The notes under the pieces were generated by a model. That model was not told where the DNA came from, made no database searches, and worked only from the letters and a program-made list of their open reading frames with translations. DNA of 64,000 nucleotides from Gekko japonicus (Eukaryota), in contig NW_015175360.1 of assembly GCF_001447785.1 (NCBI RefSeq), forward strand, positions 528,933-592,932, in the 5' to 3' direction. Within the stretch, counting starts at the first letter, position 1. Every line of letters begins with the position of its first letter. Below, one piece after another: positions 1 through 64,000 of this stretch. A program made the position numbers and the translations under genes.

Positions 1-220
1 AGCTCCGTTTTGCAGGCTCTGTGGAACTGTAAGAGGGCCCACAGGACCATGATGTCTTCCGGGAGCTCATTCCACCACTACGGAGCCGCTACTGAGAAGG
101 CCCTGGCCCTGGTAGAGACCAGCCTGGCATCTTTGGGTCCAGGGAGGGCCAAATGATTTTGCAACCCCGATCTCAGTACTCTCTAGGGAGCATGTGAGGA
201 AAGGCAGTCCCTCAGGTAAG
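1..220 (-). mobile_element. L2 LINE fragment
   Basis: Similar to 2975-3140 (agctccg...gcagg...gagctcattccac...ctggccctgg). Confidence 0.65.
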
Positions 221-821
221 GTAACAGCTCACTCTTATTACTGCGGTGGTAGAGACCATTAATTCTCAGTGGTAGGCTCCTGTGCTCTTCTGAATTGTCT
301 CTCTTTCAGCTCTGCAGCTATCACCACAGAAGTAAGTGCATCTGATCACTTCTCCACACACAGACACTTTTCTGTTGCCTGCTTTAGTGACCTTTAGTGT
401 TCACTGCTTTAGTTTAATCCAGAAGAAACAAACAGTTCACTGCTACATAGAATCCTTAAAACTTACTACCCAGTTTTATAATTTTAGATGACGATAACTA
501 TTTATTACTTATAGTGAATCTCTATTAGTTGCTTTAATTCAATCACCACATCCAAAGATGGATTTGTATAAAAGAACATTCAAATAATATAGACTGAGGT
601 AGGCTGCTGAGAATGGTTACAATTCAGTGATTTTTTTAAAATATGTCCACGTTTTTCCTCAACAGTCACATATATTGCAGCTTTCAGGCTCAGCTTTATC
701 CATCTCTTCATATTAAGGGAAATTTGACCTATATCTATTTAAACTGACTATCTTTTTGAATTCTGGCATGAGACATAACAAAAGAGGCTACAACATGAAT
801 GGAATGGAAGAAAAATATTAA

Positions 822-1066
822 AGGCAAGTTGCAGTCCAGTAGCACCGTTAAGACCAAGTTTTATTCAGGTACAAGCTCTCCCTCCTCTGCGAGGACAGAT
901 CTGCATGTCCCCCCCCCAATAGCTAGCAATTCAAAACAGTCCAGTGTAGCCTGAGCGGTGGGTGTTGCCTTCTGACACACTTTTGGTGATACCAGGGGGT
1001 GTGGCATATGCAAATAAGTTATACTAATGAGCTCCTGCACCTCTTTTTCTACAAAATCACCCCCCG
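822..1066. mobile_element. Partial inverted copy of the same hAT MITE family
   Basis: Reverse complement matches the left half of 6927-7341; one degenerate TIR near 1055-1066. Confidence 0.75.
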
Positions 1067-1448
1067 GATAAATGACATTATATGAACCACGACCCACTGG
1101 CATCAGGGAGACGTTTTTCCAAGCACAACAAAGTTTGAGTCCAGTGGCACCTTTAAGACCAACAAAGTTATAACCAGAATAAAACTTTGTTGGTCTTAAA
1201 GGTTCTGCTGGATTCAAACTTTGTTTTACTGCTTCAGACCAACATGGATACCCACCTGAATTTATTTCCAAGTAGTCTGTTTAGAACCAGGCTGTGCAAA
1301 AATGAAGATGAAAAGAAATCCCGAGTGATGTGACTCCTTTCTTCAACCCCCTAGTAGATTTCCATTAATCCACATAACAATGATTAAAAAGTTGAATTCT
1401 GAAAAGGTTCAGAGCTAATTATGTATACGCAAAATACAAAAGGGTCTG

Positions 1449-1454
1449 TTTATT
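1449..1454 (-). terminator. Candidate polyadenylation signal of the MTARC gene
   Basis: AATAAA on the minus strand about 170 nt after the stop codon, following an AU-rich UTR. Confidence 0.55.
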
Positions 1455-1622
1455 ACAACTTTTTCCAACGCAAGCCCATTTTAGAAAGTTCTATGTACAC
1501 CAATATTTCATAAAAGTATTACATTAATTTTTCTAATTACAAAAGAGTGCTAAATAATTTTTTTCCACAAAAAAGGCACTTAAAGGTACAAAAGAAGAGT
1601 TTCCATTTGGCTTGCATCTGTA

Positions 1623-1749
1623 TTACCCAATTATCTTGTACACTGGGTCTCCAACCTGAAGCATTCCTGTTTTAGCAATTCCAAAGTACCACCCAAAGAG
1701 TGGGTGTGATCTGTATATATGCTGCTCAGAAGGATCACACTGGCGGTAG
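1623..1749 (-). CDS. MTARC2: mARC exon 7 (last coding exon)
   Basis: ctgcag acceptor; [41 protein letters not shown] then TAA. The seven exons sum to 990 nt in frame. Confidence 0.95.
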
Positions 1750-2643
1750 CTGCAGACAAGATGAGATCAGAATAAGTCATCTACAAGACAGTTAAGTGCT
1801 GTTGTGAGAAGCTGAACGGAACACAAGAGGGTTGAATCCAGACACAGCAAGGACTGTGCAAGGTCCATGCAAGGTTCCCTGGTATTCTCAGCCTGCCCAG
1901 CCCCAACACATCCATTTCTGATGCTGGGAAAGTTTCTTCTGATCTATGTGGAACCCACATGGAACTACACAGGTCAGAAGGCTTCAGTGGAGACAAGGAG
2001 AAATCACTCCTTTCTTCCTCTTCTGTCAACAGAGCTCCTCATGCAAGAGGGAGATATTTCATTCTCATAATAGAAACAATGCACCTCTTTAGGGCATTAC
2101 TTCCTAGTGGAAGTTAGTCTATCCTGGGGTGAATTATCTGCAGCTTCTCCTTATGAGGAATGAGTCATCTATAACAGATGATTTTCACAGTGACTGGGTG
2201 ACTCTATCTTCTGGCATGTTAAACACCAGTACTATGCAGAAGGATCACAGAATCCTGAAATATTCATGCACATGTCCAAAAATCAAAATTATCCCAAATC
2301 TGAAGTCTGAGTGCTTTCAGTATCCTCCCCTCAGCCTTCCCCCCCCTACCCTGTTGAAGCTTATGACAAAAGGTAGCACTCAATAAGTTTGCATTAGATA
2401 ACCGAGGACTATCCTCTAAGAAAAATCAAAGCCACTGCCAAATTAAAGCACCTATACTTGAAGATCTACAGGACTTACATGCAAACAGTGTGTTTGGGAA
2501 CAGAGTTCAATTAGGACAATAAAGTGAAGTACTGCAGTGAGAGAGACAGGCAAAAGTATTTGAGTGACCATCCTAATTAGCAGCTAAGGAAACTACATCA
2601 AGTGGTGATAGTGACCAAGATGCCAAACATCCACACCAACATA

Positions 2644-3146
2644 TGTATTTATTTGTTTATTAATTAATTTATTTGATTTATACCCTGCCCTCCCCGCCAA
2701 AGCAGGCTTACAAGGCCATTTGGCAATAAAAATTAAGATAATAATAATAAAAACACAGTAGTATCAAAAATATAAGGTGCTATGTATGGTAGGATGGCCA
2801 GAACTGTTCTAATCAACCGCCGCAGAGTCAGCGCTAGCTGTACGGCTGGTAATTGGTTCCTGTGTACATTATTCCTCCTTATAAGCAAGGATATTAAGAC
2901 AGGCGGCCAGGGTGGATTTAAGGGCCTAGCTTGCTCAGTTGATGTTCGCCCATTTGCTCAAACACTTGGTGGAAGAGCTCCGTCTTGCAGGCCCTGTGGA
3001 GTTGCGGTAGATCCTGCAGGGCCCTGATGTCCTCCAGGAGCTCATTCCACTAGAGCGATGCTGTTGCCGAGAAAGCTCTGGCCCTGGTTGTGGCCAGCCT
3101 GATATCTTTGAGGCCGGGAAGTGTAAGGAGATTTTGTGATCTAGAT
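2644..3146 (-). mobile_element. L2 LINE 3' fragment
   Basis: (TTTA)n tail and similarity to the 3' end of the 12270-13633 element. Confidence 0.7.
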
Positions 3147-3301
3147 GTACAGCTTTGCATGGTGGCTGGAAAAGCAGTTACTATGCTCCAGCCCACATTC
3201 TAAAAATTTTGGTACATGCTTTTAAAAAGTAAGAAAATCCTGCAAACTGTAACGACTGATCTTCCCACAGAGAATGGAGAGAAGGACCAAAAATACTTCA
3301 C

Positions 3302-3373
3302 CTTTTCAGGGTGTCAAGAGGCTCTTTCCTGTCCATGATTCCAGTATCTGGATCAATAGTTGTAAAAATACAC
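3302..3373 (-). CDS. MTARC2: mARC exon 6 (Moco-ligating Cys)
   Basis: tgtag acceptor, gtgaag donor, 72 nt; [23 protein letters not shown]. Preceded by a 73-nt intron. Confidence 0.95.
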
Positions 3374-3446
3374 CTACAATGACAAAGCAGTGTGAGAGAA
3401 AAGCAGCCTCACACTTCTGCTTCCAAATACTATCCAAAATGCTTAC

Positions 3447-3508
3447 CGTGGGCAGGCCATTACACCTTTCATTTCTACACTTCCAATCACTATCTCGTTC
3501 CAGGTATC
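3447..3508 (-). CDS. MTARC2: mARC exon 5
   Basis: ccttag acceptor, gtaagc donor, 62 nt; DTWNEIVIGSVEMKGVMACPR. Confidence 0.95.
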
Positions 3509-5103
3509 CTAAGGAAATACAACATTCATAACATCAGTTCATTTATACTGTGTTTCACCTCAGAATGGCACTGAGCATATTCATATTCACTGTGGTAATA
3601 CAGAGAAGAGATTTCCTCCATCGCCATTTTAAGTGCTCTTAAAGATGCTAGGAAAAAACAGGTGAAAGAACATTAATTTAAAAAATGGCTCCAGCATTAA
3701 GACATTACTATTAGTAAAGATATTTTCAGATTTGGAGAAACACATTAGTATGAGTCGCTATATAATGTTCATTCCAATACAAAAAAGAGAATGAGTTTGT
3801 GAAACTGATCTCCCTTCCCCCACATCCTCAGGTGTCCCCTTCAAAAGTTGCTTCTGAGGGTCAAGGGACCCGTGAATCTGGCACGGGGGTTGCAACAAAA
3901 ATCAGCTTAAATCCCCCTTCCCCTCTCGCAGAATAGTTTTCTCAATGGGGAGGTGATTTCTGCAAATGTCTTCTTTTTGTTACAGTCCCCTGTATGTAAC
4001 CCAATTACCTCTCAAGTGTATCTGACCCTCTGGATCAACTTTTGTAGGGAGGGAAGAAAGCCACCTTATAAACCTGTTGTGTTCACTGGATACCACCCAT
4101 TATAAACAAAGCAAATAAAGAAGATAAAATTCAACTAGGCTGGTAATTATATCTGCATCAGGAACATATCCAAATAGTCCCTGTTGTACATATGAGGCCT
4201 GGCACTTCTCTACTACAAGACGAACACTGAAGGCTGAAATTAGCTTTATTTCCAACGATGTACAGCTTCAAAAGTAGGCCATTTCTGAATCGAAGATCCC
4301 CTGTTGCTTGGCAACTCCCTAGCATCCATCAAAAGTAGTAAACTTTACACAAACATTTCAAGTCAGATTTAGTGCAAATATGCTACCAGGCAATTTTTTT
4401 TTTATTTAAAAAAATTTAAAGAAAACATGAACCCCATCCTGTTTCGATGTGTAGCAACCAAGTAATTTATTGACTTGACTGGAGTTAACTTTTGATTAAA
4501 CAATGGCTTGATTTAATTGCCTGGAAGCCATTGAATGTTCCAGGTAAAAAATTAATCCAACCTCAGACCTTTACACTGAATAATAAAAGGTTTAAGCTTC
4601 TGTTGAACAGGACTCTTTACACACTGACGTTTTGCTCTTCCTTACAGAAGTACTGGTTTCAGGAGTATCCACATGACATCATCCTCTATTCATCCTGCCT
4701 TCAGTGTTTTTCCCACTATCTGCAGAAATCTCCCCCCAACCCTGGTTTGATACAGTATTTTTAGAAGGATTGCAGTCAAGGGGCCTTGGATGCTGTGTGG
4801 ATAGAAAGGTATACATGCTCTCATGTCCTGCCCACAGCACTGCCATTTTCCTTTCCTGAGCTTGTTCAATACCCGTATTGCTGCCACAATGTACTCCTTC
4901 CCAGCTGCCTTTTTCCCTTCTTTAAGTAAGGCTCTAGCCCTTTTAGTTGCAGAATTATAAGGGGAAGAACACTGGTTGCACATTTCTCCTTGCAACCCCA
5001 CAACCAAAATGGCTAGAGACACTTTTAAAAAAATAAATATGCAAGCCAGGAACTAGTACATTGTAGCAACACATTACTATAGCTATGTATCAATATATGC
5101 TAG

Positions 5104-5452
5104 GAGCTGCGGTGGCTCAAGTGGTTAAGATGCTGAACTGTAGGCTGTGGAAGGTCAGTAGTTCAACAGTTCGAGACCCGGGTTGCCACATGATGGAGTG
5201 AGCTCCCGTCTCTAGTTCCAGCTCCTGCCAACCTAGCAGTTCGAAAGCAAGAAATTTCAAGTAGATAAAAAGGTACCACTTCGGTGGGAAGGTAACAGCG
5301 TTCCGTGAGCCTTGGTGTTTAGTCATGCCGGCCACATGGCCACGGAAACGTCTTCGGACAGCGCTGGCTCTTCGGCTTTGAAACAGAGATGAGCACCGCA
5401 ACCCTAGAGTCGGATTCGACTGGCTTTCGAGCAAGGGAACCTTTACCTTTAC
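5104..5452 (+). mobile_element. Sauria SINE, full length
   Basis: tRNA-like head, central GGTACC...GGGAAGGTAAC, (ACCTTT)n tail. Confidence 0.88.
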
Positions 5453-5965
5453 TATCAGTATTGCAGACTTTTTTAAAGCCCTCTTGTGGTGGGAAGGGGA
5501 GGAAGATTGACAGCCACAGAGGGCTGAGGCAAGGAGAGCATGGCAAAAACTCCCACGTGACTGTTCCACGGCCACTTCAAGGGCCTCAGCTTTTACAGCA
5601 GCAACAAGAGCTACATGGAGAACTGTGGCCATGTGGAAGCAGCCCAGGTTTATACATGCATTTCATTAAGAACTTTTCTCCTCACTTTATAATCCCTGTA
5701 AAGGTGAAGTTATTAGTAGAACAGCTCAAAGAAAAAGAATTCGTGGATGTATGCTACTCAAGAGGGAATTCTTTCAGCTGTGCATCCAATTTTATCTGAA
5801 GGTGTACCCCCTGCCCATTGTCACCATTTCACTGAAAAATCCAAACATTTATTCCCTCAAGAGGCTGTGTAAATGGCTGGTTAATATTTATCTATAAACA
5901 TGTCATTTTCATTAAATATTAACACAAAGTGCCAAGGCAATTCTTTATTAGTTTATAACTATTAC

Positions 5966-6106
5966 CTCCTCATGAGGACCACAGCCGGTGACCACAATAT
6001 TTGGCCTGAAGTTACGTATTTGAACTTTCTTCTCCAGCTGGGAATTTAGCTCTTCCACGGATGCTTCAGAGAGTACCATAACTGGACTACAGTCAGGGTA
6101 GGCAAT
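5966..6106 (-). CDS. MTARC2: mARC exon 4
   Basis: ccctgcag acceptor, gtaata donor, 141 nt; [47 protein letters not shown] (FRPNI MOSC motif). Confidence 0.95.
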
Positions 6107-6926
6107 CTGCAGGGAAACATTTAAAGAGGAAATGCCATTAACAGCATCCCAAGACAACACTTCTAAATTGGCATAGTGAACTGCTCGCCCACAAATTGAG
6201 TGCAGCTCTCAAAGCATTTGTATGTAGCTTCTGGTTGTCCAAAGGCACTTTAATAAAAATGTGATAAAATATGTGACCCAACAGGTCACACAACAAAAAG
6301 GAAAATTTCTGGAAAGGTCAGAAATAATGATATTCTACCATACTGTGTTGCATCTCTGTCTAGGTTTTGTATAAAATGTCCTGGCCAACAGTTACTTGAG
6401 GAAATTACTACAAAGGTTGAGCTGCAAAGGGCTGAGTTTATAAAACAGAGTTCCTGTCTGGGAAAACAGTTCCCAAGAATATATATTTACCTGTGACAGA
6501 AAAGGTGGTAACTTGTGGCACTTACCAAGCATCCCTCACCACAACAGCCATTCAACGTGTGTCACTGAATTTCTACCTACTTTGAAATGAACATCAAGAA
6601 AGAACAGCTGTACTATGGCAGTGGAAGAAAAAACAAAAGAGGTGGTTTACAATGAGGGACCCACGAGATACCTCACTAAGGTAAATCAGAACCTTCTTGC
6701 ATCAGGAGTCATAGCCCATTAACACAATGGGAGAAAAATTGGTTCCAGCCTTGGGAGTATTCTGAAACTACAAATTCTAGTTAGTTTCCAATGTTTAACT
6801 AGTTAGATACTTGCAAACATCTTCTGTTTCTCAACACTTAGAATCATAGAATCATAGAGTTGGAAGGGGCCTCCAGAGTCATCTAGTCCAACCCCCTGCA
6901 CAATGCAGGAAATTCACAAATACCTC

Positions 6927-7341
6927 CAGGGGTCATTTCGTAGAAAAAGAGGTGCAGGAGCTCATTAGCATAGCTCATTAGCATAACTTATTTGCATAAG
7001 CCGCACCCCCTGAAATCATCGGAAGTGTGTCAGAAGGCAACACCTACCGCTCAGGCTACACTGGACTGTTTTGGATTGCTAGCTATTGGGGGGGGGGAAC
7101 GTGCAGATCTGTCCTTGCAGAGGGGGGAGAGCTTGTACCTGAATAAAACTTGGTCTTAAAGGTGCCACTGGACTGTTTTCGACCGGGGGGGCGGGGGGAG
7201 GTCTGCAACTTACCTGGCTGCTTCTTGCTCTTACGGAGGGCTGCTGGGAGCAGGGGGTGGGGCTTGTTGCGTGTGCCTGCCCCCTGGGCTCTTTACTGCC
7301 GGAGCTCCGTTCCTGTGCGCTCCTGCAGGAAATGACCCCTG
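6927..7341. mobile_element. Non-autonomous hAT DNA transposon (MITE)
   Basis: TIRs CAGGGGTCATTTC...GAAATGACCCCTG; perfect 8-bp TSD aatacctc; inserted in a CR1 3' end (agaatcat repeats at 6840). Confidence 0.9.
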
Positions 7342-7597
7342 AATACCTCCCTCTCCACCCCTGCAGTGACCGCTGTTCCATGCCCATAAGATGACAAAAA
7401 AACTCCAGGATTGTTTCCTGACTTATTTATACTCTTCTTGCAGGTGTCTAGAGCGCTTACAGACAACCCTATGCAGAGTTACTCTCATGTCAAGCCCACT
7501 GATTTTATTTATTACACTGCATTTAGACTAGAAAAACAGCACATAGGGCTGTACTGTAAGACACATGGTAAAAACGAATACAAATGCATTACCTCAC

Positions 7598-7760
7598 CTT
7601 ATCACTGGGTCGAAAAGGCTCCATAAGATCCTTTGCATTCCTTGGAACCATGCTTAATTCAAAATGAACAAGGCGATATGGATGCGAATTCAGAAAGGCT
7701 GTGATCCATTGAGCTGCCTCTTCACCACAGTCTCTGCCTTGGATGTCAAAGCCAAACACC
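7598..7760 (-). CDS. MTARC2: mARC exon 3
   Basis: cag acceptor, gtgagg donor, 163 nt; VFGFDIQGRDCGEEAAQWITAFLNSHPYRLVHFELSMVPRNAKDLMEPFRPSDK. Confidence 0.95.
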
Positions 7761-8454
7761 CTGAATGATTGTGAGGGATATCAGTATATTCTCTGCTATC
7801 CAGGACAAAATAATTCTCAGTTAATAATTTAGAGTATAAACACACGTTTTCTGAACAGCAGCAACATTTTATTCTTTTCTGAAAATTTACTCTTATTTGT
7901 ACGATAAACCCATACACCGATTAATAGGCTCATAGGATATATAGTGACTAAGCAAGAATGAGCCAAGGACTACGCAGGGGATATGCAAACTTGGTTTGGT
8001 TCTGGTGGAGATGGGAAGGCGTTAGGGTTTCCACAGGTCCCCATCCATATCCAGGGACATTTCCCTTCTTGCCTGACATTCTCTTCCTCCATCACAGGCA
8101 GGCTTTTTTGCTATTTAAAAAAATATTGGGAGTCTATTGCTGTAGCATCCTAACACTACAGCAATATGCCTACTACTTTTTTAAAGTGGCAAACTACTTA
8201 AAAAAAAAACCTGACAAAAGCCCACTCTGCTGGGGGAACACAAGGGGAAAGCACTGAGCAAATCCACGTGCAAAGGTTCCGTTCCCACTTCATTGCGCTT
8301 GCAGCAGCAATTACAGCAAAACAGGGAACCATCCCAGAGCAGAAGCAACCTTTGAAGAGACACATGACATGATCAGGTCTTCTTCCAACATGATATATAT
8401 GGGAAGACATTAATCCCACCTCAGCACCACTACTCATCTCTAACATGCCACTGA

Positions 8455-8670
8455 GGAGGGGCTGTGGCTCAGTGGTAAAGCATCTGCTAGGCATGCAGAG
8501 GATCCCAAGTTCAATCCCTGGCATCTCCAGGTAAAAGGACCAGGCAGGAGGTGATGTGAGAGACCTCAGCCTGAGACCCCGCGGAGCTGCTGCCAGTCTG
8601 AGTAGACAGGACTGACTTTGAGGGACCAAGAATCTGATTCAGTATAAGGCAGCTTCACCTGTCCACATGT
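8455..8670 (+). mobile_element. tRNA-derived SINE (Squam2-like)
   Basis: A box TGGCTCAGTGG, B box GTTCAATCCC. Related copies at 11842-12013 (-), 31923-32115 and 40457-40637. Confidence 0.75.
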
Positions 8671-8737
8671 GTACACTGCCAGGTCACTTTAACACGTAGA
8701 GAATTTGTCAAGAGATCGAATCGTAGATCCTTCACAT

Positions 8738-9154
8738 CAGGGGTCATTTCGTAGAAAAAGAGGTGCAGGAACTCATTAGCATAATTCATTAGCATAGTTT
8801 ATGTGCATATGCCACACCCCCTGACATCACCAGAAGTGTGTCAGAAGGCAACACCCACCGCTCAGGCTACACTGGACTGTTTTGGATTGCTAGCTGGTGG
8901 CCTCCGGGGGGGGGGGGGGAATGCGCAGATCTGCCCTCACAGAGGAGGGAGAGCTTGTACCTGAATAAAATTTGGTCTTAAAGGTGCCACTGGACTGTTT
9001 TGGACCGGGGGGGGGCTCTGCAACACCTGGCTGCTTCTTGCTCTGACTGAGGGCTGCTGGGAGCAGAGGGTGGGGCTTGTTGCATCTGCCCGCCCCCTGG
9101 GCTCTTTACTGCCGGAGCTCCGCTCCTGTGCGCTCCTGCAGGAAATGACCCCTG
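8738..9154. mobile_element. Non-autonomous hAT DNA transposon (same family)
   Basis: Same TIRs; perfect 8-bp TSD cttcacat. Confidence 0.9.
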
Positions 9155-9547
9155 CTTCACATAAATTATAGTATGGACTAAACAGACCAGAGTTTCAGAG
9201 ATACTACAAGTCACTAAAACTATTTAAGTACTACTCTTTCCAAAGGGGCTTAAAACAACAGTAGCATTAAATCTTTTTGATTTAGGACTGCCTAAAATAT
9301 CACTAAATAGCAAGCAAGCTTTTGAGTTCTCTAAAGACTCTTCAGGAGTAGGAGTGAGCAGAAGAAAAATGTGATAGTTCTTGTTAACAAAAGGGATTAA
9401 CTTAATTGAAAATGTACAAACACATTTGAAATGCTTTTATATGATTTAGTGACATAACTTCAACAGATGCAATTTGACTCTAAGGGATTTTACAGTTTGA
9501 TTATGAAAAATGGGCAAGAGGTTGACAGAAGGAATTATTTTATTCAC

Positions 9548-9620
9548 CTGCAATTCTTCACTGGATGGCTCTTCCCGAGCAGTCACTTTATGTCCATCTT
9601 CCTTTACCACAAGCCAATGT
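9548..9620 (-). pseudogene. Second, internally deleted copy of mARC exon 2 (73 nt)
   Basis: Same acceptor and first 54 nt as 10727-10674, joined to the exon 3' end and donor; lacks the 101 nt at 10573-10673. Part of the near-identical duplication 9567-10149 vs 10674-11280. Confidence 0.75.
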
Positions 9621-10565
9621 CTGAAGTTCAGAACACATCAAAATGCATTAAGCGTTATGGAAAGGCAACTAAACTTTGCATAGCTGAAATTCTAGCGTGG
9701 TCAGCTGTTTAAGACTGACAGTGAACGATCAGGTTGTTAATCCATGCTGATTTTTAATATGACATCTGTATTCCAGCCTTAATCAAGTTCAGAGCTGTCA
9801 CACACACTTTCCTACCTAAGTTTGAGTTAAATTTAGACTCCGTGGAGAGTTAAATTTAGATTCCATGGAACTATATCTGGTACTTTCAGACCATTCTGAG
9901 TTAAATGAACAATCTGTATAACTATGCCTTCTGCTTAGATTTTTTTTCTATACAGAAGTGCAGCATATCTCTTTGTGCCAGCAGCCACTAAATTCTTGTA
10001 GTCCTGCCCACTAATACATGACCTCTGTCACTGATTATTACCAGCACATGAAACTCCTGATCTTATCGGGATAGTCTGATAACAGCCAAGAGGTCACTCG
10101 TGGCTATAATGCTTGTTCCCAGAAATGGGCACTGACTGTGGGGTTCCTCNNNNNNNNNNNNNNNNNNNNNNNNNNNNNNNNNNNNNNNNNNNNNNNNNNN
10201 NNNNNNNNNNNNNNNNNNNNNNNNNNNNNNNNNNNNNNNNNNNNNNNNNNNNNNNNNNNNNNNNNNNNNNNNNNNNNNNNNNNNNNNNNNNNNNNNNNNN
10301 NNNNNNNNNNNNNNNNNNNNNNNNNNNNNNNNNNNNNNNNNNNNNNNNNNNNNNNNNNNNNNNNNNNNNNNNNNNNNNNNNNNNNNNNNNNNNNNNNNNN
10401 NNNNNNNNNNNNNNNNNNNNNNNNNNNNNNNNNNNNNNNNNNNNNNNNNNNNNNNNNNNNNNNNNNNNNNNNNNNNNNNNNNNNNNNNNNNNNNNNNNNN
10501 NNNNNNNNNNNNNNNNNNNNNNNNNNNNNNNNNNNNNNNNNNNNNNNNNNNNNNNNNNNNNNNNN

Positions 10566-10727
10566 ACTGGATTCTTTGGGGATAACTCAGCAGGAATATG
10601 AAGATCTTTCATTTCTGGAGCGCTCAAAGTTAGATATCCATTTTTGCAAGTGAGAGAAATCAATACCAGCCGAGGCTCTTCCCGAGCAGTCACTTTATGT
10701 CCATCTTCCTTTACCACAAGCCAATGT
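10566..10727 (-). CDS. MTARC2: mARC exon 2 (runs into assembly gap; last 12 nt seen only at 9548-9559)
   Basis: ttcag acceptor; [53 protein letters not shown]. The missing end (VKNCR|gtgaat) is present at 9559-9548, giving 174 nt. Confidence 0.9.
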
Positions 10728-11267
10728 CTGAAGTTCAGAACACATTAAAATGCATTAAGTGTTATGGAAAGGCAACTAAACTTTGCATAGCTGAAATTCT
10801 AGCGTGGTCAGCTGTTTAAGACTGACAGTGAACGATCAGGTTGTTAATCCATGCTGATTTTTAATATGACATCTGTATTCCAGCCTTAATCAAGTTCAGA
10901 GCTGTCACACACACTTTCCTACCTAAGTTTGAGTTAAATTTAGACTCCGTGGAGAGTTAAATTTAGATTCCATGGAACTATATCTGGTACTTTCAGACCA
11001 TTCTGAGTTAAATGAACAATCTGTATAACTATGCCTTCTGCTTAGATTTTTTTTCTATACAGAAGTGCAGCATATCTCTTTGTGCCAGCAGCCACTAAAT
11101 TCTTGTAGTCCTGCCCACTAATACATGACCTCTGTCACTGATTATTACCAGCACATGAAACTCCTGATCTTACCGGGATAGTCTGATAACAGCCAAGAGG
11201 TCACTCGTGGCTATAATGCTTGTTCCCAGAAATGGACACTGACTGCGGAAAGACACAGGAAACAGCC

Positions 11268-11815
11268 TGTGGGGTTCCTCAAGGGGGCAGTACTGTCCCC
11301 AATGTTATTTCACATCTACATGTGCCCCCTTGCCCAGATTGCCCGGAGGCATAGGCTAGGGTGCCACCCATATGCAGATGACACCCAGCTATATCTGTTG
11401 TTGGGCGGTCAGTCCGACTCTACCCCAGATGACCTGGAGTGGGCGCTTTGTGACATGGCGAGCTGGCTTAGACTGAGTCAACTGAAATTGAATCCAACGA
11501 AGATGGAGGTCCTGTGCCTGAGCGGACTGGGGGTAGGGACCCCACTTCCAACCTTCGATGGGGCGTCATTGGTGCCAGCGCCGAGGGTTAGGTGTTTGGA
11601 AATGCTTCTGGATGCCACCTTAACAATGGAGAGTGGCTATAATGCTTGTTCCCAGAAATGGACACTGACTGCGGAAAGACACAGGAAACAGCCTGTGGGG
11701 TTCCTCAAGGGGGCAGTACTGTCCCCAATGTTATTTCACATCTACATGTGCCCCCTTGCCCAGATTGCCCGGAGGCATAGGCTAGGGTGCCACCCATATG
11801 CAGATGACACCCAGA
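11268..11815 (+). mobile_element. Two tandem internal L2 RT fragments
   Basis: 11268-11630 resembles 12555-12915; 11633-11815 repeats 11207-11389; flanked by a repeated ggaaagacacaggaaacagcct. Confidence 0.8.
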
Positions 11816-12269
11816 CTGAGGAAAGACACAGGAAACAGCCTTGTACCAAGTCAGACCACTGCTCTAGCGAGGCCAGTACTATACACTCTGATTGGCAGCA
11901 GCTCTCACATTACTGCCTCCTGACCCTTTTAACAGAAGATGCCAGAGACTGAACCTGGGACCTTCTACATGTCCAGTAGATGCTCTACCACTTAGTCTCT
12001 ACCACAATCCCTCCCTGTTTTTAAAAGAAGTGGGAAACAGGTTTGTCAGTTTTTGAATCCATCTTTGTAGCTCAACACCTGTTTGAGCTGAAGTACTTAG
12101 CAGGTAATAAGATGGATGCTATGAAAAGTTTTACCAGCTGATTTCTACCTAAAACAGAAGTAGTACAGGAGGATGTTCTTCAGTAGCTACATACAAATAA
12201 GATCAAAATGTTTTAAGGGACCAGTGGCAGGGGGGGCTTGTTAGAGCTTTATGGACGACACTTCCATGC

Positions 12270-13633
12270 TAGACTCGTTTCAGCCCGGCTTCTAGCCAGG
12301 TCATGGGACAGAGACGGCACTGGTCGCACTCACAGATGACCTCCAGAGGCATCTGGATCGAGGCGGTATGGCAGTGCTGTTGCTGTTAGATCTATTGGCG
12401 GCGTTTGACACTGTCGACCATCAGCTACTGATCCACTGCCTCGCCGACACTGGGATTCAGGGGTTTGCCTTGCAATGCCTTGTCTCCTTTCTCCAAGGTC
12501 GGGGACAGAGGGTGGCGTTAGGGGAGCAGACATCCCAGAGGTACCCGCTGGCCTGTGGGGTTCCTCTAGGGGCAGTACTGGCCCCGATGTTATTCAACAT
12601 CTACATGCTCCCCCTTGCCCAGATTGCTCGGAGGCACAGGCTAGGGTGCCACCCATATGCAGATGACACCCAGCTGTATCTGTTGTTGGGCGGTCAGTCC
12701 AACTCTACCCCAGATGACCTGGAGCGGGCGCTTTGTGACGTGGCAAGCTGGCTTAGACTGAGTCGACTGAAATTGAATCCAATGAAGATGGAGGTCCTGT
12801 GCCTGAGCGGACTGGGGGTAGGGACCCCACTTCCAACCTTCGATGGGGCGTCATTGGTGCCAGCGCCGAGGGTTAGGTGTTTGGAAATGCTTCTGGATGC
12901 CACCTTAACAATGGAGGCCCAGGTAGCAGCCACTGCCAAGGCAGCCTTTTACCAACTGCAGCTGATTAGGCAATTGGTTCCCTTCCTCGAACGCGATGAC
13001 CTGGCAACAGTGATTCATGCTATGGTCACCTCAAGATTAGACTACTGCAACGCTCTCTACATGGGGCTGCCCTTGTCTCGGATCCGGAAGCTGCAGCTAG
13101 TGCAAAATGCGGCGGCCAGGCTGTTGATGGGTCTCTCTATTTGAGACCACATCCAAGCTGTGCTGAAGGCACTGCACTGGCTGCCAATAGCTTACTGGAT
13201 CCGTTTCAAGGTGCTGGTTTTGACCTTTAAAGCCCTNNNNNNNNNNNNNNNNNNNNNNNNNNNNNNAATGAGCTCCCGGATAACATCAGGGCCCTGCAGG
13301 ACCTTCTACACTTCCACAGGGCCTGCAAAATGGAGCTCTTCCACCGGGCTTTCGATTAGGAGCTGCCACTGTGGGCCACTGGCGAATGCGCCTCTGACAA
13401 ATGCGCCGTCGGAATACATCTCGGCCCGCATGAAACATCGGTTGGTTAATTGCCTCTGTTTGTACATTGTATGCCATCATCATCATCAGTACTGTTCAAC
13501 TGCTTAGGCAGTTGTATTTATACTCTATTGTATTTTAATGTATTTATTGTCTTAGTGTTTTTAATGTTGTTAGCCGCCTTGAGCTAGTTCTGTGGCAAGG
13601 CAGGATACAAATTGAAATAATAAATAAATAAAA
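12270..13633 (+). mobile_element. L2-clade LINE, 5'-truncated (RT to 3' tail)
   Basis: LLLLDLLAAFDTVDH, GVPLGAVLAP, YADD, SRLDYCN, LHWLP motifs; (AAAT)n tail; stop codons present. Confidence 0.9.
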
Positions 13634-14499
13634 GTGGGGAAAGCTGTTTCAGGCCCACAGTGTACAGCATCAAAAGGTGCATTAGAGATGGGGGGAAGGT
13701 GTGTGTGTATATGTAATAGTGCACTCACTGTTCTAAATCTATTGAAGTCAACAGAGCTGTAAAAAAAATCCTAAGATTTAAAAGTTTACCAGGCTAAAGT
13801 GTGTGTGTGTATGTATACCTGCATCTGAACTTTCTTCTTTCAAGTAGGAGGCTCATAGATGAAAACAATACAGTGAAAGAAGATTAAGGTAAACCTGACA
13901 CTTTTAAAAGCAGGGGTTTCCACGCCAGCATTATGTCAATCCCGCCTCTCCATTTCCAGAACTACCAGGGCAGCTGTAATTTATTAACACAGAAATCCCA
14001 TTGAGTTCAATCAGATTTACCCCAGGACCACAAATTAGAACCCACAGTAGTCCCAAAGAGATTATGACAGAGAAAACAATTTTTGGATATCCATCACACA
14101 CAAAAAATCACAATCTTGTAACTACTTAAGTAACCAATGTGATGAAGAAGCAATAAGAGAAGTCCTCTTATACTTTTGCACCTATCTATTACCACGGAGC
14201 AGAGAAATGGTACTTCCCATTCCACAAGAGACTATGCAGGTTTCCTTGGGAGGATTTGATCAAAATCTAACCCAACACACTTGTGTTTTGAAATTATTCT
14301 AAATAAACTCTGGCGGTCTTACTTCTGAGCAAATAATCATCTAGGAGGACTGACTGATCTACAACCCTCGTTTGGGAGTAGAACCCAAGTAATCGGATTT
14401 ACTATCGACCACATGGGGCACATAGTCAAGCTTCAAGTGGCCCTAAAGGCGCACCCAAAGCCGGTTGAGATGCAATTATTGTATAAAAACACTCTAGAA

Positions 14500-15130
14500 A
14501 CAGGATGAATAAAAATAGGGGGCGGGGGAGAGGCGAAACTGCAGTTCCACGGTGGACGTTCGCAGACAGACCAGCCAAATCCACCCTTCTCCCTCCCCGC
14601 TACCTGTCGCGCAGATCTCCGCAGCCGAGACCCAGCGGGGTCATTTCGGCCTGCTTCACGGCCACTCCACGGCAGGACTTGACCGGGTAAATAAAGAGCC
14701 CCGACACCGTCCCCACCCGCACCAAGCCTCGATTAGTTCGCCGCCGCCGCCGCCAAGCCGTGGCGACCCCTAGCGCAGCCACCAGGGCCAAGGCGGAGGC
14801 GAGGAACCAGACGGAGCGGGCACTGGGCCGAGGGAGGAGGCCGGAGTCACCCATGGCCTCTGCAGCTCCAACAACAGCCAGCATGCAAAAGGCGCGCCGG
14901 GCGGGAGGGGGGCGTTATAATAGCAGCAGGCGGCTCCCCTGGTGGTGGGGACGGGCTTTCTGGCACTCTTTCGCTGCTGGGCAGCAGGCGCCGCTCAGCT
15001 GCCTCCCCACTTGCCTCCGCGAAAGCGCCGGGCGGAATGTTGCGCGCGGGTTGCCGGCAGAGGGCGATGTCAGAGAGGGCGTGTGAACTACGGCCCAAGC
15101 TGGACCAGATTCAGGATGTACGGCGGCAAC
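14500..15130 (-). promoter_or_regulatory. CpG-island promoter of MTARC with TATA-like element
   Basis: High GC and CpG density around exon 1; TATTATAA at 14922-14915 (minus strand); GGGCGG boxes. Confidence 0.7.
14604..14854 (-). CDS. MTARC2: Mitochondrial amidoxime reducing component (mARC2-type), coding exon 1
   Basis: ATG in GCCATGG Kozak context at 14854. Encodes MGDSGLL...a hydrophobic anchor, RRRRR, then VGTVSGLFIYPVKSCRG...LRDR (MOSC_N start). GT donor at 14603; lies in a CpG island. An in-frame upstream ATG exists at 14884. Confidence 0.93.
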
Positions 15131-15265
15131 TTTTATTTTGAACTCCAGTTCAAACGTCTAGACGAGGTTTCGAAGTCCTCGTAACTCTTCAGGCTGGATA
15201 CTCAGCACTGAAAGGAGGAGGTGATAGAAAAACTCGAAAGTTTGTAGCTCACATATAGAGTACAG

Positions 15266-15550
15266 AGCTGCGGTGGCTCAAGTGGTTAAGACGCTGAACT
15301 GCAGGCTGTGGAAGGTCAGTAGTTCAGCAGTTCATGGAGTGAGCTCCCATCTCTAGTTCCAGCTCCTGCCAACCTAGCAGTTCGAAAGCAAGAAATTGCA
15401 AGTAGCCTTGGCGTTTAGTCATGCCGGCCACATGACCACGGAAACGTCTTCGGACAGCGCTGGCTCTTCGGCTTTGAAACAAGGATGAGCACCGCAACCC
15501 TAGAGTCGGATTCGACTGGCTTTCGAGCAAGGGAACCTTTACCTTTACTT
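15266..15550 (+). mobile_element. Sauria SINE, internally deleted
   Basis: Near-identical to 5104-5452, with (ACCTTT)n tail. Confidence 0.85.
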
Positions 15551-17044
15551 TTTTACAGCCCAGCCTTGCCAATCTCCAGGTGGTGGCTGGAGATCTCCTG
15601 TAATTACAACTGATCTCCAGACTACAGAGATCGCTTCCCTTGGAAAAAATGGTTGCTCTGGGAGGTAGACTCAATATCATTATACTCTGCTGAGGTCCCC
15701 CCTTTCCCTANNNNNNNNNNNNNNNNNNNNNNNNNNNNNNNTCCCTACATCCCGTCCTCCCCAGGCTCACCCATGGGGGGAAAATCTCCAGGGATTTCCC
15801 AGTCCAGTGATGGCAACCCTAGCTCTTGATTAGAGACTGTCTTTGGTAGACTGCCCCAGACAGTATAGGTTGGGGCTTTCCCATGGCTTCTGTTTTCCAG
15901 GCGCGCACCCCTTTCAGTATGGGTTCAGCTTCAAGAAAAATTCTTGAGAACTCAGATATTCACTTGCGACTTTCTGACATCGTAGTTTGCTATAATATTA
16001 CACTACAACAGCTTTTAAATTAGTTCTATGGACCAACGAGCTGTTTGTGAGAACATGGCTTCTTTATGACAGAAAGGGACTCCAAGGTGTATCGCATGAA
16101 CCACACATGAAGCTGCCTTATACTGCATCAGACCCTTAATCCATCAAGGTCCCTGTGCTGCCTATCCACTCTACCACCAGAAGCTCTGCAGGGTCTTCAG
16201 CGGGTGCTCTGTCACTTGAGCTACAGCCCCTCCCTTGCAAGGCGCTGTCTCCAGAGCCTGGAGGGAAGTGTATGAGTCAGGGTGGTCCAGAGATTATTCT
16301 GGGGTGCAGCTGCCCCCAATTTCTTAATATTCATTTCTCCTGGAAGGCACCTTATTGTGGGGCAGTTACTATCAGAACCAGTGTTTGGGCTGGGCATCAG
16401 TGAATGCCACCTTGTAAGGCAGAGCCCCTGAATCTGAGGATGGATGATTTGAGGTGATCCAAAGCCCTTCTGGGAGTGCAGAGCTTATTCATATCATCAA
16501 TATTTGGGGTTGGATCTGTGAACTGGGAACCATCCTCAGCCTTATGCTTTGTTACTATCATCTGTATTGAGATTTCTTGGTCTATATAAGCCATTCACAC
16601 ATGCATTAATCAATATTTGAAGACTCCCCAGTGAGTGCGTGAATGAGTGCTTGTGAGTGAGCAAGGTTCATGGTTCCTTAAATACCCAATTTGTACGTGC
16701 ATGTATAAGCATTGAGAAATGGCCTAGGCTTACAGACCAATCTTATCTTCTCTGCAGTGAGAGGATTGCTCTCAGAGGTCATGTGCCCACACTTTAAAGA
16801 ACTGACTTGTCAATTCATAGCAATGGGCCATCTAGTCCAGCCATTCCGTTCCCAGCAGCTGCGTGCTCACAAGCAGGGGAGGAAGGTGGTAGCCATAGTT
16901 ATTGGTCCCCACCATCTGGCACTCTGAAATGCAATGTTTCTACATATGGAAGTTGTTTTGTTTTATCATAATTAATTCTCAGGGGTAGATACATCCTCCA
17001 TGAATTTATTTTAATCAGTTATTACAGCCATCTAAGCTATCATC

Positions 17045-17284
17045 TCTGGCCCCAGCTCCTGCCAACCTAGCAGTTCGAAAGCAAGAAATCGCAAGTAGAT
17101 AAATAGGTACCACTTAGGTGGGAAGGTAACAGCGTTCCGTGTGCCTTGGTGTTTAGTCATGCCGGCCACATGACCACGGAAACATATTCGGACAGCGCTG
17201 GCTCTTCGGCTTTGAAACGGAGATGAGCATTGCAACCCTAGAGTCGGACTTGACTGGCTTTCGAGCAAGGGAACCTTTACCTTT
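17045..17284 (+). mobile_element. Sauria SINE, 5'-truncated
   Basis: Same family; flanked by TSD aagctatcatc. Confidence 0.85.
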
Positions 17285-17994
17285 AAGCTATCATCAAACC
17301 ATTGCTAGTGGATTCCAAAAGTATAATTATGATTTATGTGAAATGTTGTATTTGTCCTACACCTACTGCAAATTAACTGTTAGGTGACTGAACTCTAGCA
17401 TTATGAGAGAGGAAGATTTGTTTTAAATTACCTTTCTAGAATTATATGGAGCTGAATTCTGCAGTCCATGAATGGAGCTCCAGTCTTGGAATGGAACTGC
17501 TCCCCTTTTGCTGAAGACCCCCTACCCCTCCTGAAATGCTACCCCTGGAGTTCAGGGTACCCCAGGAACAGTGCTGAGTGTGATGTGTGGGTCTGCAGTG
17601 AGGGGGGACTGGTGAAAATCTGTTCCCTCCTTCATTTATTTATCTATCAGATTTATACCCTGCCCACCCAGCCAAGGCCGGCTCAGGGCTGCTTACATAA
17701 AAAGAATAAAACCCATCTTTGATGTCAGTGCAGCTTTGGCTGCAGCTTGAGGTGGGGAAGTTGCTCAGCGTGGCGGGACTGTGGCAGAGCCAGATTGGTG
17801 CTGCTGCCACACCAGCCTTCTGCTGCCTTTCCCCCACCTCGGCCTGGGAACATGCAGAGTTCCTGCCATGCCGCCAAACAAGGAGTGGCACAATTGGCTA
17901 AAGGCAGAGGCGGGGTGCTGCTCTGAGGGGGGAGTGCTCTGTGGCTGAGGGAGAGACCCAAGCAGAGAGCCGTTTGAGTTCCTGGGTGGGCAAC

Positions 17995-18690
17995 TGTTGT
18001 AAGTCAGTCTGTGCTGAGTGATTACTCAGATTTCTCAGATAAAGAGCTACCTGCTAGCCCTGAGGCAGTGCAGCCAGCTCTGAGCCAGGAGAACAACAAG
18101 AGATCAGGTTACCAACTGATCAGGAGTCACAGCCTACAGCTGAAACCAAGCCAACACCTTGTAGCTCTGAAGCAGTAAACAAGTCTTCAGCAGCCACTCA
18201 CAGTCTACCTAGCTCACCCAGAGCCTTGCAGCACCGATGCTGTCAGAGATGCTTACAGTTGCAAGAAAGAAGAAGTGCAAGACTCATGGCCTGTCATCAG
18301 CTATCAAGTGAGTAGTTTCAGGATGACTGCCAAGGAATTGGCTGGGAGTTTAACTCATTAAGACTTGGCTATAAATTCAGCTGGGAGAAGCAGCAGTTTG
18401 TGGCTGTAACAAGTAAACTTTATTGGGAGAAGCAGCAGTTTGTGGCTGTAACTTTACTACTGAGTCACCAACCTTACTGCTACTGGATCTCTGTAACCTT
18501 GAACCTCAAACTGGACCTGGTGACCAGCTTTTCTGGAACCCCTGACCTCAGATTGGACTTGCTGCCTGGAACTCCTTGATCCCAAAATGGAATTTGGTAA
18601 ATTTGGAACCCCTGGTTTTTGGACTGGACTTTGGTTACTCTCTGCAACCTTGTCTCTGACCTGTCCTGCTAGACCACAGCCCGTGTCTCC
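17995..18690 (+). mobile_element. Possible solo LTR
   Basis: TG start, TATAAA at 18370, short internal repeats (29-bp duplication 18382/18424; ggact/ggacc motifs). Boundaries and TSD not established. Confidence 0.4.
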
Positions 18691-19228
18691 TGGGGAAGCT
18701 ACATCAGTACAGCAGCCTTCCTTAGGCAATGGCAATGAGAGAGAGAGCTTGATTTGGTGAAGCTGCAGCTAACCTGAGGCAAAGAAAAGTGTCACTGAGT
18801 CCTGTGGGGAGTTCCCCTGGCTGGCACTGTTCTCGGGGCATGGGTGTGGTGTGGGAGCACATGCCTTTAAATAACTCTTTAATGTATTTTTTTTACATTT
18901 TGAGATAAAATTTGTGGGGTTGTAGCTTTACGAGAGGGGGGCAGAGCCCTGAAAAGCCCCACTGTAGCTATAGGCCTGAGGTGCCCTTGCGTTGGTGGAA
19001 ATAGACTGTAGGATTCAACTGTGATGTAGTGTACAGTAAAATAAATGCATTTCTGAATGACTTTAGGGCCAACACACTTGTCTTTTAATGTTATATCTGC
19101 TGTGTTTGTTTATGATATAGATTTTACACCAGTGCTGTAGTTCTAAGCATGCTTCCTGGCTTGAGAGTCCTATTGAACTCTGTTGGACTTACTTCTAAGA
19201 AAGCATGCTCAGGGTCATGATGCATACC

Positions 19229-22087
19229 TGTTGTGTATGTGGGCCACCACGAGGGGTTCGCGGCACAGGCAAGAGCTTGGATCTGAGAACAATGGAAACT
19301 TTGGATCCTAGATCCCCCAGCCCCAACCAATAGCCACTTTGGCGGGACATTCAAACCTTCCAATGGGAATGGGGGGTGCTGGGTGGATATGTATACAGTT
19401 GGCCCTGTCGGGCCGTTAGTTAGTCTTTGTCTGTGTTAAGTACAATAAGTGCGTGCTGAAGCATGTCGTCATCTGAGTCCTCCATGCGGCGAACCCAGTA
19501 CTTTTCAGTGGCGACGAGGATGGGCTTTCCTGGCCGCCTTGAGACAGCTGGCCATGGACTGTGCATTTACAAAGGTGGAGGAGAACCTACTAATGCAATT
19601 TGTGTGAGGCATCAGCGACCAGAAGCTGCGAAGAAAGTTGATCGGTACCACTGACATCAAGCGCGACACAGCCCTCCAACTCGCTATCGCCCACGAGGCC
19701 TCTCACCGAGACCGTCCGCCGGTGGCGACTCACCTCATACTCCCCGACTCAGGCCCTGAGAACTCAGAAGAGGACGACGTCCGGCTCATCCGCCAGACAG
19801 TACGCCGAAAGCCACTGGGTCCTGCGGCATCAGGATCCACCACTGGCCGCTCCTCATGTGCCAGCTGCGGCAAGGCACGTGAGCGCAAGTCTTGTCGCTT
19901 CTGTGATGCGACATGCCACACTTTGGGAAACGGTCATCTCGCTCCAGTCTGCCGGTCAAAGGGAAGCCGGCACAAGCAGCCTCCAGCGCAGCCACGCCGC
20001 CCTGCCGCATCCCACAAGACGGCAGCAGAGACATCTGACCTCTACTTCCTCACGGATTGGCCATCGCTACAGGTACTACACCTCCCGAAATTAGAGACTA
20101 CCCCAAAGATCCAACTAATGGTACAAATCGAAGGGTCCCCCTGCACGATGGAAGTGACTCGGGGTCAGCGGCGTCCATCGTTTCCATGGACACGCTCCGC
20201 AGACTTTGCCCAAATGGGGGACCCCGCTTATGCCCACCCAATTTGAACCCAGTTCCTATCCGGGAGGTGGGGACGTTCCGGGTACAGTTTGGGACGGTTG
20301 GACTTGATAGTGGTTGAGGGAAATCTGGTCAGTCTGCTGGGTCGGGCCTGGTTCGTGCCGCTGGGCATCACAGTCGGGGTTGGGGGGGTGCTTAAATGTG
20401 GTCTGAGAGACTTTTTGGAGATTTGGGAGGAGTTCCCGGCAGTTTTCGATGGGGCTTTAGGTTGTTACAAGGGCCCCCGGTCTCCTTGCAGTTAGACCCC
20501 CTGGTAGCCCCAATCCGTATGCGATTCCGCACAGCCCCACTCGCCATATGACCAAAAATTGACGCAGAGCTGGACCGCTTGGTGGCACAAGGGGTCTTGG
20601 AGCCCGTCCTGCATGCCATATGGGAAACGCCCATTGTAACTCCCCTTCAGCCCAACAGGGAGGTCCTTCATGACCCCTCCTACCCGGTCCCGGTCATGAG
20701 CCATGTTTTAGCCTCATTAGCGGGGGCTAAGATTTTCGGGAAACTGGACCTAGCACAGGCCTATCAACAGCTGCCGGTAGATGTGGCCACATCTACCGTG
20801 CAGACTATAGTCACCCACAGGGGAGCTTTTAGGGTAAAGAGGCTACAATTCGGCATGAGCGTAGCCCCAGGAATTTTCCAACAACTAATGGATTCATTGT
20901 TAAAAGGGATCCCTGGAGTGATGCCATTTTTCGACGACGTCCTGATTGCTGCGGCATCCCCCAATGACTTCGCCTCCGCGCCGTTGTGCAACGCTTTGAC
21001 TCGGCCGGCCTCAAAGTGAAACGGGAAAAGTGCCTCCTCGGGGTTCCAGAGGTGGACTTCCTGGGGTTCCAGGTTGATGCTACCGGTCTGCATCCAGCAA
21101 AGGACAAAGTGAAGGCCATCGTGGAGGCTCCCGCCCCCACTTGCAAAGCGGAACTACAGGCGTTCTTGGGACTAATAAACTTTTATCACGCCTTTTTGCC
21201 TCATAAGGCTGTGGTAGCAGAACCCCTACACCGGCTCCTAGATAAGTTGGCCCCGTGGACCTGGGGCCCGAGGGAGGGGGCGGCGTTCAGGGGAGTGAAA
21301 GCGCTTTTAATTTCTAATGATGTGCTAGCCCACTTTGACGAATCCCTCCCAGTTGTCCTTGCATGCGACGCCTCTCCCTACGGAGTCAGCGTGGTTCTTG
21401 GCCACATTCTCTCTGATGGCCGCGAGGTCCCCATGGCCTATTACTCACGGACATTGACAGCCGTGCACTGTCTGGCGGACGAGCCGGAGATGCCAAACCT
21501 GCCAAGAAGTTTGGCCCAACCCGCCAAGCGCTCCCACACAGTCATGGGAGTCAACCCGCAAACCATGGTCCTGGCTACATATCAACTTCGCTGGACCGTT
21601 CCAGGGACTACTATTCTTAGTAACGGTTGACTCCTACTCCAAGTGGCTAGAGGTCAGCCCCGTGTCTACCACCTCCACTAAGGCAGTAATCAGATTCCTC
21701 CGCCAGATCTTCGCCACGCATGGCCTGCCGGACACAATAGTCTCAGACAACGGGGCAGCCTTCACGTCTGCGGAGTTCCAGGAATTCATACAGAGAAACC
21801 TGATCAGGCACATCCGCTCGGCACCCTTCCACCCTGCGACCAACGGCCAGGCAGAGCGAATGGTGCGTACCGCGAAGGAAGGCCTTAGCCAGATTTCAGA
21901 GGGGGGCTGGGAGTTCCGCCTAGCCCGTTTCCTCCTGACCAATAGGGAATGGGGGGTGCTGGGTGGATATGTATATAGTTGGCCCTGTTGGGCCGTTAGT
22001 TAGTCTTTGTCTGTGTTAAGTACAATAAACGCGTGCTGAAGCATGTCGTCGTCTGAGTCCTCCATGCGGCGAATCCAGTACTTTTCA
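19229..22087 (+). mobile_element. Internally deleted Ty3/Gypsy (Mag-like) LTR retrotransposon
   Basis: 5' LTR 19229(TG)-19507(CA); PBS TGGCGACGAGGATGGG at 19509. Remnants: gag double Cys/His knuckle, protease DSGSA, RT (LDLAQAYQQL, FFDD), RNase H (LACDASPYG), integrase (TIVSDNG, HPATNGQAER). Truncated 3' LTR about 21940-22087; TSD atacc/ataac; several frameshifts. Confidence 0.93.
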
Positions 22088-22663
22088 ATAACTTCCTATA
22101 AACCATGGTTCCATTTCATAGTCAATGGATCATCTAACTATGGAAGACAATGGAGAGAAAGGAAATGTAATTTTTGTTACTTTTGGAACAGATGAAGAGC
22201 AATGAATACTTTTTTTATGGCTGCCATGAGGTCATAATGGATTGCAGGCTGTGATGAGTGGTACTTCTGACATCATAATTAGCTCCTTGGCAACAGCTGA
22301 AGCATAAACACAGAAGCCATTGCTTTATGAACTCACACTAACCTTGGCTGACCAAGCAAAAGTGTTACCTGGTGAACTCTCTCTGCATCTGAAGTTTGAA
22401 GCATCTGGAGTCCTGATCTCGATCTCTCAGCTTGAGCTCAGGCTACTGAGCTGGGACCATAGCTTCCAACTCTCCCGTGGCTTCTCTCTACATCTTAAAT
22501 TGATATCCTTTAAAGACTTTGTTTCAGCTTACTTGAACTATTCAATTAGGACTCCACAGAAGGCTTAAACTAAATCTTTTAAGAATAGTGAGACAAAACC
22601 CAAGTCCCGGGACTTGACAAAAGAAGCAGCAGAGGACTTGGCAAAGGAGAGAGCCGAAGCAAG

Positions 22664-23070
22664 ATGGGAGACTGGAAAGCCTACATCAACACCGTCCTGA
22701 AGGACAAAAACATTGAAGATGTAGCCATTGTGGGACATTCTGACAATAAGTCAGTATGGGCTTCTAAACCGGGAGGCCTCCTGGCAGCCATCTCTCCCCA
22801 GGAAGTNNNNNNNNNNNNNNNNNNNNNNNNNNNNNNNNNNNNNNNNNNAACATAGCTGGCAAAAAGTGCAGTGTGATCCGCGATAACTTGCTAATGGATA
22901 AAGATGCTGTGATGGACACCAGAACCAAAGGTGGCGACAGCAAATCTATCTGTATTGGGAAGACTGCAAAAGCACTCATCTTCCTCATGGGCAAGAAGGG
23001 AGTCCATGGAGGCGCTCTTAATAAGAAGATGCATGACTTGATAGCCAGCATGAAAGCAAAAGGCAGCTAA
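22664..23070 (+). CDS. PFN3: Profilin-3-like protein, intronless, interrupted by a 42-N gap
   Basis: [48 protein letters not shown]...[73 protein letters not shown]. Closely matches mammalian PFN3 (MGDWKVYI...[17 protein letters not shown]...GVHGG). Good Kozak context (aagATGG). Confidence 0.9.
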
Positions 23071-23137
23071 AGCCAGACTTGCAGCTCCATCACTTTTCTC
23101 CTGGCTCAAGGATGTGGGGGAATTATCGTTAGCGTAA

Positions 23138-23143
23138 AATAAA
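23138..23143 (+). terminator. Polyadenylation signal of the PFN3-like gene
   Basis: AATAAA 68 nt after the stop codon, followed by U/GU-rich sequence. Confidence 0.65.
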
Positions 23144-24701
23144 AGGCGTTTACCCAGCTTTCCCTTGTATCTTTTGTGAGGTGGGATGGGATTTGTCTGT
23201 TGCTCTAAATGAAACTGGTTTCCTTGGGGAAAGAGCAGACCTGGGGTTGTTGTTTAAAACTATCTCTAGAAGGCAGCTTCTCCAGCTCAGTATGAATTGT
23301 TGTACTAAACTAGAGATGGGAAGGGTAAGATAGAGAAGAAGGTACATGGTGATCTTGCTAGCCCCTGTGTTGCCACTTGGACTAAAAGGGTTTGGCACAG
23401 TCCTCATGTCGTTTAAAGATTTCGGGTACACAGAATCAGGGAGAGCTGGCTGGCATCAAATGGCATGGTGGTTGAGAGTGTTGGACTAGGACCTGCAACA
23501 ACCTTGTTCAAACCCCTGCTCTGCCATGGAAGAAGGCATTCATTATTAGTGACTTTATTTTTTAATTCTATCACTGGCCAATTAGTTGCCAGAATAATTC
23601 CCCTGCCTCCTCGTTAGCTATTCTGGCAAAGTGCACAACTCTAAGTTCTGTCTCTGCAGACTACAAACTGAAGGAAAGGTATCATCATTACTCTTCCGCC
23701 TTCTTTGAAAAGTGATACTTCTAACTTGTTTTCCCTGTTTCGGCAAAAGAAAATCTCATTCATTGGTGTTTCACAGCCCCCAAGACAAACAGCAGCAAGC
23801 ATAAGAAAACAAAACAAAACCCCACATGTGGCTCCCTGACGAAATTTAGAAACTAAAATGTGCATGTGTATATGTACACACACACACAAAAATGGGCCCA
23901 GAGAACTCCAAAGAATTTCAGTTCCAGAACTGGTATTCCAAATCTGTGACTTTTATGGTAGGCTCTGATTTATTCTGTAACGGGTTTGCACACAGTTTAA
24001 ATGAAAGGAAGGCTTTGGAGTTCTGTGCAACACTTCTTTAAGGTCTGAACATTTTTGAGAATATATGAGGCACTTAGCCAAGGCAAACTGAAGGTCAACA
24101 GTGGACAAGCCTAAGTATACTAATAACAAACGGGGGGGGATTGGGGGCAGTAGCGGCAGTGGGTAGCTCAGAAATGTGAGTTGTGTGGATTCCATTCCCA
24201 CCCCCACTTGCTACTGTCGCCAGGGCACATTTTCCGGCTCCTGCCTGGAAGCAGCTAATGTGAGAGAACAAAGATGGCCTCTTCAACCAATGTGTCCACT
24301 GCATGTACAACTGCAGATATCCAGAGCCAGTTGTCTCTCAGGGTGTGTGTAGATCCCATGCATGTGATTAGAAACTGTACATCATTCTCATATATTTTGT
24401 GGGACATACAATAGACACATACACACAAATGCTTTTTCACTGGCAAAGCAGTTCTTGTGTTCCAAAGGGGAAATCCCAGGAACCATTTTAAAATGCACGC
24501 AACACAGAGACTGATCACTTGAATGGTGTTCTCCGGGGGAGGGGAGAAGCACAAGGGGGTGGATGTACAGGCAATCAGCCTTGCCCAGTGGGCCAAACCA
24601 CAAGCCTGGGAGGGGCATTTGAGATTGGGGAAATGGTGTGGATAAATGAGTTCTCGATCGACAGCAATAGTAGTTTCCTCTCCATTGCACTGCTCCGAAG
24701 C

Positions 24702-25125
24702 TTGAAGAGCAACTTCCCCTAGAAATCTTTCAGCAACTGTTTCATTTAGCACACTTTGCTCCCAAAGCCCATAGGCAAGCAAGGCAAACTAGTTTTGCAG
24801 CTTTCTTTGCCTTGCAGGTGTTTTCGTGCTGACCATCCAAATTACTGATGTGATCTGTTGCACTGACTGCTTATTGAATAGCACCCATTGTTAGTTACTA
24901 TGAGGTTGAAGAGCAACTTCCCCTAGAAATCTTTTAGCAACTGGGCCAGTCAGCAACTGTTTCATTTAGCACTCTTTGCTCCCAAAGCCCATAGGCAAGC
25001 AGGGCAAGCTAGTTCTGCAGCTTTCTTTGCCTTGCAGGTGTTTTCGTGCTGACCATCCAAATTACTGATGTGATCTGTTGCACTGACTGCTTATTGAATA
25101 GCACCCATTGTTAGTTACTATGAGG
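24702..25125. repeat. Near-identical tandem duplication of about 205 bp
   Basis: 24702-24905 and 24906-25125 differ by a few substitutions and a 14-bp indel. Confidence 0.9.
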
Positions 25126-25980
25126 GAATCTGCAGAATTACAGAAATACGATTTCCAGGTATGCTACACCATAGCCAGGGTGTGACTTACCCTGTTCAGA
25201 CAAGATGACAGGAAACACCAGTTTATTTTAGGGAGAATATACGTTTAAAATCTAATTAACATCCCTTGATAGTCTTTAGCAAATGTAAATGGTTTTTCTT
25301 CAGTAGAACAGTAACTCCTCTTCCAACATCCATGGCTCGTAAAGTTAAGAGCTTTTTTTTAAAGGCTGTTAGGCAAACCTCTTACCATAAGAGATGTGCA
25401 ATATAAATTTTCCTTCCTATACTTTGTCAAATCCTGAGTAAGTTTCCACAGAAAATTAATTTAGACCTTTAGAAATTTAAATGGCTTACAGTGATCACCC
25501 TGAGGGGAAAAAAGTCTAGAATTGGTTGGAAAATATATCACCCCTCATTTACCCTAGGTTCATATCTTTCCTGTTTTCCCTCTGGGTTTTTTCTTTTCTT
25601 TTCTTTTCTGAAAAGGCTGGTTTGGTTACTGCTCAAGGTGCTTTCATGTTACCTTTTTAAAAATTTAGGCAGACTTACCTGTGCTGGGATATGATGAAAC
25701 ACATTTAACATGATGGCGGCCACACTCAAATGTCATGACAAACCTGTTAGTTTGTGACAGGTATGAATGTAGCTTGTGGTTGGTTTCAGGGATGGAGATT
25801 TGGCCTGAACCATGGTTTGACCACTATCTACTCAAGGCAAGGGTGAATGTAGCCCTGGCATCTTGCTGGAAAGGGGATCCAATTAAAATGGTCTCTCCAT
25901 GGAGACTCATGGATTGTACTGCATTCTAGAATGCTTTGGAGGTATTTTAGAATTCCAAGCTTGGCATGTGAAGCTCCTTA

Positions 25981-26452
25981 TAAGAACATAAGAGAAGCCA
26001 ATGTTGGATCAGGCCAATGGCCCATCTAGTCCAACACTTTGTCTCACAGTGGCCAAAAATACCTGGTGTCATCAGGAGGACCTGGGGCCAGGACACTAGA
26101 AGCCCTCCCACTGTACTGTTGCCCCCCCCCCCCAGGCACCAAGAATACAGAGCATTACCTGCCTCAGACTGAGAGTTCCTAACTATACCTTGTGGCTAAT
26201 AGCCACTGATGGACCTCTGCTCCATATGTTTATCCAGTTCCCTGTTGAAGCTGTCCATGCTTGTAGCCACCACCACCTCCTGTGGCAGTGAATTCCATGT
26301 GTTAATCACTCTTTGGGTGAAGAAGTACTTCCTTTTATCTGTTCTAACCCGACCACTCAGCAATTTCATGGAGTGCCCACGAGTTCTTGTATTGTGAGAA
26401 AGGGAGAAAAGTACTTCTTTCTTGACCTGCTCTATCCTATGCATAATCTTGA
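25981..26452 (-). mobile_element. CR1 LINE 3' fragment, inserted among older L2 remnants (25730-25940, 26540-26960)
   Basis: RTRGHSMKL...RKYFFTQRVINTWNSLP peptide; taagaaca tail. Confidence 0.88.
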
Positions 26453-29400
26453 AGTTACCAACAAAGTTGCCCCTCATTGACCCTTGGGGTATAACCAGGC
26501 CTCCTAGTTTACCATGGAGCTGTGTGACCTGAAGAGAGCTGGGAGACAGATTTGGGTTATATTGGATCCAACATTACTGCTGGAGAAACAAGTCAATGCA
26601 GCTACCAAAAAAACCAAACAAACCACTTTCCTTAAACTCAGTCAAGCACAGAAGATGGCCCCCTGCCTTAACTTGGCCAATGTGGTGGCTGCCTGGATCC
26701 ACACGATGGTTAACATTGAGACTAGACTATTGTAAAGCACTCTATATAGGTTTCCTGTCAAAATCAAACTTGGAGACTCCAGTTGCTGCAGGAGGAGGGG
26801 GAGGAGGGGGGAGGAGGAGCTTGCACAGTTGTCCCATTCTGCATCCACTCCATTGGAAGCCCATCAGTTTTGGAGTTTGGTTCAAGGCACTGGCTGTCAC
26901 ATACGAAATCCCTCATGGCCTTGGTCCCTCCTATCTACAGTACCTCCTTTCCTCTTCACTAATCTGAGTAAAGCCTTCTGCAGTTTGACTGAAGGCTTCC
27001 CAGACAGAACCTTTCAATCACAGTCCTCCTCACAATGAGGGAGAAAGACGGGGAGCATACAGACATGAGAACAAACTGCCTTTATATTCATCACAAACAA
27101 GCAGATTTGTTATGATGTTTGCATGTGATCTTTCTGGTGACTTGGTGTTACAAGATACCAAAGATTAATTTAATTCATTTGAATTTGCCTCCCCCCTTAC
27201 TTAATGGGACCGTTTGTGGGAGGGGGTTAAATATTTCTGGTTTTTAAAAATAATGTTAATTTTTTTTAAAAAGTATCCCTTATGTTTTCTATAGAAATCT
27301 TAAATATTCACAACACTCTTTTAGCCTTAAAGTACTGCTGTCTTTACACTACTAAACAGATTTAAAGCACGTAAGGTGTGATCTGGAGCAAGTCTCTTTC
27401 TAGGAGGAAAGGGGAAAATGGACTGCCGCAAGCACCTTCTTACTTGGCTTTAAAGCAATGACAGGGAAATCCACAGAATTTGGCCTTGAGTTTATCTTGA
27501 GTTACTTATCCCTGTTTTTGAAGAAACCCGGAGTCCCAGGTTTTGATTCTGTAGTCTTATCACAGCAACAGGTCCCATGCCAAACTTAGAGCAAAGGTGT
27601 GAGCTGTAAGACACCATGGCTCTTAATATATTACTGTTTCCTACACAAGAAAATGGTTGTGTTTTAATGCATAAAATTTAACAGGGCAATATTTGCCATT
27701 GATAAAACTTTCAACTTGCCACTGTGTTCCTGTGCTAGAAAGTACACAACACTACCTCCACACATGACAAAATACACCATACAACCTGCACTGACTAAAA
27801 AGTTAACCCACAAAGAGGCTCTGGTTCCTACATGTTCTGAGCAGATGTGCATTTGCATGTGACTCAAATTGAATCTGATCAATGGTACAGAAGTAGTAAA
27901 GCTTTTGGAGCAATTTCTCCTTTTCACGTGTATTCTAGCCCAATGCTTGTGAACACAAACCCCTCTAAACAATGGTACACTCAAGCCACACATTGTATTC
28001 CTTTTAGCTAACTGAATAGATTATCTGCCAATGTCCATCTTGTTTGCAATTGGTTAGTGTTGGAGTTTCAAGTTGCTTACACTTCAGTCATTACAGAGTT
28101 AAGTGTTGTTTGTTAGGAAACAGGATGTTACGTTACATAATGTATTCTACGGCGGGAAAGTTTGTGGGAGTTGTTTAGCCTAATGAAGTGACCTGTAACC
28201 TTTGTATTGGTCAACTAACAACTTGCTTGTGGAAATGCTTTGATCTAGCATTCATGTATTCACAAAGTTTATGGCTTTTTGTGTGAAGCAGACAGGAAGC
28301 TCCCTCTTAGAAGCCCAAAAAAAGATAGATGTAGCCGTTAGCATAGTAGTACTGAAAGTAACTGCAAGTATGTAACCTTTTCATTTTATTTCTTTTATCC
28401 AAAGTACCTTACCCATGCTTTATTTTGTTTTGTAGTAAAGATATTTTTCTTTTACTAATGTGACTCTTGTGTTTGCAAAACAATCATCGATCTTGAATCT
28501 CAGAATCCCAACAGTTAGCAATTGAACGGATGAATAACAAGGTTTGTAAAGGAGGACACTAAATTTAGAAAAGCTAGAACAGGAGGGGCGAGCCACGATC
28601 AGTTCACATACTTTAAGAGCTCCAGTATACGAAGTCAGCATTCCTCTAGATTCTGCAAAAAGCCAATGTGCTTGCTTCTACGCACTCTTTCAAAAGCAAG
28701 TTTTACTCATTCTCAAGGGAATTTGAATTTTTCACAATAGAGGGCACCCGAGAACAATAATGTTTAATAAAGCAACTATTTAAGCTTCCACGTTCCAGCT
28801 GGTTCGTCTGTTTGCAGCAAAACCAGAAGATTCGCATGGCTCCCTAAAGAATAACCAGTTTATCACAGCAAGCATAACACTTTTGTAGATTTGTTAGCCT
28901 AACAACTAATTCATTAGTCTGAAAGGTGCCACAAGCCTCACCAAAATTGGTTATGAGAGTAAAATATGTTTCAGTCAGATAAAGCCAGAGGCGGTTTGTG
29001 TATTCCCATTTTTAAATGTGCATTTTACATCCTTCTCATATGTAGACTTGCCTGCTTGGCTGACAATTATCAGGACATGGAGGTGAATGAGAGAAATATA
29101 AAGCACTTTAAACCTGCTTCTGCTTTGCAAAAAATCAATATAGAAGATAATCAACTCGGCATATAAGTGAATAAGAAGCAACAGTAATATTAGGGCTCTT
29201 TCATCTTTGGCGCAATGTCAGAGTTAAAAGGTCTTGGCTGCTGCTACCAGATGATTTCAGAGGCGTCAAAGTGAATGTGGACTCGCAGAAGCCTTTACTT
29301 CACTAGGATGACTACCCACTCCACTACGTTAAGGCCTCCCTACTGTTTCACTGCAAAGCAAATAGATCAGTGAAGCTATTGGCTGCAGACACATGTTTTT

Positions 29401-29639
29401 CAGGGAATAATTTAAGAACAAGACAGAATAGCAGTGGATTGGATGCCATTTAGTGGTGAGTTCCTCTGCCCAGTTATTTTCTTCAAGCAGCAGAATATCC
29501 CTCAAAATGTCACCAATGAAAATAGGGAAACCTATGATGACATTCCAAATCTCATAGCAAGGATCACCCTCTGAACCCCGCTCTGCCCCAATTACATGTG
29601 GCTGAAAGTTTTACTCCACCTTCTCTATGCTGTATTCAA

Positions 29640-29860
29640 GTTCTCTCCAGTTGCCTTCTTGCACTGAGTTGCACATAAAGTATAGGAGCATTTTATTTTT
29701 TGGGTGAAAAATATAATAAAACACATATAATTGTCCTACAACATGATGCAGTTCTCTGCAGTTGCCTTCTTCCATTGAATTGCACTTAAAGTATATGAGC
29801 ATTTTGTTCTTTGGGTGAAAAATGTAAGAAAAGATATATAATTGTCCTACAATCTGATGC
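29640..29860. repeat. Diverged tandem duplication, 111-bp period
   Basis: gttctct(c/g)cagttgccttct...attgtcctacaa units start at 29640 and 29751. Confidence 0.88.
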
Positions 29861-31504
29861 CAACAGTTCAACATATGTAGCAGTCATGTGAACTGGCAGG
29901 CTGTCCACTGTATGACGCCTTAAGGTTCACGCACATGCATTGACACTAGAGATGACGCATGGGCTCCCGTCTTGGAGATTTAACATCTGCAGATTCTAGT
30001 TGAACAAGCTGAATCCTGAAGAATGACAAGTCTAGCAACCCACAGTAAAAATTTTAACAAGACATCCACCAAGGGAAAAATGGGAACGAAATAACTAACA
30101 GGAAAAAGAGATCAGTTGGAACCCATGGAGCAACCCAGAATGCTTACAGAAGACAATCCGCACATCAGATACCCATATGGCTTCATACAATCCCCAACAG
30201 CATTGCAAAGTGGACAAGGATGTATGTTCCCATCTGTCATGGGGAAGAATATGCATGTATATCCATTTACTCTCTAGAGTCAATGCATGGCTATTGGCCA
30301 CAGGTGTAGTTGTATGTAATACATGAGTATGTATGAGCCCATCTGCCCACTGAGATCTTCCCAGGGCATCTGTGTGTCATCTTCAAAGTTCACTAGATCT
30401 GCCATGCTCAGAAAAGCTTGCCCAGCTATGGCAGCAGCTGTTCTGGTCAAGAGGATACCCACTTCAGCACGTTTCCAAAAGTACTGCAAAACCTTCTTTT
30501 CCTAGGCGGCTTTGAAATTGAACTGACTTGAAATAAAGTGGTCTGGTTGAGAGGGCAGGCAAATGACGTGAGGTCAGGATTTTTCTTTATGGTCCTTCTG
30601 TGTTTATAATTTTAAAATGTGCTCATGCAGTGTGGCTTACACCTGCATTGGCAAGCCACCTTGAGAAATCATTTGATTGTAAGAAAGACAAGGTATAAAT
30701 ATTTCAGTAAAATAAAATAAAGACAGGTGTGACAGAAAGACTTGTGTGAGAAATCTTACATTGTTCAAGAAAGTTTACATTGTTCAGTCAAAGAAAACTC
30801 ATTAATGAAAACCAGTTTACACTCATATTGTTCTGTAGTTAAATCTACTTAACATTTAATTTTCCTTGGAACACAAGTCTTTCTTCTTAATACACAAATT
30901 TGTTAACAATAGGTCAAAACCCCAGCCCTATGGTATTTTGTTTCAAAATAAACATGTTCTCACATAAATACTTCAAGACTGAAAGTGTGAGTATCAAAAA
31001 GTACTTATCAGCTATGATTTGGGAATGCAAAATTTTGGTTCATCTGCTGTCTACATCACACACAGTACCTCTCCTTTCAATCGCATCAAGACTGTTAGCC
31101 CCAGAAATCTAGCTTAGTGCTTAATATATTGCACAGTGAGATGTGCTTGTGATATCTTATTTTTGGTGTCTAAGCATTGGCATAGAGACCACCTTGATTA
31201 CATGCTGTGAGCAGATTTCCCAGTCCTACATATACAGACAACTCTTGAAATTACTATACTGCTACTCAGTATCCCATACCCACAGCAGTTTCCTTAGTGA
31301 ACATAAACATGGTGTGTGTCTTGTTTTTTACAGGTTCATATAGCTTGATTTGCTGAAGCATCTAAACATATGGTTCACGTGGCTTGAAACATCTTAACGT
31401 ATTTGCTCTACAGGCTCTTTCTACCTTGCCCCCCTTGGTCTCTGCTTGTGATAATGTTCCTGAGCACATGGAGAGAGCTCCACATGCACAGACTCCATGG
31501 CAAC

Positions 31505-31590
31505 TAGATTCAAGTCCAGTAGCACCTTATAGACCAACAAGGTTTGTGGGGTATGAGCTTTCAAGAGTCAAAACTCCCTTTGTCAGACTC
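31505..31590 (-). repeat. Penelope-type repeat with decayed minimal hammerhead core
   Basis: Minus strand reads CTGACAA-AGGGAG-TTTTGA-CTCTT-GAAA-GCTCA. Confidence 0.65.
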
Positions 31591-32970
31591 TACACTATGC
31601 AAATGTACATACCCTATGAACAATTCCGATGAATGTTGGTAGCCAACTTGCAGGAATGGCTTGGTAGCCAAACTTGCTGCTACAATCCCACTCCTTGTCC
31701 ATTCTGAAAGGAATACCATGGTTATGGAAAGGGCTGGACTATACTAGATACCATTTTATTATTTCATCCATATCTTGCCCTTTGTCAATAAGCTTGAAAC
31801 AGAATCCAACCCAATCTACTAATATAAGATGTAGGACACCTTGCTTCTTACACAGTACTGGTTTACAGTGAAGGCGCTTGGACTACCAGTCTGGTCAAGG
31901 CATACTGGAAGGGGTCAAAGAAAGGGGCCATGGCTCGGCTGTGGCGCATCTGCTTTGCAGGTTCAATCCCTGGCATCTCCAGTTACAAGTATCAAGCAGT
32001 AGGTGATGTGAAAGACCCCTTCTGAGACCCTGAAGAGCCACTGTTTGTCAGAGTAGAGAATACTGACCTTGATAGACCAATCGTAGGATTCGCTATGAGG
32101 CAGTTTCATGTGTTCGGATATTTAGCTTCCTCAGTAACTGCCCCTTTGCCTCGCTAAGAGATTTTCCAAGCCCATGTTCTGAGAGCTTGTCTTCAAAGGA
32201 TTATTATTTTATTATTTGGGAATAATAGAGAATTTCACCAGTGTGGCTTTTACCATAATATCTGAAGAGAAGGCGCACCTGAGGAAGTTTCCTTTCTGTG
32301 AACTCCCTAAAGATCTAGGTCTCGCCAAGTGTCAGCCCGGCAATCCTACTATGGAGGCCTACCTCCTAATGAGAACCAGGCTGCAAGGTAACTGGACTCA
32401 GAGTCTGAAACACAGTAGATGTTCCTAAGCTTTTGCCTTGCCTTTCCCCCCTTTCTGATAAAGCAGTCTCACTTCTCCAATCTCTCCTGAGGCTGGCCCA
32501 ATTCTGGCAGTGTTCCCTCTATACCAATAGTACACAGAGACACCACAGGTGCAGCTTTCCCTGACATGGAAAAACAGTGATAAGGAAGACTCCCCCTGTG
32601 GAATACCAGATCTTTCTTTCCCTCTATTTTCTTCTTTATTTTAACCATTCTCTCTCTCTCTCTTTCCCCCTCTTCCTCTGTAATCCAAGACTTTGACAAA
32701 AGGGCACTCTGACTCTCTTTTTAAAGGACAAGATCTGACTCAGGCTAATGAAAATGTTGTTCCTTTGGTCTGACTCATTTCTTTGATCTAATATTAACTA
32801 AACGATTTCTGACAAATGACAAATGTAAGGAACTGGTTCAAGTCAAGCCCTCCAAACGTCCTGGTTTGATCCATTTCTTATTGCTGAAATGCCGTCATTT
32901 CCAAAGGTGGCATATGCACCTCCGCGATGGCTTCTTTCTTCTTCCATCTTGAAAGGAGTAGACCGTCAGT

Positions 32971-33090
32971 CTACCGAAACAGCGTTGCTACCGAAACAGC
33001 CACACCAAAGGGCGATGAGTAGGCATTGGCTAGGCCTTGCAGGCCGAGCACCACATAACGACATCCTTTTTGCAGCACTTTGCCCACATT
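32971..33090 (-). CDS. C1orf115: C1orf115 orthologue, exon 2
   Basis: tatccag acceptor; [39 protein letters not shown] then TAG. Confidence 0.93.
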
Positions 33091-34511
33091 CTGGATAAGC
33101 AGAAAGACAAATAAGAGCCATTAAGGAACAGGAAAGCACTTCTATTTAACAAGGGTTTCCACAGCAGTAAGAAAAAGGGGTTGGCTGAGGCTGAATTCTC
33201 ACAGTACCTTTTGATCATGCAGGACAGAAAGGCCTCTGTGTAGTGCCACAGAGTACTGCATGAAGCTGACTGGATGATTAATTCTTGCACTGTAACATTA
33301 TTATACTTGGGTTAGACACAGGCTAGCCTACCTCAGAGGGTTATTCTGACAATGAAATTGCAGTGAGGGACCATAATAGCAGGATAAAAATACAATATAG
33401 TTACTACATGTCAGATCCATACCATGTGAATATAATTTTCTGATATCAGAATTGTTTTACATCTTTGTTTTCCATGCAATTCCCTTACAGGAGACACTTT
33501 CCATTTTACTTTATTTTTAGCTCTTTTACCCGGTTCTGTATCTCAAAGGACCCTCATAGGGGCTTACAAATTCAAACAGATTACAATAAATACAGTAAAA
33601 GCAATTATCAAAGCCAGCTCAAAACATCGATTAACTGACCCATTCCCAGAAGTATCTTCAAGAAGCACATTTTTATGACTAATTTAATATTCACAACACG
33701 AAACAAAAAATTACTACAAGATGACATCCCATACCAAAATGTTACAATAGCTTTGTCCTCTTCCTAGGGGGAACACTTGGATATTCGCTCATGAAATAAC
33801 TACCAGTTAAAAAAAACAAATTAAAAGTGAGAGTGTTGGAATGATACTGAAATTGACTGCTAAAAACTGCAAACGTCACTCATGGTGGTTGTTTGGCACC
33901 TCACTCTTTGCTTATCACAGCCACTTTTTGCTTTTCACAGTAAAGAGAAGCAGGAGGGACAATGAGGGGGAGAGAGAGATACTCAACAGATAAACTGATG
34001 GTGGCTTCTTCCAACCAGAGGAGATAATATATATATTGCAGATGAACTCAAGCTAATCAGAATGTTGTTCCTTTGGTCTGACTCATTCTTTGATCTAATA
34101 TTAACTAAACGATTTCTGACAAATGTAAGTCAAGTCAAGCTGGTTCAAGCTGATGGTGGCTTCTTCCAACCAGAGGAGATAATATATATTGCAGCTGAAC
34201 AGCACCATCAGCGTTTTTATACACAGTGCTTACAATATACATCAATCATTATGGTATTGTCTTTGGCTCAGGGAGGGTTTCCTTGATTCTGTACAGGCAG
34301 AAGTGGGTCCTCTTTGCTTGCCATTTTGTTCTCTGACACCTTCAGACTGGGGGGTGGTTACCTTGCTCACCTTCTCTTAGCAACAAGCAGTGCACCTGAA
34401 GGAAGCAGGGGAAATACTTTGCTTCTTTGCTGCTGTGGGGGTGAGAGGGAATAGAGGGAGACACTTTCCTCTCCAGTGAAAGGCAGGGCCAAATCAGATG
34501 AGATGTGACAG

Positions 34512-35017
34512 ATAAGAAGAGCCCTGCTGGATCAGACCAATAGTCCATCTAGTCCAGCATTTTGTCTCACACAGTGGCCAAACAGTTCCTCTGAAGGGCC
34601 AACAACATGATGTTGCTTCCTAGCTCTGGGATTCAGGGGATTACTGCCTGAATATGGAGGTTCCCCTTAGTCACCATGGCTAGAAGCCATTGGCAGACAT
34701 CCTCCATGAATCTATCTAATCCCCTTTTAAAGCTGTTCATTCCTGTGGCCATCACTACATCCTCTGGCAGGAAATTCCACAGTTTAATCACTCGCTATAT
34801 AAAGCAGTATTTCCTTTTGGTTGTCCTGAACCTACTGCACACCAGCTTAATTGGAACTCGAGTTCCAGTATTTTGGGGAAATGAGAATTTCTTTGTCAAT
34901 TCTCTCCACCCCATGCATAATTTTATAAACCTCTATCATGTTCCCCTCCCTCTTAGTCATCTCTTTTCTAAACTGAAAAGTCCCAGACTCTTCCACTTTT
35001 CCTCATAAAGAAGGTGC
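34512..35017 (-). mobile_element. CR1 LINE 3' fragment (older)
   Basis: ggatcagacc...ccatctagtccagcat 3' UTR and degenerate ORF2 C-terminus. Confidence 0.78.
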
Positions 35018-38000
35018 AGGTGTGTGTGGGGGGGTGTCTCCTGGTTTTGGGTGCTCCTCTCCACCACCACCCAATTACCCTCCCAAACAGGCAAGAAGCT
35101 GGAAATAAACGTGACATGCCTATGTGACCCAGAAGTTACATAGGCATGTCAGGGATCTTGGGGTGGGGCAAAACTATATGGTAGAAGTTTACCCCAAAAC
35201 CAGAGCATCGCCCCCCAATGTCCCTGCTTCATTTCCAGGTTGTGTAGGCACATTGTGTTTATTTTCAGCATTCCTCCCCACTCCCGATAAGTTCATACAC
35301 CCCATTCCCTGCTGGCAGGTCCAAGGGACCTGGGGACCCTAGAAGGTCCTCCAACCCCCTAATCACATTGGTTGCCCTCCTCTGTACTCTATGTTGAGGA
35401 AAGATCCGAGATCTCTATATAAGATACCAGTGACAAAGCTCCACGTTTTCTCAAAAGCTTTAATTTTATTTAAAAAGAGCTACAGAGCGTTGGATCATGG
35501 CTGCAGTGAGAAGATAGGTATACTTTTGAATCCCAGGCCTAAAGGGCAGTCCGCATATTTTTATCTCAGTATCCTTCCATTCCCATGTAAAGAAGGGGCA
35601 GGCTGGCGATCTGTTTCTAAAGCGAAATGGAGAATGTTTGTAGGCAAGGGGAGCCAAGCCCTCCCTGGCACCCCTTCCCTGTGACCTTGCTGTATTTGAT
35701 TGGTTGGTTGCAGTATTTTGCTTCTAGCTCAAGTCCAAAACTGGAAGTCAGCTGACCACAGCCTGGTATGGCGAAGCCAGAGGTCAGCTCTCCTTACCTG
35801 CGAGCTCCAGGCCCCCCCTGCACACATTTCACTTGAGAAGTCTAGCAAAGAAAGACAAAAGCCCTCCTGTCTCTACTCTGCCAGTGGGATTTTCACAACC
35901 TCCAAAATAGTGACACTTTTAACTACTGGCCTGAAATTTGGCCAAGACAGGAAAGAAAAGGTTTCCCAGTCGGGAATGTGCTTCTCACTGAAACCAATGG
36001 AAATAAAAAGAAAGATAAATGCTGGTAAAGAATGGAAACGAATGAAGGCGATAAGGAACACATGAACATGAAAACTAGAGAGTTGGTGAACAAAGTCACA
36101 AATGCAATGTATGTGGATAGCACCACCTAAACAAATCCATAAAGAATGAAAAGCCCGTGACCTGGACCCGGTTTATTCATTCTCTGACATGGTTGTTGCA
36201 CTGGCGCTGCAAATACTTGGCACTGAAGGCACTTGGAATGAAACTCTCCTCAACCCTAGCCATTTCCTTTCCTCTAGGTTGCCTCAGGGCTGTATTATAC
36301 AACTTAACTGTCTGTTTCGATTGGCCATGGGCCAGATCATCACAGCAGATTTTGATTAGAGCTCCCTTGTTGATCTTTGCGTGAGTTAGAAAGATGAAGA
36401 AACAACACACTCCTGCAGAGAGAACTGATGGAGGGGGGAGTAATTCAAGGGAGGGATAGGCAAGTACATTTTTCAATATGGCCAGGCCATCTGTTGAACA
36501 AGAGACTGCATCACACCGACATGTTTGTTGTACGATAACTGCAGCTCTTATCTTATGATAAATATTCCCCCTTGACATCAGCTAACGGGGATGGAGGTTT
36601 CTGAGCATAAACATGCAGTGCCTGACTTCCGAGGCACGCTGATCATATGATCATCCCTTGGTAACAACTTCTGGAATGGGTTCGTAGGAATGGGTTCCAA
36701 TAATGCACAGCAAAGGTAAAAACCTATATCATAGCTCAGACTTCTTGGGCTATTGTCTTCATGTGTTAAAAAGACAGTGTTAAAAAGGAAGAGACAAGAT
36801 ATGAAGGAAGCTTCAGGCAATCATGTGATGCACAGATGACAGCTGGTGTGGTGTAATTGTGAAGGCTAGGATCTGGGAGACACAGGACTGAATCCCTACT
36901 TTGACATGAAAGCTTCTTGGGTGACCTGGGGCCAGTTTGTCTCAGTCTGACCTACCACACAGGATTGTCGTGAGTATAAAAGTGGAGGAAACAATGATGT
37001 ACACCACCCTGAGTTCTCTGAAGGAAAGATGGGATGAAATTGTCATGCTGATAAAATGGGTGGTTGGATGATTCCCAGTCCTTATTCTAAAAGGGATATT
37101 ACCAAATATTTTCAAAAGAATTTGCCTAGGAATGAAGAGTCACATCCTGGATTTCCTACAGCCATCTTGCATTCAGCCAAACGGACTGGATAGAAGTGTT
37201 GGCTTCTTAGGGCACTGTCAATCAATGTCTTCAAGGTCCCTTTCCTTTCCCATTAACCTTCCAATTGACTGAAGGGCTTACTTACAGCCTGATCCCAGGA
37301 CCTGCTGTGCTGTGCAAATGAGCAATTCAAATGGGATACACCAATGATTGCACCCAGCACACCTCCGTAACCAGGGTATTATGCCAAATATCAAGGGATG
37401 TTCAGTTATTCTTGCAGACTAAACACACCTATACATAGAATCATGAGGTCACATGCACAAGATGCAGATCTCCTGTTCAGTGCTTCCCCTTTGGCATGGA
37501 AGAGAAAGGTATAAAACCTGCAGGCTGGCACTCTCTTATCCACAGCCATTGGTCATGGAAATGGCACTTATCACCAGATCTCCTCCCTGACCTTGGGAAC
37601 ATTACATCACATCATTTGACTTGGCAGAGATGGTACAATAAAACGTTTGTACCTTGGCCAGAACAATGGAACCCTCATCTCAGCAAGGACCAAAGCCCTT
37701 CCCAAAACAGATACACAACACTCCCAGCCCCCCACTTGAGCTTAAACCCTCTATACAATGCAGCAGTATTTGTAAGGCAGGATGTGACTCTCTCACCAAG
37801 AGTTGTAGCAAAAGGCTGCAGATTGAGATCAAACACAAAACTCGCTTTTGTTGGCTGTGCCTGCTGAAATCAGATGGAGTTGGTCAACAGCCCTACAGCT
37901 AATTCATATAAGATACAAGACTTCACACACATCTAGATATTTATTACACAGTGGCTTGAATCACAACTTCCTTTCCTGCCTGTAGAATCCACTTCCACCC

Positions 38001-40125
38001 ATTGAAACTGTGTGTGTGTGTGTTCTGGCAATTCCACTGCAGAGCACTGCTTCACACACGCATCCACACTGTCCCCAGGGGTCCACTGACAACGTGATTT
38101 CGAGGGGAGGGCACAACAAGCTATAGAGGGAGGGGGAAGCAGGAAATTTCTCTTCATCCCCAGTCTGCCAGGGAAATTTGCTGGGTGACCTGGGCCCAGA
38201 CATGTACTTTCAGTCTAAACTACCTCACAGGGTTGTTGTGAGGATAAAAGGAAGGAGAGGGGAACACTGCAAGCCACTTTGGGTCCCCCCTGGGGAGAAA
38301 GGGAGATTTTAAATGAAGTAAGTAAATAAATAAACAACTCTAGTACCACTCTGTTTGTGCGAGAAAAGAAAAATGGTATTATGCAAGGATGGAGGACAAA
38401 TTCCAAAGCAGCACTTATTTTTGAATGTAAAAAATTAAAATAAATTATTAAATGCAAAACATTCTAGAACAAGCCTCTTCCTCCATGCTGCACCTCCACC
38501 AGAAAAAAACAGGACTTATATAGGAGAAAAGCCCATCTTGCCAGGTCCCTGGGAATACAGCCCCCTCTTTCTCCCATCAGAGGTGGTGATAAACAGAAGG
38601 GATGTTGCCTCCTATGACAATTTCATTCATTAGTCAGAATTTTTTTAAAAAACTGTCAAAAACACATAACATACCTTTAAAGGTTGCTGTGAGGATAAAA
38701 TACGAGCAGAGAACCAGGTACAATGCCCTGAATTCCATAAAGGAAGAGTGGAACAAAAATACCTAGACAGATTTGGACCCACTCGTAGAGGAGTTGTGCA
38801 GTTCTGCTCATTTGGGCATCTAGACACCAAACAGGATTGCCAGCCTCCAGGTGGGGTATGGAGATTCCCTGGAACTACAACTGATCTCCAGACCACAGAG
38901 AGAATTCCCCTGGAGAAAATGGATCCTTTAGACAGTGGACTCTATTATTTATTTATTTAATTCAGTTTGTTTATTTATTTAAATTCAGTTTATATTCTGG
39001 CCCTCCCCGCCAATGCGGGCTCAGGGTGGCTTACATAGAATTTTCTATAAATACAATTAAAACTCTATGGTATTATACCCTACTGAGGTCCCTCCCCAAA
39101 CTCTGACCCTCCCAGGATCCACTCTCCAAATTTTCAGGAGCTCCCCAACCTGAAGTTAGCAAGCTTAATAACAAACTGGAATACCTAGCAATTCAACTAT
39201 ACCACAGGGATCTGCACATGGGGATGGAAGCACTTAATTTTTCTTCCCCTCCTGTGTGCCACTCTCACTCCTCACTAGAATATCTTCCTTCGCCACAATT
39301 TCTCCCCAGCTCACATTGACTACACAGCCAGCCAGCCAGCCAGCCACAGAGACTTTGTAGTAAAATTGTACAGAGTACAAATTGTAGTTGCTTCAGAAAT
39401 CTTCTTTTCAGTGAAATGGATGGATGTATCGAACAATTTTTTTCCTGGAAAACAGTTTCAACATAACCACTGTGCTGTCAGTTTTCTCCCTTTCTATCGG
39501 CTTTAATTTATACTGTTCGTTACACTTTTCTTCTGCAAAAGTATGAGAATTGTTGAGCTTGGTAGACCTTTTACTTCTATTTGGAAAGAGAAATAGAGCC
39601 ACTGAATTGTAGACCAGTTTATATTGGGAGGTTGGGTTTCCCTGGAAAGAATGGAAATACCGCTGCTTTGACATCAAGCCTCCCTGAAGAATACCTACAG
39701 TAAAAGACTGATTTCAGTGATAGCTCCAGCAGCAAACCAGCAGTTGTGCCTCGGATCTAAAAGGAAGGGGAGTTTTCTGCATTTAAGCTCTTTGCTACTA
39801 TTGGGGGAGGGGGAGTCAGGCCTCATACTTCTTCCTAATTGGAATGCTGTCACAATAAGGATGCCAAGAGAAACGCAGCACAAAGAAATGCAAAGCATCT
39901 GTCACATGGAGGAGCTTAGAGTCTTTGCAAGATGGAAATGACAGAGCTCTCTTTTGATCTGTGTGAACACCAGCTTCATTAGCGCTCTGATAGAACTTGG
40001 TTCTTCTAAACAGGAGAGAACAATTCACCAACTCCATCATCAGATTTAACTAATTATTTCTTTGGCAAAGAAAATTCTGTTTTGTGCTGGAAAAGCACCC
40101 TTCTGCTTCAAGAATTGTCCAAAAG

Positions 40126-40310
40126 ATATCTCGTCATATCTCAGAAGCTACGCAGTGCCAACCTTGGCAAGTACTTGGAAGGGAGACTTCTAAGCAATAC
40201 CAGGGCTGGGATGCAGAGGCAGCCAATAATAAGCCACCTCTCTGAAATGTCTAAGCCCCATTAGGGGTCGCCAGAAGTCGATCATGACTTCCAGGCACAT
40301 GCACACACAC
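40126..40310 (+). mobile_element. 5S rRNA-derived SINE
   Basis: Degenerate 5S internal control region (atctcagaagctacgcag...agtacttggaagggagac) followed by a non-5S tail. Related copies at 44117-44250 (+) and 44545-44730 (-). Confidence 0.75.
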
Positions 40311-41454
40311 AAAAAAAGATTTGTCCAAAAGGTCTCACACAGACCTAACCCAAAATGCTGAAAAATTATTGCACTGTATTGGTACTTTCCCCCCCTAATC
40401 CCACCTTTCTTCCAAAGAGCTCAGGACAGCATACATAGCTACTCCCATTTTATCTGGGAGGGGCTGTGGCTCAGTGGTAGAGCATTTATTTATTTTTTTG
40501 CAGACAACAGGTCCCAGGTTCAACCTCCAGCATCTCCAGTTTCAGGAATCTGACAACAACGATCTCCACCTGAGAGCCTAACAACAGTGACCATGGTGGA
40601 CGAAGAATCTGATTCAATATAAGACAACTTCATGTATTCCTGCCCACATTAACATCTATTTCTATTTATTTACACCCCAATTGTCTCCCCAGCGAGGACC
40701 CAAAGTGGATTACAAGATGGTTCCTCACCCCAGCAATCCTTAGGACCACCAATTGTCTGGAGAGAAAAAATGTCCTGTTCCTTTCATAAAGGCTTAACAG
40801 GATGTTATATTTATTTATTTAAAATATTTATTTGTCTGCCTTTCCCCTGAACATTTCAGGACCCAAGGCGGTAACCATACCATCAAAACAATTTCATAAA
40901 CATCCAAAACAGTAGACATAAAACATTTTAAAAGACCTATGCGCGCACACCTCATGCCCTCACCAGTCCTCTTTGCCCATGCTCAGGCTGCCTCCAAAGC
41001 TCTTTGGAACAGCTCTGTTCTGCAGGATCATTGCCAGGAAGGTAGGAGCCCCAAGTCATGTGGTCCCCAGATCACGAAGGCCTTTAAAGGTAAGTGCCAG
41101 TACCTTGAACTGAACCTGGAAACTAACTGGCAACTAGTGAAAGGATCTCAAAATAGGAGCAATGTGCTCCTGCTGGCTAATCACACATAACAAACAAGCT
41201 GTCCCATCTTGCACCAGCTGCAGGTTCCAGACTGTCTTCAAGAGCAGCCGCATGTACAGCACATTACAGCCACTCAGACTTGAGGTTACTTAAGTATGGA
41301 CCATTGCAGCCATTTCAGGAGTCTGCAAATAGGGAGTAAGCCTCCTAACTACATGTAGCTGAGGAAAAGCATTTTTGCCCTCAGTGACACCTGTTTCTCC
41401 AACAGGAGACCAGGATCCAGCAAGACTCCCAAGATCTTAAGAGAGTCTCAAACC

Positions 41455-41650
41455 AAAGCTAGTTTCCAGTCCAGTAGAACCTTAGGGACCAACAAGATTT
41501 TTAGCATACGAGCTTTTGAGAGTAAAAGCTCCATTTGTCAGATAGGGAGCTTTTATTCTCGAAAGCTCATACGCTAAAAACCATTTGTCTCCAAGATGCT
41601 ACTGGACTGGAATCTAGCTGCTCTATGGCAGATCAACACAGCTACCCTCT
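41455..41650. repeat. Penelope-type inverted repeat with decayed hammerhead motif
   Basis: Arms cagtccagtag...agcatacgagcttttgagagtaaaagctcc and ggagcttttattctcgaaagctcatacgct...ctactggactg are inverted copies. Confidence 0.7.
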
Positions 41651-42966
41651 AACACTATCAGCAAAAGCTGTACACCATTGAAGACAGGGAGAACCTTCCC
41701 AAGTAAAACAGCCAATGTCATCTCTGTCCTGTCTGGAATCACCTCTCCTCTCCAGCCAGCATCATCTCTGTCTTCTCTGGATGCAGCTTCAGTTTGCTCT
41801 CCTGCAGCCACGTGGCCACTGGATTCAGTCACTGGGTCAGGACAGAGACAGCAGCAGCTGATGGCTTATTCAGGATAATCTACAGCATATTGAGAACAGC
41901 CTATTCAGCAACTGTGGATGATCTCATTAAGGGGCCTTGGTGGTGGAAGGCTGCTGTCAAGTTGCAACCAACTTATTGCAACACCACAGGATTTTCAAGG
42001 CGAGAGACATTCAGCCAAGCAGGCAGCTGCTGCCTGCCACTGCGTAGCTCCCACAGGAACAATTCAGCATCTCCCACTGCAACCTTTTGTGGACAGTCTG
42101 ACAGGACAGACTAATAATTAATTATAATTATCCTATGGCAATGTGTGTAGTATAGCCAGGAGATCCAAAGATTGTCTGGCAGCCTTAAGTTCTATCCCTT
42201 TAGCATTATGCACCACTAAAGTGGCAAGCTAGACTTGAGAGAGCTCTGAAAGAGCTTTGACTGACCCAAGGTCACCCAGCTGGCTTCATGTGGAGGAGTG
42301 CGTAATTGAACCCGGTTCTCCAGATTAGAGTCCATCACTCTTAACCACTACACCACGCTGGATCTCACTGGACAGACTGGAACCGTCTCAGTACTGCTCT
42401 ACCCAGATCCATCTTACCTTCCAGACACCTCTGCAGTATCATTGGCTCACCCATATGAAGACTGTTAACAGACCTAATGGCAAAAATTTACTAGGTAATG
42501 TTATATACCTGCATGCCATGAAAAACTAGAAATGCTCATTCCTACACATTAAGCCTCTATTAAAGGGACATTTTTTTCTCCCAGATCCTAGTCCAGTACT
42601 CTAACCACTACAGAGTTATTTTTATTTTTCAGATGGGGAACAGAGGCCTGGGGAAAAACATTTCACCCAAAGCCATCCATGAATAAATGAACCATTTTTT
42701 GATTCCTGGTATTTTCCTGCACATACTCGAGATGGTTGCATGCCTGTTAGAGATTCCTTAGCCCATGCCCTTTTGTTCTCAAGACTACCTAATGTACATC
42801 CATTTGTTTGTTGTACTTTTTTACATATTTGTACCATCCTTCCAGGCAGGGTAATCAGTGCCCCCCAATACCTTTTAATGCAGTCACCTTTATGGGTGTA
42901 AAAGGGATGCTTATCTATATTACTGTTTTTTAGTCCAGGATTAAGGGGTGGTACTTCTATCTTATA

Positions 42967-43278
42967 AAAGGTAAAGGTTTCCCTTGCTCGAAAGCTAGTT
43001 GTATTCAACTCTAGGGGGCGGTGCTCATCTCCATTTCCAAGCCGAAGAGCCAGCGCTGTCTGAAGACGTTTCTGTGCTCATGTGGCCAGCGTGACTAAAC
43101 GCCGAGGCGCACGGAACGCTGTTACCTTCCCACTGAAGCGTTCGAACTACTAGGTTGGCAGGAGCTGGCGCTAGAGACGGGAGCTAAGTGCGTCATGCAG
43201 CACTAGGGTCTCAAACTGGCAAACTACAGACCTTCTGGTCTACAGCTCAGCATCTTAACCTTTAAGTCACTGCGGCTT
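42967..43278 (-). mobile_element. Sauria SINE
   Basis: Begins aaaggtaaaggt (reverse tail); reverse complement of the same family. Confidence 0.82.
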
Positions 43279-43299
43279 CTATCCTGAGCCAGTATCATA

Positions 43300-44078
43300 A
43301 TGCCCCTGTACAAATTGATGGTGCAACCTCATTTGGAATACTGTGTACAGTTCTTGTCACCTAGGGCTGCCGCGGGGGACAGCGATACGCGTTGCACCGC
43401 TGCCGCCAGGATGTGACGCTACGCGTCGCTCTGGCAACGGGTCTGTTTGGAGTCCAGTTTGCTTAGCCAGTTTGGTGTAGTGGTTAAGAAACTAGAATGA
43501 TAAAAGGGTTGGAACACGCTTGGGAGACCACCTATGAAGAAAGGTTAAAGCGCTTGGGGCTCTTTAGCTTAGAGAAACGACGGCTGAGGGGTGACATGAT
43601 CGAGGTTTATAAGATTATGCATGGGATAGAATAGATAGAGAAAGAAGTACTTTTCTCCCTTTCTCACAATACAAGAACTCATGGGCACTTGATGAAATTG
43701 CTGAGCAGTCAGGTTAGAACAGATAAAAGGAAGTCCTTCTTCACCCAAAGAGTGATTAACACAGGGAATCCACTGCCACAGGAGGTGACGGCAGCTACAA
43801 GCATGGACGGCTTCAAGAGGGAATTAGATAAACACATGGAGCAGAGGTCCATCAGTGGGTATTAGCCACAAGGTATAGATAGGAACTCTCAGTCTGAGGC
43901 AAGTGATGCTCTGTATTCTTGGTGCTTGGGGGGGGCAACAGTGGGAGGGCTCCTAGTGTCCTGGCCCCACTGCTGGACCTCCTGATGGCACCTGGTATTT
44001 TTGGCCACTGTGTGACAGTGTGTTGGACTGGATGGGCCATTGGCCTGATCCAAAATTGGCTTCTCTTATGTTCTTATG
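43300..44078 (+). mobile_element. CR1 LINE 3' fragment with nested insertions
   Basis: PHLEYCVQF at about 43326-43352, [15 protein letters not shown], ttatgttcttatg tail; interrupted at about 43361-43490. Confidence 0.85.
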
Positions 44079-44319
44079 ACCTGGATGGCCCAGGCAAGCT
44101 CTACCTTAAAAGCTACGCTTGGGAGACCACCAATAAAGTCCAGGGCTGGTATACACAGGCAGGCAATGGCCAATGACCTCTGAATGTGTCTAGCCTTGAA
44201 AGCCCTACAGAATCGCCATAAATTGGATATGACTTGATGGCACTTTCCACCCCCACCCCCCAACCATGTGGTGTAAAAGAACGTAATTTTGGGTACACAG
44301 AATGATTACTGGGATGGTT

Positions 44320-44512
44320 ACAGATCAAGATGGATAGCAGTGTTAGTCTGTCCGTAGCAGTAGAAAAAGCAAGAGTCCAGTAGCACCTTAAGGACTAACA
44401 ACATTTGCGGCAGGGTGTGAGCTTTCATGAGCAGTGACTCTTGAAGGCTCCTACCTTGCCCAAATTTCGTTAGTCCTTAAGGCTCTACTGGACTCTTGTT
44501 CTTTTCTACTAC
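44320..44512. repeat. Penelope-type palindromic repeat
   Basis: Long inverted arms 44354-44398 and 44469-44512 (gtagaaaa...gagtccagtag...cttaaggactaac). Confidence 0.7.
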
Positions 44513-44544
44513 TAGGATGGTGGTGGTTGTTATTTTTGCTGTTA

Positions 44545-44730
44545 TGTCACAGCTGACTTATGGTGACCCCACAGGGTTTTTAAGGCAAGAGAGGTTCAGA
44601 GGTAGTTTGTCATTGTCTGCCTCTTCGCCATGACCTTTGTATTCCTTGGTGGTCACCCATCCAAATACTGCTTGCTTAGCTTCTGAGATCTGAGAGATCA
44701 GGCTAGTAGCCTGGGCTACCGGAGTCAGGG
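44545..44730 (-). mobile_element. 5S rRNA-derived SINE
   Basis: Reverse complement reads gatctcagaagctaagcaagcagtatttggatgggtgacc, then the shared tail. Confidence 0.72.
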
Positions 44731-45479
44731 CTACTAGGATGGCTAATGCGTGGTAAATGGAGATTTTTCTAATCATTTAGAAAAGAAAAAAGGAGTTCTA
44801 TAGCACCTTAAAACCTAACAGGCTTATTGCATTGTACACTTTTAGCCTTTAAGGAGCCATAAGACTCCTCTTGTTGCTGCAGTAACACAGTTTGTTTGCA
44901 GGATCCTTGCGAACTGAGGAAAGACTCTAATCTGCATTGGTGCTAGTTAATAGTGGTCCTTTGGGGCTTCTTTACACTAAAGCAGCGATGCTACCCAATT
45001 TTTTTTGTAATGCACTGCCCTGTTTATCTTAATGACTGGCTCCTCCGTTTTGATTTAAAAAACAACAACAGGTGATGCTGGGCCCTGGGTGTTAAGACCT
45101 ATTCCCGAATGAATTTCAGTTTTGTATATATTTGACACCTGATTCAAATATATGCTGAACTGAAGCCAAAGCTACCACAGGAGGAATCCTCCAGTTGTCT
45201 GCTTCTGAAAAGCCTCTGTTTCCAGCTTGGCAAGCACAATCGTGTCAACCGTCCAAACAAACCGAAAAGCTAACGTCCTCCCGCCTCCCTCCACTCCCAA
45301 TGAGCGACGCCTACTAAACTTCAACCATAAACTTGAACTTGGAGAATGTTTAGATTAGATTAATGCACGTCCACTGATCGTGACTCATGGGTAGGGGTTT
45401 CTGGGCACTCCCCTTCACCCAAAAGGACTGCACGAACCTCCCTTGCTTACATGGTTTTCTATTTGTTTATAGGGCGATT

Positions 45480-46270
45480 GCAGCTTGACCCCAAGCTCAG
45501 CAACCGAAGGTGGCAGAGACGGGACGACCCAGAGCCCGATTCTCGCCAGCCATATAAGCAGCACAGTCGTTGGAGGCGCCGGAGATCTTCTGGATCTTAG
45601 GGATCGCTCTGGATCCCACGCTGGCGCGCAGCTCCGACTCGCCCGTCCCCAGCCTTCTCCTCTCCCCTCGTCACGGCTTGCCCCTCACCTTGCCGTATTT
45701 CCTGAGCTTCTTCCTGCGCTTTCTACTTTTGCGCTCGGCTCGCTGCGCTTGCTGCTCCACGTCGGCGCCGAGCGGCTCGTACTTGTCCGGGAGGATGGCA
45801 AACGCGACTCGCTTGGAGGAGCCCCCGGAGCCTTCCTCGGCGTGGCCCTCCGGCGCCCGCTTCCCTTGTTGCGCCTCCTCCTCCGCCTCCTCTTCTTCCT
45901 CGAGGATGGCGGTCGTGTCTTCTGCGGGGCCCCCCCGCCGGAGCCCCCGGGCTCTCAGGGTCCCCCCCACGCCCACCTTGGCCCCGCCGACGGTCATCAT
46001 GCTCGGACGGCCTCTGGTTGCGAAAGCCAGAGGCACCTTTGCTCTTCCCCGCCTAAGGTCAGGCGGTGCCTGGCTGAGGGAGGCCACCGGTGGAGCTCGA
46101 GAGAGACGTTCGGAGCAGGCTGGGACTCGGCTGGGCCCCCGCCAAAGCCCGCCCGCCTCCCCGCCTGGAGGAACGGGTTGAGCCACCACCCTGCTCAAAG
46201 GCCCAGCTCCAAACTATTTACAGCACCGCTTCCCCTCGCACCGAGAAAGCACTTCAGTCCGGTCTAAAGA
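45480..46270 (-). promoter_or_regulatory. CpG island / promoter of C1orf115
   Basis: GC- and CpG-rich block over exon 1 and upstream, with GC boxes near 46147-46165. Confidence 0.7.
45689..46000 (-). CDS. C1orf115: C1orf115 (RDD1) orthologue, exon 1
   Basis: MMTVGG...AILEEEEEAEEE...KRVAFAILPDKYEPL...KKLRKYGK|gtgagg. Matches human MTVG.../RVHFALLPERYEPL/KLKKYGK; CpG island; syntenic between MARK1 and MTARC. Confidence 0.92.
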
Positions 46271-46646
46271 GCCGATGCAGGCTGAGAGGAAAAAACAACA
46301 ACACGCGATACATGGTATTGTTAGGAGAACAGCTTGAATTCTTTTCCTCGCCGCCAGACTTCTGTGTTCCTCTGAGAACTCTGCAAACAGTAATGCAAAC
46401 CAGATTTCTCCCTTTTTTATCATTTAGGCCAGGATCCAACAGAGTTGGGCATGCGAACTCTGCCATTAAATTGAGCTGCTAGCATTCAGCAAGCCTTCAC
46501 AAGTATCTCTGAGCCCTTTTAAATTTGTTCCCTTGGAAAATACAGATCTTCCCTCAAGAAAGTAGAGCTGATGTTGATGGCCTGATCCATAGGATACAAC
46601 TGTTACAGGATGGTTGGAGCTGTGCCTCTTTAAATTCCAGTGGGTA

Positions 46647-46866
46647 TGTGGTCGCCAATTCTGGGTTGGGAAATACCTGGAGATTTAGAGGGATGGAGCC
46701 TAGGGAAGGTGCGGTTTGTGGAGAGGAGGGACCTCAATGGTATATAATGCCATAGAGTCCACCCTCCAAAGCTAGCATTTTCTCCAGGGGGAATGACCTT
46801 TATTGCCTGGAGATCCTTTGTCATTCCAGGATATCTCCATGTCCCACCTGGAGGTTGGCAACCCTA
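46647..46866. mobile_element. Non-autonomous DNA element with TAGGGTTGCCA-type termini
   Basis: Ends tggcaacccta. Related copies at about 15564-15822, 38835-39165, 49690-49915, 50322-50668 and 51570-51860. Confidence 0.65.
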
Positions 46867-48061
46867 CACAGGCACTGTACATTTTCAGTGATTTTTTAAA
46901 AAAATTGTCCAGAAGCATATAAACAAACCCTCCCAACAAACAAACAAACAAACCTCGATGCCCAGTTCACCCAAGTGGATACCATGATATAATTGTACAG
47001 GCATAAAGGACACAGTTCCCACAACAAGGACACTTCCCTTATATTATTACTGGATGACTGTGTCAGTGGGGGAAGGGCTCAGTGGAATGGGGAGGGACAG
47101 GAAAGAATGTGGACTGTAAGCACCTTACCTCATGACTTGAACCCTGGAAACTCCCATTTTCAATAATGGAGGAGGGGTGACGCTGCATTCATTAGGCTTG
47201 TATACCTTCCCTCCAGAGTACCTGGAGATCTACTTGCATTCTGCTTAAAGAAATCTCCTCTCCACATACACATATAATAGCGAAACAATGTCAGTTTTAT
47301 AAGTATAAACTTAACAGTATTTAACTCAGTGTCATTAGGCACAGAGAAACTAGATATGAAAAAAAAAATCCTCACTACCTCTCCTTTTTACAACTGTATG
47401 CTATTTCCTCTTTTAAGTTCAGCGCCTTGCTGGCAGGAATTCATTAATAAGCTTATCCTGTTTTCCTTGGATGCATGTACTAAAGCCATTACCAAGTCAT
47501 TAAGTATTATCCCACGCCTCGCTGTCCAGCCACTGCATTAAGACTGTTCTTTTAATTATCAAGATATTAAGAATTTTTCACAGCAGGAGCTGTCAGTAAA
47601 AAAAATTCTTCTGACTTCCTTCCCTACCCCACCCCACTATTGCTGTTGAGGTCTCCAGTACTGAGATAAAAACCTGTTAAGGATCACCTTTGAAATAGAA
47701 CAAAAATGCATGACCAAAGAAACATTGTACAAGGCCACTTGTGTGTGTGGCAGAATCCAAACTTACAGAGATGTTGTTTGCTAGCCCCTCTTTAACAACC
47801 AAAAACCCTTAGGCACATTACTTTTAACATTATATGTCAAATTTATATGTGGATTATCAAGGAGTTAAAAAAAAATCTCCAAGGCCACAGTGCTTGTTGA
47901 AAGAACACATGCTATGATGCAGACAGTATAGAATCTTTCACATGTAAACATTCCTGTATAAACAGAGCAAGATTCTAATCCTCATGGCAAGAGGAGGGGA
48001 AAGCTATTAAAACACAGAGCAGGTTTATGCTAAACATTCTCAACATTGAACAGAACTCTAA

Positions 48062-48698
48062 TCTATATACTAATAGTCGAGAGGCCCCCTCTGTGCGGAT
48101 ATCTAAATCCGCACATTGGGGGCACTTGGGGGGCAGAGAGATTTTCCTGCACACTTGGGGCAATCCCCAGGTGTGCAGAAAAATATGAAGAGTTTAAAAA
48201 ACTATACGGGGGATACTTAAATCCTCCCAAAAGTAAGAGTGTTCCCTGCACATGTGCAGAGAATGCCCTGGGAATTGTCCTGCGACTGCTGCTAGTGCTG
48301 GGGGGGGAGGGAGAAGTCTTGGTGGGCTGGTGGCTGTGAGCCGCTCAGGCCTTGCCACCGGTGCCACAGGGGGGAGGGAGAAGGCTTGGTGGCTCAGGCC
48401 TCGCTGTCGCTGCTGGGGGGGAGAAGGTTTGGCGGGCCCGGCGGCTGGGAGCCACGTGGGCCTCGCCGTCGGGGGGTGGGAGAGGTTTGGCCGGCCTGGT
48501 GCTGGGAGCTGCACAGGCCTCGCTGTTGCTGGCAGGGGGTGGGGGAGAAGGTTTGGCGGGCCTGGCAACTGGGAGCCGTGCAGTCCTTGCTGTTGGGGCC
48601 AGGCAGGGGCGGGGGAGAGGGGGAGCAGGCTCACTTGCAGTGGCTTCCTCTATATGTAGCTCCTCCCCCCCACGAGTACCGCAGGTCCCCGCTTCTTG
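48062..48698 (+). mobile_element. Putative non-autonomous Helitron
   Basis: Starts A|TCTATATACTAATA; ends with a CpG-decayed hairpin (cccacg-agtac-cgcagg) then CTTG|T; no TIR or TSD. Confidence 0.5.
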
Positions 48699-48716
48699 TC
48701 TTGTCTATATATCTAA

Positions 48717-49378
48717 CTAGGAGGCAGGCCCGTTGCGGCCCAAAATGCAACAAGCTTCTAGCAGAGGGCCTGGGTGAGCATGGCATTGTGGAGGAGGTGT
48801 GCTCCCCCCCCTCCCAGAGCCCTGGCCAAGCGCGAGGCAGCCTGGAGGCGCGGAGGAGTGCGGGGCCGGGTGTGCACTGGTCCCCACCAGGACCGCAGGC
48901 AGTCGGCGGTGGGACAGAAGGCCACCTATAGGCCGCACCATAGCCAGAGCCGTCCCACAGCCCCTAACGGAGGCGGAGTGAAGGAGGGGCAGAGGAGCAC
49001 GAGTCCGGGCGAAGGAGCAGAGTGTCAGGGCAGCAGGCGGCGCGCTGCGGAGGGCGGAAGAGCCGCCAGGGTGGGGGAGAAGGAGGCGAGAAGGCAGGGT
49101 GCCGGGCAAGCAAGCCCTTTCGGCCGCCAGAGCACATGCCACCTCTGCCGCCTTGCAGCTTACTGAGGCGGAAAGGCTGGGCGGCGATTCTGGTAGAGGG
49201 TGGGTGGGACATTGACAACACATGGGCAAGCAGTCACCAATGGATGGCGAGACCCTGCCAATGCAGCCACCAATAGATGGCGAGACCTTGTGATCGACAG
49301 GTCTCCTGGCCAAAGCCTGTGGGTGTGTGTTCCAGGACTCACACAAAATGAGCTTTATATATAAAGAGAGAAGAGAGA
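48717..49378 (-). mobile_element. Putative non-autonomous Helitron
   Basis: Minus strand starts A|TCTCTC...TTTATATATAAA; ends with hairpin gcttgttgc...gcaacgggc then CTAG|T; no TSD. Confidence 0.65.
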
Positions 49379-52300
49379 TAGCCAAGTTGTCCCCTGTGTG
49401 GATACTTATTTCTGCCAACAGAGGGCTCACTCTCTCCCAACAGCTTTTCCTACATAGTTATGGGTCTTCCTAGGGCTGCAGAAAAATCCAAAAAAAATCT
49501 CTTAAGGGAGGGTTGAATCCCCCCCAATACCTTTTGAAATGGCCTCTGCAGGGAACTAACTCCAGACATCAATGGTGAGAGATTAGACTGTGGGGGGGGG
49601 GGGGCTTCTAACTATTTCTGTCAGTAAAAGGAGGGGAAGGGGGGAGGGCCCCTTTCCAGTTCTATTTTGGCTTTCAGGGCAGGAGCCAGGGCCATCAGGG
49701 AGGGAGCCAGTGCCAGGCTGGGGAATTCCTAGAGATTTTGAAGTGGGCTGTGACGAGGGCTGGATTTGGGGAAGGGAGAGGCCTCGGCTGTGTATAATGC
49801 CACAGAATCTACCCTCCAAAGCAGCCATTCGCTGCAGGGAGACAGACATCTGCTGTCTAGAGTCCAGTTGTAATTCTGGGCCGTCTCCAGGCCCCACTTG
49901 GAGGCTGGCCAGCCTAGGCCTGGCAGTAGTCTAAAGTTGCCAGGTCCCCCCTGATTTGCATGACTCAACTAGGCCTGGCTGCTTGCTACTGTTCATCAGC
50001 AGCCACCCTATGAAAGCCAGTGAGGTGCAGCAGTTAAGAGCTTCAAAGTAGGGTCTGCAAGACCCAGGTTCAGATCCCTATCTTGCAGTGGAAGCTGACT
50101 GGGTGATTTTGGACCAGTCACATACTTTCAGCCTAACCAACCTGACAGGGTTGTTGTGCAGATGAAAAGGGGGCGAGAATAATGTAAGCTGCTTTGATCC
50201 CCACTGTGGAGGAAGACTGTAATTTTCCTAGGTAGGGGCTGTGGGGGAGGAGTGAGGAGATGGACAGCTGAAGACAGAGGCAGATAAAAGTAGGTTGGCT
50301 GTTGGGTGGGAAGGAAATTGTGTTGCCAACTCCAGACTGGGAAATTCCTGGACATTTGAGGGGTGGATCCTGGGGAGGGTAGAATTTGAGGAGGGAAGGA
50401 ACTACAGACCAGTATGATGCCATAGACTCCGCCCTCCAAACCACAAGAACTACCATTGCCAGCCTCCAGGCAAGGGCTGGAGATCACCCAGAATTACAAC
50501 TGTTGTCCAGGTGACAAAGATCAGTTTCCCTGGATAAAATGGCTGCTTTGGAGGGTTGAGTCTGTGGCATTATACCCTGCTGAGGTTGCTTGCCTCCCCA
50601 ATCCTCACTGTCCCAAAGCTCAACCCCCAAATCTCCAGGAATTTCCCAACCTGGAGATGGCAGCCCTAAGGTGAATTGATGGCTGTAGCTGGGAGATTCA
50701 TTGTGATTCCCAGAGTGCTGCCACTGCTGGGGGGGGGGGGGGGAGAAGCAGCAGGCAGGAGGCTGGGAGAGTGATGGGGGCAGAAAGAGAGAATGATAGA
50801 GTGGGGGGGCAGAGAGAGAGAAAGAGTGATGGAGGTGGGGAAGCAGAAAAACAGCGGATAAGAAAGAGAGAGGAAGTAACATACATGGAGGGGAGAGAGA
50901 GAGATTAAGAAAGGAGGGCAGAAGGGAGAAAGAGGTAAGGGGAGAGGGGAGGAAGCAAAGGTGTGAGGAATGGGATTACCATCCTGCAAGTTTCTTGCGG
51001 GGCTCCACTTGTAGTATCTAATTCTCAACATAGACAGATTTGTGAATACTTAAATCCCGAGACTGGAGCCATCGAGAAGACAGATCTTTCTACAAACCTG
51101 AAAAAGTCCCAAGTTGGCAGGAAAATCTGAAATCTTTTAAAGGGGGGGAGTTTAAATCTCCCAAAACAGAAGCAGTGCTTCTAGCTTTAAGAAATGAATG
51201 CCCTCAACCACAACAGTACTACCAGCCTTCAAGCCTTGGTTTCTGCCACTAAAAGGCAGGACCCTTTCCAGGGCTGTTTTGGCCATTAAAGGATGACTTA
51301 CTGGCTCTAGGTCCAGCAGCGGCCACTGGGTGATTTGTTACCACCTGACTTGCATGACTCACTCAGGCCTGGCTGCTTGCTATGGTTCAATAGCAGCCAC
51401 CCCACAAAAGCCAGTGTGGTCTAGTGGTCAAACTCTCAGACTAGGATCTGGGAGATCTAGGTTTGAATCACCAGTCTGTCATGGAAGCCTTGGGCCAGTT
51501 ACATATTCACAACGTAACTTACCTGAAAGGATTGTTGAGAGAATAAAATGGAGGAGAGGAGAATGATGCAAGCTGCCAATTTGCTGTGGCGACCTCAGCA
51601 GGGTATAATGACACTGAGTCCACTATTTTCTCCAGAGGAACTGATCTCTGCTACCTAAAGAACAGTTTTAATTTTGAGTGATCTCCAGCCCTCACCTGGA
51701 GATTGGCAACAATTGTTCCCCAGAAGGGAATGGTTGGTTTGGAGGGTGGAGTCTATGGCTTTGTGCCTGTCTGAGGTCCCACGCCTCCTGAAACCTCACC
51801 CTCTCCAGGCTCCATCCCTCACATCTCCAGGAATTTCCCACCTGGAGTTGGCAACCCTATCTCCTTCCCAGCCAATCATCAACCTACCTTTATTTTCCCC
51901 TCACTCTTCAGCTTTCCATCCCCCACACACCTGCAGCCTCTCCCGTGCTCTGAAGCCCTGACTGCTACGTCACATTGGCTGTCATACAGGGGCCATCTCA
52001 GCAGGATATAAGGACACAGTCCACCATTTTCTCCAGGGGAACTGATCTCTGCCATCTGGAAAGCAGTTGTAATTCTGAGTGATCTCCAGCCCTCACCTGG
52101 AGATTGGACACATTTTACCTCAGAACAGCAAACAGGGGGAGAGGAACAGTAAACTTAGAATGTTGGAGGCGAGACTCAAGCAATGCAGCCAGTGGATAGG
52201 GACAGATTCTGAGTGACACACCAGGGCGCCAACCAATTCCGGAGCGCGTGGAATGTTCTAGAGAAGTGCCACCACCATTCAGCTTTTATATATAAGGGAG

Positions 52301-53179
52301 ATATTTTAATTGTAAGCAGGATTCTGAAGGGTGGCACAGAAACAGTGAAAACAAATAAATAAGGCTGCATTGACATTGGCCTTGTTTTGCCCCTAGTTAT
52401 TTAAAACCCTGCTACTCTCTGTTCAGAGATGTTACTGTGGAACTTCAAAATCCTGCAAAACTTGTCTTGAGCAGAGTGGATAGTAGAGGGAAATGAATGT
52501 GTGTACGTCCTGAAACCTATCCTGTACCCCCTTCACCTCAGGCTTTGGCATGCCAAAGCTTTTTGAGATGTATTCACACTTCCATTAAGGGACTGACTTT
52601 CGGGGGGGTTAACTTTTGGGGTGGGCAATGAACATTTACAATGTCTTATGAACCAAAGCATTTGACTTGATTTTAATTTATTATTGCTACAGTTTCATAT
52701 ATTGAGCGCCATGTAGGGTAAAAGACAAACAAATTTAATAACTAAGTAAGCTATGTGCTGTAGTGGCCTCGGAAGACCTTATTTTGAATTCTTGCTTGGG
52801 TCCTGAAGCTCACTGAGTAACCTTGGAGCAATCAGCCTCTCTCCTGATCAATCTATCCTACCACACAGGGGTGTTGTGAGGGGAAAATAGTGTTAACTGT
52901 GATACATAAGCCACCTTGAACCACAAGGAAAGGTGTGAAATAAATATTTTAATATATAAAATAGGATGATAATCACCATCCATAGATCACCATAAGTTCG
53001 CTGGAGAATGAGTGAGACAAAGATGTGATGAATGAATGAATGGGCAAATGTTAGAAGACTGAAGCCCCTAATTCATAGCTGAAAAACAACCACCCCAGGG
53101 GGGCATTAATGGAACAACAACTTCTAGAAAGAAATGAAACCCTCTTCCCTGCCAGAGGCGACACTTGGGTTGATTTTAT

Positions 53180-54991
53180 ATATTTATTTTCCCCTTCCCT
53201 TTGCTACCCTCCTCGCACTTGCCTCAAAATATTCAGCAGCACAAGGACAACAGGATAAGAACAGTTCAAGTAAGTTTTTAATAGAGTGCATCAGTGAATG
53301 TGAATTAGGATGACTTCCGTCAAAAAAAAAGTTGTTCTTTTAAAGGAACACCAGATAAAAAGGGGTACAGTTCTTTCTTGCCAAAACACCATCCTTTTTC
53401 TAAGGCAACAATACACGTTCATTTCAGAACAGAACTGTTACAGGAAGAGAGAGCTACATCACAGTACAGTACAGCATGTCAAGTCCATCTGTCAGAAAGC
53501 CATTCTCAAAATGGCACATTTAGCTACACTTACAGCCTTCTAATTTCGGGTTACAGAGTTTACCACAGCTTAAAAAAGAACTTATAAAGTGACAATTTTG
53601 AATGACTTTTCTAATCTTCACAGGAGTGTGCAGATGGGGCCCATATGTTGAAATTACAGTAATTACGACATTAAATAACATTGCACAACCAATCTCTATG
53701 ATTAATTCAGTACAAAATAACAAATATTAAAATGTACCAAGTACTAGTGGTTTTACATAGTTTATATCACTAATTAATGAAGGATTTCATTCCTTCTTCC
53801 ATAGGCAAAATACCTATGCACAGCTGCACATTACAGGTGTAATGATGGGGAATAAATACAATAAATGGGGCAAAATATTAAAACACAAGATATATGGGAA
53901 CAAAATTTGTACAGTCACAGAAGTGATAATCTATTGTTATAAACAAAGTATGCTTAGCTGTAAAGTATATGGAGCGGTCTTGACTCTTTTGAAGGGGAAG
54001 GGGGGAAGAATATTTCAAAACCAGTTAATTCCTGAGGTGGCATTTATTAGCTCTGACAACTGGTCAAAGTTTCAGATTACTTTGTGCTATGAAACAGTCT
54101 CAATGCAAAGATATATTTTCACAAAGTGGAATTTGTATTGTTTTAGAAGAAAGCAAACAATATTTTACACTATGCTGAATACAAACAGTACTTCTATTCT
54201 TTTGCTTCATTGACCAGGCAGCAAGATTTATGAATTTGCAAACAAAATGTTACCAAGATGTGATTTCTATTTCCCATCATGTTTTAAGGATCCAGTGGCT
54301 AAACACTCCTACAACCCCCTTCTTCATCACTGAAAGCCAACACTGTAAACATGTTTGCATCGGTTTTCTTTTTCCAAACTAAATACTGCTCTATAGGGAA
54401 GGTAAAAGTGAAAGGTGTAAGAAGAAAATCCCATGTATAATAAAAAAGCTGATCTATTTTTCACTTGGTAATTCATTTTTATATATGATTTTTTAAATAA
54501 CTAAAATTGTTCATGCTACAGTTGTGAAAACAATTTTTTGTGCATTTCTACTATGGACGCAGTTTTAAAAAAATGCATGATAGGAGGTAAGAATTATAAA
54601 AACCACAAAAAATGTAAATAATGACTGGGAAGATCTTTCTGACTCAAAGTGAAACACTCTTCTGTGCAGATCTCTAGGCAACTATACAAGATCTGAATTT
54701 TTAAGCCTCCTTTTTATTATACAACTCTTTGAACATAAAATGAACAGAATGCTCAATATACTTACCTGTACATGTGAACATAACTTCTTTAGCTACAGTT
54801 TTCTTTTAATATAGGTCATACTGAATTAAATTGTACAGTTCAGAATAACTATGTATAACCTTATTGCAATAGGGACAGTCTCTACATGGGGAGTTTCACA
54901 GGCCAATCAATGTTAGGCATAACCAGTACATTCAAAATGTAAGCTTAGATCACATATGAATCTTCCCTGATCCCAAAAACGATGCTGCTGT
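53180..54991 (-). other. MARK1: Probable MARK1 3' UTR
   Basis: Repeat-free AU-rich stretch after the stop codon; candidate poly(A) signals ATTAAA 53282-53277 and AATAAA 53188-53183. Confidence 0.55.
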
Positions 54992-55346
54992 TTACAGCTT
55001 AAGCTCATTTGCTATTTTGGATGCAATGTTCTTAAAGGCGATCGAAGTCCCAGATATTCGCTTGAAGCGGACTCCATTGAGCGATAGGCGTGGCAATTTA
55101 CAAACTTCCATCTCCCACTGCACAAGGCTATCCTGTCGTGCATCGCCGTGAACACAGAAGAGCAGGAACCTCTCCTTTTGCTCATAGTCACAGTTGTTAG
55201 CATCTAACACTTTTCTAATCTCTCTCATCATGTCATTTGGGTCCATGGAACTTGTGGTTTTCATACTCCAGGTGAACCTCAAAGACCGTGGCTTAGAATC
55301 TTTGCCATCTTCCTTCTCTCGCTCTTTTGGTTCCCCAGAAGTACTC
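54992..55346 (-). CDS. MARK1: MARK1 last coding exon (KA1 domain)
   Basis: tttcag acceptor; [36 protein letters not shown]...[14 protein letters not shown] then TAA. Confidence 0.96.
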
Positions 55347-57460
55347 CTGAAAGATGAAATAAGTTTAAGTACGCAAATAAGAAATATAGGAACTATACTT
55401 CAGTCCTAGGCACTTTAGAAAATCCTTCCAGTTCAAGCATAACCTTGGTCATGCACAGCTGCAATAGGAGGCACCTCAGCTGTCAATGACTAGATTTCCC
55501 TTGACTGCACCACTTGGAATATGCCACACATCTCTAAAACATCTTAGGATAACACAAAACAGAAGACATGTGGTAAAAAGCAGGGAGGGAAAGAAACCAT
55601 CCTGCAATCCACCATTAGGTTTATACTTCTTCATAGTGGGAGTCTATTTGCCTATTCCAAGCTGGAGACCTGGAAAGTGAGGGGAACAATTTTGGACGTT
55701 TCTTATCTAAAATGCCCAACTCCAGGCAATTCTCTCTCCACGGTCAGTTAAAAATATTCGTGTCTCTTCAACAACCTGGTTATATAGGACTATTATGCAG
55801 TTTTATAAAAAATGCTAAAACACTGTAAAACAATATTTTCAGTGTACATGATCCACAAGGAATGCTGCACCCCAACCCATGTTGAAAAATCATACTTGCA
55901 AGAATGGCAATTGCAGAAATCATGCCCAGTATGGAGCTATTCTCCAAGATTTTTTTCTGACTTACTCTGTGGTGCCACAATGTAGAAGAAATGAGAGGGA
56001 TTATTCAAGATTATACCCTGTGCATATTTACTCAGAAGTAAATCCCACTGAGATCAGGGGGACTTTCTTCCTAGCCGATGCACAAAGGACCGCAGTACTG
56101 TTTTGTGCATACTTTTTGCATTTTGCTTCTTTAGCTCCAAGTTATCACCCTGTCCTTGCCCACAACTGTCTACCCACACCAATATTATGTAGTGTACAGT
56201 AGGCATCAGATAACACCATCAAGCGCAATATGCCTATCTCTAAATTCTAGATGGCTGAGTAGGGAGCAGTGACCCCAGAGTGTCATCTGGGGTGTAAAGT
56301 GAGGAACACAATGTTTCATCATCACAAAAGCTACTGCTTATTACATGTCTATGCAAATGATCAGATATTGATTCAGCAAACAATCATGTGCTGAGCTTCT
56401 GCCCTTCTGAAAGCACGCCCTCTAGCTACCTGTCAAACACAGGAAACTCATGAAGGCACCTCAGATGAAGAGCCACAACCAATAAAAACGGAGAAGAAAG
56501 CTCAATGAGAGCACACAAACACTCCGGTGCACCTTCAGAAGCTAACTGCATCCTGGCATATATATTTGAAAGGCAGGATGGGGGGATCCACTCTCTAGAC
56601 TTTAGTGTTCATTTGCTAACATTAGTTGAGTGCCTTTTCACCACTGACAGGTTTTAACCTCGAGATGGACAGTGTTAAAAGGCAGTCTTTAATCCATGCA
56701 AAGATGAAAGCAGGAATCATACACAAGTGTAATTTGGTATTTTCCCACAAACCACTCCCCTCAAACTTCCTTAATATGCTCAGTCACTACAGCAGTAACT
56801 ATAACATAAATCTACTAGGAAAACACGTCTGTTGTTTCACCAGAAGGTGCTGCTTGAGGAGTAGTGAGCTGCATGAAAGTCAATAATACACACATTTGTA
56901 TTTCTAAAGACAGAAAAATGTGTTAGGGTCTTCTAGTGATAACTATGTACAGAGAAGCTAGATAAGATAGAAGGTTCAGTTGCTACTAGCAAAGGGGTGA
57001 GAGCTTCTAGCACTTCCAGAAGTGCGGGATAAAAGAATCAAGATAGACTACTTGCATTTTATAAAAAAATATTTCCTGGGAGAAGGGACACAATGTCCAA
57101 AAGGGCTTATTGATCTGAGTTAATGGAAAGTTGGCACAAATCTCAGAATGGTAATATATGCTTTTATGAAACAATGAAGAATTATGTTTTAATACTTATA
57201 TGTACAAAACTCTGTGCAAAGACTTTGGAAGCAGTTGCACCCAGTGATGTCTACTGATGTCAAAACACTTGCTGAATCATAGTCATGAATGTTTTAAAAA
57301 GCTATTTGCCTTAGTAATATTTGAAGGAGAAAATGGAAAGTAAAATCATACATAATATTTTATCAGTAAAAGACTCTCTGTTCTGCATATTAGTTTAAAA
57401 AACCATGAACCTCAGAACACAAAGGGACCTAGCAGCGAAGTATTAATAGTGGCTCCTCAC

Positions 57461-57505
57461 CTTGAGGTGTCAGTTCTGCCACTGGCTTCGCCTTCACTTG
57501 GATCC
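57461..57505 (-). CDS. MARK1: MARK1 45-nt exon
   Basis: ttttgag acceptor, gtgagg donor; DPSEGEASGRTDTS as in MARK1. Confidence 0.9.
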
Positions 57506-58673
57506 CTCAAAACAAAGTTAAGGTTGAGATTTTAATAAATGAAGGATAAATATATATATATTGTAATAATAAATTTAAAAGAGTCAAGAAAACCTGTACC
57601 TAGAACAAAGTTAAAATTACTGTTGAGCAAATATTCAGCATGAAATTATCATTTTCTGAGATTTTTAATAGTATTTGTCACCGCTGCATTTTATTTCTTC
57701 CTATGAAACCCCAATTTAGTTCTACCCTGCTGGGTATGTTCCAGTGTCTCTATTCCCCTTTCCTCTTCCACTATAGCTATCTAAAATAGCCACCTTGTGA
57801 CATTCAAAAACCAGAATAATCACATATGATGAGTCTGGTTCCATTCTTCCCCCTACACCCATTAAAAAGGCGAGAACACTACAGCAGTCAACAAGAACCT
57901 AATCCAGAGAGGTGTTTTACACTTGTAATGGCTGGACTTAAAGGAGTCCTGTAACAGTTTGCACATTGGCATACCCTTAAATCACAGTATTGCAGCCCAT
58001 CCAGCAGTAACATTATCCAGTGATTTGTTCATCTATTCAGGCCCTTCAAAGACACCTGAAAATAGCATATTAAAGTGCAGGAATTTCCCAGTTTCACCCA
58101 CATCAAGACATATTTTACTCTATGGACAGATACGAAGATCAGACAAAAGCACGGGGATCAGGTCTATAAACTGTCTGTCAGACAGAATGGCTACATGGGG
58201 ACCACTATCTTCAGAGGTAGTATGCCATTGAACAGCAGTTTCCATGAAGCTATGGCAAGGGAGAATGATGGCCTGCTTGTGCTAACTCTGTTTAAGGCAC
58301 CACTTCTCAACAGTGTTTGCAGAAGATATCTCAGATTGCACCTATCTAGGGGGTCAGTAATGGCAACCCCAACAATACCTTGTTAGACTCAGGATTCATC
58401 AGTGTTTCTTACACATATTTGAGGATGGCTTCCTTATACTGCACACTGTATTAATTGGTATTGCATTTTAAATTTAAATACAATAAAACCAATGTTCCAT
58501 GTCAACATTTCAGATATCTCAGACAATTATGCTAAATGATGCATCCCAGTTTACGTAAGAGATGTTTACTCACTATCTGGCCCATTAAACATTATAACTG
58601 ACTGTACAAGAATATTATATTAGACTGACATAGAATGTGACCCACCAAGCCAAACGCAGCACAACAGCCGCAC

Positions 58674-58862
58674 AGCCAGTGTAATGTAGTGGTTGGAGTG
58701 CTGGACTAGGACCTGGGAGACCTGGGTTCAAAGCGCCACTCTGAAGCTCATTCTGTCATTCTCCCTCAGCCACACCTACCTTACAGGGCTGTTGTGAGAA
58801 TAAAATGAGAATCATGTATACAACTCCGAGTGCCTCAGAAGGAGGTCAGGATGAAAATGTAC
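58674..58862 (+). mobile_element. tRNA/CORE-type SINE (Squam3-like)
   Basis: agccagtgtaatgtagtggttggagtg head and cctaccttacagggctgttgtgag core. Related copies at about 36842-37040, 38160-38335, 50015-50215 and 51409-51575. Confidence 0.7.
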
Positions 58863-59821
58863 TAGATTTGATAGGTTTGTGGGCGTGCGCACCCAAATGT
58901 TTCTATAATTTCAGGCAAGTGGCAAAAGCAACAGGTTCCTTTGTTGCTTATCATTGTATATGACCGGTGAGCTGCATTTGGTTTGAGGGCTCAAAGCTGT
59001 GTAATCCCATCTATACACAATGTTATGTAAAATACTTCACATACTTACCAGAAGAACTTAAAAAAAACACAACAAAAATTAATCTTTAGGAGATACTGAT
59101 CTTTAAGTATATCCGATTACATGTTGGGGAATTAATATACTTCATTATACTATTGCAAAAAGTACCTCAGACATTAGACAACATATTTGTACGTTGTAGG
59201 TCAATGAAATGTATTCTAAGTTACTGTATACAGAAAAACAGACAATGTTAAAAAGGAATGCAATCATAACTTGAAAGTTTAGATGCAATTGAAAGCAATA
59301 CAAAAGAAACATGGTCATTTGCTTTCAGTGAATACATGTGGGGAGACTGGAGTGTGACATTTTATGTGCTGTCAAATGGTTCTCAAACTCAGCATGGAAA
59401 AACTAAGAACTGCCTTTATAAATACATTATAGGTGAATGTGCATAGGGCAGAGAAGCCAAGGGCTTATATGGGGGCTTCCAAGCTGTCTCCTATGGTGAG
59501 ACTTTGTTTAGCTTTAGCAATGTATTATTGTTTGCAAAATTATTCTCTGAACCCTGATCCTAAAATAAGGTTAGCTTCTTGAGCCAAGAGAAAACAAGAT
59601 CCTGGTTTTTCAAACTATCTAGAACAAGTAAAATTGAAGAGGTAAACACATAATTATGGAAGAAAACAAAGCAAGAAAGATTTCGACTCATCTTAAAATT
59701 TATTGTATGCTTGGAAATGTACTGCTACCAACCTTGTGAAAGACTCAGGAATCAAGTGCACCTAAGTAATCCTTCAGGGTATCTTGAAAGATGGATACAT
59801 TAAGAAATGCATGGTACTAAC

Positions 59822-60073
59822 CTGCGAACAAATTTGGATGTTATCTTGCTGATAATGCCAGTTGATGTCCCTCTTCTAGTCTGCGCAAACGTGCCTGTCT
59901 CATGCGATGGCGATGCAGGCGGCCCATTGTAAGTGGCGTTGCGCCGCTCCCGTAGCTGCTCACCATGGAAAGTGCTGCGACTTGAACTCCCCCGTGGAAA
60001 GCGGGTTCGGTCTGGAGTGGTAGTGCTAATACTGTGAGCAGATGGGGAAGCAGCAGGGGCTCTCTGAGTTGCA
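59822..60073 (-). CDS. MARK1: MARK1 exon (NAGNAG acceptor, alternative start 60076)
   Basis: [60 protein letters not shown]...[11 protein letters not shown]|gttagt. Confidence 0.93.
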
Positions 60074-60756
60074 CTGCTGAGAAGGCAGGAGAACATTTAA
60101 GAAAAGCCTTCAGTATCACCATCAGTTCTCAAAACTTAACTGTCCTGATCGAAAACTGATATTCAAGGTCATGCATGGTCCTCAGGTACACAACCTGGCC
60201 GACACCCTTGGGATATGGCAGATTATAAACTTAACTTTGAAGATCTCCTTGTTAATTCTACAAAGAGAGATGACCAGGAAGGGAATCTTTACACTCTTAA
60301 GGCTCCTGTTCCCAAAGGAACAGGAGCTCTACTTCCTTGTTCTACACTGCCCATACTAGGTCCCACCACTATTTCAGAGGCTACATGGGATTTTTCTTCC
60401 CAAGGGGAAGGCTTAAAACAGAGTTGTAAACGGGGGGGGGGGGGGGAGAAGCAAGTAAATGCTATTTGATATACATGAATAAAATTTCTGCCATGGCAAA
60501 TGGGACACTTAAATACAAAACATGGCCGCGTTAGGTAGGCATTTTGAGGCAGGATCCAAGGACAAGGCTCCTATCTACAAAGCCTTATTATGGTGCCCAT
60601 CGTCAAGCTCTCCTTTCCTTTTAGCCAGGGGATGGGGAAGCAGATGAACTGCCACTTGTTGCTGCTGGCCACACTGCCTGCCTGCTGGCCCCATTTGCCC
60701 CAGCTACCTTGCTTTCTAATGGAAGTGGACAGGCACAGATTTTAAACTATTGTTAC

Positions 60757-61869
60757 CAGGGCTTTTTTTCTCGGAGAACGCACCAGAATAGCGTTCCGGA
60801 ACCTCTTTGTGGAAACAAAATTCTCAAATACTGTTTAAAAGTTCATGAGGGGCACCGGGGAAGCATGATGTCACTTGCGTGCTCTCTGGCCGGCTCCCCC
60901 CACTGCTTTCAAAAGACTGCTTTCAAAAGAAGACACAGAACTGTCAAGGTATGGAATGAGTTCTGGATTCTAAGAACTGGCCAGCAAACTCAAGGGACAA
61001 CATTCTCTATGGGGAAGAAGAAATAGGCACATTGGCAAGAAGCCTTCGGAAAACATCTAACATTCAGAGAAGCGATGCCCAAGGAACTGTCTCGGATTCA
61101 GTGCACTCTCAATACAATAGCTATTTCCTCCAGTGAGTGTGAAAGGGGATTTTCCCAGATGAACCTGAGTGTCACTTCAGAAAGATCCTCCTTGTCAGTC
61201 AAAACGATAACATCTTTATTGTTTATAAAAATTGTCGGACCTCCCTTAACAGTTTTTGATAGGGGTGTGCATGGGGGGAAAAAATCGGTATTTTTCAGGT
61301 TCAGGTATTTAAACTTAAAATACCTCCCCTTGGCTGGGGAGTCAATGCTGCAGAGGCAGCACAAGCCCCAGAGAAAAGGGAAGGTATCTAAAGTTAAAAT
61401 ACCTTCCCTTTGCTGGGGAGGCACATCGCTGCAGCATGCCTCCCCCAGCAAAGGGTTTCCCAAATGAATGCCGAATAGATTCAGCGCTATTCAGGGAATC
61501 CCTATTCAGCCAGCCGAATCAGATCAGAGAATCCAATTTGGCTTTCGGCATGCTCATATAACGCCGAACAGGTATTATTTGGGTTTTTATTCAGTTTGAC
61601 CGAACCAAAAGCACATCCCTAGTCTTTGATCCAACAAAGTATGTTAAAACATGGTTGCTTCAAGGTCATCATTCAGTGTTAGGCACCAAAAGCAAGACCC
61701 GAAAAAGAACTGAGGAAGTTGGTGACATGTTTAAAGTTTGGAAACTGCTTTAAAGTTGAGGTAAGTCTGTAGTGCCTGAAAATAATATTGTTTCAAAGAA
61801 TCCCGTGTTTCCCCCCTTCATTTCCCTCTTGAGACTTCCGGCACCTCTTTTTCCAGAAAAAGAGCCCTA
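60757..61869 (+). mobile_element. hAT DNA transposon deletion derivative with transposase C-terminal remnant
   Basis: TIRs CAGGGCTTTTTTTCT...AGAAAAAGAGCCCTA; perfect 8-bp TSD attgttac; peptide ISSSECERGFSQMNL...RSSLSVKTITSLLFIKIVGPPL / FDPTKYVKTWL (hAT dimerization region). Confidence 0.88.
61260..61621. mobile_element. Nested non-autonomous hAT-type element
   Basis: TIRs TAGGGGTGTGC...GCACATCCCTA; 8-bp TSD gtttttga/gtctttga; splits the transposase remnant. Confidence 0.8.
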
Positions 61870-63205
61870 ATTGTTACATACACAACAGTAGCAGCAACCA
61901 GAGCTACCTCTACACAGGGATTTTGCCCTGTTGGGATCAGCTGCTTTGGGGGGCAGCTTCTACACAATGTTGTGCTTATTCTGAGGATGATGTGTGGGGC
62001 TTTCCAGGCTCCCCCCCCCCAAACTGGAGCAAATGAAAACCCTGCTTTCTGCTGGCTTAAAGGGGAAATGCATAGTGGCTGTGGGCAGAGCTGAGCTCCA
62101 TGTTCAAAATTACAGTGCTTTGCTCTACATGCTCCCCTTCAATAGACCCCCTTTTCAGTTCACAGCTGTGTAGCGGCAGATTGAGCCCTGTGGCTCAGCT
62201 GTGAAGGGGAAAGGGGTTTTTTCCCACGCTGTGAGGGAGTCTGGCACAACTGTTGGAACTTCTGTGCCAACATGATGGGGGCGGGGGGCAGCAGCAAGCA
62301 GCATAGGGATCAGAGGTGAGAAAGCTACCCCCTACCTTGACCCTGCTTGCTGCTCCTTCCACAGCAAGGGCACCATTCCACACCCACCCCTGTGTGGAAG
62401 GAACCAGCAGGGTGGGCACAGCAGGGCAGGGCATAATAAAGAGCTCCTGCCTCTTCTGGCAGGGCCAAAAATCAGTCCTGTGAAGTTCAACTGCTCATCA
62501 ATAAATCCATGATGACACTTCCACACTATAGGCACTATAAAACAGAACCCACGGGAATGCGGGCTCCTCACCCTGGTTATAAATAAATGCCAAGAGAAAC
62601 CTGAAGCCAAAACAACTGACTGGTTAGTATGAATCTACATATGAACAGCAGCTCTCATTAATTCTATTGTTCCTTTGCCCACACTGCTTCCTAAAAGTTG
62701 CCAAGTAGCAAAGGGGACAGTAGCAGCCGTGACTGGGAAAATGTCTTTTCTTTGCATCTGTTACAAAAATACCAGCTTTGAGTCAATCTACCTCTGGAGC
62801 CCCTCTTGGCTCCCAGGCACATTCTTCCAAAGCGTCTTCTGTCGGACCACTCACTTCCTGCTGACAGTGCTTAGCCCTTGTATGAAGCCCTACTTTCTGC
62901 TTGGCACCTTCTATCTTCAAGTCAAGGACTACAATGGCTTCCTTGCTGCTCAGTTATCCCACATTCCTTTAGCCATATTGTCTCTTGGACAGTCCCCCAG
63001 TCACTTCTGACTCTGTTTTTGCCCTAAACAATATACAACCCTTACACATTGTGGAGTTTCTTCAGAGTCCCTAATGCCACAAGTGAAATTCAATACAGAC
63101 CATCAGTACGCAGCAACATGGCATGCTGTATCACTTGCAATAATACATTTGTGTTTGCATAACATCTAACCACACAAAAGATCACCATAACGTATTGAAG
63201 AATAC

Positions 63206-63367
63206 CTTGGCCGGTAAGTTTCACTGCCATCTTTGATAGTTGGCAATGTAACTTTTATTGGATGTCCAGAGGCAGACATGGACTTCTGGTGTCGAGGTCG
63301 TGTTGATATTGCACAAGTGACAGCAGAGCCAGCAGAGGAGGTGCTGCTTGCAGACATTTCCGTTAGG
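63206..63367 (-). CDS. MARK1: MARK1 spacer-domain exon
   Basis: aag acceptor, gtattc donor; LTEMSASSTSSAGSAVTCAISTRPRHQKSMSASGHPIKVTLPTIKDGSETYRP. Confidence 0.88.
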
Positions 63368-64000
63368 CTTTATTATCAGAAGGAGGGAATCAAAAGAAAT
63401 ATCTTGAGATTTCAAGATGTTCTGTCCAAGTATTTTCATATAAAACCTTCAAACGTAGAGTAGATTCTTTGCAATTAAATGTTTTCATACACAAACTTGA
63501 AATCCCTTGAAAAATTTTATGATCAGTTTCTTCTAGAACAGTGTTGACTAACAGCTGCTTATAGGCTCTGCTCAAATTCTGGATGCATACTTTTAGGTTA
63601 CATTCTAACCCCAAGTAGAGCATGGGGAAAGTACTTAAACACTGACGATCACTCTCATGGACTTGAGAAAAGAGAAAATGGAGTTAAACGGAAATCTCTA
63701 ACTGCTTTCAGAAACTCAGTGGAAAATAGATGGCAGTCAAAGCAGCGCAAAGGTACAATGGTGCTTAAGTGAAAGAGGATGGTAAAAGATCTCCATCAAC
63801 TGTATGCTGCCCAGTGTTACATCGGATCACCCTGCTACTGATGACATTTTACATGAACCTTCTAGTAATTCCAAGAGGCCAAAGAGGAATTCTAAAGAGA
63901 ACATTTAGATGCAAATATAATCAATGTTCAATCCGATTCGATTTGTTACGATCAAAGATCAGCAAATACCTTAAAATGTTACCTATAGTTAAGAGCAGGC

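Follow-up and report, generated by a model that had tools for sequence, protein, structure and literature searches.

Results

Gene content of the window

The window, by which we mean the whole 64-kb stretch of Gekko japonicus DNA that was analysed, contains one profilin gene, a forward-strand open reading frame that runs from the ATG at 22664 to the TAA at 23068–23070 (Table 1). The ATG stands in a Kozak context (A at −3, G at +4), and the two halves of the frame, on either side of an assembly gap, matched Pfam Profilin (PF00235) with 34.3 and 40.3 bits against a cut-off of 25. The reading frame is genuine; the start, the stop and the AATAAA described in an earlier note on this DNA were all confirmed. 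The same note called the gene intronless, which holds for the coding region, a single exon that is continuous in public contigs, while 5′ untranslated exons may exist. Indeed, several reptile RefSeq profilin-3 records carry two to four accessions for one identical protein, which may reflect alternative 5′ untranslated exons. No A-rich tail was seen behind the AATAAA in the window, an absence that is uninformative because no tail, and likewise no target-site duplication, would last at a locus whose age reaches back at least to the turtle–lizard split (see below).

Table 1 Features of the window (forward-strand coordinates)
Feature	Position	Strand	Remarks
MTARC (mARC) gene	1600..14872 (ends approximate)	-	MOSC_N and MOSC exons; head to head with PFN3, about 7.8 kb apart
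Gypsy-type LTR retrotransposon, degenerate	19229..22087	+	5′ LTR 19229-19507; shortened 3′ LTR 21939-22087
Probable proximal promoter/5′ UTR	22088..22663	+	576 nt, from the LTR element to the ATG
PFN3 coding region	22664..23070	+	Single exon, 137 codons with the gap at its true size; Pfam Profilin
GT at start of codon 48	22805..22806	+	Candidate splice donor; matches the position of the mammalian SLC34A1-antisense donor
42-N gap in PFN3	22807..22848		True size 49 nt; letters just behind it mis-assembled
AATAAA polyadenylation signal	23138..23143	+	Predicted from sequence; T/G-rich stretch behind
C1orf115/RDD1	32971..46000	-	Exons 46000-45689 and 33093-32971; tail to tail with PFN3, about 9.9 kb apart
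MARK kinase, last coding exon	54992..55399	-	KA1 domain

The neighbours were those that the earlier note had named, recognized by the MOSC_N and MOSC domains of MTARC, by the C1orf115 record of G. japonicus (100% identical) and by the KA1 domain of the MARK kinase, which we take to be MARK1 from its position in the human block. The first coding exon of MTARC ends at 14603, and a CpG-rich stretch covers the start of this gene at 14–16 kb; with the two genes head to head, it is a possible borrowed promoter for PFN3. The Gypsy element upstream of PFN3 retains fragments of reverse transcriptase, RNase H and integrase that stand in different reading frames, and its LTRs are 95.3% alike over 149 nt, with flanks that agree in four of five letters. 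Two CRE-like octamers (22227 and 22268, one mismatch each) lie 400–440 nt upstream of the ATG. Although two such sites in 576 nt have a Poisson p of 0.012, the count over the whole window is at chance level (18 against 13.75 expected), and we rejected them as evidence, keeping them as a weak lead only.

Three further observations concern the flanking genes. A 572-nt direct repeat (9567–10138 and 10674–11245, 99.3% alike) duplicates a portion of an MTARC exon next to a 416-N gap and is likely an assembly artefact. An MTARC intron contains remnants of a LINE-type reverse transcriptase (11182–13507), and a hAT transposase remnant (61027–61467) lies in a MARK intron.

The assembly gap conceals an intact reading frame

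In the assembly as given, the two halves of the PFN3 frame are out of register across the 42-N gap. Two independent public contigs (X2 and X15) each insert seven letters (4 + 2 + 1) at this place; thus, the gap measures 49 nt, as the earlier note had estimated by alignment, and the frame is restored, with 47 codons before the gap, 18 within it and 72–73 after it. Immediately behind the gap both contigs encode Ile-Thr where the window gives Asn. The claim that the gene carries no disabling mutation is therefore upheld for the gene itself but not for the sequence as assembled, which contains a frameshift. Judging from relatives only, whose 137-aa proteins are 97–98% identical, the gap would hold no stop codon. 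All nine distinct coding substitutions in the two contigs were synonymous, against an expected 21–29% (p ~1e-5 to 1e-6), from which we conclude that gecko PFN3 is a functional gene subject to purifying selection.

The match of the X2 contig ends at 22128, and about 1.1 kb beyond that point is unlike the window. The stretch at 22090–22127, beside the LTR element, may vary between individuals or close species.

The gene is the gecko member of an old profilin subfamily

The best database match was the NCBI record ‘PREDICTED: profilin-3 [Gekko japonicus]’ (XP_015280841.1), whose 119 residues all equal the window translation and whose contig has the same size as that of the G. japonicus C1orf115 record. 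This model differs from the window gene in that the 18 residues encoded by the gap are missing from it; the full protein has 137 aa. The gene is thus ordinary PFN3, already annotated by NCBI and not new in itself; NCBI uses the name profilin-3 across sauropsids, and the proviso of the earlier note, that such annotation would make this a known feature, largely applies.

The name ‘profilin-3’ is given to 137-aa proteins in lizards, snakes, turtles, crocodilians, ratites, frogs, salamanders, a caecilian and the coelacanth, and the name ‘profilin-3-like’ to proteins in sturgeons, paddlefish, sharks, rays and a chimaera. Since orthologues or ‘like’ copies extend out to sharks, gecko PFN3 is no sauropsid novelty. 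The earlier suggestion of a separate sauropsid paralogue or young retrogene is not supported, as the family spans sharks to mammals and the best tree places the mammalian genes among those of other tetrapods. We regard the open reading frame as the single gecko PFN3 orthologue, a member of a compact one-exon profilin subfamily as old as jawed vertebrates.

With G. kuhli PFN3 as a full-length stand-in for the gapped window protein, identity was 89–99% to squamates, 67–91% to archosaurs and turtles, 67–82% to amphibians, 60–74% to cartilaginous fishes and 59–64% to mammals; PFN1 and PFN2 reach only 42–47% identity to squamate PFN3. The window protein itself shares 71 of 119 aligned residues with chimpanzee PFN3. 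In most neognath birds PFN3 has 131–135 aa.

Several observations touch individual groups. Bird PFN3 is three residues shorter and evolves faster, with an end branch of 0.45 for Numida in a 57-row tree (record P0066), and the records of two penguins and one auk are flagged as low quality. In cartilaginous fishes a single small chromosome or scaffold bears at least two PFN3-like copies (P0054/P0064, P0192/P0198 and P0193/P0194). Among the matches listed (70 and 65) there was no row for monotremes, teleosts or Xenopus, other frogs being present; these may be losses. A passage of a review lists Xenopus and chicken PFN3 as not identified (PMC12452346). Two scans of metagenome contigs found no PFN3 locus, and matches in the ESM Atlas were to generic profilin clusters only. 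A poxvirus profilin-like structure (PDB 4qwo) is similar to the squamate PFN3 model both in sequence (E 6.9e-9) and in fold (TM 0.87), and viral profilins have been claimed to resemble PFN3.

Fold, diagnostic residues and likely function

As the window protein is gapped, an alignment-based fold model was made on a relative that is 97–98% identical (P0004). It reached a pLDDT of 90.2 (a single-sequence model gave 37) and a TM score of 0.92 to mouse PFN2a (2v8c) and human PFN1 (1awi), and gecko PFN3 is thus predicted to adopt the profilin alpha/beta/alpha fold. With PFN1 and PFN2a (PDB 1awi, 2btf, 2v8c and 2vk3) it has in common this fold (TM 0.91–0.92) and the Arg, His and Lys residues that contact actin. 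By contrast, identity to these proteins is low, as given above, PFN3 is three residues shorter at the loop after RTK, Leu and His replace the Phe59 and Tyr128 of PFN1/PFN2a, and the poly-proline site lacks its aromatic residues at the C terminus. The PFN1 and PFN2 genes also have introns.

Mammalian PFN3 is described as having an actin surface that is kept, with Leu for Phe59, His for Tyr128 and retained Arg74, Arg88, Lys90, His119 and Lys125, and a poly-proline site that has lost two aromatic residues at the C terminus, and it is reported to bind actin, poly-proline and phosphoinositides (Behnen 2009, PMC2694148). The window protein carries His126, Arg75, Arg89, Lys91, His117 and Lys123. Leu60 falls inside the gap and is present in all 11 squamate relatives. 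Half of the poly-proline site is kept, with Trp4, Tyr7 and Trp32 present and the aromatics replaced by Ser131 and Ser137. Thus, the diagnostic residues, the half-kept site and a length of 137 aa in one coding exon place the protein in the PFN3 subfamily. Sharks and bony fishes retain Tyr or Phe at position 131, and cartilaginous fishes mostly have Phe, Ile or Leu at 137, so that their poly-proline site is fuller than that of tetrapod PFN3.

Mouse Pfn3 expression is described as peaking in round spermatids (Carlile 2009, PMC2673434), and its loss as upsetting the acrosome and the manchette (Umer 2021, PMC8632698). By analogy, gecko PFN3 probably has the same role in shaping spermatids. It would be made in post-meiotic spermatids, bind actin monomers through the conserved surface and proline-rich partners weakly through the half-kept site and, as extrapolated from mouse, help to build the acrosome, acroplaxome and manchette. 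Two RNA runs of which the tissue is not given (X21 and X22) yielded no reads on the PFN3 coding region; X21 placed two reads in the window, both on a repeat at 23.4–23.5 kb, and X22 none. The X15 contig covers 22409–22975, its run being only guessed to be RNA.

PFN3 has different chromosomal neighbours in reptiles and mammals

In mouse and human, PFN3 is described as lying downstream of SLC34A1 and beside F12 (PMC4996343, PMC2673434), and one of these papers states, from an Ensembl comparison, that only mammals and marsupials have Pfn3 behind Slc34a1 (Piatek 2016, PMC4996343). In the window, PFN3 is neither downstream of SLC34A1 nor beside F12; MTARC and C1orf115 adjoin it instead. All three parts of the central earlier claim, namely that the gene is PFN3, that it is intact and that it lies outside the mammalian SLC34A1/F12 setting, are therefore upheld. 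We found no paper on the position of PFN3 outside mammals in open-licence PubMed Central and bioRxiv. PFN3 was not found in the Murat 2023 supplement or in the axolotl tables, and an F12 paper does not mention it.

We scored linkage from database records, taking PFN3 and C1orf115 records on a contig of equal size as lying on one chromosome; equal size proves a shared chromosome, and close linkage is established only for the gecko and Platysternon. Usable pairs were obtained for five of nine C1orf115 matches and for four of ten further C1orf115 look-ups, with tuatara dropping out for want of a contig, and Xenopus tropicalis and smelt for want of a PFN3 row. In every usable squamate (5/5) the contig was shared: Gekko japonicus (1,771,965), G. 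kuhli (178,238,668), Sphaerodactylus (196,596,289), Heteronotia (285,831,653) and Rhineura (211,903,021). The turtle Platysternon likewise has both genes on one scaffold of 11,300,740, with accessions 11 apart (TFK09757.1 and TFK09746.1). GenBank misnames this turtle PFN3 ‘PX domain-containing protein 1’ and its C1orf115 ‘transmembrane protein 170B’ (P0115, P0260). The two genes lie on separate chromosomes in wallaby (762,225,844 versus 539,575,378), coelacanth (103,744,520 versus 287,409,256) and sevengill shark (20,256,265 versus 92,458,575).

For the newt Pleurodeles and for birds we compared chromosome sizes. The newt chromosome that carries PFN3 measures 1.625 Gb in one assembly and 1.556 Gb in the other. 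On newt chr5 a mir-194/mir-192-family pair, which we take to mark 1q41, lies at 1,739.6 Mb, giving this chromosome a length of at least 1.740 Gb. Chr5 is the counterpart of axolotl chr4 (PMC11872487, Table S5), where the human 1q41 genes BPNT1 and RAB3GAP2 are located (PMC6360810, supplement). As the PFN3 chromosome is smaller than chr5, newt PFN3 would lie off the 1q41-equivalent chromosome unless the assemblies differ far beyond their totals (20.3 versus 19.8 Gb). SLC34A1 is on chr3 in axolotl, of which the main newt counterpart is chr7 (PMC11872487, Table S5). Newt chr7 is among the chromosomes of a size that fits newt PFN3. Bird PFN3 contigs measure about 109–148 Mb in most chromosome-level assemblies and 21–43 Mb in hawks and eagles; chicken SLC34A1 is on chr13. 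The larger sizes presumably correspond to chicken chr3 and not to chr13, which suggests that bird PFN3 is on the same macrochromosome as C1orf115. The chromosomes that carry PFN3 measure 13–50 Mb in most shark species listed and 28–46 Mb in sturgeon.

Mammalian PFN3 changed its composition, and its splice donor is older

For the tree we used 25 of the 57 collected proteins, dropping long rows and near-copies, and rooted it on sharks without a PFN1/2 outgroup. Tetrapods (97/90) and amniotes (72/72) were recovered, mammals fell within tetrapods on a stem 0.72 changes per site long, and the monophyly of sauropsids was not rejected (p 0.08). Trees with mammalian PFN3 as an older paralogue were not rejected either (p-AU 0.18, 0.054 and 0.083, the first two for mammals outside tetrapods or bony vertebrates), the protein being too short for the AU test to reject older paralogy. 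We accordingly put forward the orthology of reptile and mammalian PFN3 as probable, relying on the best tree and on the single protein type that each species has among the matches listed. In the 57-row tree mammals fell within birds, which we discounted as probably a long-branch effect, as it was gone in the 25-protein tree.

The lysine and arginine content separates the groups: mean K/R is 16.3/4.6 in sharks, 18.7/3.5 in squamates and 3.8/14.6 in mammals. The Lys-richness of PFN3 is ancestral, and it was mammals that changed to Arg. Of the earlier remark that many mammalian Arg positions are Lys in the gecko, in keeping with a lower-GC setting, the contrast stands, but the direction does not. 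With amphibians to polarize the changes, we counted 23 on the therian stem, 8 of them Lys to Arg, versus none on the non-avian reptile stem. Of the therian changes 18 raised GC, one lowered it and four were neutral (18/19 directional, p 8e-5). Such a burst is compatible both with a mammalian move and with a region that turned GC-rich in mammals, and the 5q35 region is GC-rich in mammals.

Mouse and human Pfn3 are described as spliced after codon 47 into an SLC34A1 antisense transcript (PMC2673434, PMC4996343). One protein record (P0155) agrees over residues 1–47 and then departs. The gecko has a GT at the corresponding place, and the donor therefore predates its use in the antisense transcript. 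Mammalian PFN3 thus resembles the gecko gene in its 137 aa, single coding exon, 59–64% identity, diagnostic residues and GT after codon 47, and differs from it in being Arg-rich with SLC34A1 and F12 as neighbours, whereas the gecko gene is Lys-rich, lies between MTARC and C1orf115 and could have no SLC34A1 antisense partner.

Discussion

Our results establish PFN3 between MTARC and C1orf115 in the gecko and raise the question of which amniote position is the older. Because the site is common to lizards and a turtle and is absent from shark, coelacanth and, as chromosome sizes suggest, newt, it is not the ancestral vertebrate site; PFN3 arrived there no earlier than the amniote stem and at least as early as the turtle–lizard split. 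This weakens the earlier suggestion that the MTARC–C1orf115 site is the ancestral amniote locus and that the mammalian gene moved, since PFN3 of coelacanth, shark and probably newt is off the C1orf115/1q41 chromosome. With a site no older than the amniote stem, that version needs two moves, whereas a single one suffices for sauropsids, provided that the mammalian site is old. The balance therefore tips towards a move of PFN3 in sauropsids, with mammals having kept the older SLC34A1/F12 place. Among the points against it are the mammal-only statement of Piatek 2016 and the burst of changes on the therian and not the reptile stem.

The direction and mechanism of the move, like the testis function, we infer. 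PFN3 would have been absent from MTARC–C1orf115 in early bony vertebrates and early tetrapods, a copy would have been placed there in the sauropsid ancestor by mRNA retroposition or DNA-level transposition, and the original sauropsid copy would then have been lost. The two mechanisms cannot be told apart, because with a coding region of one exon there is no intron loss to read. In orphan retrogenes, which are relocated and single-exon, a copy can replace its parent at a new site. PFN3 resembles them in being short, germ-line and present as one copy at lineage-specific sites, and is unlike them in that the signature of intron loss is impossible in a gene that already had one coding exon.

A more far-reaching form of the sauropsid move, which we offer tentatively, makes PFN3 a nomadic one-exon sperm gene that has changed chromosome more than once. 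The sauropsid copy would have jumped beside the MTARC CpG island and replaced the SLC34A1/F12 original without fixing an amino-acid change, while the mammalian copy stayed put, was rewritten by the 23 mostly GC-driven changes and lent its old cryptic donor to the antisense transcript.

Two serial moves, in effect the leading suggestion of the earlier note confined to amniotes, are an unlikely alternative. PFN3 would have reached MTARC–C1orf115 in the amniote ancestor, where sauropsids kept it, and mammals or therians would have carried it on to SLC34A1/F12, the GC-biased change and the antisense transcript following that second move. The therian burst against a changeless reptile stem, the reported restriction of the Slc34a1 neighbourhood to mammals and marsupials, and the small PFN3 chromosomes of sharks and sturgeon, which imply more than one change of chromosome, all speak for it. 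However, it costs one extra move if newt and coelacanth PFN3 lie on the SLC34A1 chromosome, as their sizes allow, and the GC shift is also expected from staying in a region that turned GC-rich. Somewhat more doubtful is a serial relocation in which both amniote sites derive independently from a third, older one. The data imply three or more settings, one in sauropsids, one in therians and one on the small chromosomes of sharks, where copies stand in tandem, but this history is less economical, and we have no evidence of amphibian PFN3 away from SLC34A1.

Old paralogy, in which the reptile and mammalian genes split before tetrapods, were lost reciprocally and are not orthologues, is improbable. 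The AU test leaves room for mammals outside tetrapods or bony vertebrates, as noted, and sharks and sturgeons have at least two copies; against this, the best tree puts mammals inside tetrapods, no amniote or amphibian among the matches listed has two different PFN3 genes on different contigs, and amphibian PFN3 is 67–82% identical to the gecko protein though sited elsewhere. Finally, a pseudogene or a recent retrocopy brought by the adjoining LTR element has almost nothing left to recommend it: the Gypsy element ends 576 nt upstream, the assembly is frameshifted and two RNA runs are silent over the coding region, yet two contigs restore the frame, all nine substitutions are synonymous, identity across squamates is 89–99%, and we rejected the element as a carrier since LTRs 95% alike make it far younger than a site common to lizard and turtle.

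On the reading that we favour, a move in sauropsids, the change of position of PFN3 adds a further example to the known process of gene relocation. Orthology calls that rely on synteny would overlook the human–reptile PFN3 pair. Reviews present PFN3 as essentially a mammalian gene (Piatek 2016, PMC4996343; PMC12452346), yet 137-aa members reach sharks. Reptile PFN3 keeps the ancestral tetrapod sequence and is therefore the right control for the effect of the mammalian Lys-to-Arg changes on lipid and actin binding; it is also suited to asking whether the manchette and acrosome roles predate mammals. The position of PFN3 dates the SLC34A1 antisense transcript, the splice donor having existed before. 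These points are of interest chiefly to researchers on profilins, sperm genes and the SLC34A1 antisense pair. If PFN3 is indeed nomadic, this would overturn the printed view of a mammal-only Pfn3–Slc34a1 neighbourhood and would provide a natural experiment on the influence that the location of a gene has on its protein, here from Lys to Arg.
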